A stretch of DNA of 64,000 bases from a virus (Duplodnaviria > Caudoviricetes). Position 1 is the first letter of the stretch. Each line of letters begins with the position of its first letter. The position numbers and the translations under genes were made by a program. The notes below the pieces were generated by a model. That model saw only the letters and a list, made by a program, of their open reading frames with translations, did not search any database and had not been told where the DNA came from. This document shows, piece after piece, positions 1 to 64,000 of this stretch. The stretch is from the IMG/VR virus record IMGVR_UViG_2867134129_000001, positions 1-64,000 of that record. One strand, given 5' to 3'.

Positions 1-255
1 ATGCACCGACCCCCTACCACCTTCCAGGTGAACGCGTCGGCCATCCGTGAACGACGGAAGGCCGCAGGTCTGGAGACCTCCGAGCTGGCAGAACGCGCGG
101 GGATCAGCCGGCGCTACCTCAGTCACTTGGAAAACGGCACCCGCCAGCACATGAAGCCCGGCCCGTATACACGGCTCCGCCTAGCCCTGGGCGTGGCCGA
201 AGACGACCTCTTGACCCCACCGGAGGTCCCACCCCCGAAGGAGATACGCACATGA
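1..255 (+). CDS. XRE-family HTH regulator (Cro-like)
   Basis: IRERRKAAGLETSELAERAGISRRYLSHLENG is a typical XRE HTH; first gene of the early operon. Confidence 0.85.
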   Translation: MHRPPTTFQVNASAIRERRKAAGLETSELAERAGISRRYLSHLENGTRQHMKPGPYTRLRLALGVAEDDLLTPPEVPPPKEIRT

Positions 256-506
256 CCGGCAGCAAGTACGAGCTGTACGGCCGACCGGAGAAGCCTGCCG
301 ACGTGAACCAGGAGTTCATGACCGTGCAGGAGACGGCATACGTCCTCGGTTGCAGCGTCCCCACCGTGCGCCGCCGGCTGAAGGCCCTCGGCATCAAGGC
401 GGCAGTTGGCCGTCGCATCAAGACAAGCAAGCAGGACCGGCTTGACATCCACAACGCCTCCCGCGAGACGCCGCAGAAGCGTCACCGTCTCGCCGCCGCT
501 GCCTGA
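252..506 (+). CDS. Excisionase-like / MerR-type HTH DNA-binding protein
   Basis: FMTVQETAYVLGCSVPTVRRR HTH_17-like motif; ATGA overlap with upstream gene. Confidence 0.7.
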   Translation: MTGSKYELYGRPEKPADVNQEFMTVQETAYVLGCSVPTVRRRLKALGIKAAVGRRIKTSKQDRLDIHNASRETPQKRHRLAAAA

Positions 507-593
507 GCAGCTGTGAGGCCGCCCCCGTAACGACCAAGTCCGGGGACGACCTCTGAGACCCACCCTCACCGTTCATGACGAAAGGCGGGCCCC

Positions 594-1244
594 GTGTCCG
601 ACATCCAATCATCCCCTGAGGCTGCTGCGGCAGACCGCTTCGCCTCCGAGACTTCGAACCACACCATGACGGTCCTGCACGAGGACGGCCTGTACCGGCA
701 CCTCGTCTTCGCGGACCCGAAGGGCGGGTTCTACCGCTTCGACCTGATCACCTGGCCGCACAACCTGATGGTGCGCGGCGACGGGTTCAGCTTCGCGTTC
801 TCCGTCTACCCGACGGAGGACATGTTCGACCTGTTCAAGGGGTCGAGCCACAACAGCATCAACCCGGGCTACTGGCAGGAGAAGGTCACTGCTGGTCGGG
901 GCGACGTGAAGTCCTGGTCCGAGGACTTGTTCCGCGCCTGGCTGGCAGGAGAGGCGGCTGCGCACGAGGCCCGCTTCCCGGGGGCGGTTGAGGCGGTCGC
1001 AGCACAGATCCTGAACAGCGACGACCACAACCTGGAGTACCAGGGCACGGCGAAGTACGCGGTGGCCTCGTTCAGCTTCGGTGACTTCCGCCTGCGGATT
1101 CCGGCGGAGTGGGAGCTGTCATTCCAGGACTTCTCGTGGGAGTTCCTGTTCGCCTGCCACGCGGTCATCTGGGGGATCCGGCAGTACGACGCATCCCGCA
1201 AGGCGGCCTCCGCCCCGTCGCAGCGTGAGGCAGGTGCGCTGTGA
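594..1244 (+). CDS. Conserved phage hypothetical protein
   Basis: GC3-rich codon usage, RBS; HTMTVLHEDGLYRHL..YRFDLITWP N-terminus resembles a common phage early protein. Confidence 0.75.
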   Translation: MSDIQSSPEAAAADRFASETSNHTMTVLHEDGLYRHLVFADPKGGFYRFDLITWPHNLMVRGDGFSFAFSVYPTEDMFDLFKGSSHNSINPGYWQEKVTAGRGDVKSWSEDLFRAWLAGEAAAHEARFPGAVEAVAAQILNSDDHNLEYQGTAKYAVASFSFGDFRLRIPAEWELSFQDFSWEFLFACHAVIWGIRQYDASRKAASAPSQREAGAL

Positions 1245-1786
1245 GCGCCGCAGCCCGCATCGACCGGGAGACCACCGAGCACCTGGCAGCGCTGGCCGCC
1301 GCCCCGTACATCCCCGAGCTTCACGCTGACGGCTGCGACGACAAGACCTGCGTTCGCTGCTGGGTGCTGACCCCGTCGAACCTGTACAGCGTCGACACCT
1401 GGCTCGACAACGCCGGCGTCTTCGCCAAGCAGTTCTGGGAGTACATCGACGGCGAAAACATCGTCACCGGCCTCCGGATCGGCCACGGCGCGAGCCGGGT
1501 CGTCGCGAAGTTCGGCAACACGATCGTCCGCCACTACGGCGGCAAGCACTCGGTCCGCCCCACGCAGGAGCCGACCGGCGAGCTGACGGCCGCCGAGTGG
1601 AACGCCAAGCACCCGGTCGGTACGCGGGTGAAGGCGTACCCGGGGGTGCACGGCGAGGACGGGTTCGTGACCTGGACGACGAGCCGAGCGTGGACGGCCC
1701 ACGGCCACACCCCCGTCGCGCTGGTCGAGAACTACTCCGGCCACATCAAGCTCACGCACCTGGACCCGATCGAGGTGACGTCGTGA
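1241..1786 (+). CDS. Phage hypothetical protein
   Basis: GTGA-coupled; C-terminal WNAKHPVGTRV SH3-like phage module. Confidence 0.7.
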   Translation: MSAAARIDRETTEHLAALAAAPYIPELHADGCDDKTCVRCWVLTPSNLYSVDTWLDNAGVFAKQFWEYIDGENIVTGLRIGHGASRVVAKFGNTIVRHYGGKHSVRPTQEPTGELTAAEWNAKHPVGTRVKAYPGVHGEDGFVTWTTSRAWTAHGHTPVALVENYSGHIKLTHLDPIEVTS

Positions 1787-2049
1787 CCGCCGCCGACCTG
1801 TCCCGTGTGGACGTGTCCACCGAGGAGCGGATCCGCCGTATCGACGAGCTGACCGCTCTGAAGCGGGCCCGGTTCGCGGTCGGCATGGCCGCCGAGGAAC
1901 GCCACCAGTGCGACTCCGACGACAGCCGCTTCGCCCTGCTTCCGTGCCCGCACCCCGAGGCGTGCTCCACCGCAGCCGACTACCCGGGCTTCGACGCCTG
2001 GATCACCCAGCAGCAGAACCTCAACACCGCAGCCCGGAGGACCCGATGA
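1783..2049 (+). CDS. Phage hypothetical protein
   Basis: GTGA overlap start (VTAADLSRVD). Confidence 0.6.
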   Translation: MTAADLSRVDVSTEERIRRIDELTALKRARFAVGMAAEERHQCDSDDSRFALLPCPHPEACSTAADYPGFDAWITQQQNLNTAARRTR

Positions 2050-2381
2050 ACGCCGACCGCACCGAGTACATCGCCGGACTCCGGCAGCTCGCGACCTGGC
2101 TGGAGGAGAACCCGTCCGTCCGGGTCAGCAGCGACGAACGGTTCCTCGTTCCTCTGCACACGAACACGGCGGTCGAGGAGTTCGCGGCGGAGCACAGCCT
2201 GCCCGTGGTCATGGACGACGAGGGCAACAAGTCGGCTCAGATGCAGTTCGGGCCGATCACGTACTACGCCTACGGCTACGTCGACTTCGCCCAGCACACG
2301 GCGGAGATGGACGAGCGCAGGGCCCGCAAGTGGGCCGACGAGCAGGGCATGGAGCTGCGCGAGACGGAGGCGACGGCATGA
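2046..2381 (+). CDS. Phage hypothetical protein
   Basis: GGAGG RBS, ATGA overlap, MNADRTEYIAGLRQLATWLEENP. Confidence 0.7.
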   Translation: MNADRTEYIAGLRQLATWLEENPSVRVSSDERFLVPLHTNTAVEEFAAEHSLPVVMDDEGNKSAQMQFGPITYYAYGYVDFAQHTAEMDERRARKWADEQGMELRETEATA

Positions 2382-2644
2382 AGACCTTCAACCTCTCCTG
2401 GGGCGACCGTCCGATCCAGCTGGAGAACGAGAACGGCCACACGTTCCTCCGTCTCGGTGCTGAGCTGCGGGTCGACGTGACGGACACCTCCCTGGACCAG
2501 CTCAACCGGCTAGCCCAGGTCGCAGCGGACCTGGCGGACGTCAGGCGAGACCGGATCCGGGCCACCCAGGTCGCCGACGAGGTCGCCGCCGAGGACGGGT
2601 ACCGGTTCGTCGGTGTCCCCTACCAGCGGCAGGCAGCAGCGTGA
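2378..2644 (+). CDS. Phage hypothetical protein
   Basis: ATGA-coupled start MKTFNLSWGD. Confidence 0.6.
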   Translation: MKTFNLSWGDRPIQLENENGHTFLRLGAELRVDVTDTSLDQLNRLAQVAADLADVRRDRIRATQVADEVAAEDGYRFVGVPYQRQAAA

Positions 2645-2835
2645 CGCCGCGCACGGAGACCGTGACCGTCTCCCACTACCTGTGCGACACCCCGCCCGTC
2701 ATCACCGGCGCGGTCGCGGAGTCCCTTGTTCGGTCGCTGCGACTCGTCGACCCCGACTACCAGGACACGGTCGGCGCCGGCTACGTCGAAACGCTCGAAG
2801 AGTTCGCCATCCGCATCAGCAGGGGCGGTGCCTGA
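2641..2835 (+). CDS. Phage hypothetical protein
   Basis: GTGA-coupled small ORF. Confidence 0.55.
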   Translation: MTPRTETVTVSHYLCDTPPVITGAVAESLVRSLRLVDPDYQDTVGAGYVETLEEFAIRISRGGA

Positions 2836-3065
2836 TGCGGACTGCTTGGGACGACCACGAGGCAGCCGGCCGATACCTGTCCGCCGCAGAGGAAGCCCGA
2901 CTGATCGTGAACCTCGGCCGGTTCAGGGCGAACCAGGCCCGCCGCCACCCGTCCGGCTGCAAGTGCAGCCCCTGCCGCATCCGGATCGTGTCGGAGCGTC
3001 GCGCACGAGCCGCCGAAGCGGCCTCCAGGTATCTCGCCACCATCACCCCTGAGGGAATCCGATGA
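2835..3065 (+). CDS. Phage hypothetical protein (HxxxCxCxxC motif)
   Basis: TGATG-coupled start MRTAWDDHE. Confidence 0.55.
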   Translation: MRTAWDDHEAAGRYLSAAEEARLIVNLGRFRANQARRHPSGCKCSPCRIRIVSERRARAAEAASRYLATITPEGIR

Positions 3066-3511
3066 GTCTCCACCTTGGCATACGCCGCCCCCGCAAGCAC
3101 CGGGCTGCTGACGCCGTCGCCCAGCTGCGGGACGAAAACCGCCGGCTTCTCACCCAGGTCGTGGGTGCCGGTGACGCCATCGCCACCCTGGAGCACCAGT
3201 TGGCCGACGTCCGGGCCATGCGGGCTGAGGCCGAGCAGGTTGTCGTGTGCCTCGACGCCGATCTGGGGGAGCGGACCGAGGAGCGCGACCGGGCTCTCGC
3301 TGAGGTCGACCGGCTGCAGGCCCTCCTCGCCCCGTTCCTGGCGGCGGAGGCGAACGCCAACGCAATCACCGTCCCGGCCTCCATTCGCGACACCGCGAAG
3401 TTCGAGGACCAGGCGACCGCCCCGATCGACGTCCGCCCCCTGTGGGAGGCGATCGGCCCGTTGGTCCGCACCGAGGGCAGCACCAACCCGGCGCACCTGC
3501 CCGCCGCCTGA
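3062..3511 (+). CDS. Phage coiled-coil hypothetical protein
   Basis: RBS GAGGGA; heptad-rich central region. Confidence 0.65.
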   Translation: MSLHLGIRRPRKHRAADAVAQLRDENRRLLTQVVGAGDAIATLEHQLADVRAMRAEAEQVVVCLDADLGERTEERDRALAEVDRLQALLAPFLAAEANANAITVPASIRDTAKFEDQATAPIDVRPLWEAIGPLVRTEGSTNPAHLPAA

Positions 3512-3577
3512 ACCCGCCGGGCCGCGCGGATGACACCGGCCCCCGGCCCGGCGCCCAACACCTTGAGGAGCCCCCTC

Positions 3578-3913
3578 GTGAACGCGTCCACCCACGAACT
3601 GCACGTCCCCACCTACGCCCGGCCCGTACTCGTACAGGCCACCGAGCCGCACCCCGGCCTGCACGTCTACCCGACCCCCGACGAGATCGCCGACCCCGGC
3701 GACACCTACGTCTGGCGGCTCGGCCACCACTCTGGCCACGTCATCGCGAAGTTCGAGCAGCGGACCCAAGCGGAGGACGCCGCCCGCGCCCTGGGCCGGG
3801 TCGCCGACTGGACCCGTCCGGCCGCCGGCATCCGGTCCGACGTCGACCCCGAGGACGTCTTCGACGCGCTGGGCGAGTTCCCCTGCCTGTTCATTACCGA
3901 CCAAGCCAGCTAG
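3578..3913 (+). CDS. Phage hypothetical protein
   Basis: GAGGAG RBS before GTG at 3578. Confidence 0.6.
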   Translation: MNASTHELHVPTYARPVLVQATEPHPGLHVYPTPDEIADPGDTYVWRLGHHSGHVIAKFEQRTQAEDAARALGRVADWTRPAAGIRSDVDPEDVFDALGEFPCLFITDQAS

Positions 3914-3987
3914 TCCGCCTCATGCGAACGCCCCCGCCGAGGCGAATTCGGCGGGGGCACCCAACCCCATCATCCCAGGAGGACCCC

Positions 3988-4386
3988 ATGACCGAGAAGC
4001 CGTACACCAACGAAGACCTCCGCGCCGAAGCCACCCGCCAGCACGCAGCCCTCACCAAGGACCCGGACTTCATGGGCGTCGGCGAGCAGATGGAGGGGCG
4101 AGATGTCGTTCCCGACGGCGGGGTCGCATGGAACGACTTCAGCGACGAGACCCACGAAGCGGCGCAGCGCAGCATCCACGGCCTGATCAGCGGTGCAGCC
4201 GACGTATCCAAGTGGGCGGTCAACCTCGGCGCGGACGGGCTAGAGCCGGTCGGCCTCATCCTCAACATCAACGACTCCGTCGGCGAGCACCGCGTCCGGC
4301 TCCACTTCGCGTTCGCCCCCGACATGGACAAGGCGACCCGCAACAAAGTAATCGACCTCGTCGCTGACGCAATCCGCCGCACCTGA
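3988..4386 (+). CDS. Phage hypothetical protein
   Basis: AGGAGG RBS; MTEKPYTNEDLRAEA. Confidence 0.7.
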   Translation: MTEKPYTNEDLRAEATRQHAALTKDPDFMGVGEQMEGRDVVPDGGVAWNDFSDETHEAAQRSIHGLISGAADVSKWAVNLGADGLEPVGLILNINDSVGEHRVRLHFAFAPDMDKATRNKVIDLVADAIRRT

Positions 4387-4496
4387 CCCACCGACCGGCA
4401 GGCGTCTGAGCCCGGCTCCGTCTGCCCGCTGCGGGCCGCCAACCCTCCTGGCGGCCCGCAGCAACCCCGAACCGAACCACCACGAACGGACACCAC

Positions 4497-5339
4497 GTGA
4501 CCAACCCACGCCTCGCCACCGACACCGACAACGGCCGGTACTACACCGACCCCGCCGGCGGCCCCGCACTCATCTCCGTCACCAACGTCCTCGCCACCGC
4601 CGTCGCCAAACACGCCCTCATCCCGTGGGCCGTCAAGCTCACCACCGAACACATCCTCGACAACCTCACCGAGGTCAACGACCGCATCGACGACGACCGG
4701 CCCGCCCTCACCCGGGAGATCAAGGCCGTCCACCGCCAGGTCAAGGAAACCGCTGGCGACCTCGGCGACCGCATCCACACCGCGGCCGAACACCACCTCC
4801 TCGGCTCGCCCGTCGCGGACGACCCCGAGGTCGCCCCGTACCTGGCCCAACTCGTCCTCTGGCTGGCCATGTGGGGCGTCGACCTCAACGAGCACATCGA
4901 AGCCACCGAGATCACCGTGTTCCACCGCCGGCTGGGCTATGCCGGAACCGCTGACCTTCTGATCTGGCTGCCCACAGGGCCGGACCGGTCGATGGAGCTG
5001 TGGCTCATCGACTTCAAGACGTCCGCCACCCGCAGCGCAAAGAGCGTCTACCCGGAGAACACTCTCCAGCTCGCCGCCCTTCGGTACGCGGAGACCGTTC
5101 TCCTCCCCGACGACACCGACGCCCCCATGCCTGCCATCCAGCGCACCGGCGTCCTCAACCTCAGGGCCAAGTCTCACGCCCTCGTCGAGATGCCCGCCGG
5201 CCGGGACGCGCACGCCGCGTTCCGTGGCCTCCTCCAGGGCGCCCGGTGGCTGCACGACGCACCGTCCACCTACCCCGCACTCCTCGCCCCGGGCCAGACC
5301 GCCCCGGCTCGTAGGCGCACAACCCGAAAGGCAACCTGA
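4497..5339 (+). CDS. PD-(D/E)XK (RecB/Cas4-like) phage exonuclease
   Basis: ISVTNVL, GDRIH, ATEITVF..YAGTADL, LIDFKTS, LQLAALRYA motifs. Confidence 0.85.
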   Translation: MTNPRLATDTDNGRYYTDPAGGPALISVTNVLATAVAKHALIPWAVKLTTEHILDNLTEVNDRIDDDRPALTREIKAVHRQVKETAGDLGDRIHTAAEHHLLGSPVADDPEVAPYLAQLVLWLAMWGVDLNEHIEATEITVFHRRLGYAGTADLLIWLPTGPDRSMELWLIDFKTSATRSAKSVYPENTLQLAALRYAETVLLPDDTDAPMPAIQRTGVLNLRAKSHALVEMPAGRDAHAAFRGLLQGARWLHDAPSTYPALLAPGQTAPARRRTTRKAT

Positions 5340-5340
5340 C

Positions 5341-6375
5341 ATGGGTAGCCGCATCCGAACCATGCAGAAGCAGGCCCGCGAACTGGGCCGTCTCCGTACC
5401 GGCTACAGCGTCCCGAGCGACGACCCGAAGAAGCGCGACCGCCCCGTGAAGTCGAAGACGTGGGTGCTCAGCAGCCACGCCGAGCACTACGTGGCCGCCG
5501 CCGCCGAGGCATGGGGCGGGGAGGTGGAGCGCTGGCAGCCGCAGGGCAATGGCGCCCCCCAGTTTCGTGTCATCACCAAGGCCGAGCAGCTCGACGCGAT
5601 CCTTCCCCCGGGTGACCCGCTGTCGCAGGCCAACGAAATGTGGAACAAGGGCGGCTGCGCCCGCCGCTGCGACGGGATGACGGAACAGATCAGCCGCCAC
5701 CCCTGCCTCTGCCTCGCCGAGCACGGCCCCGAGTGGCACCTCCTGCGGCAGGAACTGCGCACCAAGGACAAGGTCTGCGCGCCTACCTCCCGCCTCAACG
5801 TCGTGCTGCCGGACATGCCGGACGTCGGTGTCTGGCGAGTCGAGACGCACTCGTTCTACGCAGCCAACGAACTCGCGGGCACTGTCGACATGGTGCTGTC
5901 CGGCTCCGGCGGCAAGGGCTTGGTCCCGGTCCTCCTCCGCATCGAACCAAGGACGCGCGTTGCTGGGGGGAAGACGAAGCACTTTCCCGTGGTCGTCGTG
6001 GAGGTGCGCGGCGTCACTACCCGGCAGGCCCTTACCGGTCCGCTGCCGACCGCGGTTGCTTTGGACCCGACCGGGGCCCGCGCGGTCGCTGCGATCGAGG
6101 CGCCACGCCCGGACTACCTGGCGCTGGCCGAGGGCGCGCTCACGGTCGACGACGTGCAGGACGTGTACCGCAACGCCAATGCTGCGGGCCACCTGAACGA
6201 CGACCTCGTGGCCGCGCTGAAGCGGAAGGCCGAGGAGCTGAAGAACCCGGCCCCGAAGCCCAACCCGAAGCCTGACCCGGAGCCAGACGAGGACGGCGCC
6301 TACCCCGCTGAAGTCGTCGAAGAGCCGCCATCCAGCACCTGGCCGGCCGTCGCACAGGCCGGATCCGCCACCTAG
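5341..6375 (+). CDS. Gp3-like / recombination-directionality-factor-like protein (sits in the recombinase slot)
   Basis: MQKQARELGRLRTG N-terminus, CARRCDG and CxPTSRLNVVLPD..GVWRVETHS motifs. Confidence 0.7.
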   Translation: MGSRIRTMQKQARELGRLRTGYSVPSDDPKKRDRPVKSKTWVLSSHAEHYVAAAAEAWGGEVERWQPQGNGAPQFRVITKAEQLDAILPPGDPLSQANEMWNKGGCARRCDGMTEQISRHPCLCLAEHGPEWHLLRQELRTKDKVCAPTSRLNVVLPDMPDVGVWRVETHSFYAANELAGTVDMVLSGSGGKGLVPVLLRIEPRTRVAGGKTKHFPVVVVEVRGVTTRQALTGPLPTAVALDPTGARAVAAIEAPRPDYLALAEGALTVDDVQDVYRNANAAGHLNDDLVAALKRKAEELKNPAPKPNPKPDPEPDEDGAYPAEVVEEPPSSTWPAVAQAGSAT

Positions 6376-6446
6376 ATCAAACGACTCGCGGGGCTGTCCG
6401 CACCCGTAATGCGGACAGCCCCGCCGAACCCAGGAGAACACAGAAC

Positions 6447-7151
6447 ATGACCTGGCACCTCAGCCGCATGGCCGGCTTCGATATCGAATCGACGGGCATC
6501 GACGTCGAGACCGCCCGCATCGTTACCGCCTGCATCGTCCAGGTCGGCGGCCAGCAGCCCACCACCACGGCGAACTGGCTGACCGACGTTGACGGCGAAG
6601 AGATCCCCGCCGGGGCCGCCGCGGTCCACGGGATCAGCACCGAGAAGGCCCACGCCGAGGGTGTCGATCTGCGACTGGCCGTGGAGGAGATCCTCGGCGC
6701 CCTTACCCAGGTGATCCTGTCCGGGATCCCGGTCGTCGCGATGAACGCCCGCTACGACCTGACCCTCCTGGACCGGGAAGCGCAGCGATACGGCTTCCAG
6801 CCTCTCACTGAAGCCGTCGTGATCGACCCCTACGTCATCGACAAGCAGGTCGATACCTACCGGCCCGGGAAGCGGACCCTGACCGCCCTGTGCGAGCACT
6901 ACGACGTCCGTCTCGACGCCGCCCACAGTGCCGACGCCGACGCGGTCGCCGCATGCCGGGTCGCATGGCGGCAGGCAACCCGGTACCCGCAGCTCGCCGC
7001 CATGACCCTCGACGAGCTGCACACCGCGCAGGTCGGGTGGGCCGCCGAACAGGTCGCTTCGCTCCAGGAGCACTTCCGCAAGACCCGGCCCGACGCCGTC
7101 GTCGAAGGCGCCTGGCCGCTCATCCCCAGGCAGAAGGAGATGACCTCGTGA
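6447..7151 (+). CDS. DnaQ-like (DEDDh) 3'-5' exonuclease
   Basis: GFDIESTG, MNARYD, AHSADADA motifs. Confidence 0.9.
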   Translation: MTWHLSRMAGFDIESTGIDVETARIVTACIVQVGGQQPTTTANWLTDVDGEEIPAGAAAVHGISTEKAHAEGVDLRLAVEEILGALTQVILSGIPVVAMNARYDLTLLDREAQRYGFQPLTEAVVIDPYVIDKQVDTYRPGKRTLTALCEHYDVRLDAAHSADADAVAACRVAWRQATRYPQLAAMTLDELHTAQVGWAAEQVASLQEHFRKTRPDAVVEGAWPLIPRQKEMTS

Positions 7152-7549
7152 CCACGGCCGAGTCGACGTACCTCGTCTGGTACTGCCAGTCCTGCAAGAA
7201 GTCCTGCAAGACCCAGCCCCGCTCCGAGACCGCCTGCAAGTGCACGAACCCGGTCCGCGGCATGCGGCCCACCCGGGTCACGCAGGTCCACCAGCCGAAG
7301 CCGCGCCCCCTCCACGCACTCTCCGACGAAGAGGCTCGCCTCCGGAACCTCGCCCGGAAGAAGCAGCGGGTCCGCGTGACCTACGAGGCCGAGGTGTCCG
7401 AAGCCTGGCTCTCCACCGGCATGGACGGGGTCAAGCACATCCACTTCGTGGTCACCACCCCCGACGGGCGACGCCACATTGTCAACCCCGAACTGCCCGG
7501 CCTTCACGTCGAGGCAGCACCTCCCGACGCTGAAGGGAATGCCTCGTGA
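7148..7549 (+). CDS. Phage hypothetical protein (N-terminal Cys cluster)
   Basis: GTGA-coupled; CQSC..CKC. Confidence 0.6.
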   Translation: MTTAESTYLVWYCQSCKKSCKTQPRSETACKCTNPVRGMRPTRVTQVHQPKPRPLHALSDEEARLRNLARKKQRVRVTYEAEVSEAWLSTGMDGVKHIHFVVTTPDGRRHIVNPELPGLHVEAAPPDAEGNAS

Positions 7550-7953
7550 ACAAGATCGTGAAACCGCGTGAAACATCTGACGCGACGTCGACTGTCGGCG
7601 GTGTGCTGAGCATGAAGAGCATGACGACACCGATCCAGCCCGCCCTTGATGGCAGCATCCCCGCCCCCACCCAGTCCGCCGACTACGAGACCTGGCTGGC
7701 CGCAGTCTGGCCCGCCTTCATAGCCGCCGCGGCAACCGGCCGCACCTTCACCTGCTACTCGGTGGCCGACGCCGCCAAGCTCCCCAACCCGCCCAGCCCG
7801 CAGGCGCACTGGGGACGCCTCATGACCCTCCTCCGCGACGAGGGCTACATCCGCACCGCCGGGTGGGCGTGCTCCGACCGGCCCACCACCCACCACAGCG
7901 GGGTCCGCACCTGGAAAGGCACCGCGGCGGCACGACGGGAAGCAGTCGCATGA
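7546..7953 (+). CDS. Phage hypothetical protein (start may be 7612 or 7621)
   Basis: FTCYSVA..HWGRLM..GYIR..TWKG winged-helix-like pattern. Confidence 0.6.
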   Translation: MNKIVKPRETSDATSTVGGVLSMKSMTTPIQPALDGSIPAPTQSADYETWLAAVWPAFIAAAATGRTFTCYSVADAAKLPNPPSPQAHWGRLMTLLRDEGYIRTAGWACSDRPTTHHSGVRTWKGTAAARREAVA

Positions 7954-8288
7954 GTCTCGACACGATCCTCGTCGCCGGCCAGGCCCTCGGCGCAGTCCAC
8001 GGCGCCGTCGACCAGGCCATCAACGCCGCCCTCTGCTACGGGCCCGGTGCTCTCCTCGCCGCCGCGGCGTACACCGCCTGGCGCACCGGGCAGTGGGCGG
8101 TCCGCCGCTACGACCAGTGGCTCCAGCACCAGGCCGACCGACGCGAGTACACCGCCCGCGCGTTCCGGCTCTGCCGCGTCGCCGACAACACCGACGCCGT
8201 CACGGCCATCCCCGCCGACGACCTCAACCGCTACCTCGACAACAAGCTCGCCGCCACCCCAGACCTCGCCCCGGAGGAGGGCCGATGA
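7950..8288 (+). CDS. Phage membrane-associated hypothetical protein
   Basis: ATGA-coupled, hydrophobic N-terminal half. Confidence 0.55.
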   Translation: MSLDTILVAGQALGAVHGAVDQAINAALCYGPGALLAAAAYTAWRTGQWAVRRYDQWLQHQADRREYTARAFRLCRVADNTDAVTAIPADDLNRYLDNKLAATPDLAPEEGR

Positions 8289-9142
8289 CCACCGCAATCC
8301 GCAGGGAAGCCCCGCACCACAACACCCTCACCTGCTACACCGAGTACAGCTGCCGGCTCCCCGCCTGCGTCGAACGGAAGCGGCTCTGGCAGGCCGAGTC
8401 CCGGAGGAAGCAGCGCGAAGGCGCCTGGCAGCCCTTCGTCGACGCCGCCCCCGTCCGCGCCCACCTACTCAACCTCCGCGAACACGGCATCAGCACCAAC
8501 CGGGTCGCCGCCGCAACGGGCCTCGACAAGGCCACCCTGCGCGCGTTCGTGCCCCCCACCGGAACCGGCAAGCGGCGGCCCATCCGGTACCAGACCCGCC
8601 CTGACGTCGCCGCGAAGATCCTCTCCGTAACCGCTGAGACACTCCGCGCCCACGACATCGACGGCACCGGTACCCGCCGCCGCATCCAGGCACTCGCCGC
8701 AGCCGGATGGCCCTTCAGCCGCCTCGACATCCACCTCGGCCTCTCCGCCCAGTACATCGGCGACCTCGTCCGACGCACCGAAAACGACCTCCTGGTCCGC
8801 GCCGACACTGCCGACCGAGTCGCCGAAGGGTACGAGAACCTCCGCGGACAGAAGCCATCCCGGCACGGCATCAAGCCCCACATCATCCGGCGCGCCCGCA
8901 CCCAGGCCGCGGAACGCCGTTGGCCCACCCAGAAGTACTGGGACCAGTTCCCGGGCGCCATCGACGACCCTCACTTCACCCCCGAGTACAAGGTCACCAA
9001 GGCCGACATCCTCGCCGAGGAAACCCGGTGGCTCATCCACACCGCCGGCCTCACCCGCAGCGAGGTCGCCGAGCGCCTCGGGAAGGACCGGTCGTACATC
9101 GACCGGGTTCTCAGCCAGGCCGACCTCAAGGCTGCGGCGTGA
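8285..9142 (+). CDS. Phage DNA-binding protein with multiple HTH motifs
   Basis: GTRRRIQALAAAGW motif; C-terminal LTRSEVAERLGKDRSYIDRVL HTH. Confidence 0.75.
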   Translation: MTTAIRREAPHHNTLTCYTEYSCRLPACVERKRLWQAESRRKQREGAWQPFVDAAPVRAHLLNLREHGISTNRVAAATGLDKATLRAFVPPTGTGKRRPIRYQTRPDVAAKILSVTAETLRAHDIDGTGTRRRIQALAAAGWPFSRLDIHLGLSAQYIGDLVRRTENDLLVRADTADRVAEGYENLRGQKPSRHGIKPHIIRRARTQAAERRWPTQKYWDQFPGAIDDPHFTPEYKVTKADILAEETRWLIHTAGLTRSEVAERLGKDRSYIDRVLSQADLKAAA

Positions 9143-9546
9143 TTGCCACGCGGCCCGGTGCCGCCACCCCCGCCCGCTTCTACGCGTCCACCACCGCCAC
9201 GTTCGATGGTGACCTCGACCTCATCGCGATCGAGCACGCCATGAACGGTGAGACGGTGCAGCTCACCCGCAGCGAACGTATCGAAGCCGCACGCCAACTC
9301 GATGCCAGAGGCATTCATGCGGCCGAGATCGCACGTCGGGTCGGAGTCACCAGGAACAGCGTTACCGCCTGGCGGGACAGCGGATGGGCAATCCCTGTCG
9401 AAACCGCAGAGCCCGACCCCATCGACATCGGCAACGCCACCCACGGCCGGTCCGGATACAGCAAAGGCTGCCGGTGCCGCACCTGTCGGGACGGGGCGAA
9501 CGCCGCCAGCAAGGCCGCGAAGGCAAGGAAGAGGGCAGCGGCATGA
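9139..9546 (+). CDS. HTH protein with C-terminal HG..GY..GCRC..C motif
   Basis: AAEIARRVGVTRNSVTAWR HTH; HGRSGYSKGCRCRTC. Confidence 0.7.
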   Translation: MIATRPGAATPARFYASTTATFDGDLDLIAIEHAMNGETVQLTRSERIEAARQLDARGIHAAEIARRVGVTRNSVTAWRDSGWAIPVETAEPDPIDIGNATHGRSGYSKGCRCRTCRDGANAASKAAKARKRAAA

Positions 9547-9791
9547 ACCCCACCACCAGCATCGCCCACGACACCTGGCGCGACGACGCCCTCTGCCGCC
9601 AGACGGATCCGGAGCTGTTCATGCCTGAGAAGGGCGGCACCACAGCCCCCGCGAAACGCATCTGCCTGGCCTGCCCCGTCCGCCGGGCCTGCCTCGACTA
9701 CGCGGTCGACAGCCAGCAGCGGTGGGGCATCTGGGGCGGCCTCGGCCAGAAAGAACTCCGCCGGCTCATCAACGCGCGCTCAGCCGCATGA
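9543..9791 (+). CDS. whiB: WhiB-family Fe-S transcription factor
   Basis: W...ALC..TDPELF, CLACPVRRAC, WGIWGG. Confidence 0.92.
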   Translation: MNPTTSIAHDTWRDDALCRQTDPELFMPEKGGTTAPAKRICLACPVRRACLDYAVDSQQRWGIWGGLGQKELRRLINARSAA

Positions 9792-9873
9792 CAAGGGCGG
9801 GCCACCACACGTGGCCCGCCCACACGCACAACAAAACCCCGCCATGGCGGGGGAGGGAGGAGGGGACGTGACG

Positions 9874-10140
9874 TCAGTCCGGGAGGTCGCCGAAGAACTC
9901 GGCGTAGAGCTCCGGCTGCTGCTTACGGAGGCGCTGGACAGCGGCGTGCTCGCGGTCGGCCCGCTCGTAGAAGTCGGGCGTCACGACGTAGGCCTGACGC
10001 GCCCCGCGTTCGGTGAATGCGCCAACCTGCCCGCCGTAGCGGACGTCGCGGATCAGCGTCGTCAGGAGCGCGCGCGCCTCGGTCATGCCGACGGTCGCGA
10101 CGCCGTCCTCCGCGATCTCGATGCCCTTTCCAGTAGCCAT
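9874..10140 (-). CDS. Orphan Phd/YefM antitoxin-like DNA-binding protein (probably leaderless)
   Basis: TVGMTEARALLTTLIRDV..FTERG..AYVV Phd fold pattern; TACACT -10 lies 6 nt before the ATG at 10140. Confidence 0.65.
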   Translation of the reverse strand: MATGKGIEIAEDGVATVGMTEARALLTTLIRDVRYGGQVGAFTERGARQAYVVTPDFYERADREHAAVQRLRKQQPELYAEFFGDLPD

Positions 10141-10325
10141 GGCCAGAGTGTAAGCCATCACCAACACTTCCTTCCTGTTCATCCTGGCCAATCTTTAAAG
10201 AAGTGTGGCAGAGTGGACCCCAGGAACGCCAGACATTGCCGACGGCGAATCACGAAAACCGCGGCCCGACAGGGCCTGGTTCCGTGCGCCCGGATTCGGC
10301 AGATACAGCCCACGGGAGGGCTCTG

Positions 10326-12029
10326 ATGTACCGAAGCGACGGCAACGCACTCACCGTCATGGACTGGTTCTGCGGAGCCGGAGGCAGCAGTCAAGGCGCA
10401 CACTCCGTCCCCGGCGTCCAGGTCACCCGCGCCGCGAACCACTGGGCGAAGGCCATCGACTCCCACGAAGCGAACTTCCCCGAAGCCAGCCACTACCGCG
10501 GCGACATCCGCACCGCCCCCGTCTGGGACTGGCCCGTCACCGACATCTTCTGGGCTTCGCCGGAGTGCACCAACTGGTCCGTGGCGAAGGGGAAGCGCCG
10601 CAACTTCGACACCGCCATGCAGGGGAGCCTCCTCGACCTCCTCGCCGACCAGAACGAGGAGGAGCAGGGCGACGCAGAGGAGGAGTCGCGGGCCCTGATG
10701 GAGGAGGTGCCGCTGTACCTCCGCGGCGTACAGGAGCGTGGCGGGCTCGTCAAGGCCGGGGTCGTCGAGAACGTCACCGACGTCCGGGCCTGGGACCAGT
10801 GGGACCGGTGGATCGGCGAACTCCACAAGATGGGTTACCTCACCCGCATCATCGCCCTGAACTCGATGCACGCGAACCCGCGGTCCGTGCACGCCGCACC
10901 CCAGTCCCGCGACCGGCTCTACGTCGGCTACTGGCACAAGTCGCTGGGCCGCACCCCCGACTGGGACAAGTGGCTCCGCCCCCGCGCCTGGTGCTCCGGC
11001 TGCGACACCTGGGTGCAGGCCATGCAGGTCTTCAAGACCCCCGGCCGCGACATGGGCCGCTACCGCACCCAGTACGTCTACCGCTGCCCCTCCACCACCT
11101 GCCGCAACCAGATGGTCGAACCCGAAGCACTCCCCGCCGCTGCGGCGATCGACTGGTCCATCCCGGGGCAGCGCATCGGCGACCGGGCCAAGCCCCTCGC
11201 CGACAAGACGCTCGCCCGGATCCAGGCCGGGCTCAAGAAGTTCTCCCAGCCCGTCCCGATGATGGTCCCGGCCGGCGGGACCTGGAGAGACACGGCCGTC
11301 AGCGTCGGCGAACCCATGGGCACCCGCACCACCCGGGAGAACGACGGGCTCATGGTGCCGCCACTCCTCGTTCCCGTCGAAGGCCGAGACGGCAAGGAAG
11401 TCCGTTCTGTCAACGACCCGCTGCGCACCATGACCACCCGCAACGAGACCGGGCTCGCCTGGCTCCCGTTCATCGCCGAACTCCGCGGCGGCGGCTCCGT
11501 CGCCCGGTCCGTCACCGACGCCCTCGCCACCGTGACCGCCTCCGGAAACCACCACGGGCTCGTCATGCCCGAACTGCCCGCCATGGTCATGCGGAACAAC
11601 TCGGTGCGCGGTGACGCCGGATACCTGAGCACCCCGGTCACCGAACCCGTGAGGGCGCTCACCACGGCTGGCCACCAGTCGCTCGTCACCTGGAACGACA
11701 TCCTCGTCCCCTACTACACCAACGGCACCGCCCGCACCGTCCGCGAGCCCATCGGCGCTCTCTCCACCCGCGACCGGTACGCACTCGTCTGCGGCGACGT
11801 CGACATCAACGACGTCCGCTTCCGGATGCTCGAACCCCACGAGATCGGGCGGGCCATGAGCTTCGCCGACGACTACATCGTCCTCGGCTCCAAGCGCGAC
11901 AAGGTCCGCCAGTACGGCAACGCCGTCACCCCCAACGCCGCCGAGATCATCCTCTGCGCCCTCGTCGAAGCCGTCACCGGCGAAGAGCTGGAGCGGTACG
12001 CCGAACCCCAGCTGGCAGCCGCCGCGTGA
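10326..12029 (+). CDS. C5 cytosine DNA methyltransferase (orphan)
   Basis: Motif I DWFCGAGG, motif IV ASPECT, motif VI VENV, motif VIII PQSRDR, motif X YGNAV. Confidence 0.92.
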   Translation: MYRSDGNALTVMDWFCGAGGSSQGAHSVPGVQVTRAANHWAKAIDSHEANFPEASHYRGDIRTAPVWDWPVTDIFWASPECTNWSVAKGKRRNFDTAMQGSLLDLLADQNEEEQGDAEEESRALMEEVPLYLRGVQERGGLVKAGVVENVTDVRAWDQWDRWIGELHKMGYLTRIIALNSMHANPRSVHAAPQSRDRLYVGYWHKSLGRTPDWDKWLRPRAWCSGCDTWVQAMQVFKTPGRDMGRYRTQYVYRCPSTTCRNQMVEPEALPAAAAIDWSIPGQRIGDRAKPLADKTLARIQAGLKKFSQPVPMMVPAGGTWRDTAVSVGEPMGTRTTRENDGLMVPPLLVPVEGRDGKEVRSVNDPLRTMTTRNETGLAWLPFIAELRGGGSVARSVTDALATVTASGNHHGLVMPELPAMVMRNNSVRGDAGYLSTPVTEPVRALTTAGHQSLVTWNDILVPYYTNGTARTVREPIGALSTRDRYALVCGDVDINDVRFRMLEPHEIGRAMSFADDYIVLGSKRDKVRQYGNAVTPNAAEIILCALVEAVTGEELERYAEPQLAAAA

Positions 12030-12122
12030 CGCCCCGCCCGGACCCCGCCCCCACCTGACCCAACCGCGGGCCCCACACCGCTGACAGCCCGTACCTATCC
12101 GTACCGCCAGAAGGAAGTTCCG

Positions 12123-13073
12123 ATGCCCTGGTTCAAGATCGATGACAAGGCGCATTCCCACCCCAAGTTCATGCGGGCAGGAAACGCGGCGCTCGGTCTT
12201 TGGCTGCGCTGTGGCTCCTACGCCGCACAGCACCTCACCGAGGGCATCGTGCCGGGAGTCGTAGCCCAGCTGTACGGCACCACCCCCCAGGCCAACAAGC
12301 TCGTCAAGGCCGGCCTGTGGCACGAGCACGGCCACTCCTGCGACCGCTGCCCCCAGCCCCAGGAGGGCGACTACGTCGTCCACGACTTCCTTGAGGACGG
12401 CCGCAACACCTCCCGGGCCAAGCACGAATCCGAGCGGAAGAAGGCCCGCGACCGGCAGGCCAAGCACCGGGAATCGCGTACTTCCGGAGACGAAAGTTCT
12501 GCGAAAACGAATCGATTCGCCGACGAATCGTCCGCGAAAAAAAGCGAAAGTGTCCCAGAAAAATCCCCGTTCTCAGGCTCCACCGCAGGTCAGGGGCACC
12601 TGTCACGCCGTGACGAAAACGTCACGGGTATCCATGCCGGTGCCGCTCCTGTTCCTAACCCCAGTACTTCCTACGGAAGTACTGGTGCTGCTGCAGGCGA
12701 GGAGCGCTCCGGGCTCCCCGACCAGCTCGCCGAACTCAAGCGCGGCATCGCCGCAGCCGGCCTCACCGGAGTCGCCTGGGACCTCCGCGAATCCGGCTGG
12801 GAGTACACCCGGCAAGCGATGGTCCGAGTCGGCGTTCCCGCGATGGTCGCCTTCGCCGCCAACTCGGCCCGACTCAAAGGCCTTCCCGCAGGAGCCTCCG
12901 CCTGGGTCCAGGGGTGGCGCTCTCTCGAAGCTGCACCAGATGAACCCGGTGTCAGCTACCTGCCCGCCGTAGTCGGCGGCGGACCTCTCGCCAGCCGTCA
13001 GCAGCAGGAGACCAATGACCTCTTCGACCGCGCGATGCTCCGCGCCAAGTCCCGTATGCAGGAGGACCAGTGA
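12123..13073 (+). CDS. Phage replication initiator 1
   Basis: MPWFKIDD..HSHPK..GNAALGLW N-terminus typical of actinophage replication proteins; low-complexity central linker. Confidence 0.75.
   Translation: MPWFKIDDKAHSHPKFMRAGNAALGLWLRCGSYAAQHLTEGIVPGVVAQLYGTTPQANKLVKAGLWHEHGHSCDRCPQPQEGDYVVHDFLEDGRNTSRAKHESERKKARDRQAKHRESRTSGDESSAKTNRFADESSAKKSESVPEKSPFSGSTAGQGHLSRRDENVTGIHAGAAPVPNPSTSYGSTGAAAGEERSGLPDQLAELKRGIAAAGLTGVAWDLRESGWEYTRQAMVRVGVPAMVAFAANSARLKGLPAGASAWVQGWRSLEAAPDEPGVSYLPAVVGGGPLASRQQQETNDLFDRAMLRAKSRMQEDQ
12488..12686. repeat. Putative origin inside rep1: GACGAA..GCGAAAA direct repeats, A-rich tract and palindromes
   Basis: gacgaaagttctgcgaaaa / gacgaatcgtccgcgaaaa; gtcacgccgtgac; perfect IR ccagtacttcc-tac-ggaagtactgg. 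Confidence 0.45.
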
Positions 13074-13753
13074 CCCCCGACGAGACTGTGATTCTTGCCC
13101 GCTATGTGCGGGCCCTGTGCCCCCAGCAGAAGTTCGATGAGTACACCCCCGACGCCTGGCACGACGTCCTTGGTGACTGGCCCCTCGCAACAGCCCGAAC
13201 CGCCGCGGCAGCCGTCGCCAAGCAGCAGCCGTTCGTCAGTCCGGCCGAGATCATCGCCGAGATCCGCAAGCAGCGAGACGCCAAGGCTGACAGCTTCCAG
13301 GGGCCCGGCCTTCCCGCCGAAGTCCCGGACGCGGACCCCGACGACATCCCGGCCTACCTTGCCGCCCTCCGCACCCAGAGGACCCGGGCCGCCGATGGCG
13401 AGCAGATGAAGCGGCGCCCCGTCGCAGAGCTCATCGCCGGAGTCGCCGGCAGCTTCGGCCGCATCCCGGCCGAGGACGCCGACGAGGAGATCGCCGAAGT
13501 GCGGCGGCCGGGACCCCTTGGCGTCGAATGCCCGTCCTGCCAGGCCCCGATGGGGCGGCCATGCCGGGCGAGCGTCCCAGGGAACCGGCCGCCTCGCGAG
13601 CTCCGCACCCCGCACGCCGCGAGGTCCCGCGTCGCCCTGGGTGGCCCGGCGGAGCTGGAGTCCCCGCAGCTGATCGAGCAGCGCCGCGCGGCATCCCTGG
13701 CCCACCTTGAGCGGCTTGCTGCCAACGAGGCGCCGGGCGAGGAGGCGTCGTGA
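13070..13753 (+). CDS. Helicase-loader/inhibitor-like protein with C-terminal zinc finger
   Basis: Follows rep1; CPQQKFDEYTPDAW..FVSPAEI; ECPSCQA..PC..PHAAR. Confidence 0.65.
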   Translation: MTPDETVILARYVRALCPQQKFDEYTPDAWHDVLGDWPLATARTAAAAVAKQQPFVSPAEIIAEIRKQRDAKADSFQGPGLPAEVPDADPDDIPAYLAALRTQRTRAADGEQMKRRPVAELIAGVAGSFGRIPAEDADEEIAEVRRPGPLGVECPSCQAPMGRPCRASVPGNRPPRELRTPHAARSRVALGGPAELESPQLIEQRRAASLAHLERLAANEAPGEEAS

Positions 13754-14031
13754 CGGACTTCGACGCCTCCGACATCGCCGCGATGCGGAAGGAGGGCGAC
13801 CTCAGCGGCTTCCTCCGCGGCCAACTCCGCGCCGGGCGCATCCAAAAGACCACCCCGCCCGCGCCGCCACCGAAACCACCCGGTCACCGCCCCGGCCACT
13901 GGCCGGCCGGATCAAGGCCCCCGGACCCGAGGCCCATCCGGCACACCGCGGCCGACTGGCAGCGAGAACTCGACCGCTACCGGACCGGCCAAGGCCACGA
14001 CAACGACCCCTGCCACTGCGGCAACTGCTAG
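13750..14031 (+). CDS. Phage hypothetical protein
   Basis: GTGA-coupled; DIAAMRKEGDL. Confidence 0.6.
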   Translation: MTDFDASDIAAMRKEGDLSGFLRGQLRAGRIQKTTPPAPPPKPPGHRPGHWPAGSRPPDPRPIRHTAADWQRELDRYRTGQGHDNDPCHCGNC

Positions 14032-14046
14032 CCGAAAGGACACCCG

Positions 14047-14367
14047 ATGACCACCACCCGCTACGGGCAGACCGCCCCGATGCCCGACAGCATCCGCCAC
14101 TTCATGCGCGCCGGCCAGCACCCCGCCCGCGCCCTCCCGTGCCTCCACTGCGGGGTTGCCGCCCACAAGCCGTGCCGGATCCCGTCCCGCGGAGTGCCGC
14201 TCGCCCAGGTCCACCAGCAGCGGATCGATGCACGGGCCCAGATGGTCGCCTGCTGCCCTGCGTGCCAGGTCACCCCGACCGTTCCGTGCCACGCCGGTGG
14301 GCGGGCCCTCGACGGCGGGGCTGTCCACCCCGCCCGGCACGCCGAGGCCGACCGGAGTGCGGCATGA
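14047..14367 (+). CDS. Double zinc-finger phage protein
   Basis: Two CxxC..PC..H..R units. Confidence 0.7.
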   Translation: MTTTRYGQTAPMPDSIRHFMRAGQHPARALPCLHCGVAAHKPCRIPSRGVPLAQVHQQRIDARAQMVACCPACQVTPTVPCHAGGRALDGGAVHPARHAEADRSAA

Positions 14368-14684
14368 GTCGGCGGTGCAGCGTTGACGGCTGCACACGGG
14401 ACGCCCGACCCCAGAGGCGCCTCTGCCACGGCCACCGGGCCCGGGTCAGCCGGTACGGCAACCCGCACTTCACCCAGTGGGGCACCGCCGACGAGATGGA
14501 CGTCGAGCTCATCGTCACCGAGCAGCGGCCGGCCGAAGGGCTCACCCGCCTCGAACGAGTGCTCGTCGCACGCGGACTGACCGAACGCCAAGTACCGGCT
14601 GCGGAGGTGGCCCGGATCGTCGGCGTCGACAAGCGGACCGTCGAACGGTGGCGGTCCCGCGACCGGCAGAAGCGGGCGGCGTGA
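14364..14684 (+). CDS. Zinc finger + HTH protein
   Basis: CSVDGC..LCHGH..RYGNP; AAEVARIVGVDKRTVERWR. Confidence 0.7.
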   Translation: MSRRCSVDGCTRDARPQRRLCHGHRARVSRYGNPHFTQWGTADEMDVELIVTEQRPAEGLTRLERVLVARGLTERQVPAAEVARIVGVDKRTVERWRSRDRQKRAA

Positions 14685-14935
14685 TGCGCACGTTGAACCG
14701 CGACGTGAGGGGGACCGGTCGTCGGGCGGAGCGCGGGCGCGAGGGCTCAGCGGCCTCGTCGCGGGCCAGAACGGGGCCTCTCGCGGCCGAACAGGCTCCC
14801 GGCGCCCGGGAGTCCCAGCGGGGCGGAGAACGCCAGGGAGACGCCCAGCGGGCCGCGGCGACCGCAGGCGAACAGATTCCCGGGCAAACCGCCCTGGAGC
14901 TCACATTCGTGCAAGTAACCCTTTGGAGCTTGTGA
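14684..14935 (+). CDS. Phage hypothetical protein
   Basis: TGATG-coupled; ends with QIPGQTALEL. Confidence 0.5.
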   Translation: MRTLNRDVRGTGRRAERGREGSAASSRARTGPLAAEQAPGARESQRGGERQGDAQRAAATAGEQIPGQTALELTFVQVTLWSL

Positions 14936-15294
14936 TGCCGATCCGCCCCGAGAACCGGGCCCGATACCCGAAGGACTGGCCGGACATCTCCGCCAGCATC
15001 CGCTTCGGCCGCGCTGACCGCCGCTGCGAGTGCGCCGGGGAGTGCGGGCGCGGCACCCACGCCGGCCGCTGCCCCAACCAGCACGGCGGCCTCGCCTACG
15101 GGACCGGCAGCCGCGTGATCCTCACCGTCGCTCACCTCGACCACACCCCGGAGAACTGCGACCCCGCGAACCTCCGGGCCATGTGCCAGGGCTGCCACCT
15201 GCACTACGACCGCGACCACCACCGCGAGACCGCAGCAGCCACCCGGCGTGCCGCTGTTGAGGCTGCCGGGCAACTCGCCCTCGACACCCCGTGA
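14935..15294 (+). CDS. HNH endonuclease-like protein
   Basis: MPIRPENRARYP, LTVAHLDHTPENC..NLRAMCQGCHLHYD. Confidence 0.85.
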   Translation: MPIRPENRARYPKDWPDISASIRFGRADRRCECAGECGRGTHAGRCPNQHGGLAYGTGSRVILTVAHLDHTPENCDPANLRAMCQGCHLHYDRDHHRETAAATRRAAVEAAGQLALDTP

Positions 15295-15335
15295 ACGCAG
15301 TACCGGCTGCCCCCGACGCAACCGGGGGCAGCCGG

Positions 15336-15386
15336 CCCACCAACCGTACCGATCACCTGGAGCCCCTGATGCCCGACACCACACCC
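15336..15386 (+). repeat. Direct repeat copy 1 flanking the PAPS-reductase-like gene
   Basis: cccaccaaccgtaccgatcacctggagcccctgatgcccgacaccacaccc. Confidence 0.7.
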
Positions 15387-15407
15387 ACACCCGCCGGGAG
15401 CTACTGA
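15369..15407 (+). CDS. 12-aa leader mini-ORF (MPDTTPTPAGSY), a duplicate of the start of the 16318 gene
   Basis: GGAG RBS, TGATG overlap with the next gene; near-identical to 16318 start MPDTTP. Confidence 0.45.
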   Translation: MPDTTPTPAGSY

Positions 15408-16237
15408 TGCAGCAGGCCCGCCCAGTCGACTACATCAGTTTCGGTGGTGGTCAGCAGTCCACTGCCCTCCTCGTCCTCGCCGCCACCGGCCGCATCACCG
15501 CGAAGACATTCCTCTTCGCCAACGTCGGCGACGACAGCGAGCAGCCCGAAACCCTCCGGTACATCGAGGAGCACGCCCGCCCCTACGCCGAACGGCACGG
15601 GCTGGAGCTCGTCGAGCTACACCGCGTCGGCCGCTCCGGCCCACGCCGCGGTGAGACCCGCACCCTGCTGGCCGACCTCGAACGTCCCGACTCCAAGTCG
15701 ATCCCCATCCCGGTCCACATGAATGGCGGCGGACCCGGCACCCGCCAGTGCACCGACCGCCACAAGATCAAGGTCATCGCGGGCGAGCTCGCCCGCCGCG
15801 GCGCCACCGCCGAGAACCCGGCCATCGTCGGGATCGGGATCAGCCTCGACGAGATCCACCGGGCGAACAACCGCACCCGCATCCCTCACGAGCAGGTCGT
15901 CTACCCGCTGCTCGACCTCGGCCTGCGCCGCACGGACTGCCAGCGCATCATCCGCACCGCCGGACTCCCCGTTCCGCCGAAGTCAGCCTGCTGGTTCTGC
16001 CCCATGAAGCGCCCCTCCGAGTGGCACGAACTCCGGCGCACCCAGCCCGACCTGTTCGACCACGCGTGCCGCCTGGAGGACCAGCTCGTCGATCGGCGGA
16101 CCCGCCTCGGCAAGGACCCCGCCTATCTCACCGCACTCGGCCGGCCACTGCGGCAGGCGATCCCAGACGGGGTCGACCTCCTGCCCCTCGACAACGACGG
16201 GGACGGGGCCTGTGACTCCGGCTACTGCATGACGTGA
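15407..16237 (+). CDS. PAPS reductase-like (PP-loop) phage protein
   Basis: ISFGGGQQS PP-loop, RQCTDRHKI, YPLLD, PPKSACWFCP, terminal CDSGYC. Confidence 0.85.
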   Translation: MQQARPVDYISFGGGQQSTALLVLAATGRITAKTFLFANVGDDSEQPETLRYIEEHARPYAERHGLELVELHRVGRSGPRRGETRTLLADLERPDSKSIPIPVHMNGGGPGTRQCTDRHKIKVIAGELARRGATAENPAIVGIGISLDEIHRANNRTRIPHEQVVYPLLDLGLRRTDCQRIIRTAGLPVPPKSACWFCPMKRPSEWHELRRTQPDLFDHACRLEDQLVDRRTRLGKDPAYLTALGRPLRQAIPDGVDLLPLDNDGDGACDSGYCMT

Positions 16238-16284
16238 GCGCCAACCAGCAGACGCCCGCCCCGGCTGTTACCCGGGGCGGGCGC

Positions 16285-16334
16285 CCCACCACCGTACCGA
16301 CCACCGAGGAGCCTCTGATGCCTGACACCACCCC
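16285..16334 (+). repeat. Direct repeat copy 2 flanking the PAPS-reductase-like gene
   Basis: cccaccaccgtaccgaccaccgaggagcctctgatgcctgacaccacccc. Confidence 0.7.
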
Positions 16335-17466
16335 TGACCGCCCCGCCGACCAGCTGCGCGCCGCCGCCGTCCGCGCCCGGGAGACCGGCGACCCGCTGCA
16401 CACCGCCCTGGCCCCGCTGCTGGAGGCTGTGGCGGTGGACGCCATCAGCTGCCGGTGCGTCCCGGAGTGCCCGACGGGGGCCGCCCTGGCGGTGGCCCGG
16501 CAGCTCCTCGGCACCACGACGTGCGGCCCGGTGCCGGACTCCTGCGGTGACGAGCCGTGCGCGAACCACGAGCGGGAGCAGGCCCACGCCGAGGGCGAGC
16601 ACGCGTTCTGCAGGGCCGAGTGTGCTACCGATCTGGCCGACGACTACGCCTCCTGCCCCGGCTATGAAGCGTCGCCGAACCTGTGCCGCTGCCCCTGCTA
16701 CGGGTGCAAGCACCACTGCTCGACCCACCAGCCGCCCGCCGCCCCGCCCGCGCCTGCCGACCGGGCCGCCGTGCTCACCGAGGCCGAGCGGACGATGCTC
16801 ACCTACGCGCTCGACGAGGCGCAGGAGCACATCTGGTCGCGTGACGGGTTCACCGACGAGGACCAGGCCGCCGTGACCTCGCTCCGCCGTCTGGCCGGTG
16901 AGGCTGCCGCCGGGGCACACCACCCCACCACGACCCGCTCGTACCGGCTGGAGCACCGCCACCCCGAAGAGTCCACCTGGCGACCGAACACCCCCGGCAT
17001 CGGCGCGAACTGGTCCTGGCGGTCCCGTGAGAAGGCCGACCAGCGCCTGGCCGAAGCCCAAGACCGGTGGCCCGACTTCGAGCACCGGCTGATCGAGACG
17101 ACGACCACCGTCACCGAGGCCCCCGCTGTCCCTGCCGCGCCCGAGGAGACCACCTGGGTGGGTGCGACGGAACTCGCCTCCGACCGGGCCGCCACCCGGG
17201 ACCGCATCCGCCGGGCGATCTGTGAGGCGTCCGGGTTCACCTGGCTCCCCGACGACCTCGTCATCGAACTGTGCGAGGCCACCAACACCGGACGTCCCAC
17301 CGGCTGGCCCGAACTGGCCGACCGCGACGGCGACATCTGGGCCATCACCAGCGAGACCCACGACGGCGACACGGTCCTGATGCCTTGCTCCGGAGACATG
17401 GGCCCCATGCTCCGCCGCGACGTCGAAGCCCACTTCGGGCCGCTCACCACCGAGGGGGCCCGGTGA
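16318..17466 (+). CDS. Mosaic phage hypothetical protein (Cys/His-rich modules)
   Basis: GAGGAG RBS; several short modules such as CPGYE..CRCPCYGCKHHC and ADRDGDIW. Confidence 0.65.
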   Translation: MPDTTPDRPADQLRAAAVRARETGDPLHTALAPLLEAVAVDAISCRCVPECPTGAALAVARQLLGTTTCGPVPDSCGDEPCANHEREQAHAEGEHAFCRAECATDLADDYASCPGYEASPNLCRCPCYGCKHHCSTHQPPAAPPAPADRAAVLTEAERTMLTYALDEAQEHIWSRDGFTDEDQAAVTSLRRLAGEAAAGAHHPTTTRSYRLEHRHPEESTWRPNTPGIGANWSWRSREKADQRLAEAQDRWPDFEHRLIETTTTVTEAPAVPAAPEETTWVGATELASDRAATRDRIRRAICEASGFTWLPDDLVIELCEATNTGRPTGWPELADRDGDIWAITSETHDGDTVLMPCSGDMGPMLRRDVEAHFGPLTTEGAR

Positions 17467-17750
17467 CCGCCCAGCCCGAGCGTGTCCCGCTCGATCACCT
17501 CACCAGCGACCACCTCGACGCCCTGCACGCGCGGCTTGACCTCCTCGAAGCGGGCCGCGACGAGCGGGTCGTGCTGCTGGAGGAGGCCCGCGACGCCCTG
17601 GAGTCCGCCGGAGCACCAGGTGCGCACGGCGACGACTGGCCCCGACTCGTCCCCGCCATCGAACAGCTGGCCGCCGACCGTGACCGGCTCGCCACCGAGG
17701 TCGCCCGGCTCACCACCGACCAGCAGCCCCCCACGCAGCACACCACCTGA
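17463..17750 (+). CDS. Phage hypothetical protein
   Basis: GTGA-coupled; RVPLDHLTSDHLDALHARL. Confidence 0.6.
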   Translation: MTAQPERVPLDHLTSDHLDALHARLDLLEAGRDERVVLLEEARDALESAGAPGAHGDDWPRLVPAIEQLAADRDRLATEVARLTTDQQPPTQHTT

Positions 17751-17772
17751 CCCGACCAACGAGGAGAACCCG

Positions 17773-17946
17773 ATGCGACGCGAACCCACCATCCACAACC
17801 CGGCCCTCACCGTCACCTGCCCCCACTGCCGCTGCGTCCCCGGTGCCCCCTGCCTCGACAGCCGCGGCAGCCGGCTCACGGAAAACCGGGTCCACCAGGC
17901 ACGTGCGGCAGCCCACCGCGACCGTCAGGCCGCACGCCAGGCATGA
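17773..17946 (+). CDS. Small zinc-finger protein
   Basis: GAGGAG RBS; ALTVTCPHC..PGAPC..VHQAR. Confidence 0.65.
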   Translation: MRREPTIHNPALTVTCPHCRCVPGAPCLDSRGSRLTENRVHQARAAAHRDRQAARQA

Positions 17947-17951
17947 AAGCC

Positions 17952-17990
17952 CGGTACGCCCGCCCGGATCAGATCCGGGCGAGCGTACCG
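17952..17990 (+). terminator. Long hairpin ending the early operon
   Basis: cggtacgcccgcccggatc-a-gatccgggcgagcgtaccg near-perfect IR. Confidence 0.7.
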
Positions 17991-18018
17991 AGGCGGGTGC
18001 GACGTTAGTGCGACATTC

Positions 18019-18288
18019 ATGGGGAACACTGTCGAAATGATGACATTGCCGCCTCGTGAACTGGTTGGGTACGCGCTCTGCGCCTGGGACGCCCGCGTCA
18101 GCGCAGACGAACGGACCGAGGCCGCTTTCCTGGGTCTCGCCGGGATGATCATCAGTCACAGTCCGGCGACCCTCGACGACACCTGGCCCATCCTGCAAAT
18201 GATCACAGCATGGGACAAGGTCACCAGCCGAAAACGCCACCGCGCCGACTACCTCGCAATGGCCGACCGCATCCTCGCCCAGCTATAA
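18019..18288 (+). CDS. Hypothetical moron gene
   Basis: Stand-alone 89-aa ORF between two hairpins. Confidence 0.5.
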   Translation: MGNTVEMMTLPPRELVGYALCAWDARVSADERTEAAFLGLAGMIISHSPATLDDTWPILQMITAWDKVTSRKRHRADYLAMADRILAQL

Positions 18289-18331
18289 CAACACCAGCGG
18301 CCCCCGCCGGAAGGGGGGGGCGCAGCCAATC

Positions 18332-18793
18332 TCAACGTTTCGTGGGCCAGATTTCATGCCGAGCATCCCACCACACCACATGAAAGACGTTCCCGACCAA
18401 AAAACCCCAGAGCCGGCCAGCGCTCCCGATCCGCAACTTCCAGATCTGCGTCATGTCGGATAAACCCAACGCGTCAAGCCGGGCCAGCGCGACCCTATTC
18501 GGCAAAGTATGAACATCGTGACGCTTCCCAGGCCATTCGCCCTGATGGAACAGCTCGTGCATCGTCTGGCTCTCGAACTTCGCCATATCCTGAAGCAACG
18601 CCATCAAACGCTCATGATCCAGCGACACGAGCCCCCACGGGCCATCCAAGTCCAAATGGCTGAACCGCCAGCACACCCGCTCCTCAGACGTCCTGCTGCT
18701 CGGCAGGAGCAAGGCCGGATCCCCAGTGCGCTTCTCGTCCGAGATAGACCCGGGCGGGACGCTGACCTTCTTCCCCTTCCCCCCTTTGCCCAT
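18332..18793 (-). CDS. Putative toxin (RelE-like / MAG6450-like) of a Panacea TA pair
   Basis: C-terminal LRI..GRLWGF..NVFHVVWWDARHEIWP; coupled directly downstream of the Panacea gene. Confidence 0.7.
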   Translation of the reverse strand: MGKGGKGKKVSVPPGSISDEKRTGDPALLLPSSRTSEERVCWRFSHLDLDGPWGLVSLDHERLMALLQDMAKFESQTMHELFHQGEWPGKRHDVHTLPNRVALARLDALGLSDMTQIWKLRIGSAGRLWGFLVGNVFHVVWWDARHEIWPTKR

Positions 18794-19251
18794 CAGTCTT
18801 CGCGGCCCGCCAACGCACCGAAGAAGTCGGCGATCTCCTCATCCCGCAGCTCTTCGTTGCTGCGCTGGAGGTCGTCCTCCAGGCCCGCCCGCCGCCGGGC
18901 ATCCAGCCAAGGGCCGGGCCGATGCGTCATCGCGGACAGCTCATGGGCAGAAAACGCCTTGAAACTCTCCAGCACGGCGTCGATCGACTCACGCTCGCCC
19001 ACATCCAGCTTCGACGGGTCGCCGTGAATATCGCCGCTCTCAAGTCGGAACTGGCCGCGGTGCTCGGCGTACAACTCGTACACCACCGGCCCGTTCGCCC
19101 ACGCCTCGAAACGCTCCGGGAACAGCTGCCGGTCCTCCCAGGCCAGGTGGTACCCGTAGGCGAAATAGCAGAGCTTCTGCAACTTCATCGCGGACATCGG
19201 ACTGTCCTTGCGCAGTATGTACGCGGCCACGTCCTGAACGCTCGCTGTCAT
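18793..19251 (-). CDS. Panacea (DUF4065/SocA-like) antitoxin
   Basis: DVAAYIL, MKLQKLCYFAYG, FEAWANGPVV, ELSAMTH..PW. Confidence 0.9.
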   Translation of the reverse strand: MTASVQDVAAYILRKDSPMSAMKLQKLCYFAYGYHLAWEDRQLFPERFEAWANGPVVYELYAEHRGQFRLESGDIHGDPSKLDVGERESIDAVLESFKAFSAHELSAMTHRPGPWLDARRRAGLEDDLQRSNEELRDEEIADFFGALAGRED

Positions 19252-19413
19252 GGTGTCCCCTCTGGTGCCTGTTCCTCACCGTAGATGAGTCCTCTCCGGG
19301 TGCGACTCGGCGGGTCTACGGGCAGGACGGCACATCCCCCAGACAGCCCACCGTAGCGACTGGAGCTGGCACCGGTAAGAGGCAGGGTGAAGGTCTGGAC
19401 AACCCATGACGTG

Positions 19414-19429
19414 TCGATCGCACGTTCGA
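19414..19429. promoter_or_regulatory. LexA (SOS) box-like site
   Basis: TCGATC-GCAC-GTTCGA, one mismatch from the actinobacterial TCGAAC-N4-GTTCGA. Confidence 0.5.
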
Positions 19430-19505
19430 ATAACTGGTGGGAGGAGTCCACCCAGAGGCCCAATCGTCCAGCCCCACGGAACCGCGTGACGAACGGGCCC
19501 GAACA

Positions 19506-19541
19506 CGCCGCGACCCCCATCAATCGGTGGAGGTCACGGCG
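19506..19541 (-). terminator. Hairpin downstream of the Aca2-like gene
   Basis: On -: cgccgtgacctcca...tgggggtcgcggcg pairing with G-U pairs. Confidence 0.55.
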
Positions 19542-19575
19542 CACGTGCGCCTTCGGGGACCACGAGGGCACAGGG

Positions 19576-19995
19576 TCACGACGCCTCACCCTCCTGCGGC
19601 GGGTAGGCGATGGCGAGCCCCGGCACCTCCTGCGCAATCCGGGCAACAACCGCCCGGTGCCAGGAAGCCGGGAACGGAACCTCGGGGTGCGCTGCGTGGT
19701 ACTCGGCATCCGTCCGGTACGTGAACACCCCAGGCCCTGGGAGGTCAAGAAGCTTGCTGACGGCGCCAGCCACGAACTCACCGGTACGGGCCTCCAGGCT
19801 CTCCATCTCCAAACGCACCCCGTCAGGGACGGCGTACTTGCCCTGCTCCCAGTGCCGCACCGTGCGGGGGGACACCCCGAGGTGGGCGGCGAGCCAGTCC
19901 CCGGTCAGGCCGAGCCAGTCCCGGACCACACGGAACTCGGCGTCCGTCATCCGCTCATCGTCGGACATCCCGGGAGGGTCGGTGTGCTCAGTCAT
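19576..19995 (-). CDS. Aca2/YdiL (DUF1870)-like HTH regulator
   Basis: MTDAEFRVVRDWLGLT..LAAHLGVSPRTVRHWEQGKYAVPDGV and C-terminal TYRTDAEY..W..AVVAR. Confidence 0.75.
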   Translation of the reverse strand: MTEHTDPPGMSDDERMTDAEFRVVRDWLGLTGDWLAAHLGVSPRTVRHWEQGKYAVPDGVRLEMESLEARTGEFVAGAVSKLLDLPGPGVFTYRTDAEYHAAHPEVPFPASWHRAVVARIAQEVPGLAIAYPPQEGEAS

Positions 19996-20015
19996 GCTGG
20001 GGCCTCCAGGCCGTA

Positions 20016-20040
20016 AGCCCCGGCGGTATCCGCCGGGGCT
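20016..20040 (-). terminator. Hairpin between the acidic gene and the Aca2-like gene (possible attenuator)
   Basis: agccccggcgg-tat-ccgccggggct perfect 11-bp stem. Confidence 0.6.
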
Positions 20041-20050
20041 GGGGTGGCCG

Positions 20051-20386
20051 TCAGTTGTCGACGTCGTGCTTCTGGATGATCGTCCACAGGTCGACGTCCT
20101 GGATCGCTTCGCGGATGTCGAAGTCGCCGATCTCGTCGGTGTAGTCGGGGTCGGTGTGGTGCAGGCCGATGAACTCGTTGCCCGCGATGGAGATGCCGGC
20201 GGGGAGGGCGTCTTCGATGGCGTCGCGGTAGTCGGAGGCGATGAGGTCGAGGGCGCCGCTGCTCTCCATGCGCTCCTGCCAGTCGCTGGGGCCGCCGTTG
20301 ATGGCGTCCACGATGCTGGCCTCGACGGACAGGTTGCCGCTGTCGCCGTGGTTGTTCCAGGTGCCGTAGCTGGTGGTGACGTTCAT
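20051..20386 (-). CDS. Small highly acidic protein; candidate anti-CRISPR / DNA-mimic anti-defence protein
   Basis: 111 aa with 23 D+E versus 4 K+R; GGAAGGA RBS; directly upstream of the Aca2-like gene. Confidence 0.6.
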   Translation of the reverse strand: MNVTTSYGTWNNHGDSGNLSVEASIVDAINGGPSDWQERMESSGALDLIASDYRDAIEDALPAGISIAGNEFIGLHHTDPDYTDEIGDFDIREAIQDVDLWTIIQKHDVDN

Positions 20387-20439
20387 GGCCGGGTCCTTCC
20401 GGTGGAGTCTGGGGCTGTTCCCCTGACCTCATGACGACA

Positions 20440-20468
20440 ACATTAGCTTCCTGTTTTAGGAAGCGCAA
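20440..20468 (-). promoter_or_regulatory. Sigma70-type promoter with operator palindrome in the spacer
   Basis: On -: TTGCGC-17 nt-TAATGT; IR GCTTCCT-N5-AGGAAGC at 20446-20464. Confidence 0.75.
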
Positions 20469-20511
20469 GGGGTGTCGCGCAGAAGAGTGAGAACCCATCA
20501 GAAACCCCAGC

Positions 20512-21657
20512 TCAGAAACGCATCGCCGGATGGCACCGCTGGCACAGGGTGGTCGTCGGCAACCCGTCATGGCCGGTCGCATCCCGCCGGCGGGTCACCT
20601 CGCCGCAGTCCGGGTCCCCGCAGTGCGGTACCGTCTCCCACCCTTGAGGCCGCGACCCGTTCCGGCCTTCCTCCTCCAGGCGCCCCCACGAGTCCTGGTA
20701 CGGCCTGTGCGGGCCCGAACGCCCGGCAAGCTGCATCCACCCATCCACGACCGCATCCGTGCCCTCCAGGGGCCGTCTCGCAGCCTCACGGAACGCCACC
20801 GGGTCCGGCAGCTCATCCGCAGCCAGCCGGTGCACGTACACTGCCGCAGCAGAGTTCACCGCGGCACCACCGAGGTCGAGGTACGTCTTCAAGTCCTGCT
20901 CGACCCAACCGGCGTCCAGGGCGGCAGCGACAAGGCCGACCAACCGTCCGCGCTGCTTCGACCCCGGCGGGCGACCACGGAAGTCCAGCGCGGACACGAA
21001 GGGCTCGGCCTGCGGGTGCAGTTCCGGCGTACCAGTGGCGGTACCTCGGTCTTCGTCTTGATGAAGGAAATCGCCACCGCCTCCTCCCTGCCCAGCCGGC
21101 TCATCACCTGCAGACGGCAGCGGGCCGGAGGAGGAGGGAGAGTCTTGAGGAGAAGCAAGGAGAAGAACAGGAGAAGGGGGCCCAACGGTGGTTGGCCCTT
21201 CACCCACCACGGTTGGGCCTTCGCCCACTGTGGTTGGGCCTTCCGCAACCACGGTTGGGCCTTCAGGCGTCAAAGGCCCAACCGTGGTTGGCCCTTCCGG
21301 CTCACAAGGTCCAACGCTGGTTGGGGCTTCGAAATCCGGCACCCGGAACTGCATCGCCACACCCGGCACCGCATACAACGGACGGCCATCCCGGCCCGTA
21401 CCGATCGGCAACCGGAACTCCCAGCCCGCCACCGCAAGCCGACGCAGCATCTCCCGGACGCTCAGCTCATCCTTCGCACCCGTCCACCGCACCAAGTCCG
21501 CCAAGCGCACCTTGCTGCGCCTGCCCCGGGCCGCGTCGAACCGCCACTCGTCGTCATACCGGGCGTCATCCGCGATCTCCAACGCCACCGCCCGCTGCAA
21601 ACCCTTGATCTCCGGCCCCAACGCCTCACGCAACTCACGGCGCAACTCGCTACTCAT
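20512..21657 (-). CDS. Replication initiator 2 (RepA-like: N-terminal HTH, repeat linker, C-terminal zinc finger)
   Basis: ALEIADDA..LADLVRWTG..VREMLRRL wHTH; EGPTTVG repeats; PHCGDPDC..TR..CQRCHP C-terminus. Confidence 0.7.
   Translation of the reverse strand: MSSELRRELREALGPEIKGLQRAVALEIADDARYDDEWRFDAARGRRSKVRLADLVRWTGAKDELSVREMLRRLAVAGWEFRLPIGTGRDGRPLYAVPGVAMQFRVPDFEAPTSVGPCEPEGPTTVGPLTPEGPTVVAEGPTTVGEGPTVVGEGPTTVGPPSPVLLLASPQDSPSSSGPLPSAGDEPAGQGGGGGDFLHQDEDRGTATGTPELHPQAEPFVSALDFRGRPPGSKQRGRLVGLVAAALDAGWVEQDLKTYLDLGGAAVNSAAAVYVHRLAADELPDPVAFREAARRPLEGTDAVVDGWMQLAGRSGPHRPYQDSWGRLEEEGRNGSRPQGWETVPHCGDPDCGEVTRRRDATGHDGLPTTTLCQRCHPAMRF
21181..21330. repeat. Iteron-like repeats (about 6 copies, 21-33 bp spacing) inside rep2
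   Basis: Repeated cc(a/c)ac-N3-ggttgg(g/c)(c/g)cttc units with CCAAC..GTTGG dyad; encode (E)GPTT/VVG. Confidence 0.75.
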
Positions 21658-21741
21658 CACAACCTCCACCGCACCGACCAACGCCGAGCAGCACAAACAC
21701 AGCACTCCTGAGGGAACGCGGGACCCGCCCGCCGATCTGGA

Positions 21742-21771
21742 AACGGCCGGGCAGCTGGTGCTGCCCGGCCG
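21742..21771 (-). terminator. Hairpin between the BRO gene and rep2
   Basis: acggccgggcagc-tggt-gctgcccggccgt 13-bp stem. Confidence 0.6.
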
Positions 21772-21787
21772 TAAGGAACCGCAGGGG

Positions 21788-22555
21788 TCAGGCGCTAAGG
21801 GCGACCTGGCCGCCCGACTCGAACATGCCGATCTCGTCGGCGATCTCCGCGTACACCTGCTCCAGCAGCGGGCGGTCGTCCTCGACGTATGCGACGACCT
21901 TGTCGATCCGCGAACCGGCAGGCCCCGGGATCTTCTCCGGGCGCTTCCCATGCACCTTCAGGTACCGGTTTGAAACCCGGACCCCGAACCCCGACTGGAA
22001 CTTCGCCACGGTCGCCGGCTTGTGCCCCTTCTCCGCGAGGAACGTCGACGCGTACAGAGGCGTCTCCGCGGAGTCGAGCTCGGGCCGCTCGCCCATCGCC
22101 CGCGCCATGATGACCTTGCCGGTCGCCGCCGCGTAGGACTCCGGCAGGACGTGCCGCAGGATCGCGAGCACCTCGGCCTGCTCCCGGTACGGAAGGGGCC
22201 CAGCCGCCGTAGTGACCTCCCGCACCGGCTCCGCCTCGAACCGCCCGGTCTCCCGGATCTCGCGCAGGATTGCCTTGACGCGCTTCTTGATCTCTTTCGC
22301 GCCAGGGAGGGTGCTGCGGAAGATCAGCTCCCACATGCCGTCCTCGTAGATGACGTTCAAGCGCTGCGGACCGCCGGGGGTCAGCACGATTTGCTGACCC
22401 TTTTCGTCATCACCCAGGAGGCGCGTTGCGTCGCTCGCCTGCCCGTACCCCATGGCCTTCGCGTAGTCCGATGCCACGGCGTAGGGGGTGCCGTGCTCGG
22501 TGACACCGAAACGGATGTCCGACCCCGAGACGTTGAACAACTGCACTGCGCTCAT
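21788..22555 (-). CDS. BRO-N domain phage antirepressor
   Basis: PYAVASDYAKAMGY..LGDDEKG..TPGGPQ..IYEDGMWELIFRS..ILREIRETGRF. Confidence 0.88.
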   Translation of the reverse strand: MSAVQLFNVSGSDIRFGVTEHGTPYAVASDYAKAMGYGQASDATRLLGDDEKGQQIVLTPGGPQRLNVIYEDGMWELIFRSTLPGAKEIKKRVKAILREIRETGRFEAEPVREVTTAAGPLPYREQAEVLAILRHVLPESYAAATGKVIMARAMGERPELDSAETPLYASTFLAEKGHKPATVAKFQSGFGVRVSNRYLKVHGKRPEKIPGPAGSRIDKVVAYVEDDRPLLEQVYAEIADEIGMFESGGQVALSA

Positions 22556-22929
22556 CAGATGGCGTCCATCTGCCGGCGAAGCACGCGCAGGGTGTCGACG
22601 AACGCCTGCATCTGTGCGATGAGGATGTCGGCGCCATTCTTGTCGACCTCGGCGTCGGTCTCGCCGCTCAGGTACATGACGAGCGTGTCATCGTCCGGCG
22701 TGCGGTCGATCTTGAGGAGCTGAGCCTTGATGAGAGCGTCAGCCACATCGCCGTCGAGCGGATCGGGGTTTGCCACGCTGTGCTCTGCCGAGAGGTGGAC
22801 GGTCATGCGCATGGTGGCGCATGCCGCCGCCTGGTGGCTTTCGCGGCACCAGGCCGGGCAGAGGGTGGGGTGCGCGGCGTGGGTGTCACCCTCAGGCGCA
22901 TCTACGGATCCGGGCAGTAGAGTAGTCAC
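22555..22929 (-). CDS. Hypothetical protein (CPAWC..H motif, DUF6907-like)
   Basis: LCPAWCRESH; AGGAAG RBS. Confidence 0.6.
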   Translation of the reverse strand: MTTLLPGSVDAPEGDTHAAHPTLCPAWCRESHQAAACATMRMTVHLSAEHSVANPDPLDGDVADALIKAQLLKIDRTPDDDTLVMYLSGETDAEVDKNGADILIAQMQAFVDTLRVLRRQMDAI

Positions 22930-23125
22930 GTGGACTTCCTCTCTTCGCAGGGAAGGGTCTCCGATCAGCGAGGTGCAACTCGCTGTGCGAACCGGCCGAG
23001 GCGTTTGAGCGCCTCGGCCGTTCTCGTCTCAAGCTAAGCCCATTCTGAGCCGAAGGCAAGCCTAGTTAGGCATTCGGTGTGCGTCGGGGGTGGCGCCCAC
23101 GGCTCTACCTGTGCATGATGTGCCT

Positions 23126-23527
23126 ATGAGTGAGGACTACGAGGCGCTAGGGAGGGCCGTAAGGGAGGCCCGGATCCGCCAAGGCATGACGCAGACCCAG
23201 TTGGCCGAGGTGGCTGGAGTGTCGCGAGCCACGCTTCAAAATTTGGAGCGCGGCGGAAGGCTGCGGAGCCTCAACCTAGTGAAGATCGAGTCGGTGCTGG
23301 GGTGGGCCCCAGGATCCGTCCAAGCTCTCCTCGAAGGGGGCGCCCCCAGCCCGATAGAGGAGATGCCGGAAGCGGTCGGGGCCTCCTCGGTCACCCTCTC
23401 CGAAGAGGAGCTTGCGCAGGCAGTCACCAGCGCCATGGTCGCCACGGTCGACACTGTAACCGCCGCAGAAATCCGCGAGGTCGCGCGGAGGATGGTTGAG
23501 GATCTTAAGCAACGCGGAATCCTCTGA
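23126..23527 (+). CDS. XRE-family repressor (probably leaderless)
   Basis: LGRAVREARIRQGMTQTQLAEVAGVSRATLQNLERG; CATGAT -10 lies 6 nt before the ATG; divergent from the BRO/rep2 operon. Confidence 0.85.
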   Translation: MSEDYEALGRAVREARIRQGMTQTQLAEVAGVSRATLQNLERGGRLRSLNLVKIESVLGWAPGSVQALLEGGAPSPIEEMPEAVGASSVTLSEEELAQAVTSAMVATVDTVTAAEIREVARRMVEDLKQRGIL

Positions 23528-23550
23528 GTCCTCCGCATCCTGGGCGCAAG

Positions 23551-23576
23551 AAGGCCCCGCCAGTGGCGGGGCCTTT
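23551..23576. terminator. Bidirectional terminator
   Basis: aaggccccgcc-agt-ggcggggccttt between convergent genes. Confidence 0.75.
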
Positions 23577-23589
23577 CGATTGTCCTGGT

Positions 23590-23997
23590 CTAGCGGCGGA
23601 GCGCCTCATCCAGGTACTCCTGCACGGGCCCAAACAGCCCCCACGGCACGTACTTCGCGATCTCCTCGTGCCTGATCCATTCCACTGCGGCGATCTCTTC
23701 GGCGTCCCCGACGATGGCGTCTCCGGAGATCAGCTCGCACGCCACATACGTCATTGGCACCCCTGTCTGCGGGTGGACCCGGTCACCGAGGACTCGGACG
23801 GCCTTGACCTCCAGGCCGACCTCCTCCGCGGTCTCCCGCACCGCGGCCTGCTCCGGGGACTCGCCGGCCTCGATGCCGCCGCCGGGGAACGCCCACAGCA
23901 GCTTCCCCTCCCGCTGCTGCCGCCGGATCATCAGCACCTTCCCTCTGTCGACGATGATCGCCGTGGAGACGGGGGGCTGGACACTCTGCTCGGTCAC
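23590..23997 (-). CDS. Nudix hydrolase (intact Nudix box)
   Basis: FPGGGIEAGESPEQAAVRETAEEVGL. Confidence 0.9.
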   Translation of the reverse strand: MTEQSVQPPVSTAIIVDRGKVLMIRRQQREGKLLWAFPGGGIEAGESPEQAAVRETAEEVGLEVKAVRVLGDRVHPQTGVPMTYVACELISGDAIVGDAEEIAAVEWIRHEEIAKYVPWGLFGPVQEYLDEALRR

Positions 23998-24632
23998 GCT
24001 GCCTCCAAGGCACTCAAGATCGGCGGGTAGATGTTCTCGGCAGGGATGAAACGGGTCAGGGCGGCGAGGGGCACCCAAGCGACGTCCATGTTCTCGACCG
24101 CGTCCAGGTTGCTGGCCTCGCCGGCGAGATAGTCGCAGAGGACGTAGCTGGCCAGCACCCCGGTTTTCGGGTGAACCCGGGTGCCGAGCTCCTCGCGGAC
24201 CGCAACGTGGACCCCGGTCTCCGCGTGGGTCTCCTGCACCGCCACCGACGCCACGGCGGCGCCCGGCTTGCACATCCCGGCCGGGAACTGCCAACTGAGC
24301 GCGTCATCGCCGCGGCGGCACACGAGGAGCACCTCGGCCCCGCGCAGCACCACGGCGATAGCGACCCGGAGCACCTGCGCCTCAGCCTGGGCGGGCTCCT
24401 CGGGCGGGCGGGACAGAAGGGTGAAGCGGCGTCTCACGTGCTCGGTAGCCCTCTCGTAGGTGGTGTCGAGGGCCTGCTGCATCTCGGTGCGCGGCACGAT
24501 CTCCGGGTTTTTGTGCCAGCCGGCGACCGTGCGAACCGCAACCCCGAGCTTCGCGGCGAAGCTCTCGTTCGTCATGCGGAGTGCGGCCTGCAACGCGCAG
24601 GCGGTGCGGCCGGTCCACGTGGTGACGTTCAC
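23994..24632 (-). CDS. HTH + degenerate Nudix fusion protein
   Basis: WTGRTACALQAALRMTNESFAAKLGVAVRTVAGW HTH; FPAGMCKPGAAVASVAVQETHAETGV lacks several Nudix-box glutamates. Confidence 0.8.
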   Translation of the reverse strand: MNVTTWTGRTACALQAALRMTNESFAAKLGVAVRTVAGWHKNPEIVPRTEMQQALDTTYERATEHVRRRFTLLSRPPEEPAQAEAQVLRVAIAVVLRGAEVLLVCRRGDDALSWQFPAGMCKPGAAVASVAVQETHAETGVHVAVREELGTRVHPKTGVLASYVLCDYLAGEASNLDAVENMDVAWVPLAALTRFIPAENIYPPILSALEAA

Positions 24633-24670
24633 TATCCGGCTCCCCGGGTCGTGGCGTTGCGGGTTCTGCA

Positions 24671-24727
24671 TCACTGCTGCACTGCTACTGCACTGCGGGC
24701 CGATCCGGTGCACTGCCACCGCACTGG
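24671..24727. repeat. Cluster of (TG)CACTG(C) repeats upstream of the HTH-Nudix gene
   Basis: tgcactgc at 24678, 24689, 24709 plus tcactgc at 24671 and cgcactgg at 24720. Confidence 0.65.
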
Positions 24728-24785
24728 AAGCTCATCGCCCGGTAAGCCGGCCGCCGGTTGACTTGAAGGCATGGAGATCAGCCGT

Positions 24786-25025
24786 TCACCTGGAAGCCCG
24801 CGAGATTTGCTCCGCTCTGGAGCCGGTCACGCCAAGCAGGTCGCCGACCTGTTGCCAGGAGCGTCCTTCGTGGAGGTTCCGGGCGATCTCGGCTTTGACG
24901 TCCTTGAGATTGGCGTCGAGTTGCGCTTCGAGGTTCTTGACCGCCTGGTACCGCTCGACGTCGTCGCTGATCTCTTTGATGGCCGCGATCAGCGACGTCG
25001 CGCGGGCTTCCAGGGTGTCGGTCAT
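24786..25025 (-). CDS. Small HTH repressor (Kor/TraR-like position; leaderless)
   Basis: GRSWQQVGDLLGVTGSRAEQI HTH; TTGAAG-17-TACTCT-6-ATG. Confidence 0.75.
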   Translation of the reverse strand: MTDTLEARATSLIAAIKEISDDVERYQAVKNLEAQLDANLKDVKAEIARNLHEGRSWQQVGDLLGVTGSRAEQISRASR

Positions 25026-25031
25026 GGAATG

Positions 25032-25125
25032 AGAGTAGGGGCCGATCCGGGCCACTTCAAGCAGTTGCTTGACGCGGGCCGGGTGCAGGTCTACTGTCTA
25101 ACTCAGCACTCCAAGCACCGCTTGA
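25032..25125. promoter_or_regulatory. Back-to-back promoters with CAAGC..GCTTG operators
   Basis: + strand TTGACG(25069)-17-TACTGT(25092); - strand TTGAAG-17-TACTCT; IRs TCAAGCA-GT-TGCTTGA (25057-25072) and CAAGC-ACC-GCTTG (25112-25124). Confidence 0.75.
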
Positions 25126-25250
25126 AGCGCCGTTCACTCCTACCGGGCATGCCCGCGAACGGTGCGACAACGAAAACGGGCCGGATGCCAGCGACTCCTA
25201 CATCGCGCAGCATCCGACCCTCACCGCCAAGGTCTATGAAGGAGACCCCG

Positions 25251-25520
25251 ATGGCTGTGCAGAACTCTACCGTCGAGCGCCCCGCGCTCAGCGACCTATC
25301 CCCGGCCGACATCGCCGCCCACGAGGCTGGCTCGTATGTCCGCCGCGAGACAGTCTCGTACACCGACCTCGCCCGTGCTCGGCACGACCAGGACTGCGCC
25401 CGGTGCCGCACTCTCACCGAGGAGAGCGACGCCCGCGCTGCGGCTTACGGCGAGTCCATTCGTCGCCGCGACCGCCAGCAGCTCGGCCTCCAGCGTGTGA
25501 TCGCCGGGAGCATCCGGTGA
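25251..25520 (+). CDS. Hypothetical protein, first gene of the tra operon
   Basis: AAGGAG RBS; MAVQNSTVERPAL. Confidence 0.65.
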   Translation: MAVQNSTVERPALSDLSPADIAAHEAGSYVRRETVSYTDLARARHDQDCARCRTLTEESDARAAAYGESIRRRDRQQLGLQRVIAGSIR

Positions 25521-25660
25521 TCGCCCCGATGTCTGCGGCGGACCGCAAGGCTCACGTGAAGGCGTCGCACCGCCGCCTGGCCCGGGTTTCCCAGGAGTCC
25601 CCGACCCCGCCCTCGGATCCGGCTGCTCGCCGCCGGTTCATCGCGCAGCGGCAGTGGTGA
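25517..25660 (+). CDS. Small hypothetical protein
   Basis: GTGA-coupled. Confidence 0.45.
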   Translation: MIAPMSAADRKAHVKASHRRLARVSQESPTPPSDPAARRRFIAQRQW

Positions 25661-25666
25661 CTGGCT

Positions 25667-25804
25667 GTGTTCGGGTCTGCTGACTTGTGTTCCGCTGACC
25701 GTGACACTCGTCTCCGCTTGGACCGCATCAATCGGGCTGCGGTGGCTGCCGAGGCTGCGAAGGCGAAGCGGGAAGCCGCCGCGAAGGCGCGTACCGCCCA
25801 CTGA
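25667..25804 (+). CDS. Small basic hypothetical protein (45 aa, below the ORF-track cutoff)
   Basis: GTG start, MFGSADLCSADRDTRLRLDRINRAAVAAEAAKAKREAAAKARTAH. Confidence 0.45.
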   Translation: MFGSADLCSADRDTRLRLDRINRAAVAAEAAKAKREAAAKARTAH

Positions 25805-25883
25805 CTTCCGCGCCCCTGTCGGCGAACTCCCCCGGTCGGCCGGGGTGCGGCTCTCCACCCTCACCCACCCTGGAAGGACAGTC

Positions 25884-26123
25884 ATGCCCAGTCTCGACAT
25901 TCCTGACGTGCACGTGCTGCTGGCCGCCGAGGGGACTCTGCTCCTCGATCGCCCGCAGAGTGAAGCCGACGTGTCGGCCGCAGTCGCCCAGGCGCTGGAG
26001 GCGGTGACCCAGGCGTACCGGGTTGCTTACGCCCACGCCGGTGGTGACGACGAGGACGACACGGTTGACGGCCTCGACATGGCGTTCCACCTGCTCCGCA
26101 GCATCGCCAACGACCTGAAGTAA
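25884..26123 (+). CDS. Small acidic hypothetical protein
   Basis: GGAAGGA RBS; MPSLDIPDVH. Confidence 0.6.
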   Translation: MPSLDIPDVHVLLAAEGTLLLDRPQSEADVSAAVAQALEAVTQAYRVAYAHAGGDDEDDTVDGLDMAFHLLRSIANDLK

Positions 26124-26166
26124 CCCCCACCCCAACACCCCACTTCACCACTCGAAGGGCACCTCC

Positions 26167-26466
26167 ATGTCTCCGTACCTGATGAACGCTGCTGACCTCG
26201 CTGTCTTGTCTGATGCGGACACGGCGACCGTTTCCTCGCTGGCTGCCCGCCGCCGGTCGCAGATCACCGTTGCTCAGGCCGAGCAGCTGGCTGCTGACCG
26301 CCTCGCAGTGTCCCTGTTGTCGGAGTTCCGGGCGGCGTGGTCGGTCGGTGACCACGACCAGATGACGGCTGTGGTGCTTGCCGCGATTGACCTGGATCAG
26401 GCCGCCCCGGGTTCGCCGCGGTTGATGGATGAGATTCGCGGGCTGAACACCCCGGCCGCGGCCTGA
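26167..26466 (+). CDS. Hypothetical protein
   Basis: GAAGGG RBS; 99-aa ORF. Confidence 0.6.
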   Translation: MSPYLMNAADLAVLSDADTATVSSLAARRRSQITVAQAEQLAADRLAVSLLSEFRAAWSVGDHDQMTAVVLAAIDLDQAAPGSPRLMDEIRGLNTPAAA

Positions 26467-26552
26467 CCCGCGCAGCCGTCCCGGAGCACCATCCCTGCGA
26501 GGTTCGGCCGAGCCGACAGACCGGACCCCGCCCCACTCCGAAAGGACCCGCC

Positions 26553-26813
26553 ATGACCACGCAGACCGAGACCGCCACCGCCGCCGAGCCGCAGGAGGTG
26601 TTCGTCGAGCTCGTCACCATCGACGGCACCCGCTACACCAAGGGCGAGCCCGCCCCGCACGGCACCCTCACCACGTACTCCGGCACGAACATGCCCCTCA
26701 GGGTCCAGGACTACCGCCACCGCGGCGACTGGGTCGAGATCGGCCTGTCCGACGGCTACGCCCTGCGCGTCCCCGAGGCGCAGGTCGCCCGTCTCGTGCT
26801 CCGCACCTGCTGA
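26553..26813 (+). CDS. Hypothetical protein
   Basis: AAAGGA RBS; strong GC3 bias. Confidence 0.65.
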   Translation: MTTQTETATAAEPQEVFVELVTIDGTRYTKGEPAPHGTLTTYSGTNMPLRVQDYRHRGDWVEIGLSDGYALRVPEAQVARLVLRTC

Positions 26814-26909
26814 CCCCGGCCCGCCCTGTCGCCCCAGCCCCGGACCTCGGTGGCTGGTGGCGGTGGAGAGGCCCGGAACAGCCCGAGCCCATACCCATGG
26901 AGGACCCCC

Positions 26910-27080
26910 GTGTTCGGACGCAAGACGGACAAGCAGTGCGCCCAGCAGGCCGTTGCCGCCGCGATCGTCACCGGCACCCAGACCGGCACCGAGCGGGCCG
27001 TCGCCGAATCCCTCACCCGCGAGGAGATGCAGCGCGCGAAGGCGTACCTGGAGTCCGGCAAGCCCCTCACCGGCCGCTGA
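26910..27080 (+). CDS. Small hypothetical protein
   Basis: GGAGG RBS before GTG; MFGRKTDKQCAQQ. Confidence 0.55.
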   Translation: MFGRKTDKQCAQQAVAAAIVTGTQTGTERAVAESLTREEMQRAKAYLESGKPLTGR

Positions 27081-27113
27081 CCAACCACTCGCTGATCCAG
27101 AAGGGACCGCACC

Positions 27114-28466
27114 GTGACGACCAGCCCGCCCCAGGTGAACGGCCGCCCCCGCACTCTGCCCGTCCTGGGGGAGTGGCAGGCCATCACCAAAGCCACCGAA
27201 TGGCCCGCCCTCACCGAGCCGGCCGAACCTGCCGGGCCGAAGTCGGACCTGATCGCCGAAGCCGAAGCCGAAGCGGTAAGGGCCAGGGCGCACGCCGAGG
27301 CGGAAGAGCGCCGCCTCAAGGCCCAAGCCGAAGCCGAAGCGGTACGCATCAAGGCCGCCGAGGAGGCCCGGAAGCTCAAGCTGGCCAACGACAAAGCCGA
27401 AGCCCGCGCCATCGAAGAGCAGGCTGCCCGGGATGCCCGCATCGCCGAGTCCGAGCGGAAGAGGGCAGCAGCCGAGCGCGGCCAGCAGGACGACGAGCGC
27501 GCCCACTGCGAGCAGCAGCAGAACGAGGCCACCGCCGAAGCCGAGATTGCTAAGGCGGCCAGCACCTGGCGGTTCTACGCGGTCATGTTCTACGCCGTGT
27601 GCGCGGTCGTTGCCCTGCCGGTTCAGATCGCTGCGTTCTGGGACCCGAACGCCTGGTGGCTGGTGATCGCCCCGCTCATGCTCGAAGGCGCCGCGCTCGT
27701 CGTCACCAAGGGCGCCGCCGCAGCTGTCGCGGCGAACCGGCCGCACTGGCACTACCGCACCGTCGCCTGGCTGTTCGCGGCCATCGCCGCCGGGATCAAC
27801 CTCAAGCACGGGTTGGACGCCTTCGACCCGGCCACCGCGATCGGCACCGCTTTCGCATCGCTCGCCGGCCCCGGTGTGTGGGACCTTCACGAGCACGGGC
27901 GGATCCGGCGGCGTGACGGGGTGCTCACCCGGCGGGAGCGTCGCGCGGCGAAGAAGGCCGCGAAGCGAGCGGCTGCCGAGCAGGTCACGGCGAAGCTGCA
28001 CGAAGCCGAGCGGCAGGCCCATCTGGAGAACGCCGCACGCAAAACCGCCAGCAAGCTGGACGCCGACCGCAAGCAGATGTTCCCCCAGGTCCACGAGCAC
28101 GCCCTGAAGCTCGCCGCGGACCTCGGCGAGACGGCCATCACCCCGGCGATCTGGCGGCAGGCTAAGCGCAACGTTGAGGGCACCGACCCGGGCGAGTCAG
28201 CCGACACGATCCGCATGCGCAACGCGGCCGAGATGAGGGTCGAAGCCGCCCGTCTCAAGAAGCCCGTCAGCACCCTCAGCAAGACCACGAATGCGCAGCG
28301 TGCCGCCCATCTCCCCCCTGCCTCCACGAAGCCCCGCCCGAAGCCCATTCCCCCCCGCCGGAAGCGTGGCGACAGCACCCCGTTCCATCCGGCCGCGAAG
28401 CGTCTTGCGGCCGACACCGCACGCCGGTCCATGACTGTCCGCATCAACGATGAGGAGAACCGATGA
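27114..28466 (+). CDS. DUF2637/Spd-like membrane protein with coiled coils (transfer/spreading)
   Basis: Coiled-coil N-terminus, about 4 TM segments, AAGINLKHG; directly upstream of traA. Confidence 0.65.
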   Translation: MTTSPPQVNGRPRTLPVLGEWQAITKATEWPALTEPAEPAGPKSDLIAEAEAEAVRARAHAEAEERRLKAQAEAEAVRIKAAEEARKLKLANDKAEARAIEEQAARDARIAESERKRAAAERGQQDDERAHCEQQQNEATAEAEIAKAASTWRFYAVMFYAVCAVVALPVQIAAFWDPNAWWLVIAPLMLEGAALVVTKGAAAAVAANRPHWHYRTVAWLFAAIAAGINLKHGLDAFDPATAIGTAFASLAGPGVWDLHEHGRIRRRDGVLTRRERRAAKKAAKRAAAEQVTAKLHEAERQAHLENAARKTASKLDADRKQMFPQVHEHALKLAADLGETAITPAIWRQAKRNVEGTDPGESADTIRMRNAAEMRVEAARLKKPVSTLSKTTNAQRAAHLPPASTKPRPKPIPPRRKRGDSTPFHPAAKRLAADTARRSMTVRINDEENR

Positions 28467-28975
28467 ACACCCCGCCCCGTCCCCGCACCGCACCCACGAA
28501 CGGTGCCGTCCACAACAGCAAGACGCGCACCGGCGGAGGCTTCAACCCGTCGCTCGGATTTTCCGTGAACAAGACCGTCATGCAGGGCGGTACGGGGGCT
28601 GGCGCAGGAGCTGCCGGCAAAACCGGCGGGAAGGTCCCCGGCTCCGACTTCATGTCCAACGAGGACATCCGTGCGTTCTGCGAGTACCTCCGCAAGGAGT
28701 CCCGGAACCGGGCCACCGAGCGGGCCATGGACGCCGACCACCTCGAAGCCGTCCTCCGCACCATCCCCGACGCCGGCGGCAGCCTCCACGGCTCCCGGGC
28801 CCGGGCCCGCCGTGTGTCCCGGTGGCTGAAGAAGGTCGCCGCTGCGGAGAAAGCAATCCAGAAGTACTCCGCGATGGTGTACGGCACGTTCGAGCGCGAG
28901 TACGAGTCCGACCTGCGAAAGGTCGGCAAGGGCCGCAACCAGCCCCCGCGCACCAGCAAGTTCGGCTGGCGCTAA
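28463..28975 (+). CDS. traA: Streptomyces plasmid transfer protein TraA-like
   Basis: DFMSNEDIRAFCEYLR..SRARARRVSRWLKK..FEREY; position upstream of traB. Confidence 0.7.
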   Translation: MNTPPRPRTAPTNGAVHNSKTRTGGGFNPSLGFSVNKTVMQGGTGAGAGAAGKTGGKVPGSDFMSNEDIRAFCEYLRKESRNRATERAMDADHLEAVLRTIPDAGGSLHGSRARARRVSRWLKKVAAAEKAIQKYSAMVYGTFEREYESDLRKVGKGRNQPPRTSKFGWR

Positions 28976-29017
28976 ACCCCACCCGTACACCCCATCACCC
29001 GCTGAAAGGCCACACCC

Positions 29018-29245
29018 ATGAAGCAGACCTGGACCGCAACAACCATCGCCGAAGCCCTCAACCTCCTCGACGCGGCGACGAAGCAGCTCGAAGCGCAGGC
29101 GCTCGCCCTGGAGCCCGGCAGCTTCCACGAGCGTAAGGAAGCCGAGCGCGCCACCCCGATCCACCTCGTCATCGACTTCGACCTCACCGACCTCATCCAG
29201 CGGACCACCGACAAGCACTTGACCCGACAGACCAGCCACGGCTGA
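29018..29245 (+). CDS. Small hypothetical protein between traA and traB
   Basis: AAAGG RBS; 75-aa ORF. Confidence 0.5.
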   Translation: MKQTWTATTIAEALNLLDAATKQLEAQALALEPGSFHERKEAERATPIHLVIDFDLTDLIQRTTDKHLTRQTSHG

Positions 29246-29279
29246 TCGCCCAACTCGAAGAAATTAGGAGAACACCCCC

Positions 29280-31283
29280 GTGGCTGACAGCCCCAAGGCC
29301 AACCTGTGGAAGGCCACCACGCACCCCCGCATGAGGCCCTGGCTGACAGTCGCCGCCGAGGTCCCCGCCACCTTCGCCGCCCACCACTACTGGGGCGACT
29401 CCGTACCCGCAGCAATCGGCCTCACCGTCGCAGCCGGAGTACTGACCGCCGCAACCTGGTGGGCGGGGGAGGGGACCCGGCCCGGACGCCGGATCCACGC
29501 CACCCTGTCCACCGGCCTCGGCACCTCCTACCTCGTCGTCGGAACCGCCGTCGGCCCGTTCGACCCCGCCCTGGCCTCAACCCTCGTCATCGGCGGCGCC
29601 GTGGCCGCAGGGTCGTGGAACATCCGCCAGGCGCTGCGCGTCAACGTCGACCCCCAGAAGTCCGGCGGCAGCGCCGAGACCGGGATCCTCGTCAAGGCCA
29701 TCGGCGACGCCAAGGTCGCCCTCCGCGGCAAGCCGAAAATCGAACCCAACAAGGTCACCGTGCCCCTGCAACTGGCCGCCGGGCAGGTCACCTCCGACGA
29801 CCTCGGCAACCGCATCAAGCACATCGCCGGCGAGCTCGGCGTCTCCCCGAACAGCATCCGCGTCATCCCCGACCCCGACGACGCAGCCCGCGCCACCCTC
29901 GTCGTTGTACCCAAGGACGAACTGAAGACCAGCACCATCTGGCCTGGCCCGTCCAACCCGGGCGGCAGCATCACTGACCCGATCGCCATCGGGATCTACG
30001 AGGACGGCGAAGTGGCCGTCCTGTGGTTCCCCTTCGACTCGCACACCAAGAGGAACGCCACCCACTTTCTGGCCGCGGGCATGAACGGCTCCGCGAAGTC
30101 CACCGGCATCAGCGTCGCCATGGCCGAAGTGCTGACCAAGCCCGACGCCATTGTTTGGGCCGTCGACCCCTCCAAGGGGCAGCAGACCTTCGCCCCGTTC
30201 CTGCCCCACCTCGACTGGGTCGAGATGACCGAAGCCGGCGGCAACGAGATGATCGACGCCCTGTCCCAGGTCATCACCGCCCGCGCCAACCACCTTGGCC
30301 AACACGGCTACAAGAACTGGACCCCGGACGCGTTCGACCAGCTCGGCATGCCTTACATGATCGTGTGGATCGAGGAAGCCGCGAAATTCTTCCGCAACGG
30401 CACCGAAATGGAAGGTCTGGTCATGGAGGCCCGATCCGCCGGGATCAGCGTCATCATCAGCCTCCAACGCCCCTCCGCCACCAGCATGCCCACCGACGTC
30501 CGCGAGCAGCTCGGCGGCGTCCTGTGCTTCGGCGTGAAGGGCTCCACCACCGCCGACATGGCCCTCCCTGACGACGTCCGCGACGCCGGGGCCCGCCCTG
30601 AGGCATGGGAGAACCGCAAGCCCGGCTACGCCTACCTCGTCGCCCCCGGCGTCGACGAGGAGCGCTACGCCACCCCCCTGCGCACCTACCTCATCGACGA
30701 CGACCAGATCACCGGGGCCCTTTCCATCCTGCCCCGCACCCCCATCGACCCCGTCACCGCCGCCGCAGCCGGTGACGCCTACGCCAACCGCACCCGATAC
30801 GACGCTGACACGCCCCTGACCAGCAGTGACAGCACCCGACAGGAGACAACCGTCATGTCGAACAACGAGAACGAACAGGCCGAGAAGGCGCTGCTGGAAA
30901 AGCAGGTCGACCGGGAGATCGACGCCATGGTCGGCGACGACCCCGACGACGACGGGTCCGTACCCGACGTCGACGCCGAACAGGAGATTCCCGCCCCGAC
31001 CGAGACATGGTCGTTCGGGCAGGCACCGGCGCCGTCTGTAGAGAACACGCCGCAGGCTGGCATGGAGGCGCTGATGGCCATGCTCGACGAGTTCCGGACC
31101 GAGGAGAAGGAGTTCATCGGGCCGCGGGACTTCGGCCCGTTCGGCAAGGGGGAGCGCATCGGAAGGTCCCGATCCTGGGTGTCAATGCAGCTGGGAGACC
31201 TATCAGACGCTGGAGTTCACCTCCAGGAGACCGAGCAGCCGGGCGTCTACCGGCTGCTCTACCCGGAGCTGGCGGCGGTCTGA
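29280..31283 (+). CDS. traB: TraB-type FtsK/SpoIIIE conjugal DNA translocase
   Basis: N-terminal TM helices, Walker A GMNGSAKS, VDPSKG, Walker B IVWIEEAA, ARSAGIS..SLQRP, C-terminal wHTH GRSRSWVS. Confidence 0.88.
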   Translation: MADSPKANLWKATTHPRMRPWLTVAAEVPATFAAHHYWGDSVPAAIGLTVAAGVLTAATWWAGEGTRPGRRIHATLSTGLGTSYLVVGTAVGPFDPALASTLVIGGAVAAGSWNIRQALRVNVDPQKSGGSAETGILVKAIGDAKVALRGKPKIEPNKVTVPLQLAAGQVTSDDLGNRIKHIAGELGVSPNSIRVIPDPDDAARATLVVVPKDELKTSTIWPGPSNPGGSITDPIAIGIYEDGEVAVLWFPFDSHTKRNATHFLAAGMNGSAKSTGISVAMAEVLTKPDAIVWAVDPSKGQQTFAPFLPHLDWVEMTEAGGNEMIDALSQVITARANHLGQHGYKNWTPDAFDQLGMPYMIVWIEEAAKFFRNGTEMEGLVMEARSAGISVIISLQRPSATSMPTDVREQLGGVLCFGVKGSTTADMALPDDVRDAGARPEAWENRKPGYAYLVAPGVDEERYATPLRTYLIDDDQITGALSILPRTPIDPVTAAAAGDAYANRTRYDADTPLTSSDSTRQETTVMSNNENEQAEKALLEKQVDREIDAMVGDDPDDDGSVPDVDAEQEIPAPTETWSFGQAPAPSVENTPQAGMEALMAMLDEFRTEEKEFIGPRDFGPFGKGERIGRSRSWVSMQLGDLSDAGVHLQETEQPGVYRLLYPELAAV

Positions 31284-31456
31284 CACCTAGGTGTCAGAAG
31301 CTAACACCCCTTCTGACCTGCGGTAACACCGGATTCACACCTGAATTCCATGATCATTTGTCGATGGAGGTGTGAATCCGGGGTGTTAGCGCCCTCGCGA
31401 GGGTCGATCTCTTAGGTCATGCGCGTGCGCGCGCGAAGTTGGCACCTTCTGGCACC
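31280..31456. repeat. clt-like locus: 8-bp (C/T/G)T(A/G/C)ACACC repeats and inverted repeats after traB
   Basis: ctgacacc-ta-ggtgtcag palindrome, ctaacacc, gtaacacc, ttcacacc, ggtgtgaa, ggtgttag, ttggcacc, ctggcacc; 14-bp IR ccggattcacacct/aggtgtgaatccgg. Confidence 0.7.
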
Positions 31457-31497
31457 TTGGCTCTGTCAATCTGCATAAAAGGTAAGGAAGTTCTCAA

Positions 31498-32323
31498 ATG
31501 GGTCAGCCTCTCGGCTCGTCCTCCTTCGCACCGCAGTGCGCGGCCACCGCAGGCGAGAAGCCATGCCGCGAGGCACCCTCGATCGGCTACCCGGTGCCTC
31601 TGTGCGAACCGCACCGCCTTCGAGTCGCCCTCGACGCAGTCCCGGCTGTGCTCGGACGCGCGTTGGGGAGCGTGGCAAGCCCCGTCGCTGGCCTTGACCT
31701 CAATATGGAGACCGGACGGGTGCTGAACGCACCGCCCGCGACATTCAACGAAGGCTTCATACGCGGGCGGCACGAAGCCGTCGTCTACTTCCTCCTCAAC
31801 GGAAGTCGCGTGAAGATCGGCTATCCAGTCACTCACCGCACGCCTTCGCGCCCTTGCCCTGAGCGACACGGCAGTCGTGCTCCTCCTGAGCGGAGGAAGG
31901 CTCCTGGAAAGGGCGCTGCACGTCAAGTTCGCTGCGTCTCGGGTCAAGGGAACCGAGTGGTTCGAGATCACTGCCGACCTTCTGCGATACATCGGGGATC
32001 GGCTGGCCCGGCCGGCGGTGAGTGTTCAGGCGATTGCTTCAAGTGCGGCCACCAACGAGGAACCTGACCTCAAGGCCAAAAATTCTCCCCGACCACAGAT
32101 GAACGATGCGCGACAAGCGCTCCTGCGCCTCATTGACCAAGCCCAAGCAGAGGGGCAGGACTGCGTCAGCCCACGTCACCTCTGGGGGAAACATCAGCAC
32201 ACCCTGCGCCGAAGCCGCCCGTGGGTGAGCGCCGAGCTCTCCCGACTGGCCGACGAGGGAGTTATCTGCCGGACAGAAGAAGCTGGCATCTACTCCTTCA
32301 CCCCAGAAAGGACAAACTCGTGA
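31498..32323 (+). pseudogene. Frameshifted zinc finger + GIY-YIG (T5orf172-like) nuclease + TraB-like wHTH
   Basis: VVYFLLNGSRVKIGY in one frame continues as LTARLRALAL..LERALHVKFAASRVKGTEWF in another; shift near 31825-31832. Confidence 0.75.
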
Positions 32324-32751
32324 AAAGACCCGAAGCGGACGGAGGTCGAGCGAAAGTTCTAGCCGCCGCACTCCGCACCTGGACCACCGTCGACAACGAC
32401 CCCGAACCCACCGTTGCACGCCTCGAAATCCGCTACCCACCCCACTGGGCGTTCACCTCCACCAACAACATCACCGCCAGGCAGCAGGGCCGCCTTCTCG
32501 CGTTCCTTCGCGACGACCTCGCCGAGAACCGGCCCTCCCACTCCACCCCCGAACGCGCCTCCGCCGTCATCCACGGCCTCCTCGCCGAGCATGCCGCGGC
32601 CGGCCGTGACCGCATCACCACTGCCGATCTCACCGAAGCCGCACCCCGGATCGGCCGCTCCCGCACCTGGATTGCAGCCCACGTCACCGACCTCATCGAC
32701 GCCGGGGTGCTCCATGAAACCCGGCGCCCCGACACCTTCCGCATCAACTAG
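32320..32751 (+). CDS. Hypothetical protein with C-terminal TraB-like winged helix
   Basis: GTGA-coupled; RIGRSRTWIAAHVTDLIDAGVLHETRRPDTFRI. Confidence 0.7.
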   Translation: MKRPEADGGRAKVLAAALRTWTTVDNDPEPTVARLEIRYPPHWAFTSTNNITARQQGRLLAFLRDDLAENRPSHSTPERASAVIHGLLAEHAAAGRDRITTADLTEAAPRIGRSRTWIAAHVTDLIDAGVLHETRRPDTFRIN

Positions 32752-32760
32752 GAGGCCCTC

Positions 32761-32955
32761 GTGTTCACCGGAACCCCTGCCGAGCTTCGCCGCCGTGAGA
32801 CACGGGCTGCCGAGCACGCCGCCCAGGTTGCCGAGCTGCTCAACGCCATCGGCGACCTAGGCATCGGCGTGATCGTTCCCGCGTCGAACCGGGTCATTGG
32901 CCCCGGCTTCACCATCCGCCCCGTGAACGGCCGCTGGGCCGTCGACAACCACTAG
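32761..32955 (+). CDS. Small hypothetical protein
   Basis: AGGAGG RBS. Confidence 0.6.
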   Translation: MFTGTPAELRRRETRAAEHAAQVAELLNAIGDLGIGVIVPASNRVIGPGFTIRPVNGRWAVDNH

Positions 32956-32964
32956 GAGTTCACC

Positions 32965-33441
32965 GTGCAGCTGCCCGAGCAGCCCGTCGCCGGGCAGCCC
33001 GACCCCGCCATCCGCCGCAACGCCGACCAACTCATGGCCGCCATCAACGAGATCCAGGTCGAGGAGGCCACCTCGTACCGAGACGACACCCCGCTCCCCG
33101 CGGTCGGCCTCACCCCGCCCGTGCCGCAGCCGGGCCCGCCCCCGATGTCGCAGTGGGCCATCGACAGCAGCGGAGTTCTCAAAGGCCTCAGCGTCGCGTC
33201 CCTCCCGGTCGGGGTTGCGGTGTGGCTCGTCGGCCAGGTCGACCCGCTGACCCTCGGCATCATCCTCGGATCGCCGACTGCCGTAGCCCTCGCCGTGGCC
33301 CGTCTGGTTGCGAAGGTCAAGGACGCCAACCGGGACGCCCAGCCCGTCGTTCAGCACTACCACGGGCCCGTCACCCACGACGAGCGGACCATCAACGCCG
33401 ACGCCCGCGGGGTTTGGGCCCGCACCTCTAACAATCTCTAG
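32965..33441 (+). CDS. Spd-like two-TM membrane protein
   Basis: TSYRDDTPLPAVG.TPPVPQPG.PPMSQ motif, two TM helices, HYHGPVTHD.R tail typical of Streptomyces plasmid genes. Confidence 0.65.
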   Translation: MQLPEQPVAGQPDPAIRRNADQLMAAINEIQVEEATSYRDDTPLPAVGLTPPVPQPGPPPMSQWAIDSSGVLKGLSVASLPVGVAVWLVGQVDPLTLGIILGSPTAVALAVARLVAKVKDANRDAQPVVQHYHGPVTHDERTINADARGVWARTSNNL

Positions 33442-33581
33442 ACCGCCCCACCAGTCACACCAGCCTCAAGTTTCGACAATCCGCTACGCGCCTGCACTCG
33501 TCTGGACTCCACTGGTCTGGGCGGAAGTAAGGCGACCACCACGAACAAGGCCAAGCGCCTTGGCCGCTGAAGGGGACGAGA

Positions 33582-33881
33582 ATGCCGACCGAGACCGAGA
33601 CCGATGATGCCTGGATCGGCCCGTATGGCCGCCGACTGCCCTCACCTCCGACGAAGATTGTGAACGGCCGTGTCCTGCGACGGCGCTGGGGCGTTGTCGG
33701 TCAACGCCGGCACATGCTCGGCGACGCGGAGATCGAGTGCGCCTACATCCTCGACGACGGGCAGCCTGACGTGGAGCACCACTGGAATCGGTCACCCGGC
33801 ATGCCCTCGTACCTGTGTGTTACCGGCTGGACTCTGCCCGCCTGTTTCGCTGAGTTCAAGCGGGCGTGGGGTGCACGCTGA
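33582..33881 (+). CDS. Hypothetical protein
   Basis: AAGGGG RBS; 99 aa. Confidence 0.5.
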   Translation: MPTETETDDAWIGPYGRRLPSPPTKIVNGRVLRRRWGVVGQRRHMLGDAEIECAYILDDGQPDVEHHWNRSPGMPSYLCVTGWTLPACFAEFKRAWGAR

Positions 33882-33947
33882 ACGCTGAACGCCCACCGCA
33901 GTCGCCATCCGAACCCCGTGCACCAGCCGACCTGAGAGGGCCTACCA

Positions 33948-34400
33948 GTGACCGATGATCGAACCTATGCGTGGCGAATCACCGACCAGACCCCGGAACG
34001 TGCAGTTCTGGCCGCAGGTTTCACGTCGTTCGACGAGCCCTTGGCCGAGTGGGATGCGGCCGGGCCGATCGTGGCCAGCTTCCGTAAGGAGCACCCTGAT
34101 GTTGGGGCGGTGGACATCTGGGTGTGGATCAAAGATTCGCCGTTCAACGCCGCAGACGATCACCTGATCCCCTGGGTGTCCGACCGAGACCCGCACGGCA
34201 ATGACCCTGTACCGTCCGATGCCGCCCGGTACTCCTATGGCCCGACCGTTGGCGAAGATCCTGCCGGCCGCGCCAGGGCCGACGTTCTGGCCGCGGCACT
34301 CAGCAGGTACGACGCCGCCCTCGGCCACGTCGCCGCACGGACAGCGCTCAACGTGGCCGCCCGGCTCGCCGACCTCGCCGAACGGCGCACGTCGCAGTGA
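33948..34400 (+). CDS. Hypothetical protein
   Basis: GAGGG RBS; 150 aa. Confidence 0.55.
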   Translation: MTDDRTYAWRITDQTPERAVLAAGFTSFDEPLAEWDAAGPIVASFRKEHPDVGAVDIWVWIKDSPFNAADDHLIPWVSDRDPHGNDPVPSDAARYSYGPTVGEDPAGRARADVLAAALSRYDAALGHVAARTALNVAARLADLAERRTSQ

Positions 34401-34439
34401 ACGCCTGACTGGGCGCCTGAGCTCCGGCAAGATGATCGC

Positions 34440-34622
34440 ATGGCACTCAGCTTGAGCTTCACTGGTGAAGGCAAGGACATGACGTTCGACGAGCTCGAAG
34501 AGTTCGTCAGGCAGGCCCGCGAAGGCGGGGTACAGGGGGACCGTAACGTGTACGCGGAGCTCAGCAGCTCGGGGAAGGTGAAGGAGATGCGGGTGCGGCT
34601 TGGTGAAGAAGGCGACGATTAG
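34440..34622 (+). CDS. Small acidic hypothetical protein (leaderless)
   Basis: CAAGAT -10 lies 6 nt before the ATG; MTFDELEEFVRQAR. Confidence 0.55.
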   Translation: MALSLSFTGEGKDMTFDELEEFVRQAREGGVQGDRNVYAELSSSGKVKEMRVRLGEEGDD

Positions 34623-34808
34623 TCACCGCACGACGAAGCCCCGGACCTGGTGGTCCGGGGCTTTTCTATGTTCCACGCGCGCGATCCAGGATCCGCCCAG
34701 TCGATCCGTCGGGAGCAGAGTCACCGTGACGTCCAGCAGCCGGCGCAGCTCATCCAGGGCGTCCTGGCACTCCTGCCGGGACGCGCCGTGGACCGTGTAC
34801 CTCGCCAT
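34623..34808 (-). CDS. Small hypothetical protein (leaderless)
   Basis: CAGAAT -10 lies 6 nt before the ATG; MARYTVHGASRQECQDALDEL. Confidence 0.55.
   Translation of the reverse strand: MARYTVHGASRQECQDALDELRRLLDVTVTLLPTDRLGGSWIARVEHRKAPDHQVRGFVVR
34636..34667 (+). terminator. Rho-independent terminator
   Basis: aagccccggacc-tggt-ggtccggggctt followed by ttct. Confidence 0.7.
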
Positions 34809-34856
34809 GCAGGCATTCTGCCGGGGGAGTCGGGATGGTGGGGGAGATCGGTGGAA

Positions 34857-35354
34857 CTAGCCCCCGGTCAGCGCCTCCTCGTATCCGGGGTGGTCGCTGT
34901 ACGGCAGGGCGAGGAGTTCCAGGGTGCGGCGAACCCGGGCGTCCCGGCCACAGGACTCCCAGCACTCCGGCTCGACGCCGTCCTCGTGGCGGCGCTCCTC
35001 GTTGAGATCTTCGAGCGCGGCTGCGGTGCTCGCATCGAGCCCGTCGACTGCTGTTGCGCGAGGGCACGTCTCGTACTGGTCGGCGCTCACGTGATGCCGG
35101 TCAGACAGCGCGCCGTCGATCAGCTGCCGTTTCGCTTCGACTTCCCGCAGGGTGCGGGCCGGGTCCTGGCGGGCGATGTGGGCTCCCTCGTCTGCCCAGG
35201 TGTGCCGCGCTACGGGAGCTCCGTCGCCAGCGCGAACAGACGCCCCTTCCAGCCTCCAAGAGGCGCCACCTTGCTCGCGGCTGGCTGCCTTGCGCGCGGC
35301 CTGGGCGTCGTCATCGAGGCGGGCCTTGAGGAAGGCCACCAAGGCGTCGGTCAT
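34857..35354 (-). CDS. DUF6221-like phage protein
   Basis: LVAFLKARLDDD, HIARQDPARTLREVEAKR, LLALPYSDHPGY. Confidence 0.8.
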   Translation of the reverse strand: MTDALVAFLKARLDDDAQAARKAASREQGGASWRLEGASVRAGDGAPVARHTWADEGAHIARQDPARTLREVEAKRQLIDGALSDRHHVSADQYETCPRATAVDGLDASTAAALEDLNEERRHEDGVEPECWESCGRDARVRRTLELLALPYSDHPGYEEALTGG

Positions 35355-35875
35355 GAGGGGTTCCCTTGTTTCTGCCGTTCGCGGAGTTCGTCGAGCAGCG
35401 ACGGGTTGACGATCCTGACGATGGTCTCGATGTCACGGTCTTCGGCGGCGGGCCGCAGGATGTCCCGGGCCGCCCGGTACTTCGCGGCCAGCCGGGTGCG
35501 CTGCTCCTCGGACAGCTGTGCTGCCCGGTCGGGGTGGCTGTTGTGCGCGTTGTCCGCGATCTTGAGGAGGACCGCGTCACGCCCTTGCCCGGCGATGCGG
35601 GCGATCTTCTCCTCGTAGGGGACGCCCCGCTCGTTCGTGACCGCCTCGACAAGCGCGACGACGTAGTCCGGGACGCCAGCTCCACGCAGCTGGTCTGCGG
35701 TCCAGTCGGTGTCCTCGGTGACGTCATGCAGCAGCCCCGCCATCACCAGCTCGTCCCCGAACGGGGCCAGCCCGGCAGCCACGGCACGCACGTGCTCGAT
35801 GTACGGGACGCCAATCTTGTCGAACTGGCTGGCGTGCACGGCGGTAGCGAGAACGTCCACCTCGGCGACGTTCAT
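35351..35875 (-). CDS. HD-domain hydrolase, RelA/SpoT small alarmone hydrolase-like
   Basis: HASQFDKIGVPYIEH, AGLLHDVTEDT, LKIADNAHN. Confidence 0.85.
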   Translation of the reverse strand: MNVAEVDVLATAVHASQFDKIGVPYIEHVRAVAAGLAPFGDELVMAGLLHDVTEDTDWTADQLRGAGVPDYVVALVEAVTNERGVPYEEKIARIAGQGRDAVLLKIADNAHNSHPDRAAQLSEEQRTRLAAKYRAARDILRPAAEDRDIETIVRIVNPSLLDELRERQKQGNPS

Positions 35876-36135
35876 GAGGCGTCTCCTTCGGGCTTGAGCT
35901 TGCCGACGGTGGGTGGGCGAAGGCGTTCGACACCGAGGTCGCGGGCCATGCGTCGAAAGACCTCCGGGGTGAGCCCGGTGGCTTTGGCGAGCTGACCAAC
36001 GGTGGCACCGGCCTTGAGTTCGTTGGCGGCGTGTTCGCGCATGGCGGGCTTGAGTTCCCGCTCGCCTTCGTAGTGCTCCTTGTACTGGGCGAAGACGTCG
36101 GCTGCGTCTGGGCTGGGTCGGTAGTCGGTGGCCAT
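35872..36135 (-). CDS. Small HTH repressor (leaderless)
   Basis: GATVGQLAKATGLTPEVFRRMAR; CAAAAT -10 lies 6 nt before the ATG. Confidence 0.75.
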   Translation of the reverse strand: MATDYRPSPDAADVFAQYKEHYEGERELKPAMREHAANELKAGATVGQLAKATGLTPEVFRRMARDLGVERLRPPTVGKLKPEGDAS

Positions 36136-36155
36136 GCCCTCATTTTGACACACGA

Positions 36156-36230
36156 GTAGCCCTACGGTAAGGCCAACCGTATGCCCTGCACGTAGCCCTA
36201 TTGACAGGGCTACGCGTAGGGCTACATGAT
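36156..36230. promoter_or_regulatory. Strong promoter covered by GTAGCCCTA(C) operator repeats
   Basis: TTGACA(36201)-18-CATGAT(36225); GTAGCCCTAC 36156, GTAGCCCTA 36192, inverted AGGGCTAC 36206 and GTAGGGCTAC 36216. Confidence 0.8.
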
Positions 36231-36272
36231 GGAGTCATCGCCAAGCCGCACAGCACCACCCGAGGGGGACCC

Positions 36273-36677
36273 GTGATCGCCAGCAACCGCACCCGCCGCG
36301 CCGCACTTCGCACCATCGCCCGCATCCACCAGGCCGCCCGCCGGGTCAGCAAGGCCCTCGCCTACCGCACCCGCTCCGGCCTCATCGCCGCCGCCGTCGA
36401 CCAGGGCACCCTCATCCGCACCGGCGACCTCCTCGACCGGCTCGGCGCCGACCTGAAGGACGGGCAGCGCTCCTGGTACGGCCGGCACACCGCCAAGGCA
36501 TACCGGGCCGCCCACCTTGGTGCCGACGCCGTCAAGGTGTGGGCGCAGCACCGCACCACCGGCAAGTGGATCCACGTCCACGTCTACGCCCCGACCGACC
36601 CCGCCCTGTACGCCGCGCTCACCGCCTACAAGGCCACCCGGTACCTCTCCCAGGCCGACTTCGCGGAGGTCGCCTAG
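36273..36677 (+). CDS. Basic hypothetical protein
   Basis: GAGGGG RBS before GTG; first gene after the operator array. Confidence 0.65.
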   Translation: MIASNRTRRAALRTIARIHQAARRVSKALAYRTRSGLIAAAVDQGTLIRTGDLLDRLGADLKDGQRSWYGRHTAKAYRAAHLGADAVKVWAQHRTTGKWIHVHVYAPTDPALYAALTAYKATRYLSQADFAEVA

Positions 36678-36734
36678 ACCAACTTCACGGCGCACCAGGC
36701 AACCATCACCGGCAACCCGAGCAGGGAGCACCAC

Positions 36735-37232
36735 GTGATCGACACCCTCGGCTTCCACACCGACAACGACCTCCACGCCGAACTCGCCACCATCAACCGC
36801 GAGATCACCGCCCTCGTCGGCCGCCTCGACATCGGGAACTTTTACTCCTGGGAGGCCCGATACAACACCGAGTCCCAGCTCGCCAACCTTCAGGGCCGGG
36901 CGAACCAGCTCTCCGCCGAGATCGCAGTGGCCGACGCGGACACCGACAGGCTCCTCGCCGCGATCCGCCTCGTCGGCGACGTCGACCTCGGGTTCATCGC
37001 CTACGTCGTCTACGGGCCGGCCGTGCTGCCCGTCCCGCCGCTGCACGAGGTACGCCTGATCGAGCGTGAAGGTGGCTACACCGTCCCCGGCACCGTCCGT
37101 CGCCGTGTGCCGGCCGACCAGGTCGCGGCGGTGGAGCGGGAGCTGCTGACCGGTGTGATTGCCCCGGGCGGTCACGCCCGCATCTGGGGGCGGACGATCC
37201 GCTCCTACCGCATCCAGGTCACCGCGTACTGA
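36735..37232 (+). CDS. Hypothetical protein
   Basis: GGGAG RBS; strong GC3 bias. Confidence 0.65.
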   Translation: MIDTLGFHTDNDLHAELATINREITALVGRLDIGNFYSWEARYNTESQLANLQGRANQLSAEIAVADADTDRLLAAIRLVGDVDLGFIAYVVYGPAVLPVPPLHEVRLIEREGGYTVPGTVRRRVPADQVAAVERELLTGVIAPGGHARIWGRTIRSYRIQVTAY

Positions 37233-37302
37233 CCACGCCCACCGGCCCGCCGCTGCCCATCCTGCGGCGGGCCGACCCCGCCCTGTCTCCGGAAGGACCC
37301 CG

Positions 37303-37665
37303 ATGAAGAAGTCCGCGAAGATCAACGGCCGTGCCACGATCACCCCGCCCGTCAGCCCGTACTGGACAACGGCGGACTACGCGCACGAGACGGACGTCCT
37401 CCGCACCGAGGTGTGGCCCGCCGTGCAGAAGTTCCTTGCCGAGAACTGGCCGGGCTTCTCCGCCGCGTTTACGGCCGACGACATCGTGCTGTGCACGCTC
37501 TGCTGGTCGGAGTTCGAGGCGCTGACCGCCGACGAGGCGGCCGACCTCTCGACTCGCACGGACGAGCACAGCATCGAGGGCGAGCCGACGTGCTGCCGGG
37601 CCGCGCTCGACGAGTTCCGCACCGAGCGCGGCATCCCCGCCGCACAGCGGGGCGGTGCCCGATGA
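37303..37665 (+). CDS. Hypothetical protein
   Basis: GGAAGGA RBS; CTLC..PTCC. Confidence 0.65.
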   Translation: MKKSAKINGRATITPPVSPYWTTADYAHETDVLRTEVWPAVQKFLAENWPGFSAAFTADDIVLCTLCWSEFEALTADEAADLSTRTDEHSIEGEPTCCRAALDEFRTERGIPAAQRGGAR

Positions 37666-38219
37666 CCGACACCCCGATGACCCCGGAGCGCGAGCGCACC
37701 ATCCGGATCTGGCACGAGGAACTGCACGGCCTGACGGATCGCACCGCCGTAGCGCGACGCGAAGCCCTTGGAGACCTGCTGGCCGAGGTCGACCGACTCC
37801 GTGGAGAGCTGTCCGACGCGACGGCCGAGCTGGCGGAGAACGCACGAGCCATGAACGTGCTCTGCCGCCACCGGGAGACCGCCGAGGCCCGGGTTGCCGA
37901 GCTGGAGGCGTTGAAGCCGGCCCGGTTCCAGGACTGCCAGGCATGCGGGGCCAGCTACGAGTACGGACACCCGTGCTCGGCCTGCGAGTTCAAGAAGCAG
38001 ATGGCCGACGTGCAGGCCGGGATCAGGGACGCCTTGCCCTGCGCCCTCTCCCCGGAACAGGCGCGCCGTATCGAGCAGGAGCGCCCGGAGACGAACACCG
38101 CCCACGACTGCAACCTCCCGCTGGTCCGCCGCCTCGACTGCGGCCACTGCCCGCACGAGATCTGCCAGGACTGCGACCGGAGCCCGCACACCTGCCGGTG
38201 CGCCGAGGGGGGCACGTGA
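37662..38219 (+). CDS. Coiled-coil / Cys-rich phage protein
   Basis: ATGA-coupled; LLAEVDRLR motif. Confidence 0.65.
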   Translation: MTDTPMTPERERTIRIWHEELHGLTDRTAVARREALGDLLAEVDRLRGELSDATAELAENARAMNVLCRHRETAEARVAELEALKPARFQDCQACGASYEYGHPCSACEFKKQMADVQAGIRDALPCALSPEQARRIEQERPETNTAHDCNLPLVRRLDCGHCPHEICQDCDRSPHTCRCAEGGT

Positions 38220-38656
38220 AGGTCATCCGTCACCAGACCGCCCCGAACCCGGACGGGTGCCGGTGGTGCGGCTACGACAACCCGCACGGCTGGCAGTACC
38301 TGCCCGGCAAGGGCGGCCACCAGTGGGAGCAGCCCACCAACGCCCAACGCCTCGCCCGCATGAGGGCCCGGCGTGCAGCCCGGAAGGCCGTGTGCCGCTG
38401 CCCGCAGGGCGACTACCTGACGCCGTTCGCCCCGGTCTTCGACCCGTATGCGTGCGAGGCCGACGACTGCACCCACGCCTTCTCCGAGCTGAACCCTTTC
38501 GGGTCGGGCGCACGGTCGGTCAACGTCGCCAGTGCCGAGGTCTCCCGGAAGTGCGGCATGTGCGGATGGACCACGTCGGTGTGGCACGTCAACGACGGGT
38601 CGGCCGAGCAGGAGCTGTACCGCCACATCGCCCGCGAACACGGCGGCACCCCGTGA
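38216..38656 (+). CDS. Cys/His-rich phage protein
   Basis: GTGA-coupled; PDGCRWCG..H..WEQPTNAQRLARM. Confidence 0.65.
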   Translation: MKVIRHQTAPNPDGCRWCGYDNPHGWQYLPGKGGHQWEQPTNAQRLARMRARRAARKAVCRCPQGDYLTPFAPVFDPYACEADDCTHAFSELNPFGSGARSVNVASAEVSRKCGMCGWTTSVWHVNDGSAEQELYRHIAREHGGTP

Positions 38657-38773
38657 CCCCGCCGCCTGCCCCGGCCCCGTTGCCGCCGTGGGAGGACACC
38701 GCACGCGAAGTCGCCCGCCGTGACCGCGAATGGTTCGAGCGGGACTATGACAACGACAACGAGGAGTAGACCG

Positions 38774-38989
38774 ATGGCGAAGACGCAGAACTACTTCTGG
38801 TTCATGACCATCCAGACCCCCAACGGCGCAGGCTTCCTGATCAGCTCTTACCAAGGGCAGATGCCGCTTGTGTCGGGCACGACGCGGCTGGGCTTCTTCA
38901 ACGAGATCCGGGAAGAGATCGCCCGGCGCAACCCACTGGCGCAAGGAGGGTGCGTCATCGCCTTCGACATCCAGCCCAACAACCTCTGA
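38774..38989 (+). CDS. Small hypothetical protein
   Basis: GAGGAG RBS; ends VIAFDIQPNNL. Confidence 0.65.
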   Translation: MAKTQNYFWFMTIQTPNGAGFLISSYQGQMPLVSGTTRLGFFNEIREEIARRNPLAQGGCVIAFDIQPNNL

Positions 38990-39043
38990 CCGCCTCTGGG
39001 CTGCTTGTGTACGGCACGGCGGCCCACAACCCGAAGGAGCATC

Positions 39044-39289
39044 ATGCTCGCCGTTTCTGAACGCGTCTCTGGCCTCAACGGCACCCCCGACCAGACCGTC
39101 TGGCACAAGCCCGTCGGCCGCATCGTTGACGAATGGCAGAACATCGCCTGCAGCACCACCGAAGGAATCCTCAGCCCACGGGCCAAGGAAGACGTTCCGA
39201 TCCGGCTGGACAGGGAGAACGAGGCGTGGTGCACCGACTGCCTCAACCTCCACCGGGAGCAGCGCGCCACCCAGGAGCCCCCGCGATGA
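39044..39289 (+). CDS. Small hypothetical protein
   Basis: AAGGAG RBS. Confidence 0.6.
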   Translation: MLAVSERVSGLNGTPDQTVWHKPVGRIVDEWQNIACSTTEGILSPRAKEDVPIRLDRENEAWCTDCLNLHREQRATQEPPR

Positions 39290-39546
39290 TCCAGCCCGGA
39301 CAGACCTACCGCAGCCTCAGCAACCGCCACCACCCCGCCGACGGGCCCACCCGCATCCGGATCACCAGGGCACCGCTCGGCACCGCCGACCTGGACGGCA
39401 TGCGGAAAGTGCAGGTCGTCACTCTCACTTGGGACGGGCGCGAGATCCGCCCTCGCTGGATGCGGGCCGACCGGCTCCACGCCACGGCCACCACCCGCGA
39501 CGGGACACCCCGCCGTGCCGGATATGTACTGGAGCACCAGTCATGA
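39286..39546 (+). CDS. Small hypothetical protein, paralogue A
   Basis: IQPGQTYRS...LHATATTRDGTPRRAGYVLE. Confidence 0.65.
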   Translation: MIQPGQTYRSLSNRHHPADGPTRIRITRAPLGTADLDGMRKVQVVTLTWDGREIRPRWMRADRLHATATTRDGTPRRAGYVLEHQS

Positions 39547-39764
39547 CCATTCAACCTGGACAGATCTACCGGTCCGCAGACCCCCGCGACACCCACCGTG
39601 AGCCCATCCGCATCACCGCCTACGACGGCACCAACCGGGCCGACGTTGTCGACGCCTACAGCGGCAAGAAGCCCCGCTCCATCCTCATCAACAGCCTCCA
39701 CACCAGCCCGACCACGAAAAGCGGGACACCCCGCCGCACCGGATACGTCCTGGAGGACACGTGA
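39543..39764 (+). CDS. Small hypothetical protein, paralogue B
   Basis: IQPGQIYRS...LHTSPTTKSGTPRRTGYVLE. Confidence 0.65.
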   Translation: MTIQPGQIYRSADPRDTHREPIRITAYDGTNRADVVDAYSGKKPRSILINSLHTSPTTKSGTPRRTGYVLEDT

Positions 39765-40000
39765 CGATCACTCGCTACGCCTGGTGCTTCCACCACGGCG
39801 TGATCCACACCTTCCGTGAAGGCGATACCCCCTGGTGCACCGCCACCTGGATCGCCTTCACCGCTACCACCAGAACCGACGCCCTGGCCGCCAAGCATGC
39901 CGCCTACGGCGACGCCCGGTTCCTCGACGAACTCCCCGTCGAGAAGCAGGTCGAGGTCATCGAGATCTCAGATGCCCGAACTGGGGGGCCGCCCCGATAG
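39761..40000 (+). CDS. Small hypothetical protein
   Basis: GGAGG RBS, GTGA-coupled. Confidence 0.6.
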   Translation: MTITRYAWCFHHGVIHTFREGDTPWCTATWIAFTATTRTDALAAKHAAYGDARFLDELPVEKQVEVIEISDARTGGPPR

Positions 40001-40015
40001 CGCCAACCCCCACCC

Positions 40016-40046
40016 TGGGCCCGTCCTGAACCATCAGGCGGGCCCA
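40016..40046. terminator. Hairpin between the convergent operon and the portal gene
   Basis: tgggcccgtcctga-acca-tcaggcgggccca. Confidence 0.6.
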
Positions 40047-40070
40047 AGGCGTTGAGACAGCTCGCCGCCG

Positions 40071-41762
40071 CTAAGCCGCCAACTCGGGCCGCGAAGCCCC
40101 GCCCGCTGGCTCCTCCTCGACCTCCTGGCCCTCATCGAAGCCCGGCTCAACGTCGTCGTCCGGCTCCACCTCCTCGGGCTCCTCGACGCCGCCCGTGTTG
40201 AACGGATCCCCAGCCGGAATCTGCTGCGCCTTGTCGTCCCGAATCCGCCGCACCTCCGCCAAGACCTCCGGCTCGTCCAGCTCAGGGCTCCGCATCTTCA
40301 CCTTCATGTACGTGCTGATCGCCCCCGCCGACTCCAGCAGCGACAGCGAGCGCGCCGTCGCCTCCGGATCCGGCTGCACCGCCTGAGGCCACGACGCCGT
40401 CAACTCCGCCGCCGGGTCCACGCCCTTCGCCCCGCAGTGCGTCACGTCGACCATCGTCAGAGTCGTCAGATGCTCCAGCAGCGCCGGCCGCTGGTAGAGG
40501 ATCTTCAAGCCCCGGGTCGTGAGGCTCTCCTCCTTCCGGGCCGCTACCTCCGTAGCCGTCACCGCCACCGCCCCCTCCTCGCCATACGACTGGGCGGAGT
40601 AGCCGGCCGACGCAAGGATTTGACGACGCAACGCCTTCGCAGTCCGCTCATGGTCATCAACACGGATCGCGAACTGAATCTCGGTGATCGAGTCCTTCAG
40701 AGAAGACTCGTCGCCCAGGAACCCGCTCACCGACACGAACAGCTCCCTATCCAGGTCGAACGAGGAACCACCACCCGGACCGCTGGTGTCGAGCATCTCC
40801 TGTGGCACCACCACCCGGGCCTTCCCCAGACGTAGGTCCCGCATCCAGGACGACCACGTCTCATCGAGCCCATCCATCATCGGCTCAATGCCCGCGAAGT
40901 CGGAGCGCCCCAGCGGGGCCGTGTCCGGCACCCCGTCCCACACACGGTTCGGGAGGACGTTCGGCAGGTGCGTGATCAGCAGCCGGTCTATGCCCGTCGC
41001 CTGACGCCCCCGGCTGTCAGTGCGACTCGCCAGGAACTCGGACTCATGGTGGTCCGAGAACTCCATCAGCATGCCGAGCGTCGCGTGATCGCCCTTGTAC
41101 ACCCCGTACTCGATCAACCCAGGAGTGTGGTACTCCAAAAGCCGCCACACCCCACCAGCGTCATCCAGCGGCTCCAGCTCCCGCCACACCGTCGCCGCCG
41201 CCAGCATGCCCCACCGCCACTCGGGAACCACGGCGTTCGCGAGGATCACGTCCGACCACGGGCGCGGGCGCAGCGTCGTGTCCCACACAGCCCGCAGATA
41301 CACGTTGGACAGCCCGGCCGTCAGCTCGGCCGCCTCCCTCATCTTCGCGTGGCCCCTGTCGTCCAGGTACCGGCCGATCTGCGCCTGCGTCGACGCGGCC
41401 GTGGCCTTGTCCGTCGAGTCCACGTCGACCGTCACCGTGGGAACGTCCGACCACAGCAGGTTCGCGGACATCTCCGCAATGTCCCCGCCGATCGGGATAT
41501 GGAGTTTCGCCGCCTGCTGCCCCGGCGACGGATCCTGCCCCCAGAACATGCGCAGCTCATCACCACCGGTCGCGCGCCGCTTGTCGACGTCGAAGAACGC
41601 GCGCGCGATGCCGTTCCGGGTGTAGCTGGCCGGCCCGCCGTACACCTGCGCCAAATGTCCGGTGTCGCCCGCGTACCAGGCCCGCCACATGTCCATGTCG
41701 GCGTGCGGGATATTCAGCTTCGGCGGAGGCCAAGGGGTGTTCCCAGACGGAGGCAGCGGCAT
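40071..41762 (-). CDS. Phage portal protein (SPP1 gp6/A118-like)
   Basis: KLHIPI, LGRSDF, LDETWSSWMRDLRLGKAR, TATEV; directly downstream of TerL. Confidence 0.88.
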   Translation of the reverse strand: MPLPPSGNTPWPPPKLNIPHADMDMWRAWYAGDTGHLAQVYGGPASYTRNGIARAFFDVDKRRATGGDELRMFWGQDPSPGQQAAKLHIPIGGDIAEMSANLLWSDVPTVTVDVDSTDKATAASTQAQIGRYLDDRGHAKMREAAELTAGLSNVYLRAVWDTTLRPRPWSDVILANAVVPEWRWGMLAAATVWRELEPLDDAGGVWRLLEYHTPGLIEYGVYKGDHATLGMLMEFSDHHESEFLASRTDSRGRQATGIDRLLITHLPNVLPNRVWDGVPDTAPLGRSDFAGIEPMMDGLDETWSSWMRDLRLGKARVVVPQEMLDTSGPGGGSSFDLDRELFVSVSGFLGDESSLKDSITEIQFAIRVDDHERTAKALRRQILASAGYSAQSYGEEGAVAVTATEVAARKEESLTTRGLKILYQRPALLEHLTTLTMVDVTHCGAKGVDPAAELTASWPQAVQPDPEATARSLSLLESAGAISTYMKVKMRSPELDEPEVLAEVRRIRDDKAQQIPAGDPFNTGGVEEPEEVEPDDDVEPGFDEGQEVEEEPAGGASRPELAA

Positions 41763-41777
41763 GACAGATCCTTTCGG

Positions 41778-43040
41778 TCAGGCGGCCAGGGCGAGCTGGC
41801 GCTGCCACAGGGCACGGGTCGTGAATAGGGCATAGCGGGCCGAGTCGATTCCATGATCGGCAACCTTGATCGGGCGGTCCTCGCCCTTCTCGGCCGCCTT
41901 GTCGTCCCAGGCGTAGCCGGGCATCTCGCCGATCAGGGCCCTGCACGATGCGTGGACGAGGAGCCTCCCGGATGCCAAGAGGCTTGCCATCGTGCGGATG
42001 CCGTCCAAGACGTCGTTCTTCGCTGGCGTCGGCGTCAGCTTGTCCCGGCGCAGCTGCGCACTGAAGCTCGCCGCGGACGGGTCCACCGTCACGAACTGCG
42101 GACGCACCGGACCAATCCCCGGCACGTCACCAAGCCAGCCACGCATCCGCTCCGAGTACTCGGCATCCGTCAACTGGCGGCGCTGGTGCCGTCCGTCGTA
42201 CCGCCACTCCGACGCCACATACAGGCGCCGATCCGTTCCCAGCCCCAGCAGCGTCGCGTGGAACGGGTTACTCGTTCCATAGTCAACGCCCACAGAGAGC
42301 CAGCGATGCATTCGCGGCAGGGCGTCGACAACATGGCGTTCGTCATCCCACATATCGAATACGGCACCCTCGGCGGCAATCCACTTGCCCTCGATAAACC
42401 GCTTAAAGAAGAGCGTGCCTTCCCCGTACTCAGCCTTAATCGACTCCGTGTATTCGAGAGTGAGAGACGGGTTGTCGTCGAGTGTGAAGTGCCAGTGCCC
42501 GATGCCCAGCTCAAGAGCTCGATCGATGAAGTCGCGCTTCAACCAGTGCGCAGAGCTATCAGGGTTCGTTGTGCCAAGCAGGCGGGCGCCCGGCACAGAG
42601 AGCCGGCCGAGGAGCTGCTTGAAGAACGCCTCCGGAAGGAGAGTGATCTCGTCCGCCACGGCCAGGCACACGCTGGCCCCACGTAGCCTCCCCTCTGCCC
42701 GGGCATCCGATGCGCCAATGAGGTGCACGGTGCGCCCCAGGATGACCGCAGTCGTCGACCCTCTGGTGTGAACCACCTGTAGGGACAGCGCTCCAAAAAT
42801 TGCGGGGTCCTGGAGCGGCTCAATAAGGTTCCGCTCGATCGTCTGAAGCGATCGGCCCGCAATGATCACAAGGCCCGTAGACGGAGCCACAGAAAGAGCA
42901 ATCAGGAAGGCGACCAGGGAGGCGATCGTCTTACCTGAACGAATCGCCCCCGACCAGATCGCAATCCGGTGCCGTGCAGACTGTGCAATAGAGCGCAGCT
43001 GCTTACGCGACATCGGAAGCGACGACAGGTTCACGACCAC
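41778..43040 (-). CDS. terL: Terminase large subunit (PBSX-like)
   Basis: Walker A SGAIRSGKT, AVADE, TTNPD, GVDYGTSNP, VDPSA, DHGIDSARY. Confidence 0.95.
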   Translation of the reverse strand: MVVNLSSLPMSRKQLRSIAQSARHRIAIWSGAIRSGKTIASLVAFLIALSVAPSTGLVIIAGRSLQTIERNLIEPLQDPAIFGALSLQVVHTRGSTTAVILGRTVHLIGASDARAEGRLRGASVCLAVADEITLLPEAFFKQLLGRLSVPGARLLGTTNPDSSAHWLKRDFIDRALELGIGHWHFTLDDNPSLTLEYTESIKAEYGEGTLFFKRFIEGKWIAAEGAVFDMWDDERHVVDALPRMHRWLSVGVDYGTSNPFHATLLGLGTDRRLYVASEWRYDGRHQRRQLTDAEYSERMRGWLGDVPGIGPVRPQFVTVDPSAASFSAQLRRDKLTPTPAKNDVLDGIRTMASLLASGRLLVHASCRALIGEMPGYAWDDKAAEKGEDRPIKVADHGIDSARYALFTTRALWQRQLALAA

Positions 43041-44208
43041 CTCCGCTCACCAACTGGAACCAGGTTCCACAGCGGGCCCACTTGGACTTGTTGCAGGCCT
43101 CGCAGGCTCGCACCAAGTTCCACCAGTGATCCGTGCCCCCCTTGGCGAGAGGGAAGAAGTGGTCAACGCTTACGGCTTCCCTCCCACAGTAGAAGCACGG
43201 GTCGTTTGCAATGGCGCGACGATAGTCAGCAGACAAGGCTCGATCGAGAGCGTCCATGTTCGCGTCCACGCGTTGGCGACGGCGATGCGTCCTTGCGTAG
43301 TACTCCTCGCGGTTAGCGAGGTAGTGCTCCCGCATCCGGGCGTTGCGCTCAGCTCTGTTATTCAGGTGGTACGCCGCAGCCCAGTGGCGTTGGCACAACC
43401 CCTTCCTCTCGGACCCGAGTTCGCACCCGTTGTGGCTGCAAGTCAAGGACTGTTGTGGGGTCCAGATTCGAAGCACCGTGCGAGGGTCGCCGTGTCTCTT
43501 CCAGCGCGTGTAGTGCGTGGTGCACATCTCGCGCCGGTCGACCTGCTTGCCGCAGCCATCCACTGTGCATCCGCGATCCGCATGGACTGCCTTGACCGGG
43601 TCTGCGGTGCTGCCGGTCCTTCGGAGTCGCATGTAGTGCTTCCGGCAGAGTCCCTTCCCGACTGTCAGTTCGGACCCACAGTCGTCTACGGTGCAGACCG
43701 CAGGCTGGCGCTCGGGCTCCCAGAGCGGATCACCGTGCGCCGCCCAGCGCTGGTAGTGCATTCCACACCAACCGCGCTTCAGGTTGTCGCCGCGGTCGCA
43801 GCCATGCACTTGGCACTCGGTCGTAACGCCGCGGGCCTCGATGGGGATGTCGGCACGCACATCTCCGTAGGTCCGGACGCGGGCGTAATGCGCTGCACAC
43901 AGGCCGCGGACGAGTCGACCGCCCTTTGAGCAGGTGTCGACTCGGCAGCTTGCGCTGCTTGCCGACCTAGCTGGGAGGTCAAGAGAGCCGTGGAGGCGCA
44001 TCCGCCGGTAGTGCATGTGGCACCAACCGTGACCACCCTTTGCGGGGGTCGAACAGTCTTCGACTGAACACTTCAGGTCGGAAGCCTTGACGTGGACCGG
44101 GAGATCGGTGCCCCCGTATTTCTTCACGCGCTGGTAGTGCATCGTGCACAGGTTTCGGGCACGGGCGGGCTTGGCGCATTCGGGCACGTCGCAGGTACGC
44201 TTGGTCAT
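43003..44208 (-). CDS. HNH homing endonuclease with 7 tandem zinc-finger repeats
   Basis: Seven Cx4C..[LWM]Cx2H[YW] repeats; CFYCG..VDHFFPLAKGG..NLVRACEACNKSK. Confidence 0.88.
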   Translation of the reverse strand: MTKRTCDVPECAKPARARNLCTMHYQRVKKYGGTDLPVHVKASDLKCSVEDCSTPAKGGHGWCHMHYRRMRLHGSLDLPARSASSASCRVDTCSKGGRLVRGLCAAHYARVRTYGDVRADIPIEARGVTTECQVHGCDRGDNLKRGWCGMHYQRWAAHGDPLWEPERQPAVCTVDDCGSELTVGKGLCRKHYMRLRRTGSTADPVKAVHADRGCTVDGCGKQVDRREMCTTHYTRWKRHGDPRTVLRIWTPQQSLTCSHNGCELGSERKGLCQRHWAAAYHLNNRAERNARMREHYLANREEYYARTHRRRQRVDANMDALDRALSADYRRAIANDPCFYCGREAVSVDHFFPLAKGGTDHWWNLVRACEACNKSKWARCGTWFQLVSGGGREPVVASDVA

Positions 44209-44237
44209 GTCGGCACTCCTCGTAAGTGTCGGCCGCG

Positions 44238-44296
44238 CCCCCGGACGGTTCCAGCCGTCGCGGGGGTCCTGTATGTAGCTTGACCTGCTAATTCTA
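44238..44296 (-). promoter_or_regulatory. Own promoter and leader hairpin of the HNH gene
   Basis: TAGAAT -10 (44291-44296) in an AT-rich patch; hairpin cccccgcgacggctggaaccgtccggggg. Confidence 0.55.
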
Positions 44297-44333
44297 CCAA
44301 TTTTGGGGCGACTTGGGGCTGTCGCGAGCCTCG

Positions 44334-44855
44334 TCACTGCTCGCTCTCAAGGGGTGTTTCGTCGGGCTGGTTGGCGATCTCTGCGATGCCCTGGGCGAGC
44401 TTCCCGAGCATCGACTTGGCGTCATCCGCTCCGCTACCACTACTCTCCGCCGGTGCGAGCTTGAGTGACTTGTCGATGGCTATACCGGCGGTGCTCATGA
44501 GGGAGCGTTTATCGGCGGGCGGCGGCTCGTCGACGGGCTCGCTGTTGTAGATGTTCTGCGCCCCGCCGAAGGCGTAAACGACGGTCGGCTCCCACAGCTT
44601 CTTCCGCAGGCGTTCGGCGTCGCTGGTGAGCTGTTCGGCGAGGATGCTGCGCCGCTCGGCAAGGTCGGCGAGCCGCGCGGCTGTGGCGGCTTCGATGCGC
44701 GACCGGTCGAAGGTCACGCCGAGGTGTTCGGCGGTGCGGGAGACGACTGCGGCGGTGAGCCCCATTTCGCGGCAGATCGCGTTCCGGCCGAGCCCTTCCG
44801 TGTGGAGTTCGAGGAACCGCTCGAACTTGTCCTCGCCCATGGTCCCTTTAGGCAT
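44334..44855 (-). CDS. terS: Terminase small subunit (HTH type)
   Basis: ELHTEGLGRNAICREMG HTH, FDRS, AKSMLGKL; position upstream of TerL. Confidence 0.75.
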   Translation of the reverse strand: MPKGTMGEDKFERFLELHTEGLGRNAICREMGLTAAVVSRTAEHLGVTFDRSRIEAATAARLADLAERRSILAEQLTSDAERLRKKLWEPTVVYAFGGAQNIYNSEPVDEPPPADKRSLMSTAGIAIDKSLKLAPAESSGSGADDAKSMLGKLAQGIAEIANQPDETPLESEQ

Positions 44856-45730
44856 CAGGCCCTCCGTTCTGCTTGCGCGTACTGGCGTAGGAGTCGCGGC
44901 AACGCCGTGCCGTCGACGGTCCAGGTGGGGGCGTAGGGGATGGTCCAGCACCTGCAGGACGGGTGCAGCGGGGGCCCTTTGAGGGCGGTGGCGAACACGG
45001 TGCGTCGCGGGTCGAGGGAGAGGGCGGCAGGAAACCGTCGGCCGGCGGCGACGCTGCGTCCGGCGTAGGCGGCACATGCAGCGCAGGCGCCGGGTTCGGC
45101 GACCCATAGGAGCCGGGTGGTGGGCCCGATGGCGCGGGCGACTGCAGCAGCGGCGTGTGCGGCGGCGCTGGTGACGGCGACGGCGGCATGGCGGGCGATG
45201 CGGGTGACGGCGCGCCGGGCCCGGTTGAACACCCCTGTGACGCCTGCGAATCCGAGGGCGGTGAGGCTGGCCGCGGTAAGGAGCGCCAGCGCGTGGTGGT
45301 GCTCCTCGTCGACAGCGGCGGGTACGGCGTCTGCTGCGGCGGCGGCCTCGGGGCCGATGACGGGCTGGACCGGTGGCGACGGGGCTTCCCGCATCGCGGC
45401 GGCGAGCGCGGACGCTTGCCGGGTACTGAGCTGCGCCGAGTTGAAGGCGGCGATGCGGATGCTGTCGGCCGCCAGCTTGCCCTTGCCGCGGAACGCTTCG
45501 GTCAGCAGCTGCTTGATAGCGGCGATGAGCCGGTCCAGGGCGCTGGGTGACGGGAGGGTTTGCCGGTCGGTGGCGTGGAGCCATTGCCGGGTGGCTACCT
45601 GCTGGGCGCCGGTGAGCGCGCGGGCGAGGGGGGCTGCTGCGTCGTGGGCGGCTTGCTGTTCGATGCGGCGGAGTGCGGCGGGGAGTTGCCGTGCCGTGTC
45701 GGCTATACGGTTGCTGCTGACCATCACCAC
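44855..45730 (-). CDS. Minor head (MuF/SPP1 gp7-like) protein
   Basis: LWVAEPGACAAC and PPLHPSCRC motifs. Confidence 0.75.
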   Translation of the reverse strand: MVMVSSNRIADTARQLPAALRRIEQQAAHDAAAPLARALTGAQQVATRQWLHATDRQTLPSPSALDRLIAAIKQLLTEAFRGKGKLAADSIRIAAFNSAQLSTRQASALAAAMREAPSPPVQPVIGPEAAAAADAVPAAVDEEHHHALALLTAASLTALGFAGVTGVFNRARRAVTRIARHAAVAVTSAAAHAAAAVARAIGPTTRLLWVAEPGACAACAAYAGRSVAAGRRFPAALSLDPRRTVFATALKGPPLHPSCRCWTIPYAPTWTVDGTALPRLLRQYAQAERRA

Positions 45731-45880
45731 CCACCCCCTTGATCCTTGGATTCTAAGGACATCTTGCGCTATGGCCTTTGATTGTGCAGCATTGTGGTGG
45801 GTTCAGGGTTAACATCTGGGCTAACACGCCAGCGGACAAGGCGCCGCCGACGCGTGTAGGCCGCCCAAGGAGGCACCGAG
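45731..45880. promoter_or_regulatory. AT-rich divergent late-promoter region
   Basis: Non-coding low-GC gap between oppositely oriented morphogenesis arms; IR tcctt-N7-aagga. Confidence 0.5.
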
Positions 45881-46654
45881 ATGAGCACCCCCGCCCCCGC
45901 CACACCCGAGGGAACGACACCGGACCCCGGCACCCAGCCGGCCACCCCGCCTGCACCCCCGGCCGCACCGACTCCGCCAGAGTCGGCCGCACCCACCACC
46001 GAACCGGTAGAGCCCGCCACCGAACCCAAGGGGAAGTCCCCGACGTTCGAAGGCGACTTCGACCCGGCCAAGTTCCAGAAGCTCGTCGAGAACCTCCGTG
46101 GTGACGTCGAAGCCGAGAAGGCCAAGCGAACCGCCGCAGAGAAGAAAGCCGCAGACGATCAGGCCGCCTTCATGAAGAAGGTCGCCGGAGCGTTCGGCAT
46201 CGAGACCGACGAGCAGAAGCCGCCCACCCCTGAAGAGCTCAGCGCGCAGCTGGCTGAGGCGCAGACCCGGACCAAGGCGTCCGACGATCGCGCCCGCCAG
46301 ACGCAGGTGGAGCTCGCCGTCTACAAGACGGCCGGGAAGCACGGCGGCGACCCCGACGCACTCCTCGACTCACGCTCCTTCGCCAAGGCCATCGAAAAGC
46401 TCGACCCGTTCGACGACGGGTTCGGTGAAGCGGTCGCCAAGGCGGTGAAGGCGGCAGTCGACAGCAACTCCAAGCTCGCGGCCAAGGCGCCGAAGCGGGA
46501 GCCGGAGCCCACCCCCGCAGGTGGCGCACCGATGGACGGGGCCGGGAACGGCAAGCGGCAGCTGGGTGCAGCGGACGTGGCGCGCATGACCGCCGAAGAG
46601 ATCACCAAGGCCGTGCAGGAGGGAAGGCTCAACGCCTACCTCGGCAGCGGCTGA
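45881..46654 (+). CDS. Capsid scaffolding protein
   Basis: Pro/Ala-rich N-terminus, coiled coil, DPDALLDSRSF; precedes the capsid gene. Confidence 0.8.
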   Translation: MSTPAPATPEGTTPDPGTQPATPPAPPAAPTPPESAAPTTEPVEPATEPKGKSPTFEGDFDPAKFQKLVENLRGDVEAEKAKRTAAEKKAADDQAAFMKKVAGAFGIETDEQKPPTPEELSAQLAEAQTRTKASDDRARQTQVELAVYKTAGKHGGDPDALLDSRSFAKAIEKLDPFDDGFGEAVAKAVKAAVDSNSKLAAKAPKREPEPTPAGGAPMDGAGNGKRQLGAADVARMTAEEITKAVQEGRLNAYLGSG

Positions 46655-46674
46655 TGCCTCCCTAGGAGCCTCCG

Positions 46675-47526
46675 TTGTCCATCAACAACTTCAAGCCCGA
46701 GATCTGGTCGGCGCAGCTGCTGACCGCCCTCCGCGCCTCCCTCGTCTACGCCCAGCCGCAGCTCGTCAACACCAACTACGAGGGCGAGATCTCCTCGCGC
46801 GGCCAGTCGCTGCACATCACCACCATCGGCGACCCGACGATCTTCGACTATGACGCGGGCGACACCCTCAACTACGAGGACGTCGAGACCGCAGGCGTGG
46901 ACCTGGTCATCGACCAGGGCAAGGCGTTCGCCTTCAAGCTCGACGACGTCGACAAGGCGCAGGCCCTCGTCAACCCCATGGGGCAGATGGCGCAGAACGC
47001 CGCCTACGGCCTCCGGGACCGGGCCGACGCCTACGTCGCCTCCCTGTACACCGGGGTGGCCAGTGCGAACACCGTCGGGTCGACCGGCTCCCCGATCTCT
47101 CTGAGCACCGCCACGGACGCCTACGACAAGGTCCTCGTGCCGCTCCGCACCAAGCTCGACCGGGCCAACGTCCCCACCGAGGGCAGGTACTTCGTCGGGT
47201 CCCCGGAATTCGAGGGCGCCCTCCTCCGCGACGACCGCTTCGTCCGCGTCGACGCCTCCGGTGGCGAGCAGGGCCTCCGCAACGGCATGACCGGCCGGGC
47301 CGCCGGCTTCGACATCCTGAAGTCGAACAACACCCCCAACCCGACCGGCAACGTGCAGGTCATGCAGGCCGGCTACCCGGGTGCGATCACCTACGCCGAG
47401 CAGATCCTGGAGACCGAGGCGCTGCGCCTCCAGTCGACGATCGCCGACGCGATCCGTGGTCTCCACGTGTACGGCGCGAAGCTCCTGCGGCCCACCGGGA
47501 TCGCGGTCGCCTTCGTCACTCCGTGA
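46675..47526 (+). CDS. Major capsid protein
   Basis: MSINNFKPEIWSAQLL, NYEGEI, NVPTEGR, GRAAGFDI, DAIRGLHVYGAKLLRP. Confidence 0.92.
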   Translation: MSINNFKPEIWSAQLLTALRASLVYAQPQLVNTNYEGEISSRGQSLHITTIGDPTIFDYDAGDTLNYEDVETAGVDLVIDQGKAFAFKLDDVDKAQALVNPMGQMAQNAAYGLRDRADAYVASLYTGVASANTVGSTGSPISLSTATDAYDKVLVPLRTKLDRANVPTEGRYFVGSPEFEGALLRDDRFVRVDASGGEQGLRNGMTGRAAGFDILKSNNTPNPTGNVQVMQAGYPGAITYAEQILETEALRLQSTIADAIRGLHVYGAKLLRPTGIAVAFVTP

Positions 47527-47558
47527 TCCGTCGACCCATCTGACCTGGGAGTTTCCCC

Positions 47559-47936
47559 ATGCCTCGCACCGCAGTTCCGTACACCCAGTTCGTTCCGAAC
47601 GGCCACCTGACCGACGTCGCCGGAACCACGATCGATTCCACGCTCGTGACCAACGGCGTAGTCATCAACGACGTCGACCCCGAGCGCACCCTCATCCGCG
47701 TCACGAACACCGCCGGGGCTACGAAGGCCATCACCGTGAAGGCGGGCACCGGCACGCAGTCGTGGATGGCTGGGCAGGGCGATTCCGTGACGACCGCAGC
47801 GGCAACCAGCGGTGTGGAGTGGCTCGGCCCGTTCACTTCCGCCCGGTTCCAGCAGCGCGGTTCGAAGCTCTTCGTCGACTTCGCCAGCGGCACCACCGGC
47901 ACGATCACGGTGTTCAAGCTCCCGAAGGCGTACTGA
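47559..47936 (+). CDS. Putative capsid decoration protein
   Basis: Beta-rich MPRTAV..LGPFTSARFQQ; follows the capsid gene. Confidence 0.65.
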   Translation: MPRTAVPYTQFVPNGHLTDVAGTTIDSTLVTNGVVINDVDPERTLIRVTNTAGATKAITVKAGTGTQSWMAGQGDSVTTAAATSGVEWLGPFTSARFQQRGSKLFVDFASGTTGTITVFKLPKAY

Positions 47937-47937
47937 C

Positions 47938-48525
47938 ATGGGGCGCCGCGAGTACATCGGCACAGGTGGGCTTCGGCTCCACCTGGACGACCCGCCGACC
48001 GGGGAGATGGCCAAGCAGGTCGCCCGCGGCCACCTGGTCCCCGTCTCCGGGAGCGCCCCAGACGTCCCGGACGGCGACAAGTCGCTCGTCGTCGTGGACG
48101 GGGCTGAGGCGACCACGGCGGACCGTATCGGTACGAAGCCCCCGGTGGGCGAGAAGCCGGGCGACGACGGTACGGCGAAGGAGTGGGCGACCTACGCGGT
48201 CACCCTCGGCCTCCTCGCCGACCACGCCTACTCCCTCACGCTCACCCAGCTTCAGGAGTGGGTGACCGCCCACGAGAAGGGGCTCGGCGAGGGCACCCCG
48301 GCGCCGGTTCCGAACCTGGATCCGGAGTCGCCGGCCACACCCGCCACCGAGGTGCCGGACCGGCCTGCGGCGAACGCGAAGGTCGCCGACTGGCGGGAGT
48401 ACGCCATCGCCCTGGGCATGGACCCGGACCAGGCGAAGGACGCCACCAAGTCCGACTGCCAGGACTACGCCCAGGTCGTCGAGGACTCCCGCGAGTCCGC
48501 CGTAGACCCCGAGGGCCAGGAGTAG
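47938..48525 (+). CDS. Head-region protein with duplicated small helical domain
   Basis: Two P..(D/N)....W..YA..LG units. Confidence 0.65.
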   Translation: MGRREYIGTGGLRLHLDDPPTGEMAKQVARGHLVPVSGSAPDVPDGDKSLVVVDGAEATTADRIGTKPPVGEKPGDDGTAKEWATYAVTLGLLADHAYSLTLTQLQEWVTAHEKGLGEGTPAPVPNLDPESPATPATEVPDRPAANAKVADWREYAIALGMDPDQAKDATKSDCQDYAQVVEDSRESAVDPEGQE

Positions 48526-48528
48526 CCG

Positions 48529-48900
48529 GTGCCCTACGCGACTGTCCCCGATCTCGCGGCGTGGCTGGCCCCCGAGCCGGCCCCGTCGAACGCTGTGCGC
48601 CTGTTGACGTTGGCGTCGCAGCGTGTCGACCGTGCCCTGCTCGGGGCGTGGTATGACCGCGACGACGCCGAGGTGCTGGAGGTGCTGCGGCAGGCGACGG
48701 TCCAGCAGGTGCATTGGATGCTGGAGCGCGGTGACGAGACCGAGGCCGAGTCGGATCTTCAGTCGATGTCGACGGGGCAACGGTCTTTCTCGAAGCGGGC
48801 GCTCCGGGATGGGGAGCAGCCTCAGCGGCTCGCCTCGGCCGTGGGTGACCTGCTGCGCACCTGCGGCTTGTTCCGGTTCGATCCGCTGGTGGTGGGCTGA
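48529..48900 (+). CDS. Head-tail adaptor
   Basis: MPYATVPDLAAWL..LLTLASQRVD; position. Confidence 0.75.
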   Translation: MPYATVPDLAAWLAPEPAPSNAVRLLTLASQRVDRALLGAWYDRDDAEVLEVLRQATVQQVHWMLERGDETEAESDLQSMSTGQRSFSKRALRDGEQPQRLASAVGDLLRTCGLFRFDPLVVG

Positions 48901-49238
48901 TGCCGGGCCCCATCGGACGCCAGACGGTTGTGCTCGTTGACGCACCGCTGGTCAACGGGGACTACAACACTGAGGTTCGGGACTGGGCGCACGTCACTCG
49001 TACCCCCGTGTACGGGTGCACCGTCGACTATGTGTCGTCGTCGGAGGCCCATGAGGCGCGCGACCAGACGGTCACAGCCGCCCAGTTGGATATGCCGCGC
49101 CGCGCCCCCCGGGTGTCGGAGTGGTCCCGGGTCGAGTGGGACGGCCGCACCTGGGAGGTCGACGGGGTGCCTCGTGACGTTCAGGAGGCCGGTCCGCTGT
49201 CGGGGCAGACGGTGCGGCTGCTGGAGGTGGCCGGATGA
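48900..49238 (+). CDS. Head closure / stopper protein
   Basis: RDW..RVEWDGRTWEVDGVP; position. Confidence 0.75.
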   Translation: MPGPIGRQTVVLVDAPLVNGDYNTEVRDWAHVTRTPVYGCTVDYVSSSEAHEARDQTVTAAQLDMPRRAPRVSEWSRVEWDGRTWEVDGVPRDVQEAGPLSGQTVRLLEVAG

Positions 49239-49561
49239 ACGACATGCGCATTGACCTCGATGAGGACGCCATCGCCGGACTGGTACTGCATCCCGATGTG
49301 CAGACCGATCTTCGAGGCCGAATGAAGAAGGTCGAGGAGGTCGCGATCGCGACAGCCCCGGTCTACACGGGCGAGTTCCAGGAGTCGATCCACCTCGTCG
49401 ACCACTCCGACGCGGACGGCACTTGGCACGTCGATGCGGACGCCCCGCACTCGTACTTCGTGGAGCACGGGACCCGGCAGACGGACCGCAACGGCCGTTC
49501 GATTCACCCGCCCCGCTACACGATGTCCCACGCTCTCGACGCCGCAGGAGGCGACCACTGA
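49235..49561 (+). CDS. HK97 gp10-like tail completion protein
   Basis: APVYTGEFQESI, YFVEHGT. Confidence 0.78.
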   Translation: MNDMRIDLDEDAIAGLVLHPDVQTDLRGRMKKVEEVAIATAPVYTGEFQESIHLVDHSDADGTWHVDADAPHSYFVEHGTRQTDRNGRSIHPPRYTMSHALDAAGGDH

Positions 49562-49860
49562 TGAAGGAAAACTCGACGCCGGACCGACCGGAGATCGGGG
49601 AGGCCGTTCACTACCTGGACGGTGTGCTCGACGAGCAGCACTTGACCTGCCGCCGGGCCGTCGTCTGCGCCGTGCCCGAGCAGCTCCTGGCCGGGGACCA
49701 CTTCGGAAGCTTGAACGGCACCGACGGCGAGTGGGCGGCCGACCTTGAGGTGACCGATCCGACCACCACGTTCCTCAACGTCTTGTGCGCTGAGGATTCG
49801 CCGAGGCGGGGCACCTGGCACCGCGCCGAGGCCCCCAGTGAGGAGGCTTCCAATGTCTGA
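49561..49860 (+). CDS. Small phage protein
   Basis: PEIGEAVHY..CRRAVV..GTWH motif; TGATG-coupled. Confidence 0.6.
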   Translation: MKENSTPDRPEIGEAVHYLDGVLDEQHLTCRRAVVCAVPEQLLAGDHFGSLNGTDGEWAADLEVTDPTTTFLNVLCAEDSPRRGTWHRAEAPSEEASNV

Positions 49861-50068
49861 CTGCAGCACCGTGAAGATGCGCTTGACGTTCCCCCGGGGC
49901 AAGCAGCAGCCCGGCGAGATCGTCGAGGTCGCCTCCGACGAGGTCCACCGCTGGAAGGGCTTCGCCGAGCTGGTCAAGGACGACCCGAAGGCCGACGAGG
50001 TCGTCAAGACGGCAGGCGACAAGAACCCGACGACCGGCAGCGTGCCGCAGAAGGCCGCAGGCAAGTAG
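49853..50068 (+). CDS. Small phage protein
   Basis: GGAGG RBS; PGEIVEV. Confidence 0.55.
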   Translation: MSDCSTVKMRLTFPRGKQQPGEIVEVASDEVHRWKGFAELVKDDPKADEVVKTAGDKNPTTGSVPQKAAGK

Positions 50069-50070
50069 CC

Positions 50071-50502
50071 ATGGTCACCCCGCTGGTCCTCCCTGACGGC
50101 AAGAAGGTCGCCATCGACCTGCTGAGCGCCGGCATGCCCGGTGTCCTTGTGACGTCGAAGCTCCCCGAGGGCAAGGCGCTGACCGCGGCGCTCCCCGTGG
50201 TCAGGGTCCTGCGGATCGGCGGCACCAGCACCATGCGCGGCTGGTCCGACCCGGCCACCACCGACCGGCCCCGGTTCTCGATCGACTGCTACGCCCCCGA
50301 CGAGGGCGCGGCCATGCGCCTCGCGCTGCGGGTGTGTGCCGCGTGGGAACTGTTCCCTGGACGCTCCACGGGGGACGCCACCGTCAGCGCCATCTCGCAG
50401 GAGACCGGCCCGCAAGACCGACCAGAAGAGCCCAACACCGGCATCGCCCGTGTCGGCATGATCCTGGGGATGAGCGTCCGCCCACCCCTCCCGAACAGCT
50501 AG
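50071..50502 (+). CDS. Tail terminator
   Basis: LPVVRVLRIGG, DRPRFSIDCYA; precedes the major tail gene. Confidence 0.8.
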   Translation: MVTPLVLPDGKKVAIDLLSAGMPGVLVTSKLPEGKALTAALPVVRVLRIGGTSTMRGWSDPATTDRPRFSIDCYAPDEGAAMRLALRVCAAWELFPGRSTGDATVSAISQETGPQDRPEEPNTGIARVGMILGMSVRPPLPNS

Positions 50503-50512
50503 GAGGCCCGTC

Positions 50513-51100
50513 GTGGGCGACTCTGCGAACATCATCGTCGGCACAGCGGGCAAGGCGTATGCGGCCCCCGTCGGGACCACGTTCCCCACCGGACCGGAGG
50601 TCGCCTGGCCGGCTGGGTTCGCCGACATGGGGTTCATCACCCCGGACGGTCTCGAAGAGGCCCTGGCGGAGGAGCGCACCCAGCTCGACGCGTGGGGTGA
50701 GGACGCGCCCGTCGTCGACTTGGCGAAGAAGCGCACCCAGACGTTCAAGCTGGTCTTCCGGGAGACGACTGCCCAGCTGCTGTCCCTGTACTACCAGGTG
50801 CAGATGGACAACATGACCAGCATCCCGTCGGCGGTGGGGCCGCCGGCGACAAAGCAGTTCCTGTCCTTCGGGTCCGGGTCGACCCAGGACACGGTGGAGA
50901 TCGCCCTGGGTCTGGATGTGATCTACGGCGGGAAGCGCCACCGCATCATGATCGCCCGCTGTGGCGTGTCCGACCGGGGCGCCCGCAAGCACAGCGCGGA
51001 CGACAGCTCGAACTACGAGCTGACCTTCACCGCCCTGTCCGCACCGGGTGGAGCCCAGTCCGTCCAGCACATGATCACCGAGGTCACCCTCCCCGCCTGA
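50513..51100 (+). CDS. Major tail (tube) protein
   Basis: AYAAPVGT, MGFITPDG, YELTFTAL. Confidence 0.88.
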   Translation: MGDSANIIVGTAGKAYAAPVGTTFPTGPEVAWPAGFADMGFITPDGLEEALAEERTQLDAWGEDAPVVDLAKKRTQTFKLVFRETTAQLLSLYYQVQMDNMTSIPSAVGPPATKQFLSFGSGSTQDTVEIALGLDVIYGGKRHRIMIARCGVSDRGARKHSADDSSNYELTFTALSAPGGAQSVQHMITEVTLPA

Positions 51101-51109
51101 CCCCTGACT

Positions 51110-51183
51110 GGTGATCCGTCGCGCCCAATCCCTGGCGGGGGCGGCACGGCGGATCACCTGCAAAGCCCCCGCCTGCCCCCGCC
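51110..51183 (+). other. Structured RNA element (hairpin plus potential pseudoknot) between the tail tube and chaperone genes
   Basis: ggtgatccgtcg/cggcggatcacc stem; loop ggcgggggc complementary to gcccccgcc at 51165 and 51175. Confidence 0.5.
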
Positions 51184-51202
51184 TGAGTAAGGAACCCGGA
51201 CC

Positions 51203-51631
51203 ATGTCCAAGCCGAACCGCAAGGTTATCCGCCTCCAGGAGATGCGCGCCCAGATCGCGCAGAAGGCCGGGGTCAAGCACGTCGACCTCGTCTTCGAGGT
51301 CCCCGGCGACACCGAGGGCGAGGTCAACGAGCGCACCTGCTCGTTCCTCACCCAGGACTACTGGCCCCTCGCCGTTGTCAAGGCCGTCGAAGCGGAAGGC
51401 GACAGCAACAACCTCGGCGTCCTCCGGAAGATCGCGACCCCGCCCGAGGCGTTCGACCAGCTCATCGAGACCGCCCAGCTCACCGTCGGTGAACTCACCG
51501 AACTACTCAAGGACATCAGCGGGGAGGCGGGCACCGACACGGGGGAAGGCTCCGGCTCCTCCAGCTCCTCGAAGAGCACTCCGGAGCCCTCCGCGCCGAC
51601 CTCATCCGCTACTACCCCGGTCGCCGCCTAG
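51203..51631 (+). CDS. Tail assembly chaperone (short form)
   Basis: Between tail tube and tape measure; ends DTGEGSGSSSSS. Confidence 0.8.
   Translation: MSKPNRKVIRLQEMRAQIAQKAGVKHVDLVFEVPGDTEGEVNERTCSFLTQDYWPLAVVKAVEAEGDSNNLGVLRKIATPPEAFDQLIETAQLTVGELTELLKDISGEAGTDTGEGSGSSSSSKSTPEPSAPTSSATTPVAA
51541..51547 (+). promoter_or_regulatory. -1 ribosomal frameshift slippery site G GGG GAA
   Basis: In frame with the chaperone; the -1 frame is open from here into ORF 51646-52038. Confidence 0.8.
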
Positions 51632-52038
51632 ACGAGTTCTGGGCCATGTCTTGGGGCGAGGGGTCCATGAACTGGGCTGAACTCCGGGACCTGGTCGAGC
51701 ACCTGCCGGAGGACTCCGCAACGAAGGCGGCAACGGCTGGGGACGTGGACGGGAGGCGGTGGACGCAGGGCACCTACTTGCAGGCCGCCCAGTACAACGC
51801 CCTCCTCCTCATGATCCGCGTCCTGTGGGCCGCCCATCTCAAGGGCGAACCACCGGACATGCCCCCGGTCGAATCCCCGGCCACCGAGGTCGACGAGCGG
51901 CAAGCCGAACTCGAAGCCGCCGGGGCTGCGTACAGCGAGGCAGTCCTCAACCAGTTTTCACCCAGCACCACCCAGACCGATCAAGCGGAGATCGACCACT
52001 GGGCCAGCAAGCTCCGCGAACTCGAAGCAGCACCGTAG
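51541..52038 (+). CDS. Tail assembly chaperone, frameshifted extension (long form C-terminus)
   Basis: -1 frame reads RLRLLQLLEEHSGALRADLIRYYPG..WAELRDLVEHLPEDSAT. Confidence 0.78.
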   Translation, partial: GGRLRLLQLLEEHSGALRADLIRYYPGRRLDEFWAMSWGEGSMNWAELRDLVEHLPEDSATKAATAGDVDGRRWTQGTYLQAAQYNALLLMIRVLWAAHLKGEPPDMPPVESPATEVDERQAELEAAGAAYSEAVLNQFSPSTTQTDQAEIDHWASKLRELEAAP

Positions 52039-52052
52039 GAGGGGAGGGCAGC

Positions 52053-55000
52053 ATGGCCGAGCCGACACTTGTCGGATCGACCCGGGTATCGCTCATCCCG
52101 GACACGACCCAGTTCGGCGACCGGCTTCGCGTCGAGCTGCCCTCCGCGATCCGCCAGCCCGCCAAGCTCGCCGGGGAAGTCGCCGGCGACCAGATCCTCG
52201 ACGGGATCCGCCGGAAGCTCGCCGCAGCCACCCCCACCGTGCGGGTCGGCGTCGACCTCCTGCCAACGGTCGCCGAGGCCAAGCTCACCAAGCTCACCAA
52301 GGCCCGCACGATCAAGCTCACAGCGGAAGTCGACGAGAAGGCCGCAACCACCGCCCTGGCCCGGCTCACCCGCGACCGCACGGTGAAGGTCCGGGCCGAG
52401 CTGGACGACACCGCAGCCCGCACCGGGCTGGGCAGGCTCACGGACCAGCGCACCGTCAAGGTCACCGCTCAACTCGATGACACCGCGGCGAAGACGGCTC
52501 TCAGGAAGCTGAACGCCGACCGCACCGTGAAGATCACAGCGCAGGTCGACGACACCGCGGCCAAGACGAAGCTCGCCGGGTTCGGGCAGACCACCGTCGA
52601 CATCGTCGCCAAGATCAACGATGCGGCATACAAGCGGGTCGAGAAGGCCCTCGACAAGCTCACCGCCGACCGCTTCGTACAGCTCCGCGCCACCCTCGAC
52701 ACCCGCGTTGCCGCCAACGAACTCCGCGGCCTCACCCAACGCCAGCGGGTCCGCATCGGTGTCGACGTTGACACCCGGGTCGCCGCCGACGACATCAACA
52801 ACCTCACCCGCAGGCGCACCGTCCGCGTCGCAGCCCGAGCCGACACCACCGCGGCGAACACCGCCCTCAATCATGTGGCACGCGACCGAACCGTCAACAT
52901 CCGCACCCGCCTTTCCGGACTCGCCGGAATCACCTCGGCGCTCGGAAGTTTCGGTGGCAGCGGCGGCAGCGCATCCGCCCAGGCCGGGCTTCTCTCCGGC
53001 CGGATAGCGAAGATTGCTGCCGCCGCGCTCCTGGCTACACCGCAGCTGTCGGCGATGGGCTCGGCAATCGGGCAGCTCGGCCCGCTCGCCGCCGTTGCAG
53101 CACCCGGCATCCTCACCCTCGTTTCCGCGTTCGCCGCGATCAAGCTCGGCACCTCGGGGGTCGGCGACGCCATCAAGGCAGCCTTCACCCCGGCACCGGC
53201 GGAAGCGAAGGCGGCGGTGACCGCTGCGCGGCAGGTGGAGTCGGCGCAGCGGTCCCTCGCCAACGCCCACCGGGGTGTCGCCGATGCCGAACGGAACCTG
53301 TCCCAAGCTCAGCGGACCGCCCGCCAAGCGCAGCAGGAGCTGTCCGCCGCCCGACGCCAGGCCATCCGCGACCTGGAGGACATGAACCAGCGCCTCCGCC
53401 AAGGCGCCCTCGACCAGAAGCAAGCCGCGCTTGACATCGAGCAGGCCGAACTCGACCTCGCCAAGATCCGTTCCGACCCGACCGCCACCCAGCTCCAGAT
53501 CCAGCAGGCAGACCTTGCCGTACAGCGGGCGCGAGCAGCAGCCGACGAGCAGGCCCGGCAGCACAAGCGCCAGCAGGTCGAAACCGCAGCAGCGAACAAG
53601 GCAGGGGTCGCCGGATCCGACGCGGTCGTGCAGGCACAGGAACGCATCCGGGCGGCAAGCGAGCAAGTCGCCGACCAGGAACGCGGCCTCGCCGACGCCC
53701 ACCGAGCGGTCGCCGACGCGGCCCGTGCCGTGGCGGACGCCCAGACGAACGCTGCCACGCAGACCACGAAGCTCAACGACGCCATCAGCAAGCTGTCACC
53801 GAACGCCCGCGGCTTCGTCGGCATCCTTCAGGAGATGGCACCCGCGTGGCGGGCCATGAAACTGGACGTCCAGGACAGCCTGTTCGCCGGGCTCGGCACC
53901 CGCCTCCAGGAGGTCGGTAGCCGCATCCTGCCCACCGTCCGGGCCGGTTTCGTCGGGGCCGCCATCGAGCTCAACGCCATGGCGAAGAGCGCCCTTACCG
54001 CGGTCGACACCTTGGAGCGGACCGGGCAGCTGAAGGGCACCTTTGACGTCATCCGTGACGGGCTCGGGACCCTTGTACAGGTCCCGGGCCAGATCGTCAC
54101 AGGCCTGTCCCAGCTCACCATCGCCGCCGGTCCCGCCTGGTACCGCATCACGGCCGGTGCGGGCGACGCCATGGACCGGGTCATGGGCCGGCTCGCCACC
54201 AGCCTGGAGAACGGGCGCCTCGAAGAGGCCATCAACACCGCCCTCGACGTCGCGGTCAGCTTTGGTGGGGTGCTGGCGGACCTTGGCGGCATCATCAAGA
54301 ACGTCTTCGGGGCCGCCGCCGACGGGGGTGGCGACTTCTTCGCCATCATCGGATCCGCCCTGGCAGAGATCCGCCGGGTCACCGCCCTGCCTGAGGTGCA
54401 AGCCTCACTGAAGGCGATCTTCTCCGCCGTTCAGGCAGTGGCCGGCCTCCTTGCTGGGGCACTCGGCGACGCCATACAGGCAGTCCTGCCGGTCCTCGCC
54501 GCCCTGGCGCCCTCGGTGACGCAGGTTGCGAAGCTTCTCGGTCCCGCCGTCTCCGACCTGTTCGCAACACTGGGGGAGGCGCTCCTCCCTGTCGCGGAGG
54601 CCCTGGGCCCGGTGCTGATGGTGGCCGCCCAAGCGATCATCGCCCTAGTCAAGGCCGTGTCGCCACTCCTCCCAGTTCTCGGCCAGCTGATCGCCGACCT
54701 CCTGCCACTGGTCATACCGATCTTCGACACGCTGATCATCGTCTTCAACCAGTTGGCCCCGGTCATCGCCCAGATCGCCGGGATCCTCGGCCCGGTCCTC
54801 AGCCCCATCATCAAGGGCCTGTCCGCCGTCATAGCCGAGCTGGCCGGGCAGTACGCGGCGGCGTTCATGCGGGTCCTGCAGCAGCTGCTGCCGATCATCC
54901 CGATGCTCGTGCCGCCGCTCATGCAGCTCGGGAAGAGCATCGGAGACATCCTCCTCGCCCTGGCCCCGCTGCTGCCGCAGTTGGCGCTACTGGGCACCGA

Positions 55001-57917
55001 GTTCCTGATCCAGCTGCTGCCCGCGATTATGCCGTTGCTGCCGCCGCTGATCCAGTTCTCCATGCTGATGACCCAGTTGGCCACGGCGATCATCTTGCGG
55101 GTTGTCATCCCGGCGCTGAAGCTGTTCATCAAGTCGATGACGGATCTCCGCAAGGACATCCAGCCCGGCGTCGACGCCGTGAAGTGGCTGACCAACGCCA
55201 TCGCCAAGGCCTTCCGGTGGCTGTACGACGTCCTCCTCGGACACAGCATCATCCCGGACATCGTCAACGGGGCGATCCGCTGGTTCACCAGCCTCCGCGA
55301 CCGGGCTGTCGTGATCTTCAACTGGATCAAGGACAAGGTATCCGGGGCCTGGAGCAGCCTCTGGACGAACGTCAAGTCCACCGCGACTGACGCCTGGGGT
55401 TCCGTCCGCCGCGGCTTCAGCAACTTCGCCGAGAAGCTGTCCGGCGCGTTCGAGACCCTGAAGAAGGGCCTCGGGAAGATCTGGGCCGGCCTGAAGGACT
55501 TGGTGAAGGCCCCGATCAAGTTCTGGATCGACGTCGTCTACAACAAGGGCATCGTCGCCGTCTGGAACAAGACCGCCGCTAAAATCCCCGGGGTCCCCGA
55601 CCTCAAGCCCATGGGCATGCCTAAGGGTTTCGCCCGCGGCGGGATCCTCCCCGGCCAGTCATCGTGGCGGCAGGGCGACGACCAGCTTGTCCCCATGCGC
55701 CGCGGCGAGGGCGTGTACGTCTCCGAGGCTATGCAGGACCCGTATGAGCGGGCTCGGCTCCACGCTGTGAACCAGGCCGCCATGCGCGGCCAGTCCCTCC
55801 GAGCCTTCCGCGGCTTCGCTGAGGGCGGCATCTTCGACGGCATTACCAGCGCCGTCGGCAGCGTCCTCTCCAAGGGCGCCGACGTCGCCCGGGGCGGACT
55901 CGCCGACCTTGCCGAATCGGCGTTCTCCCCGGTCAAGAAGGGCATCACGAAAGCCCTTGGGAAGAACAAGGGCACCTGGCCCGGCATGATCGGGCAGGCA
56001 CCCATCGGGCTCATCAACAAGGCCATCGACTACATCCGCGGCAAGGACATCGTCGAGGGCACCGGCCAGTGGCTCAAGCCCGTGTCCGCTTCCTACGGCA
56101 CCCCGTTCGGCAAGGCCGGGCTCATGTGGTCCAGCGGCCGGCACACAGGCCTGGACTTCCCCGCGAAGACCGGCACGCCGATCCGGGCGGTCGACTCCGG
56201 CATCGTCCGCCAGGCCATCGACTCGGGGCCCTACGGCAAGCACATCGAGATCAACCACGGCAGCGGCCTGTCCTCCCTGTACGCGCACATGTCGGCGATG
56301 CTCTCGAAGGCGTCGGACACGGTGAAGCGCGGCCAGCAGATCGGCCGCGTCGGAGCCACCGGCAACACCACCGGCCCCCACCTCCACCTCGAAGCACGCA
56401 TCAACGGCAAGACCATCGACCCGATGCGGTACCTCGAAGGGGGCACCGGCGGGGACGCCGGTGCTGGCGTCGAGCGGTTCCGGGGTGTCGTCACTCAGGC
56501 CCTCGGGCAGGTCGGCCAGTCTCTGTCCCTGGTGAACACGACGCTCCGCCGGATGAACCAGGAGAGTGGCGGTAACCCCAAGGCCGTCAACCGCAACGAC
56601 ATCAACTGGATCAACGGCACCCCGTCCGTCGGGCTGATGCAGGTCATCCGGCCCACGTTCGACGCCTACGCCGGGAAGTACCGCGAGACCGGGCCCAAGC
56701 TCTACGGGGTGTCCGTGGACCCGATGGCAAACATCTACGCCTCCATGCGATACGCCCTCAGCCGTTACGGCTCGCTGTCGGCGGCGTACAACCGGATCGG
56801 AGGCTACGCCCAAGGCGGCATCGTCGGCGGCGGGGTTCAGATCAACACCGGGTTCCGCCGCAGCACCGGCTATGCCACCGGCGGCGTCATCCGGGTTGGC
56901 GGGAAGAATATCGACACCGGGCCCATAGCAGCCAGCGTCGGGGCGAACTTCCTGAAGGCCCTGGCCGGGACGGCGTCCGCGATCGACAAGGCCATGACCC
57001 AGGTCGCCACCGCCGTGAAGAACGCGTTCAAGGGCGTCAAGACCACTCTCGACGACAAGCTGATACGACAGCTCACCACACAGAACAAGGCACTCCAGAC
57101 CCTGGCGAAGCAGCGAGGCATGATCGCCGCGAAGATCGCCCAGGCCAAGGCGTTCGCCACTGAGACGACCGCCAACGCGAGCGGCTTCGCGTCTCTGACC
57201 GGTCTGCCAAACAGTGGGCTGCCTTTCGGTGCGGACGGAATCCTCAACGGGCTCCAGGTTCGCCTCGGTCAGCTCCAGGCGTTCTCGAAGAACCTGGAGA
57301 TCCTGGGCAAGCGCGGCCTGTCCAAGGACCTGATCGGGCAGATCATCCAAGCAGGCCCGGACCAGGGCGCACCCTACGCCGCAGCGTTGGTGAAGGCGAC
57401 CGACGCCCAGCTCAAGAGCATCAACGCCACCCAGGTCCAGATCGGGAAGGCTGCCACCGCCTACGGGCAGTCTGCCGCTGACGTCATGTACGACGCCGGG
57501 GCCATGTCCGGCAAGGGGTTCCTGACCGGCCTGGTCGCCCAAGAAAAATCGATCATCAAGGCTCTTGCTGACCTGGCGAAGAAGATCCAGAAGACCCTGC
57601 GGGTCGAGCTGAAAATTTTCAGCCCGTCGAAGGTCGCCGACCAGTTGGGCCGGTTCTTCGGCGGCGGCTTCGAGGGCGGTATCCGGGCCAGCATCCCCGG
57701 GGCAGCCGACGCGGCGGCAGCCATGGCCCGCACCGTCCGCTCGTCTGCGGCGGCCACCATGTCACGCACCGAAACCCGCACCGTCAACAACACCAGCGGA
57801 GACCGGGTCCTCAACTACAACGCCCGCGTCACCGAGGTCGCCTCGAAGCGAAGCATCCTCGACGCCCTCGCCGCTGACGAAATGCTCCACGCCCCCGTCA
57901 TGAGCGGAGCCGGCTGA
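52053..57917 (+). CDS. Tape measure protein with M23 peptidase and lytic transglycosylase domains
   Basis: About 1950 aa, Ala/Leu repeats; HTGLD..YAH..HLH (M23); QESGGNP..GLMQV (SLT); GGAGGG RBS at 52053. Confidence 0.93.
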   Translation: MAEPTLVGSTRVSLIPDTTQFGDRLRVELPSAIRQPAKLAGEVAGDQILDGIRRKLAAATPTVRVGVDLLPTVAEAKLTKLTKARTIKLTAEVDEKAATTALARLTRDRTVKVRAELDDTAARTGLGRLTDQRTVKVTAQLDDTAAKTALRKLNADRTVKITAQVDDTAAKTKLAGFGQTTVDIVAKINDAAYKRVEKALDKLTADRFVQLRATLDTRVAANELRGLTQRQRVRIGVDVDTRVAADDINNLTRRRTVRVAARADTTAANTALNHVARDRTVNIRTRLSGLAGITSALGSFGGSGGSASAQAGLLSGRIAKIAAAALLATPQLSAMGSAIGQLGPLAAVAAPGILTLVSAFAAIKLGTSGVGDAIKAAFTPAPAEAKAAVTAARQVESAQRSLANAHRGVADAERNLSQAQRTARQAQQELSAARRQAIRDLEDMNQRLRQGALDQKQAALDIEQAELDLAKIRSDPTATQLQIQQADLAVQRARAAADEQARQHKRQQVETAAANKAGVAGSDAVVQAQERIRAASEQVADQERGLADAHRAVADAARAVADAQTNAATQTTKLNDAISKLSPNARGFVGILQEMAPAWRAMKLDVQDSLFAGLGTRLQEVGSRILPTVRAGFVGAAIELNAMAKSALTAVDTLERTGQLKGTFDVIRDGLGTLVQVPGQIVTGLSQLTIAAGPAWYRITAGAGDAMDRVMGRLATSLENGRLEEAINTALDVAVSFGGVLADLGGIIKNVFGAAADGGGDFFAIIGSALAEIRRVTALPEVQASLKAIFSAVQAVAGLLAGALGDAIQAVLPVLAALAPSVTQVAKLLGPAVSDLFATLGEALLPVAEALGPVLMVAAQAIIALVKAVSPLLPVLGQLIADLLPLVIPIFDTLIIVFNQLAPVIAQIAGILGPVLSPIIKGLSAVIAELAGQYAAAFMRVLQQLLPIIPMLVPPLMQLGKSIGDILLALAPLLPQLALLGTEFLIQLLPAIMPLLPPLIQFSMLMTQLATAIILRVVIPALKLFIKSMTDLRKDIQPGVDAVKWLTNAIAKAFRWLYDVLLGHSIIPDIVNGAIRWFTSLRDRAVVIFNWIKDKVSGAWSSLWTNVKSTATDAWGSVRRGFSNFAEKLSGAFETLKKGLGKIWAGLKDLVKAPIKFWIDVVYNKGIVAVWNKTAAKIPGVPDLKPMGMPKGFARGGILPGQSSWRQGDDQLVPMRRGEGVYVSEAMQDPYERARLHAVNQAAMRGQSLRAFRGFAEGGIFDGITSAVGSVLSKGADVARGGLADLAESAFSPVKKGITKALGKNKGTWPGMIGQAPIGLINKAIDYIRGKDIVEGTGQWLKPVSASYGTPFGKAGLMWSSGRHTGLDFPAKTGTPIRAVDSGIVRQAIDSGPYGKHIEINHGSGLSSLYAHMSAMLSKASDTVKRGQQIGRVGATGNTTGPHLHLEARINGKTIDPMRYLEGGTGGDAGAGVERFRGVVTQALGQVGQSLSLVNTTLRRMNQESGGNPKAVNRNDINWINGTPSVGLMQVIRPTFDAYAGKYRETGPKLYGVSVDPMANIYASMRYALSRYGSLSAAYNRIGGYAQGGIVGGGVQINTGFRRSTGYATGGVIRVGGKNIDTGPIAASVGANFLKALAGTASAIDKAMTQVATAVKNAFKGVKTTLDDKLIRQLTTQNKALQTLAKQRGMIAAKIAQAKAFATETTANASGFASLTGLPNSGLPFGADGILNGLQVRLGQLQAFSKNLEILGKRGLSKDLIGQIIQAGPDQGAPYAAALVKATDAQLKSINATQVQIGKAATAYGQSAADVMYDAGAMSGKGFLTGLVAQEKSIIKALADLAKKIQKTLRVELKIFSPSKVADQLGRFFGGGFEGGIRASIPGAADAAAAMARTVRSSAAATMSRTETRTVNNTSGDRVLNYNARVTEVASKRSILDALAADEMLHAPVMSGAG

Positions 57918-58852
57918 TGCCGATCCTCGTAGCCTCAGCCCCAGTAGAGCCGCAGCCGCCGTGGGAGTGGCCGCAACGCCTTGTCGAAATGCCCCTGGTG
58001 TCCTTCACGGACCCGGGTGGTGTGACGACGCTCCTCACCGACTGGGAGCGCGGCTGGGTAGTCCAGCATGGCGCCAAGGGCCTGGACATGCCTGGGTACG
58101 CCATGGCGACCGACGAGTCCCCCGGGATCGACGGGTACGAGGTGCGGCAGGTCCGCGCCGAAGGCAAGACGATCACCCTGCCGATCGCGTTCTGGGCCAA
58201 CGACTCCCGGGCCGCATACAAAGCCCGCCGTCGGGCGTTCATCCGCTCCCTCAACCCCAAGAGAGGCCAGGGGACCCTCACCCTTACCGAGCCCGACGGG
58301 GCGCAGCGCAGCATCGGTGTCCTCTACCAGGACGGGATGGAAGGGGACGAGTCCCGCGATGCCGCCGGCGCCCGCTGGTGCATCAGCGCCCTGGTGTTCG
58401 CCGTCCCGTCCCCGTACTGGTCCGGGGGAGAGGTAACCACCACCTGGAGGACGGACCCGGGCGGGGATTTCTTCCCGTTCCTGCCGCTCGTTGTCGGCGA
58501 CTCCCAGGTGCTCGGTGCGGTCACCGTCGACAACGACGGAGACGATGACGCCTTCCCCGTGTGGACCATCACCGGGCCGGCCACCACCGTCACCCTCACC
58601 AATGTGACGACCGGGCAGACCTTGGTCCTGGCCCGCACGATCACCGGCGTCGACACGATCGTCATCGACACCCGGGAACGGCAGCAGACCGCCCTGCTCA
58701 ACGGGATCACCAACCTGTGGCCGGACCTCTCCGACGACTCCGCCCTGTGGCCACTGGAGACCGGCATCAACGAACTCACCCTCACCGTCGCCGGATCCAC
58801 CACGGACACCTCAGTGCGGATGACGTACCAGCCCCGCTACCTGGCCGCCTGA
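57917..58852 (+). CDS. Distal tail (Dit) protein
   Basis: Follows the tape measure; GLDMP, NDGD..AFPVWTITGP, LWPLETGIN. Confidence 0.82.
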   Translation: MPILVASAPVEPQPPWEWPQRLVEMPLVSFTDPGGVTTLLTDWERGWVVQHGAKGLDMPGYAMATDESPGIDGYEVRQVRAEGKTITLPIAFWANDSRAAYKARRRAFIRSLNPKRGQGTLTLTEPDGAQRSIGVLYQDGMEGDESRDAAGARWCISALVFAVPSPYWSGGEVTTTWRTDPGGDFFPFLPLVVGDSQVLGAVTVDNDGDDDAFPVWTITGPATTVTLTNVTTGQTLVLARTITGVDTIVIDTRERQQTALLNGITNLWPDLSDDSALWPLETGINELTLTVAGSTTDTSVRMTYQPRYLAA

Positions 58853-58864
58853 GAGGAGGACCCC

Positions 58865-60034
58865 ATGAGCACCGCACTTCGCGTCTACGTCCGCAACCCC
58901 GCCCTGGAACGCATCGGGCAGATCGACGACTACACCAGCCTCACCGTCATCCCCCGCTACAACGCAATCGGGTCCTTCGTCCTGGAGATCTCCGCAGACT
59001 CAGGGAAGGCGAACTTGCTGGCCGAGGGCAACGGACTGATTATCCGTACCGCTGACGGCACACTCGTCGACTCTGGGCCGATCCGTACCGTCGACTGGTC
59101 CCGATCCAAGGACGACTCCGGCGCCGGCAAGCTCACTGTCGGCGGGGTGTCCGACACCGAGCTACTGGCCCGCTACACCTGCTGGCCCGCCCCGGGCAGC
59201 GCCATCGGGTCACAGGCGGACACGGTGTACAAGATCAGCGGCGCAGTCACCGAAACCGCCATGCGCACCCTCGTCAACGTCAATGCCGGTCCTGGGGCGC
59301 TGGCGTCCCGGAGGAACCCGCTGCTCACCCTCGCAGCGAACGGCCTGCACGGTCCGACCGTCACCAGGCAGCTCAACCAGTTCGAGGGTCTCCTCGCCGT
59401 CCTCACCGAGCTGGCCAACACGGCCGGGCTCGGTTTCCGCGTCGTCCAGGTGGGCTCAGGGCTGCAGTTTCAGGTGTACGAGCCCACCGACCGCAGCGGC
59501 ACCGCCCGGTTCGCTTTCCGGCGGGGGAACCTCACCGACGCCAGCTACACCACCACGCCACCCACCTGCACCCGGGCCCTCGTCGTCGCCGGCGGGCAGT
59601 CCACGCCGCGGGCCTGTAAAACCGTCGACCGGGCCGACCCCCTGTTCCCCGGGCTGGTCATCGAGCAGTTCGTCGACCTCACCTCCGTCGACACCGCGTC
59701 CGTCGACCTGGTGGCACAGATGGACCAGGCCGCCGAGGAAGCCCTCACGTCGGGGGCCGGGCAAGGCTCGCTGTCGATCAGTCCGATCGATATTCCGCAG
59801 CTCCGCTACGGGCGGGACTACCAGGTCGGCGACACCGTGTCCGCGATGGTCCGCGAATCGTGGATGACCGACGTCGTCCGCGAGGTCACCCTCACCTGCA
59901 CCGCCGGTGACGGCACCACCGTGAAAGCTGCCGTCGGGTCGAGCGACGGCGACGGCACCGTGGCCCGCATCTACAAGTACCTCGCCCAGGTCAAGAAGGA
60001 CGTTGGGCGCCTGAAGACAAGGAAGGCCGCCTGA
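58865..60034 (+). CDS. Minor tail / baseplate hub (ReqiPepy6 Gp37-like)
   Basis: IPRYNAIGSFVL, EQFVD, YGRDYQVGDTVS. Confidence 0.82.
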   Translation: MSTALRVYVRNPALERIGQIDDYTSLTVIPRYNAIGSFVLEISADSGKANLLAEGNGLIIRTADGTLVDSGPIRTVDWSRSKDDSGAGKLTVGGVSDTELLARYTCWPAPGSAIGSQADTVYKISGAVTETAMRTLVNVNAGPGALASRRNPLLTLAANGLHGPTVTRQLNQFEGLLAVLTELANTAGLGFRVVQVGSGLQFQVYEPTDRSGTARFAFRRGNLTDASYTTTPPTCTRALVVAGGQSTPRACKTVDRADPLFPGLVIEQFVDLTSVDTASVDLVAQMDQAAEEALTSGAGQGSLSISPIDIPQLRYGRDYQVGDTVSAMVRESWMTDVVREVTLTCTAGDGTTVKAAVGSSDGDGTVARIYKYLAQVKKDVGRLKTRKAA

Positions 60035-61047
60035 TGGCCGAGTTCAGCGCACCGTTCGACGGCTCTCCGATCGCCACGCAGTCCCAGTGGTCCCGCATGG
60101 CCCGCCGGTGGGGGCTCGACGGTGTTCACGCCTCCGACCCCGCTGACGCGGCACTGAAGGTCACCGGAAACGGCAGCGGCAACGTCACCCTGTCCGCCGG
60201 CGAGGCGTTCGTGAACGGGTTCTACTACAAGAACGACGCTACGAAGACCATCGCCATCACCGCGAACGGCGGAGCCGCAGCCCGAATCGACATGGTCGTT
60301 CTCCGGGCAAGCATGAGCGCGAAAACCGTCACCGCCGTGTACAAGACCGGCGGCACCAGCGCCCCGACCCTCTCCGCCGACGAGAGCGGCGAATATGAGA
60401 TGCCGCTCGCTCAGTGCACGATCGCCGCCGGATCCTCCGTCGTTACTGCAGTGAATGTTGCGGACCGCCGGTGGTTTACCGACCGTGGCGCAATGCCTAG
60501 CCTCCCCGGTACGCGCAGGCCCAGCATCACAGGCCAGCTCCTAGTAGAGGGGTCCACCCTGTATGTGGGCGACGGAATCGGGTGGCAGTGGTTGGCGTCA
60601 CCAGGGATTGAGGATGGGACCTACACCCCTCAGTGGTCGTCTGGTTCCGCGAACTTCCACTGGGGAACTGCGGCCACCAATATCGGCCGGTACATCGTCC
60701 GTGGTAAGCGCGTCGATCTGCTCATTCATGTTGTGGCGACAGCGAACCCCCCGGCCTACAGCGACCCAATCATGGTGTCACTGCCCCCGGGATTTCCTGC
60801 TGCAGTTGCGCACCGGTCGATTCTCAACTGGACGTACACCAGCGCCAACGAGGAGGGCGGCGGGATCGGGAGCGCCGTCATCTACCCCACATCGTCCACA
60901 ACGAAAATTGCCCGTCTGCGGTACGCAATGAGTAACAGCGTGTCCAGCACAGGCGTCCCCAACGCGTTCTCCGTATACACGAACAAGCCGTGGAACATCC
61001 GTGCCGGAGACATTCTGACCATCGACGGCTCCTACTGGCTGGCCTGA
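60034..61047 (+). CDS. Minor tail protein (baseplate upper / fibre)
   Basis: PFD..QWSRM, GEAFVNGFYY, RIDMVVLR, YEMPLAQ, DRRWF; variable C-terminal domain. Confidence 0.75.
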   Translation: MAEFSAPFDGSPIATQSQWSRMARRWGLDGVHASDPADAALKVTGNGSGNVTLSAGEAFVNGFYYKNDATKTIAITANGGAAARIDMVVLRASMSAKTVTAVYKTGGTSAPTLSADESGEYEMPLAQCTIAAGSSVVTAVNVADRRWFTDRGAMPSLPGTRRPSITGQLLVEGSTLYVGDGIGWQWLASPGIEDGTYTPQWSSGSANFHWGTAATNIGRYIVRGKRVDLLIHVVATANPPAYSDPIMVSLPPGFPAAVAHRSILNWTYTSANEEGGGIGSAVIYPTSSTTKIARLRYAMSNSVSSTGVPNAFSVYTNKPWNIRAGDILTIDGSYWLA

Positions 61048-61068
61048 CCCCGAGTAAAGGAATTCATC

Positions 61069-62844
61069 ATGCGGCACCTCTTCGGGGGCACCACCTCTGA
61101 TTACGCCATGCAGCAGGTCGGAAACCAACTGCTGCTACGCCCTGCGGTCAACGGCACCGTGTGGGACGCGGTCGTTGGCGGCGTTCAACTCACCGATCTG
61201 ACCGACACCAGCGGCGTGCCGATTACGAGCGTCGTCTCAGCCTCCGACGGGTCCGTCACGTTCTACGGCCCGGAGGAAGTCACCGCCTGTTACGTCGATT
61301 TCGGATTCGGACGCCGATACACGATGATCGCCTCCGACATCGCAAGCACCGTCTCGGCGAAACTCAGCGGACTCGTCGCCGCCGCCGGCGACGACGCGAC
61401 AGCCAAGGCGAACGCGGCGCAGGATGCCGCCATTGCGAGCGCCGCAGTCTCCGCCGCAGCCTTGTATCTACCCAACGCCATCACGACAGTGGATTCCCTC
61501 ATCGGCGCAGCAACCCCGGTCGCTCCGAGATTTTTTGCTCACCGCGGGGGAGGAATGGTCCGCCCTGAACACACCCTCATCGGATACCGAAACTCGGCCG
61601 CCATGGGCTTCCCCCTGGAGGTGTCCGTCAACGTCGACGCCAGCGGCGAGCTGTGGTGCATACACGACGTCACTCTGGACCGCACCACGAACCGCACCGG
61701 CGCCCTCAATACGTACACGACGGAGGAGGTCGGGCAGCAGGTTCTGACGAACAGTCGGCCGATGCTCGGAGCGGGATGGGCTGAGCAGCGACTGGTACCG
61801 CTCCGGCAAGTTCTGGACGAATTCCTGGGTAAGGTGCCGATTCTGCTGGAGCCCAAGGGCAACGATTCTGTAGTGCCGACTCAGCAGATGCTGGACGCCT
61901 CATATCCGCACGCGCCGAGGTCGGTGATCTGGAAAGCTCACATCGGAACGGCCAGCCTGCCGTGGGCGAAGAGCCGCGGGTATCGCACCTGGGTCTACCT
62001 GGATGCCGGGACCTCTGATGCGGCGATTGACGCCAAGGACCAGTACATCGACTACTACGGGGTCCAGACCACGTTCACGGACCTGCGCGTGCAGCAGATC
62101 GTCGCCCGCGGGAAGCCCGTCTTCTGCTGGCCCGTCTACCGGCGTTCCCAGGTTGCTCGTGTGACCGGGCTCGGCGTGGTCGGCATCATGGCCTCTGACC
62201 CGCGGTACGTGTCGACGTCGGCCCCGCAGCGCACTGCGTCCCGGTGGGATCTGCAGATCAAGGAGTCGGGGGGGACGCCGACGATCGACTACGACAACAC
62301 GTATGCCCTGGCGTTCGCCCCGGCCCCGGACGTTGGCTGGGTGAGCATCGCCGCAGTTCCGAACCAGTCGTTCGGGCTGGGGACGTACTGCCCGATCAGT
62401 CCTGGTGCGGGCGGGTACCGGATCTCGTTCGACATGAAGTTCAAGGTGCTGCCCGCGAGCACGCTGCACGGCGGCATCTACTTCGGGAAGCAAAGCGACG
62501 ACGCCTACCGGTTCGGGACGGCGAACGCCACGGGCGGGTACCACCTGGTGCTGCGGGCGAATGGGCAGATGCAGCTGAACAAGCACGCGGCCGGCTCGAC
62601 GACGGGTACGCAGATCGGGTCGACGATCGCAACGTCTGTGCCGGTCGCGGACGCGGCGATGAGTTTCCAGGTGGATGTGACGCCGACGACGGTGGAAGTT
62701 CGGCGGACGGATGGGTCGGGGTGGACGACGGGTCCGGTGGCCGATACGGCTTTCCGGGGCGGCTACTTTGGGCTGTCCAACGGGTCGGTCACTGATGTGG
62801 CGACCCGCCCGTACTGGCGGAATCTGGTGGTGACCCAGCTGTGA
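61069..62844 (+). CDS. Tail protein with glycerophosphodiester phosphodiesterase (GDPD) domain and C-terminal beta-sandwich
   Basis: N-terminal MRHLFGG tail anchor; FAHRGG..PEHTL, CIHDVTLDRTT, LLEPK, GVVGIMASDP. Confidence 0.85.
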   Translation: MRHLFGGTTSDYAMQQVGNQLLLRPAVNGTVWDAVVGGVQLTDLTDTSGVPITSVVSASDGSVTFYGPEEVTACYVDFGFGRRYTMIASDIASTVSAKLSGLVAAAGDDATAKANAAQDAAIASAAVSAAALYLPNAITTVDSLIGAATPVAPRFFAHRGGGMVRPEHTLIGYRNSAAMGFPLEVSVNVDASGELWCIHDVTLDRTTNRTGALNTYTTEEVGQQVLTNSRPMLGAGWAEQRLVPLRQVLDEFLGKVPILLEPKGNDSVVPTQQMLDASYPHAPRSVIWKAHIGTASLPWAKSRGYRTWVYLDAGTSDAAIDAKDQYIDYYGVQTTFTDLRVQQIVARGKPVFCWPVYRRSQVARVTGLGVVGIMASDPRYVSTSAPQRTASRWDLQIKESGGTPTIDYDNTYALAFAPAPDVGWVSIAAVPNQSFGLGTYCPISPGAGGYRISFDMKFKVLPASTLHGGIYFGKQSDDAYRFGTANATGGYHLVLRANGQMQLNKHAAGSTTGTQIGSTIATSVPVADAAMSFQVDVTPTTVEVRRTDGSGWTTGPVADTAFRGGYFGLSNGSVTDVATRPYWRNLVVTQL

Positions 62845-63103
62845 TCCCAGGTGCTGTCGTGGGGATGGTTCCGGCGTTCGCTGGGCTGCGGGCGGACGTG
62901 ACGGCCGCCCGGGGTTCGGAGACGGCTGGGGTGCCGGGCGGGGGAGTGGTGGTGGGCTGGGTGCTGGTCACGGACGAGCAGGCGATAGGCGGAGCCCGGG
63001 TCGATCCTCTCGCGGCGGGTCGGGCGTGGACACCGGACCAGTTCCGGCAGGAGCACGGGCAGCGCCTCGGCGTGCTGGTGGGCGAGGAGGATCCCGAGGC
63101 CGG

Positions 63104-63424
63104 TCACAGGTGGTCCCGCCAGTTCAGGCCGGGCGGGAGTGTCGCAGGGTCTCCGTCCGATCGGGGCACGTCCGGAGTCTCGTACTGCACGACGGTGAGC
63201 GTCATGCCGTCGCCGGTGCGGTCCACGCCGGTGACCTTGCCTGCTGCGAGGACTCTGCCGGTGTTCGGGTCCGTGAAGGCGACGAGTCGGCCGACGAGTG
63301 GGTCAGGGTCGGGTTCGGCACGCCAGGTGCAGTCGCACACCTCGCCGTTGATCAGGAGCCGCTGGCAGTCCGGCTTGGGGCAGCTGATGGCCGACTGGAT
63401 GGGGTCGCCCAGGCGGAAGCTCAC
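63104..63424 (-). CDS. Phage hypothetical protein
   Basis: GAGGAGG RBS, GTGA-coupled. Confidence 0.55.
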   Translation of the reverse strand: MSFRLGDPIQSAISCPKPDCQRLLINGEVCDCTWRAEPDPDPLVGRLVAFTDPNTGRVLAAGKVTGVDRTGDGMTLTVVQYETPDVPRSDGDPATLPPGLNWRDHL

Positions 63425-63618
63425 GGGGCCTCCTCGTGGTGATGGAGCCTGGCGATGACGAGGTTTGATCCCCAGGCTGTGAGCTCGTCGTACTCGCCGG
63501 TGCAGCCCTTCAAGAGGCACACCTTGTCGGGGCGGAGGCGAGGCTTGTGCGGTGCTTCGGCGAGACCAAGTTCGCGCTCCAGGTGGGCGATGCGCTCATA
63601 GTCGGGCTTCACGGTCAC
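63421..63618 (-). CDS. Small phage hypothetical protein
   Basis: GGAGGAG RBS; PDYERIAHLERELG. Confidence 0.55.
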   Translation of the reverse strand: MTVKPDYERIAHLERELGLAEAPHKPRLRPDKVCLLKGCTGEYDELTAWGSNLVIARLHHHEEAP

Positions 63619-63935
63619 GGGGTCTCCTCCGTCGCTGCTGTCGGTGGTTCGCCACGGTACTCGGCGAGGGCTTCGCGGACTCGGTCTTCGCTCCAGTCGC
63701 TGGAGTCCCACCACTCGACGGCTTTCCACACGGCGGTGAGGCGCTGCATGCGCGTGGCGGCCCGGACCTCCCACTGGCGCAGCAGGAGGAGGAGCTCCTC
63801 CGTCTCACGGGCTGCATCCTGGGCGTAGCCAAGCCCCGCAAGGCGAGCCGCCATCTGTTCGAGGTCGTACCTGTGCGAGTTGATGTCCTCAAGATCAGAC
63901 GAGTGGCACAGGTAGTTGTAGCTGCCGCCGCTCAT
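63615..63935 (-). CDS. Phage hypothetical protein
   Basis: GGAGGG RBS; MSGGSYNYL N-terminus common in phage early genes. Confidence 0.7.
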   Translation of the reverse strand: MSGGSYNYLCHSSDLEDINSHRYDLEQMAARLAGLGYAQDAARETEELLLLLRQWEVRAATRMQRLTAVWKAVEWWDSSDWSEDRVREALAEYRGEPPTAATEETP

Positions 63936-64000
63936 GTTCCCTCCGGGTCGATGAGGTCGGCGGCGGTAGCCACGCCTCGGCAGAAGTCGCACCCTGCGGA

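Follow-up and report, generated by a model that had tools for sequence, protein, structure and literature searches.

Operons of the acr-aca2 type with an 'actino' RNA motif are said to have been described from actinobacteria by Birkholz et al. in 2024. In the acrIF8-aca2 operon of the Pectobacterium phage ZF40 (PDB 7B5J, 7VJO-7VJQ, 8W35), the regulator gene follows a small cargo gene. PMC13551039, by way of which Birkholz et al. are cited here, describes repression by Aca2 through a DNA repeat and two hairpins in the 5' UTR; it also mentions an 'actino-motif' and DEAD/HA helicase genes that often follow aca2. According to PMC9410906, acr genes lie upstream for only 35 of 1223 Aca2-like proteins. 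An association of the acr-aca2 type is a lead, not proof.

The window analyzed here is a stretch of 64,000 nucleotides from the IMG/VR virus record IMGVR_UViG_2867134129_000001 (positions 1 to 64,000). It carries, on the minus strand, an operon of two genes only, with the small cargo gene first and an aca2-like gene second, in the same order as in ZF40. The aca2-like gene (19576-19995, minus strand; identified by profile, fold and tblastn) encodes a protein of 139 aa that combines an N-terminal HTH with an Aca2-type domain at the C terminus and is predicted to be an autorepressor. Against Pfam, HTH_31 was matched at 6.8e-7 and Aca2_YdiL (PF08965/DUF1870) at 1.5e-4 with 22.3 bits, slightly below the cut-off of 23.8 bits; a precomputed PF08965 match is present in many homologues with 73-87% identity to the protein. 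A profile built from 15 homologues matched the solved Aca2 structures (8w35, 7vjo, 7b5j and 7ezy) with E-values from 2.7e-13 to 3.8e-8 over residues 15-107. At the structural level, the model of the protein (pLDDT 91.8) matched the two-domain Aca2 fold, an N-terminal HTH followed by a C-terminal dimerisation domain. Foldseek superposed it on ZF40 Aca2 (7vjq_A) with a TMq of 0.71, a TMt of 0.81 and an rmsd of 2.1 Å over 119 columns at 29% identity, and YdiL (1s4k) and SO3848 matched as well. In the genome of ZF40, tblastn found the protein at E 1e-7 and 32.5% identity in a feature annotated as hypothetical protein, which we take to be aca2. Although it shares no more than about 29-33% identity with ZF40 Aca2, the 139-aa protein is a true Aca2 homologue by sequence and fold, and its assignment to the Aca2/YdiL (DUF1870) pattern in an earlier sequence-only reading of this DNA was correct.

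The region upstream of the cargo gene also resembles that of ZF40. The putative promoter (20440-20468, minus strand; read from sequence and conservation) consists of a -35-like TTGCGC and a -10-like TAATGT, and its spacer is filled by the inverted repeat GCTTCCT-N5-AGGAAGC, a candidate operator. An inverted repeat overlaps the promoter in ZF40 too, with the core TTCG instead of TTCC...GGAA (PMC6765145, in excerpt). The TTGCGC-17-TAATGT pair is supported by conservation across loci, not by consensus score. The acidic gene had been credited with its own promoter from the sequence; this stands as far as the conserved hexamer pair is concerned, but an E. coli-type consensus scan of 19200-20700 called no promoter. 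The combination of inverted repeat and leader occurs at a single site in the whole genome, and the promoter/inverted-repeat layout recurs in 28 of 40 Aca2-type loci and in the 25 aligned ones.

The 5' leader (20389-20428, minus strand) was predicted to form two hairpins by RNAfold and by covariation over 25 loci: GGUC-A-GGGG/CCCC-A-GACU at 20406-20428 and CCGG-AAGGAC-CCGG at 20389-20402, the latter enclosing the ribosome-binding site. In ZF40, two 5'-UTR hairpins likewise lie at the ribosome-binding site (PMC13551039). The folding energy of -18.5 kcal/mol is unremarkable, with a z-score of only -1.2 against shuffles. Over the 25 loci, however, 95.7% of the cells pair, compensatory changes are found at 3 of the 12 pairs, and the observed pairing was reached by none of 500 shuffles. 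Comparison of these loci shows two conserved hairpins, the second of which would sequester the ribosome-binding site. No Rfam family matched between 19400 and 20700. The actinobacterial acr-aca2-type operons of Feussner et al. (2026, excerpts) belong to the same phylum and have the same kind of DNA and RNA control, and the published actino-motif is likened to this leader by description, not letter by letter.

A feature that distinguishes the locus from ZF40 is a GC-rich hairpin of 11 bp (20016-20040, minus strand; predicted by folding) that parts the two genes. By-eye reading of the listed folds found a strong hairpin at this gap in nearly all loci in which the two genes lie close together, and its sequence varies from locus to locus. 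It could serve attenuation or stabilize the RNA; no description of it was found in the excerpted literature on Aca2 operons.

The cargo gene (20051-20386, minus strand; recognized as an ORF, by composition and by family search) encodes a protein of 111 aa. The composition (D16, E7, R3, K1) gives a net charge of -19, in agreement with the sequence-only reading, and a pI of 4.05. Among 377 coding-like ORFs of 80-150 aa from the same genome, selected with a crude filter, this acidity per residue is matched by two, presumably including the cargo gene itself. The GC3 is of the coding type in both genes (0.97 in the acidic gene, 0.84 in the HTH gene). The ribosome-binding site GGAAGGA ends 7 nt 5' of the ATG; both it and the start codon are kept in the 25 aligned loci.

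T7 Ocr, ArdA, T4 Arn, AcrIF2 and AcrIIA4 are small, very acidic DNA-mimic inhibitors that mobile elements encode and express at an early stage. The cargo protein shares with them a strong and conserved negative charge, the median being -16 in 89 stand-alone members of its family, but it has no sequence or fold match to any of them. Nor did the searches of Pfam and of PDB sequences and structures relate it to AcrIF8 or any other named Acr. No match was found in Pfam, only a weak one in PHROG (E 0.0087), and the best match among PDB sequences was a poxvirus host-range protein at E 0.27. The AlphaFold model (pLDDT 90.6) gave nothing usable against the PDB with Foldseek (best E 0.65), against 48,161 chains with VIA-align (best Z 4.3) or in the ESM Atlas. 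A comparison with Acr and Ocr structures had been suggested in the sequence-only reading: neither Foldseek against the PDB nor VIA-align revealed a likeness of the model to Acr, Ocr, ArdA or any other solved structure, and T4 Arn (Z 3.9, rmsd 5.0 Å) was within noise. Among viral structures (BFVD), nothing was informative beyond the protein's own relatives, such as one in the Thermobifida phage P318 (E 4.2e-9). The weak BFVD rows include Propionibacterium phage proteins (E 0.08-0.65). A megablast search of 17000-24000 against phage records found no match.

The protein belongs to a domain family without a Pfam or PHROG name, called SYGTW here, which counts at least 370 cluster representatives at E <= 1e-3. 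It may already be among the unannotated protein clusters of Supplementary Fig. S9 in PMC13551039. The acidic protein had been proposed as a candidate new anti-CRISPR; the word new fits the cargo family, but not the operon type, which has been published together with actinobacterial members, so the gain lies in the cargo.

The sequence-only reading had also set as a test whether homologues of the HTH gene have variable small genes upstream. They do, behind one conserved promoter-operator-leader cassette. Before counting, loci were excluded for partial matches (L014, L015, L030), for an HTH match cut at the locus start (L059, L065, L066) or for lying on the same contigs as others (L017, L018, L019, L025 and L026, on those of L002, L003, L005, L010 and L012). 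The inverted repeat CTTCC-N-GGAAG is present upstream in 28 of 40 Aca2-type loci, all 28 with distinct sequences; it was not found in the other 12, one of which is cut at a contig end. Cargo families were sorted partly by eye. Nine of the 28 loci carry the SYGTW family, including two where it is the second gene; mini proteins of 58-63 aa occur in four, with two further fusions, and a family of 99-103 aa with its variants in six, with three more as second gene. Three further acidic types account for four loci, and a basic HTH_17 protein of 168-176 aa comes first in six. The net charges of the acidic cargos range from -8 to -30. Comparison shows that, in other actinobacterial phages and prophages, the same cassette paired with an Aca2-type regulator precedes an interchangeable, nearly always very acidic cargo. 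A protein of 339 aa encoded downstream of the SYGTW fusion in L012 gave no match in Pfam and, among PDB sequences, none better than E 0.31. In this genome, neither this protein nor any of the other cargo families from the cassette loci was found. In locus L006, a DEAD/HA helicase gene comes after the SYGTW-aca2 pair; excerpts on the actinobacterial 'actino' motif operons likewise describe uncharacterized genes downstream of the motifs and, sometimes, a DEAD/HA helicase after aca2.

The same arrangement is found in the Streptomyces phage Gilgamesh (gp86-gp87, MN234216.1), where an inverted repeat and two hairpins, with a compensatory CUGG/CCAG stem in the downstream one, are followed by an acidic cargo gene (107 aa) and an Aca2 homologue 68% identical to the 139-aa protein of the window. 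Its cargo, on the contrary, is of another acidic family and is annotated as hypothetical protein, and Gilgamesh is an isolated phage of 129 kb on S. lividans, not an integrated element.

The locus is an operon of the published Aca2 type, the first gene of which encodes a reasonable candidate for an immunity inhibitor. By analogy with the published work on ZF40 Aca2, an Aca2 dimer would bind the DNA repeat and turn transcription off, and Aca2 would bind the two RNA hairpins and block translation of the cargo. With both steps repressed, production of the cargo would be a brief burst upon entry of the element into a cell and stay low thereafter. The cargo itself would fold into an acidic alpha/beta protein and act by binding, and thereby blocking, a protein of the host or of a competitor; its likeliest target may be a component of a nucleic-acid-handling immune system. 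On balance, we favor, with some reserve, a self-repressing two-gene 'cargo-aca2' operon in a prophage-like element of a Streptomyces chromosome, whose cargo blocks a host or competitor protein, most likely an immune component. The acidic protein is an anti-defense candidate, not a demonstrated anti-CRISPR, anti-restriction or anti-BREX protein.

The narrower proposal, an anti-CRISPR directed against Cascade or Cas3 of the type I-E system in Streptomyces, seems unlikely. The operon is of the acr-aca2 type, and the host carries type I-E genes (Cse1 at E 1.9e-68, Cas1 above the cut-off) with two arrays (21 repeats), unlike the type I-F host of ZF40. However, none of the 18 readable host spacers matches the window, part of the spacers of one array being unreadable, so that self-targeting, on which the case for an active anti-CRISPR usually builds, is lacking here. 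At another chromosomal site, one spacer matches perfectly (32/32), which fits an inactive or inhibited system. The type I-E motif is of the AAG type; the flanks of this match are GCC and TTC and the gene looks like an ordinary chromosomal one, so the match may merely be tolerated. No likeness to any solved Acr was seen, and the SYGTW gene was found in none of the 400 further genomes sampled from the class. For another defense system, PglZ reached 22.6 bits in the host, below its cut-off of 25 bits. We consider it improbable as well that the SYGTW domain works with DNA-binding regulators as their partner or effector (an antitoxin-like neutralizer, an anti-repressor or a co-regulator), serving regulation within the element and not anti-immunity. 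About half of the best 150 relatives are fusions, in some cases with Phd/YefM or HTH modules. Of 77 long members, 5 have a Phd/YefM antitoxin domain at the N terminus, and various HTH families occur in one to three members each. In 21 distinct loci, moreover, an Aca2-type gene adjoins the SYGTW gene in eight, and seven are fusions to an N- or C-terminal extension read as HTH-like, a weak call for the commonest C-terminal extension, which gave a sub-threshold HTH_17 match in two of eight proteins and none for the L011 fusion. Fusion does not separate an inhibitor from a regulator partner, since regulator-inhibitor fusions are known for the anti-CRISPRs AcrIIA1 and AcrIF24 (PMC9410906, PMC13551039, excerpts). 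Furthermore, the same regulator and cassette carry unrelated cargos, so the Aca2 regulator needs no SYGTW domain. In the window, a PanA-toxin pair lies directly downstream of the operon, which could favor such a regulatory role, but the toxin-like ORF of this pair (153 aa), which lies 324 bp further on, shares an overlap with its own Panacea antitoxin gene. Within the window, the SYGTW gene has no toxin-like gene as a partner, and the adjacent cognate toxin gene in the same operon that characterizes type II antitoxins was not found.

A cargo that acts outside defense is rather improbable: a nucleic-acid-mimic takeover factor aimed at a nucleoid protein, RNA polymerase or a repair enzyme, or a factor of superinfection exclusion against rival phages. 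Extreme acidity is kept across the SYGTW family, burst-then-shut-off control would suit any early function whose overproduction does harm, and excerpts of PMC13551039 state that Aca proteins may regulate other factors of competitive advantage. Positive evidence for a target of this kind is absent, though, and the neighbors of the gene, a toxin-antitoxin pair and an antirepressor-like gene, are those of an accessory island and not replication genes. Very improbable, finally, is a toxin-antitoxin module with the acidic protein as toxin and the Aca2-like HTH protein as antitoxin, comparable to HigB-HigA or MqsR-MqsA. It is suggested by the 15-homologue Aca2-type profile, which also matches HigA-2 antitoxins (E 1e-4), by the published similarity of Aca2 and MqsA (PMC6765145, PMC9410906, excerpts) and by the small gene coming first, as in HigBA. 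The genes upstream of the regulator, however, are of several unrelated acidic families, and SYGTW, where it is fused behind Phd/YefM, takes the position of a neutralizing domain and not that of a toxin. A net charge of -19, moreover, is not known to be typical of toxins.

An inhibitor of a host or competitor protein remains the preferred reading for the cargo. As a more tentative extension, the SYGTW domain, the mini proteins of 58-63 aa, which resemble a reduced form of it, and the other acidic modules behind the same Aca2 cassette might form a mix-and-match toolkit of inhibitors against host immunity in actinobacterial phages and prophages. If so, SYGTW would be a large new anti-defense family with at least 370 clusters, in which fusions to a DNA-binding autoregulator of its own or to sister modules are frequent. 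To our knowledge, few immunity inhibitors are known for Streptomyces and its relatives, whose phages and conjugative elements matter for the engineering of antibiotic producers. The locus points concretely to a large acidic family and a number of sister families as candidates; all of them are preceded by a single recognizable control cassette, by which further members could be found. Phage Gilgamesh is a possible test bed. The Aca2-like genes of mycobacteriophages (Cracklewink and kin), which were left out of all counts and in whose examined flanks the cassette was not seen, carry a zinc-ribbon extension.

The acidic cargo gene (111 aa; 20051-20386, minus strand) is an ORF placed 55 nt upstream of a second ORF, the 139-aa aca2-like gene (19576-19995, minus strand). 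The sequence-only reading had claimed an acidic 111-aa ORF upstream of an HTH gene, and its coordinates, residue counts and charge are all borne out: 16 Asp and 7 Glu stand against 3 Arg and 1 Lys, for a net charge of -19 and a pI of 4.05. Third-position GC (0.97 for the 111-aa gene, 0.84 for the 139-aa gene) is as expected for real Streptomyces genes.

The 139-aa protein is an Aca2 homologue. In Pfam, it matches HTH_31 (6.8e-7) and reaches 22.3 bits against Aca2_YdiL (PF08965), slightly under the 23.8-bit cut-off. Among proteins of similar length, 637 relatives were found at E ≤ 0.001; the best 120 of these are 73-100% identical to it, many with PF08965. A profile of 15 homologues matches four solved Aca2 sequences with E-values of 2.7e-13 to 3.8e-8, and HigA-2 antitoxins rank behind (E 1e-4). 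The AlphaFold model (pLDDT 91.8) superposes with both domains on the Aca2 of Pectobacterium phage ZF40 (7vjq_A; TMt 0.81, rmsd 2.1 Å, 119 columns). The same phage is reached by plain tblastn (1e-7) at a feature annotated as a hypothetical protein, which we take to be aca2. Profile, fold and tblastn thus agree with the Aca2-like character proposed earlier. Of 300 other genomes from the genus, 7 carry the regulator, which is commoner than the cargo of the unnamed family to which the 111-aa protein belongs, here called SYGTW.

Upstream of the acidic gene, TTGCGC, an inverted repeat (GCTTCCT-N5-AGGAAGC) and TAATGT follow each other, and the leader of ~46 nt after TAATGT folds as two hairpins, the second of which encloses the ribosome-binding site GGAAGGA. 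This repeat-plus-leader site is the sole one in the 7-Mb genome. We compared 40 loci that carry an Aca2-type gene: the window, 10 loci from genomes and 29 from IMG/VR. Of these, 28 have the repeat, all distinct in sequence, and it invariably precedes the first cargo gene, 316 to 1269 nt before the regulator. When 25 loci were aligned, pairing of the two hairpins held in 95.7% of cells, a level attained by none of the shuffles; compensatory changes affect 3 of the 12 pairs, a modest covariation because variation among these loci is low. The claim that the acidic gene has its own promoter is supported by this comparative evidence, although an E. coli-type consensus scan makes no call. In the available text of two papers on Aca regulation (PMC13551039, PMC6765145), Aca2 represses at a DNA repeat and, translationally, at two 5'-UTR hairpins, and an 'actino-motif' is described; the layout of the window locus agrees with this arrangement. 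The pair is very probably an Aca2-type autoregulated cargo operon, its type and control being well supported. A strong GC hairpin, varying in sequence from locus to locus, also lies between cargo gene and regulator in nearly all loci where both genes are close together.

The genes between cassette and regulator in the 28 loci, sorted partly by eye, are diverse. SYGTW proteins stand alone in 7 loci and after a basic 168-aa HTH_17 protein in 2; mini proteins of 58-63 aa stand alone in 4 and are fused to a 100-aa 'HFTAWL...AGW' family in 2. The latter family or its variants occur alone in 6 loci and after a 168-176-aa protein in 3, and three other acidic types account for 4. Net charges of the acidic cargo range from -8 to -30. 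No PHROG match was obtained for the SYGTW variant of locus L044 or for nine representatives of the other cargo types. Pfam matched neither nine other-type representatives nor a mini-'HFTAWL' fusion, save for a sub-threshold HTH_17 match to the 168-aa protein and three matches at chance level (E 0.013-0.036). In hhalign, the mini family aligns to the SYGTW profile as would a reduced form (probability 78.5%, E 1.7e-5), as though the N-terminal strand and central hairpin of the domain had been removed. The sequence-only reading had proposed looking for variable genes upstream of the HTH homologues; cargo does vary behind a common cassette, which favors an acr-aca-like arrangement.

Five or more additional acidic cargo families, all unannotated, were seen behind the cassette (e.g., loci L039, L054, L032, L035, L043 and L049). 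The isolated S. lividans phage Gilgamesh (MN234216.1; locus L071, 2030-2914) has the operator and two leader hairpins, followed by gp86, an acidic 107-aa protein of a family other than SYGTW, annotated as hypothetical, and gp87, an Aca2 homologue that shares 68% identity with the window regulator and is annotated only as an HTH protein.

A word-indexed search with the 111-aa protein gave 28 relatives among 34 candidates, and a profile search gave 370 SYGTW representatives at E ≤ 1e-3 (166 at ≤ 1e-10). The family conserves its acidity: the median net charge of 89 stand-alone members is -16. The profile had no match in any of 400 other genomes sampled from the class; an acidic 387-aa protein of Thermobifida phage P318 carries the domain at its N-terminus. 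The model of the 111-aa protein is confident (pLDDT 90.6), with a mixed alpha/beta fold. Of the structure comparison proposed for both proteins, the regulator half gave a clear counterpart, while the 111-aa model matched no solved structure; the family profile likewise matched no PDB sequence.

Among the best 150 of the 370 members, 65 have ≤ 125 aa and 77 have ≥ 150 aa, the latter being fusions: an N-terminal Phd/YefM domain is present in 5 of the 77 scanned, several HTH families match one to three each, and others carry further small acidic domains. The domain stands behind a Phd/YefM antitoxin-type DNA-binding domain in P0096, P0108, P0109, P0133 and P0155, and P0039, judged by eye, has a ribbon-helix-helix domain in that position. 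The commonest C-terminal extension ends in RPGQGARTD and is weakly HTH-like (HTH_17 below threshold in 2 of 8 proteins; no HTH_17 match in the fusion of this type at locus L011). Across 21 distinct SYGTW loci, an Aca2-type gene is directly downstream in 8, fusion to N- or C-terminal extensions read as HTH-like is found in 7, an unassigned 202-aa gene is next in 1, and no DNA-binding partner was seen in 5. A ROS/MucR-type zinc-finger gene (PF05443) adjoins aca2 downstream at locus L024 (1677-2216; 9.7e-9) and directly follows an HTH-SYGTW fusion at L023 (6432-6965; 4.5e-13). A DEAD/ResIII helicase with repeated HA domains comes after aca2 at L006 (1707-4415; Pfam run on this locus) and overlaps the end of a SYGTW fusion at L013 (6102-9473); this helicase type is reported downstream of aca2 in the available text of PMC13551039.

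Our best single guess for the cargo, with roughly even chances of being right, is inhibition of some immune system; it is based on the operon architecture, the acidity and variability of the cargo, and the published frame. The main rival reading, suggested by the Phd/YefM and HTH fusions, is that the SYGTW domain partners DNA-binding regulators; however, regulator-type fusions are known for anti-CRISPRs too, so the fusions do not discriminate between this reading and the inhibitor. That the cargo is specifically an anti-CRISPR seems improbable. In the host, a type I-E cas locus is accompanied by two arrays (contig C1, near 0.60-0.61 Mb), and none of its 18 readable spacers matches the window. 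One spacer has a perfect 32/32 chromosomal match at a distant site (C1 3953906-3953937), in an ordinary-looking 308-aa gene. Its flanks, GCC and TTC, differ from the AAG-type motif of type I-E systems. Together, these spacer results leave no self-targeting argument for this element. In the available text of PMC9410906, upstream acr genes are found at just 35 of 1223 Aca2-like proteins, and the authors of the 2026 survey (PMC13551039, section 23) view uncharacterized Aca-regulated genes as candidate, not proven, anti-defense genes.

The operon sits within a minus-strand accessory island (~18.3-25 kb), together with a Panacea antitoxin-toxin pair, the gene for a repeat-bearing 479-aa protein, a BRO-N antirepressor-like gene, a DUF6907 gene and a Nudix gene. 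The pair (18332-19251, minus strand), 324 bp downstream of the aca2-like gene, consists of a 152-aa SocA/Panacea-domain protein (PF13274, 3.7e-16), whose stop codon overlaps the start of the second gene, and a 153-aa basic ORF without a Pfam match; the two probably form a module of a PanA-type antitoxin and a toxin that is unclassified. Upstream of the operon (20512-22929, minus strand) are the 479-aa ORF, with EGPTxVG-type repeats, a C-terminal cysteine cluster and no Pfam match, and the BRO-N and DUF6907 genes. No tRNA genes are present in the window. Plus-strand phage-like genes flank the island on both sides: a Gp3-like recombination directionality factor (5224-6375), an RNase T-type exonuclease (6447-7151), a C5 cytosine methylase (10203-12029), a capsid protein (46675-47526) and a 2052-aa ORF (51759-57917) that may be the tape measure protein.

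Follow-up and report, generated by a model that had tools for sequence, protein, structure and literature searches.

Three consecutive genes of a Streptomyces prophage, encoding the conjugative translocase TraB, a frameshifted nuclease and a small protein referred to here as P3, all end in one homologous winged helix, as confirmed by comparison of the encoded proteins. The 64,000-nucleotide stretch of viral DNA analysed (the window) represents a prophage of siphovirus type, one of the plasmid-phages like pCQ4/pZL12, and also bears plasmid-transfer genes; the features that concern the shared domain are the following:

28463..28975, + strand: traA, small transfer gene 5' of traB (NCBIfam NF041213 plasmid_TraA, E 6e-32, 111 bits against a cut-off of 80)
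29018..29245, + strand: 75-aa ORF between traA and traB (BLASTP against P0145, E 3e-8)
29280..31283, + strand: traB, FtsK-like conjugative DNA translocase of 667 aa, C-terminal winged helix (wHTH) at about 31047-31280 (NF041214)
31279..31470, no strand: clt-like repeat array (repeat search, WNACACC clustering, conservation in relatives)
31412..31435, no strand: conserved core TTAGGTCA-TGCGCGTGCGCGCGCG, alternating purine-pyrimidine, in mid-array (loci aligned by eye)
31471..32306, + strand: inserted cassette of about 836 bp with the nuclease gene (comparison with nuclease-free loci; composition)
31498..31827, + strand: N-terminal piece of the nuclease, frame 1 (56% identity to residues 1-111 of the homologue P0006)
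31826..32323, + strand: C-terminal piece of the nuclease, frame 2, with the rest of the T5orf172/MUG113 core and a wHTH at about 32081-32320 (65% identity to residues 112-271 of P0006)
32320..32751, + strand: P3, 143 aa, with a TraB-family wHTH at about 32563-32748 preceded by a helix / beta-hairpin / helix domain at the N-terminus

The transfer module and its winged helix

TraB matches the curated model NF041214 (plasmid_TraB) over its full length, with 833.8 bits against a cut-off of 800 and coverage of profile positions 4-638 of 639. It also matches the PHROG FtsK/SpoIIIE-like family phrog_1358 (E 1.4e-15), while its score against Pfam FtsK_SpoIIIE, 13.6 bits, lies below the cut-off of 24, and the annotated TraB of plasmid pCQ4 is 72.6% identical to it. 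In nine of ten related loci traA is located 5' of traB, the contig of the tenth beginning within traB, and the order traA, traB, clt-like array and P3 would represent a Streptomyces module for the transfer of double-stranded DNA. Homologues of the 75-aa ORF (P0145, and positions 1830-2498 of locus L042) carry a C-terminal TraB-type wHTH as well, P0145 matching the TraB model at E 1.8e-13.

An earlier note on this DNA had placed traB at 29280-31283, followed by a nuclease in two frames and a third gene ending at 32751, and had proposed that all three share a TraB-type C-terminal wHTH; the reading frames were recovered and the proposal is borne out. Pairwise BLASTP of the C-termini yields E 5e-9 for TraB and the nuclease (20/51 identical, 39%), 2e-12 for TraB and P3 (18/34 identical) and 1e-5 for the nuclease and P3 (10/22 identical), and NF041214 recognises both the nuclease C-terminus, over profile positions 550-637 of 639 with E 5.5e-15, and P3, over positions 561-632 with E 1e-10. 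At E <= 1 neither of the two is matched by a further NCBIfam family; at the same threshold, no Pfam HTH family matches P3 or the nuclease helix, and Pfam FtsK_gamma (PF09397) matches neither TraB, nor the nuclease pieces, nor P3. A profile of the domain retrieved 125 representatives at E <= 1e-3 among 1.84 billion proteins, 44 of which are TraB-sized (at least 561 aa) and carry the domain C-terminally. The sequence evidence thus supports a small and specific TraB-family domain rather than a generic wHTH. A chance likeness, or a generic winged helix common to many regulators, is already refuted by these pairwise scores, by the curated TraB model as sole NCBIfam match, by the lack of Pfam HTH matches and by the narrow reach of the domain profile, even though the only fold matches of P3 are generic wHTH proteins (CRP/FNR, MarR, IclR), weak ones at that (best Foldseek E 0.033).

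The three helices are not, however, "the same", as the earlier wording had it. They form separate old sub-lineages in the domain tree with about 35-45% mutual identity, and therefore a common DNA specificity is not implied by sequence. The nuclease helix, at 33-45% identity to any TraB found, is no closer to these than to the resident TraB (39%); it bears no sign of recent capture, and its specificity cannot be read from its residues. In all three domains the recognition helix opens with R-S-R-x-W.

The clt-like array and P3

The array begins at the traB stop codon, an arrangement kept in relatives. A 10+10 palindrome spans that codon (31279-31298), followed by nested inverted repeats of T[GAC]ACACC units, with arms at 31326-31342 / 31368-31384 and 31300-31310 / 31380-31390, and by two proximal TGGCACCTT copies (31440-31458). 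The "ACACC" repeats reported earlier are real and clustered, with 8 of the 25 WNACACC matches of the 64-kb window lying within 31178-31388, but they proved to be degenerate copies of TGACACC, only two of which are exact in the intergenic array. Exact TGACACC is not enriched across the whole window (11 found, 9.2 expected), and the equivalent array holds 3-12 exact copies, at equal position, in 11 related loci. TGACACC is the clt repeat DC1 of pWTY27, on which the FtsK-like Tra protein of that plasmid is described as leaving footprints and which adjoins the 3' end of its gene (PMC3583192). The view, already taken in the earlier note, that the repeats separating traB from the next gene are clt-like is accordingly supported at the level of sequence, and the C-terminal end of TraB would be the DNA-reading winged helix for which a TGACACC-type array is the target.

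Arrays of the TGACAC/TGACGC type are found behind most TraB genes sampled in Streptomyces. TraB helices of the form 'SR.WVS' pair with CTGACAC/CTGACGC arrays, whereas the TraB helix of L042 (KTSSWVRRE) pairs with CGGAACAG repeats and that of L044 (RDRSWVSKE) with CCGCACA repeats. The accessory recognition helix does not co-vary simply with either the TraB helix or the repeats: in L042, where TraB and the repeats have changed, the neighbouring accessory protein still reads RSRPWVVAE, and in L029 the P3 helix is QTTQWLAAH although both TraB and TGACACC are conserved. The TTAGGTCA-TGCGCGTGCGCGCGCG core is present in all loci aligned by eye, including L042 with its CGGAACAG repeats.

P3 is located directly 3' of traB and the array in 10 of 10 relatives, and is also present in L011, L026 and L029. 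Its start is most likely GTG 32320, overlapping the nuclease stop codon (GTGA), instead of the previously assumed 32221, which gives 143 aa as in its homologues. These form 67 clusters, none with a Pfam domain, and the pCQ4 copy is annotated as a hypothetical protein. Seven listed P3-type representatives were chosen by eye from the N-terminal motif (P0094, P0095, P0108, P0123, P0132, P0188 and P0071), and a Pfam scan of the first six returned no family. In the domain tree P3 helices make up one clade (SH-aLRT 98). The AlphaFold model of P3 (mean pLDDT 83.3) places the wHTH at residues 77-142, with helices at 77-93, 101-111 and 115-127 and a beta wing at 131-142 (pLDDT about 86-93). P3 is an old paralogue of the TraB helix joined to a small N-terminal domain, and it belongs to the module. 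It would bind in or beside the array, whose last repeats sit just 5' of its ribosome-binding site, as an accessory factor or regulator; that P3 binds the array and aids or regulates transfer is the most likely role. SpdA, the spread protein that binds sps, is described as having its conserved DNA-binding region at the N-terminus and 12-bp sps palindromes within its gene (PMC4170104), whereas the conserved DNA-binding part of P3 is C-terminal, which argues against membership of P3 in that group.

The nuclease cassette

By sequence, the nuclease is a T5orf172/MUG113 protein fused to a TraB-family wHTH. The T5orf172 family is placed in the GIY-YIG clan (PMC8263062), and the GIY-YIG assignment first given to the protein is corrected accordingly to T5orf172/MUG113. 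Open frames run from 31498 to 32067 and from 31877 to 32323, and the coding frame breaks at 31826/31827 through a 2-nt deletion, 4 nt standing between 'KIGY' and 'SL' where homologues have two codons. The N-terminal piece encodes a C-x8-C-x12-C-x2-H motif together with the T5orf172 core's first half (…VVYFLLNGSRVKIGY), and the C-terminal piece matches Pfam MUG113 with 23 bits (cut-off 22.3). The intact homologue P0006 reaches 36 bits against MUG113, 30.8 bits against T5orf172 (cut-off 20) and E 9.5e-14 against the TraB model. Residues invariant in six nuclease homologues (Y89, K98-I99-G100, R108, E130, H134 and E146-W147-F148) are all encoded across the two pieces and cover the core Tyr of the first strand, Arg of the first helix and Glu, their catalytic assignment being by analogy. 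The predicted structure is poor (mean pLDDT 55.4; core 70-87), with weak fold matches to GIY-YIG entries (Z <= 3.0-3.8), of which 1ycz, 2wsh, 1ln0 and 7wme appear at Z 2.7-3.0. Because the deletion shifts the frame inside the catalytic core, this copy appears dead or dying; the frameshift could also be an assembly error. Relatives of the nuclease have the CCCH motif and the T5orf172 core in common and differ in their C-terminal tails, and T5orf172-wHTH fusions occur in at least two places of the domain tree. P0099, P0140 and P0209 are nuclease-less derivatives that keep the CCCH motif and the helix. A TraB-type helix is likewise carried by other nuclease types, with Endonuclease_7 in P0205 and a PD-T4-3-like N-terminus in P0116 (E 4.8e-4).

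The nuclease is an inserted mobile cassette and not part of the transfer module. The cassette sits, with exact borders, between the last repeat (…CTGTCAAT) and the ribosome-binding site of P3 (GGACAAAC), while in the nuclease-free loci L002-L010 and L001 GGAGACAAAC..ATGAAA comes immediately after …CTGTCAAT or CTGACAC. Its GC content is 0.638 and its GC3 0.69-0.75, against a GC3 of 0.90 for traB. Among 11 related traA-traB-P3 loci, the nuclease gene was found in one (L011) and is missing from the other ten, including pCQ4. Only four other homologue clusters of the nuclease were found, against the 67 of P3, and 400 sampled Streptomyces genomes contained no close homologue, the best being 39% identical. 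In 9 of 25 IMG/VR loci a T5orf172 gene is found no more than 5 kb from a TraB-like one.

Exact TGACACC copies number two in the window and three in L011, the nuclease carriers, against seven, six and six in L002-L004, and both repeats nearest the insertion are mutated in the window and in L011. That the carriers have the fewest exact repeats among close kin is suggestive only, as the argument for repeat decay rests on one lineage, the window and L011 being sisters, and nuclease-free pCQ4 also has three.

Readings of the nuclease and related systems

With moderate confidence, the locus is read as a traA-traB-array-P3 module, including the old paralogue P3, that harbours the nuclease as a selfish homing-type cassette addressed to clt. 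The nuclease probably aims at the transfer site: a mobile T5orf172 cassette has been inserted precisely between the array and P3, and its TraB-family helix, serving as an address domain, would bring the free-standing enzyme to TGACACC in the clt arrays of elements without the cassette, where it would cut. The logic would be that of Odn of phage ICP1, a T5orf172 nuclease mimicking the origin-binding domain of a satellite. Several observations weigh against this reading, namely the lack of any sign that the nuclease helix was recently captured from a TraB among those found, the absence of simple co-variation between accessory helices and repeats, the nearness of T5orf172 genes to TraB-like genes, which could mean a functional tie, the three exact repeats of nuclease-free pCQ4, the poor nuclease model with its weak fold matches, and a frameshift that may stem from assembly.

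A broader reading, which we offer tentatively and as less likely than not, takes the TRS-reading helix as a portable "clt address" passed among actinomycete mobile elements. P3 would be an obligatory clt-bound partner of TraB, and T5orf172, Endonuclease VII/HNH and PD-T4-3-like GIY-YIG nucleases, together with WhiB-type regulators, would independently have taken up the helix to attack or control the transfer origins of rivals. If true, Odn, which is directed at origins, would have a counterpart directed at clt, and Streptomyces plasmids, AICEs and plasmid-phages would be engaged in a level of conflict that has so far gone undescribed.

It is possible but unlikely that the nuclease is an Odn-like weapon with which the plasmid-phage cuts the clt of competing conjugative plasmids, AICEs or superinfecting kin, rather than a homing enzyme. 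Odn is described as working in this way with its borrowed RepA_N domain (PMC8263062), and in the domain tree the nuclease helix does not join the clade of the resident TraB but falls into a group of poor resolution, together with TraBs of other lineages. Targets would be plentiful because TGACAC/TGACGC-type arrays follow most sampled Streptomyces TraB genes, the window's own array, with its two exact copies, would be spared because its repeats are degenerate, and the helix is also found on the nucleases P0205 and P0116. However, the precise intergenic insertion, conserved flanks, sporadic presence and pseudogenisation fit selfish homing at least equally, no presumed victim TraB with a closely matching helix was found among the TraBs compared, and such a weapon would be risky, since clt-like sequences reportedly occur in the Streptomyces chromosome (PMC4170104).

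Less probable again is a reading in which the accessory helices recognise something besides TGACACC and resemble TraB through common descent only. P3 may then be an ordinary small repressor or activator whose site is either its own promoter or the conserved TTAGGTCA-(GC)n core, and the proteins derived from the nuclease may have been domesticated as DNA binders, for which CapR is a described precedent (PMC10448857). The lack of simple co-variation, the three separate old lineages, a core that is kept even where repeats differ, and the nuclease-less derivatives P0099, P0140 and P0209 all agree with this, but the R-S-R-x-W motif of all three helices pairs in TraBs with TGAC[AG]C arrays, P3 always directly follows such an array, and the conserved residues of the T5orf172 core are retained in intact homologues of the nuclease.

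The main proposal of the earlier note, that the nuclease linearises or resolves DNA for transfer, is not supported. The nuclease is unlikely to process DNA for transfer, and it is very improbable that the enzyme is a working part of conjugation, directed to clt in order to nick, linearise or resolve circular double-stranded DNA for TraB. Its position beside clt, its translational coupling to P3 through the GTGA overlap and the 9 of 25 IMG/VR loci are compatible with such a role, but ten of the 11 related modules, that of pCQ4 among them, lack the gene, which is frameshifted here and compositionally foreign, and the double-stranded DNA that TraB translocates is described as unprocessed (PMC3583192, citing Reuther et al.).

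The favoured reading, a homing-type cassette addressed to clt, has its closest parallel in Odn (gp88) of Vibrio phage ICP1, the worked precedent for the site-addressed nuclease of the earlier note, which is described as a T5orf172 nuclease with a borrowed origin-binding domain whose cleavage needs the repeats (PMC8263062, PMC10448857). In Odn and related phage T5orf172-RepA_N nucleases, as here, the DNA-binding domain is homologous to a mobile element's own reader of repeated sites. Odn, however, uses the N-terminal RepA_N domain of a replication initiator and is directed at an origin, whereas the domain here is the C-terminal winged helix of a conjugative translocase and the presumed site a transfer locus. 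Unlike Odn, the nuclease is encoded by the element that also carries the homologous protein and the site. Odn is reported to be 42% identical to the PLE1 RepA_N domain across 93% of its length, in contrast to the old TraB similarity of 33-45%, and the present protein is a putative nuclease in a frameshifted copy.

T5orf172 homing endonucleases are described as swapping domains and clustering beside essential genes; those of ICP1-like and T5-like phages resemble the cassette in joining a nuclease to a swappable DNA-binding domain, in lying between conserved genes, in their sporadic occurrence among close relatives and in their tendency to decay (PMC10448857). Unlike these, the cassette, a putative homing element, is hosted by the transfer module of a Streptomyces plasmid-prophage and combines a TraB-type binding domain with an N-terminal CCCH motif. 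T4 Seg-type GIY-YIG enzymes are further free-standing phage homing endonucleases.

Among Streptomyces TraB-clt systems, pSVH1 TraB with its 8-bp TRS and pWTY27 TraA with TGACACC are the nearest parallels to the module; the window's array begins at the traB stop codon and uses the TGACACC unit of pWTY27, and the TraB of the window passes the curated model. The available portion of this literature ascribes recognition to TraB alone and mentions no second or third protein with that helix. The pZL12 plasmid-phage relatives pCQ4 and NC_013449 are without the nuclease cassette, and the transfer locus is reportedly named traA-traC in the pZL12 paper. A broader analogy is provided by FtsK gamma and KOPS, in which the C-terminal winged helix of an FtsK-type translocase is likewise described as reading 8-bp repeats (PMC3583192, PMC4170104); P0112 carries both an FtsK_gamma domain and a TraB-type helix, and the two are therefore distinct families at the sequence level.

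Three TraB-type helices in a prophage transfer module

Conjugation in Streptomyces is thought to require a single protein, TraB, which reads the repeats of the transfer site clt. A Streptomyces conjugation module is embedded in the prophage of the window, and three consecutive genes there end in homologous TraB-type winged helices (wHTHs), around a clt-like repeat array:

28463-28975, traA (NF041213; 111 bits, cut-off 80)
29280-31283, traB (NF041214, 833.8 bits against a cut-off of 800)
31279-31470, clt-like repeat array, unit TGACACC
31498-32323, nuclease gene, in two frames
32320-32751, P3, from a GTG start at 32320 that overlaps the nuclease stop; 143 aa, the same length as its relatives

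The earlier note had read a shared C-terminal helix from the sequence alone, and the comparisons bear it out. By BLASTP, the C-terminus of TraB aligns with those of the nuclease (E 5e-9) and P3 (E 2e-12), and the latter two align with each other (E 1e-5), while the last ~80 positions of the curated NCBI TraB model align to the nuclease (E 5.5e-15) and to P3 (E 1e-10); the three C-termini are thus homologous beyond chance. All three helices start with R-S-R-x-W in an alignment of 22 helices. Across the genome, the TraB model has just four matches: TraB, the nuclease, P3 and the ATPase portion of a 954-aa frame that is unrelated. The objection that these are generic wHTHs fails, as no other NCBIfam family matches the nuclease or P3 at E <= 1, no Pfam HTH matches either helix at E <= 1, and the helix is found in only 125 of 1.84 billion representative proteins.

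The window sits within a chromosome contig of a 6.99 Mb genome. Pfam scans of its larger high-GC3 ORFs identified a siphovirus-type prophage with capsid, tail tube, a 2052-aa tape measure, Dit and a Gp37-like protein, which also encodes a C5 methylase, Bro-N and a Gp3-like recombination directionality factor (RDF). The prophage genes also include that of a SocA/Panacea-domain protein, which adjoins an HTH protein, as well as those of the C5 cytosine methylase and the Gp3-like RDF (18793-19251 and 19576-19995, minus strand; 10203-12029 and 5224-6375, plus strand). Since the closest annotated DNA belongs to the circular Streptomyces plasmids pCQ4 (NC_019307) and NC_013449, with 77% identity over 60% of 29000-33000, and pCQ4 also encodes terminase and portal, the element is of the plasmid-phage kind, a label applied to pZL12 in titles and passages of the literature. 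The pZL12 transfer locus has reportedly been named traA-traC, and a P3 homologue may figure among the "adjacent genes" that reportedly are necessary for pZL12 transfer.

A 75-aa ORF between traA and traB (29018-29245) is homologous (E 3e-8) to the N-terminus of two proteins, P0145 and L042:1830-2498, whose C-termini are TraB-type winged helices and whose genes follow traB in another Streptomyces genome (the G077 copy). A DUF2637-like protein (27114-28466) was dropped as a relative of the helix protein P0137, its similarity not being significant (E 0.11). At the chromosomal locus L004:2820-4806 of Streptomyces sp. NBC_01590, traB matches as two pieces in different frames, joined near 3953-3955, and traB itself seems broken in that copy.

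The helix family and the conserved gene P3

The distribution of the helix was surveyed with a profile of 22 helices (10 TraB, 10 P3, 2 nuclease), which gave the 125 matches at E <= 1e-3 and 26 at E <= 1e-10. TraB-like proteins, at least 561 aa long and ending in the domain, account for 44 of them; the others fall at 321-560 aa (8), 166-320 aa (25), 100-165 aa (33) and below 100 aa (15), many of the short ones being visibly TraB fragments. Pfam scans of the 77 non-TraB-sized representatives, together with earlier matches, yielded the following architectures.

Domain architectures with the TraB-type helix
T5orf172/MUG113 + helix: eight representatives (P0100, P0104, P0120, P0139, the fragment P0157, P0004, P0007 and the window's own P0003)
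Endonuclease_7 + two helices: P0205 (weak domain match)
WhiB + helix: P0201, P0204
FtsK_gamma + helix: P0112
ParB-HTH + helix: P0175

Additionally, P0099, P0140 and P0209 combine the CCCH motif of the nuclease with the helix and lack the T5orf172 core, and P0116 has an N-terminus that looks GIY-YIG by eye, with a weak PD-T4-3 match (E 4.8e-4) and no Pfam match. Matches to the curated TraB model (E 5.8e-10 to 5.7e-20) bear out the helix in P0116, P0137, P0145, P0099, P0201 and P0112. The helix is thus a module that has been shuffled in the transfer regions of actinomycetes, and not the fold of generic regulators.

P3 homologues form 67 clusters, all of 126-147 aa, with no Pfam domain in any and "hypothetical" as the name where one is given. 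P3 lies directly behind traB and the array in 10 of 10 recovered loci (nine species genomes and pCQ4), a count that is not unbiased because these loci were found through P3 itself; the same position is seen in the related locus L011, in the metagenome contig L026 and in the genome G281. In an unbiased census, in which the domain profile was run against 400 sampled Streptomyces genomes and the window's own, the helix matched in 52 of 401 genomes, and a second helix ORF adjoined traB in four of these: the window's own, G073 and G281 (all P3), and G077, with a different accessory gene. P3 belongs to the transfer module. In the plasmid collection, P3 matches were confined to NC_013449 and NC_019307, and no record of the phage collection matched P3 or a nuclease homologue.

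The AlphaFold model of P3 (mean pLDDT 83.3) shows an N-domain of helix, beta-hairpin and helix, followed by a canonical winged helix at 77-142. Foldseek of this model against the PDB gave only weak, generic winged helices and no match at E <= 0.001, and the ESM Atlas held no P3 match of 0.9 or more. In a quick tree of 177 domain sequences (74 columns, many forks unresolved), built after exclusion of the low-complexity-repeat proteins P0189 and P0191 and of one identical row, the P3 helices form a single clade (SH-aLRT 98) apart from the clade of the resident TraB (95), and P3 is therefore an old paralogue, no recent copy.

The repeat array and the inserted nuclease cassette

Of the 25 WNACACC matches in the window, 8 fall within 31178-31388. 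A perfect 10+10 palindrome spans the traB stop codon, with nested inverted repeats of 17-nt and 11-nt arms. Only two exact TGACACC copies remain in the window array; the same interval of 11 related loci holds 3-12 (both strands counted), the first overlapping the traB stop and two to four more lying just 5' of the P3 ribosome-binding site. Passages of PMC3583192 identify TGACACC as the repeat DC1 in the clt of pWTY27; that clt lies at the 3' end of an FtsK-like tra gene, whose purified product footprints on the repeat.

At 42 TraB loci, the start of the recognition helix was compared with the 7-mers most frequent in the 300 bp that follow the gene. SR.WVS helices pair with CTGACAC or CTGACGC, the helix KTSSWVRRE of L042 (genome G077) with CGGAACAG, and RDRSWVSKE of L044 (G204) with CCGCACA, which parts of PMC3583192 give as the pJV1-type repeat. 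This pairing of helices with distinct repeats is consistent with TraB reading these arrays, and it makes the window array a bona fide, if degenerate, clt candidate. TraB helices and repeats that change together, as in L042 and L044, provide raw material for a recognition code.

A conserved core lies mid-array at 31412-31435, where TTAGGTCA is followed by an alternating purine-pyrimidine run (TGCGCGTGCGCGCGCG). The TTAGGTCA core occupies the same place in L001-L011, L026, L029 and L042, in the middle of every traB-P3 repeat array, and persists even in arrays built of CGGAACAG, not CTGACACC; it might act as a promoter element, bind another protein or be prone to form Z-DNA. A scan of 31000-33000 found no sigma-70-like promoters and two terminator-like sites, both on the minus strand inside P3 and no more numerous than expected.

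The gene between the array and P3 encodes a T5orf172/MUG113 protein according to Pfam, and its homologues carry the NCBI name "GIY-YIG nuclease family protein". Its frame breaks at 31826/31827, the halves matching P0006, an intact homologue of 276 aa, over residues 1-111 and 112-271, and 4 nt stand in place of the two middle codons of the homologue motif KIG[YF]-T-x-SL, an apparent deletion of 2 nt. In cassette-free loci (pCQ4 and eight others that reach far enough), the last repeat (…CTGTCAAT or CTGACAC) runs directly into GGAGACAAAC..ATGAAA of P3, and at this repeat/P3-leader junction the window has an insertion of ~836 bp (31471-32306), with the last nuclease codons read through the former P3 leader (GGACAAACTCGTGA). 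Outside the window, the cassette was found just once, at the same position and intact, in the IMG/VR contig behind L011. GC3 is 0.69-0.75 for the nuclease (0.74 in L011), 0.90 for traB and 0.81 for P3.

Besides the window's own, there are four clusters of nuclease homologues. The best relative in the 400 sampled Streptomyces genomes is 39% identical, and 11 genomes match the nuclease, 4 of them through the helix alone, in TraB-sized frames. Distant family members keep an N-terminal C-x8-C-x12-C-x2-H motif and the T5orf172 core, with other C-terminal tails. One CCCH + T5orf172 relative with a different tail lies upstream of traA at L006:1376-2146, in an element shared with L027 and L063, and a TraB-like gene lies within 5 kb of this nuclease family in 9 of 25 IMG/VR loci. 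The structure model of the nuclease is poor (VIA-align Z <= 3.8), and the family profile drew a single wHTH match from PDB sequences (E 0.59).

Accessory helices, the array and known systems

Beyond the homology, synteny, insertion, sporadic distribution and frameshift observed here, we infer that the array is bound by P3 and by the nuclease. Several points favour such binding: the R-S-R-x-W start goes with TGAC[AG]C arrays in TraBs, and both genes are located at the array; moreover, passages of PMC8263062 describe Odn, a T5orf172 enzyme of phage ICP1, whose DNA-binding domain copies the satellite RepA_N and whose cutting requires origin iterons. Other points speak against it. Identity between the nuclease helix and the TraB helices found is only 33-45% (39% for the resident TraB), a search for a recent TraB donor turned up none above 45%, and accessory helices did not co-vary with the repeat motif in the two informative loci: in L042, TraB and repeats have changed and the accessory helix is still RSRPWVVAE, while in L029, TraB and TGACACC are kept and the P3 helix is QTTQWLAAH.

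Foremost among the readings, the nuclease would be a homing-type cassette addressed to clt. Patchy occurrence, insertion placed precisely between genes, a deviant composition, exchangeable DNA-binding ends and decay are the marks of free-standing homing endonuclease genes, and passages of PMC10448857 describe the T5orf172 family in phages in these terms. Exact repeats number 2 and 3 in the two carriers, compared with 6-7 in the closest non-carriers, and the two repeats adjoining the insertion are mutated in both; target immunity would look like this, yet the carriers are sisters and the nuclease-free pCQ4 also has only 3 exact repeats. A weapon of the Odn kind, aimed at rival elements, ranks second and overlaps with the homing reading; a domesticated DNA binder follows. 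The proposal of the earlier note that the nuclease would process DNA during transfer, by linearisation or resolution, comes last because 10 of 11 modules do not have the gene and DNA is described as transferred unprocessed and double-stranded in parts of PMC3583192.

The locus shows that TraB does not have the clt-reading domain to itself: a paralogue is carried by a conserved neighbour, whose gene has no annotation beyond "hypothetical" in the nearest plasmid and which is thereby a concrete candidate, open to test, for a second factor that binds clt. If binding is true, helices and repeat arrays would form a natural set of matched DNA-reader/site pairs. Among the searchable full texts, none was found to describe TraB-helix paralogues or the fusion of a nuclease to a TraB helix, and the words wHTH, winged and TRS are all absent from the pSVH1 Spd paper. 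SpdA proteins are of another kind: passages of PMC4170104 describe their binding region as N-terminal and report sps palindromes. The nuclease fusion would extend to conjugative transfer sites a phage-versus-satellite principle in which a T5orf172 nuclease carries the DNA-binding domain of its target element, and fusions to T5orf172, Endonuclease_7, WhiB, ParB-HTH and FtsK-gamma suggest that this address principle has been used repeatedly. Odn already embodies the principle of a T5orf172 nuclease that borrows its site-reading domain (PMC8263062); what is new here, compared with Odn, is that the address would be the clt reader of a conjugative translocase and that a conserved non-nuclease paralogue stands alongside.
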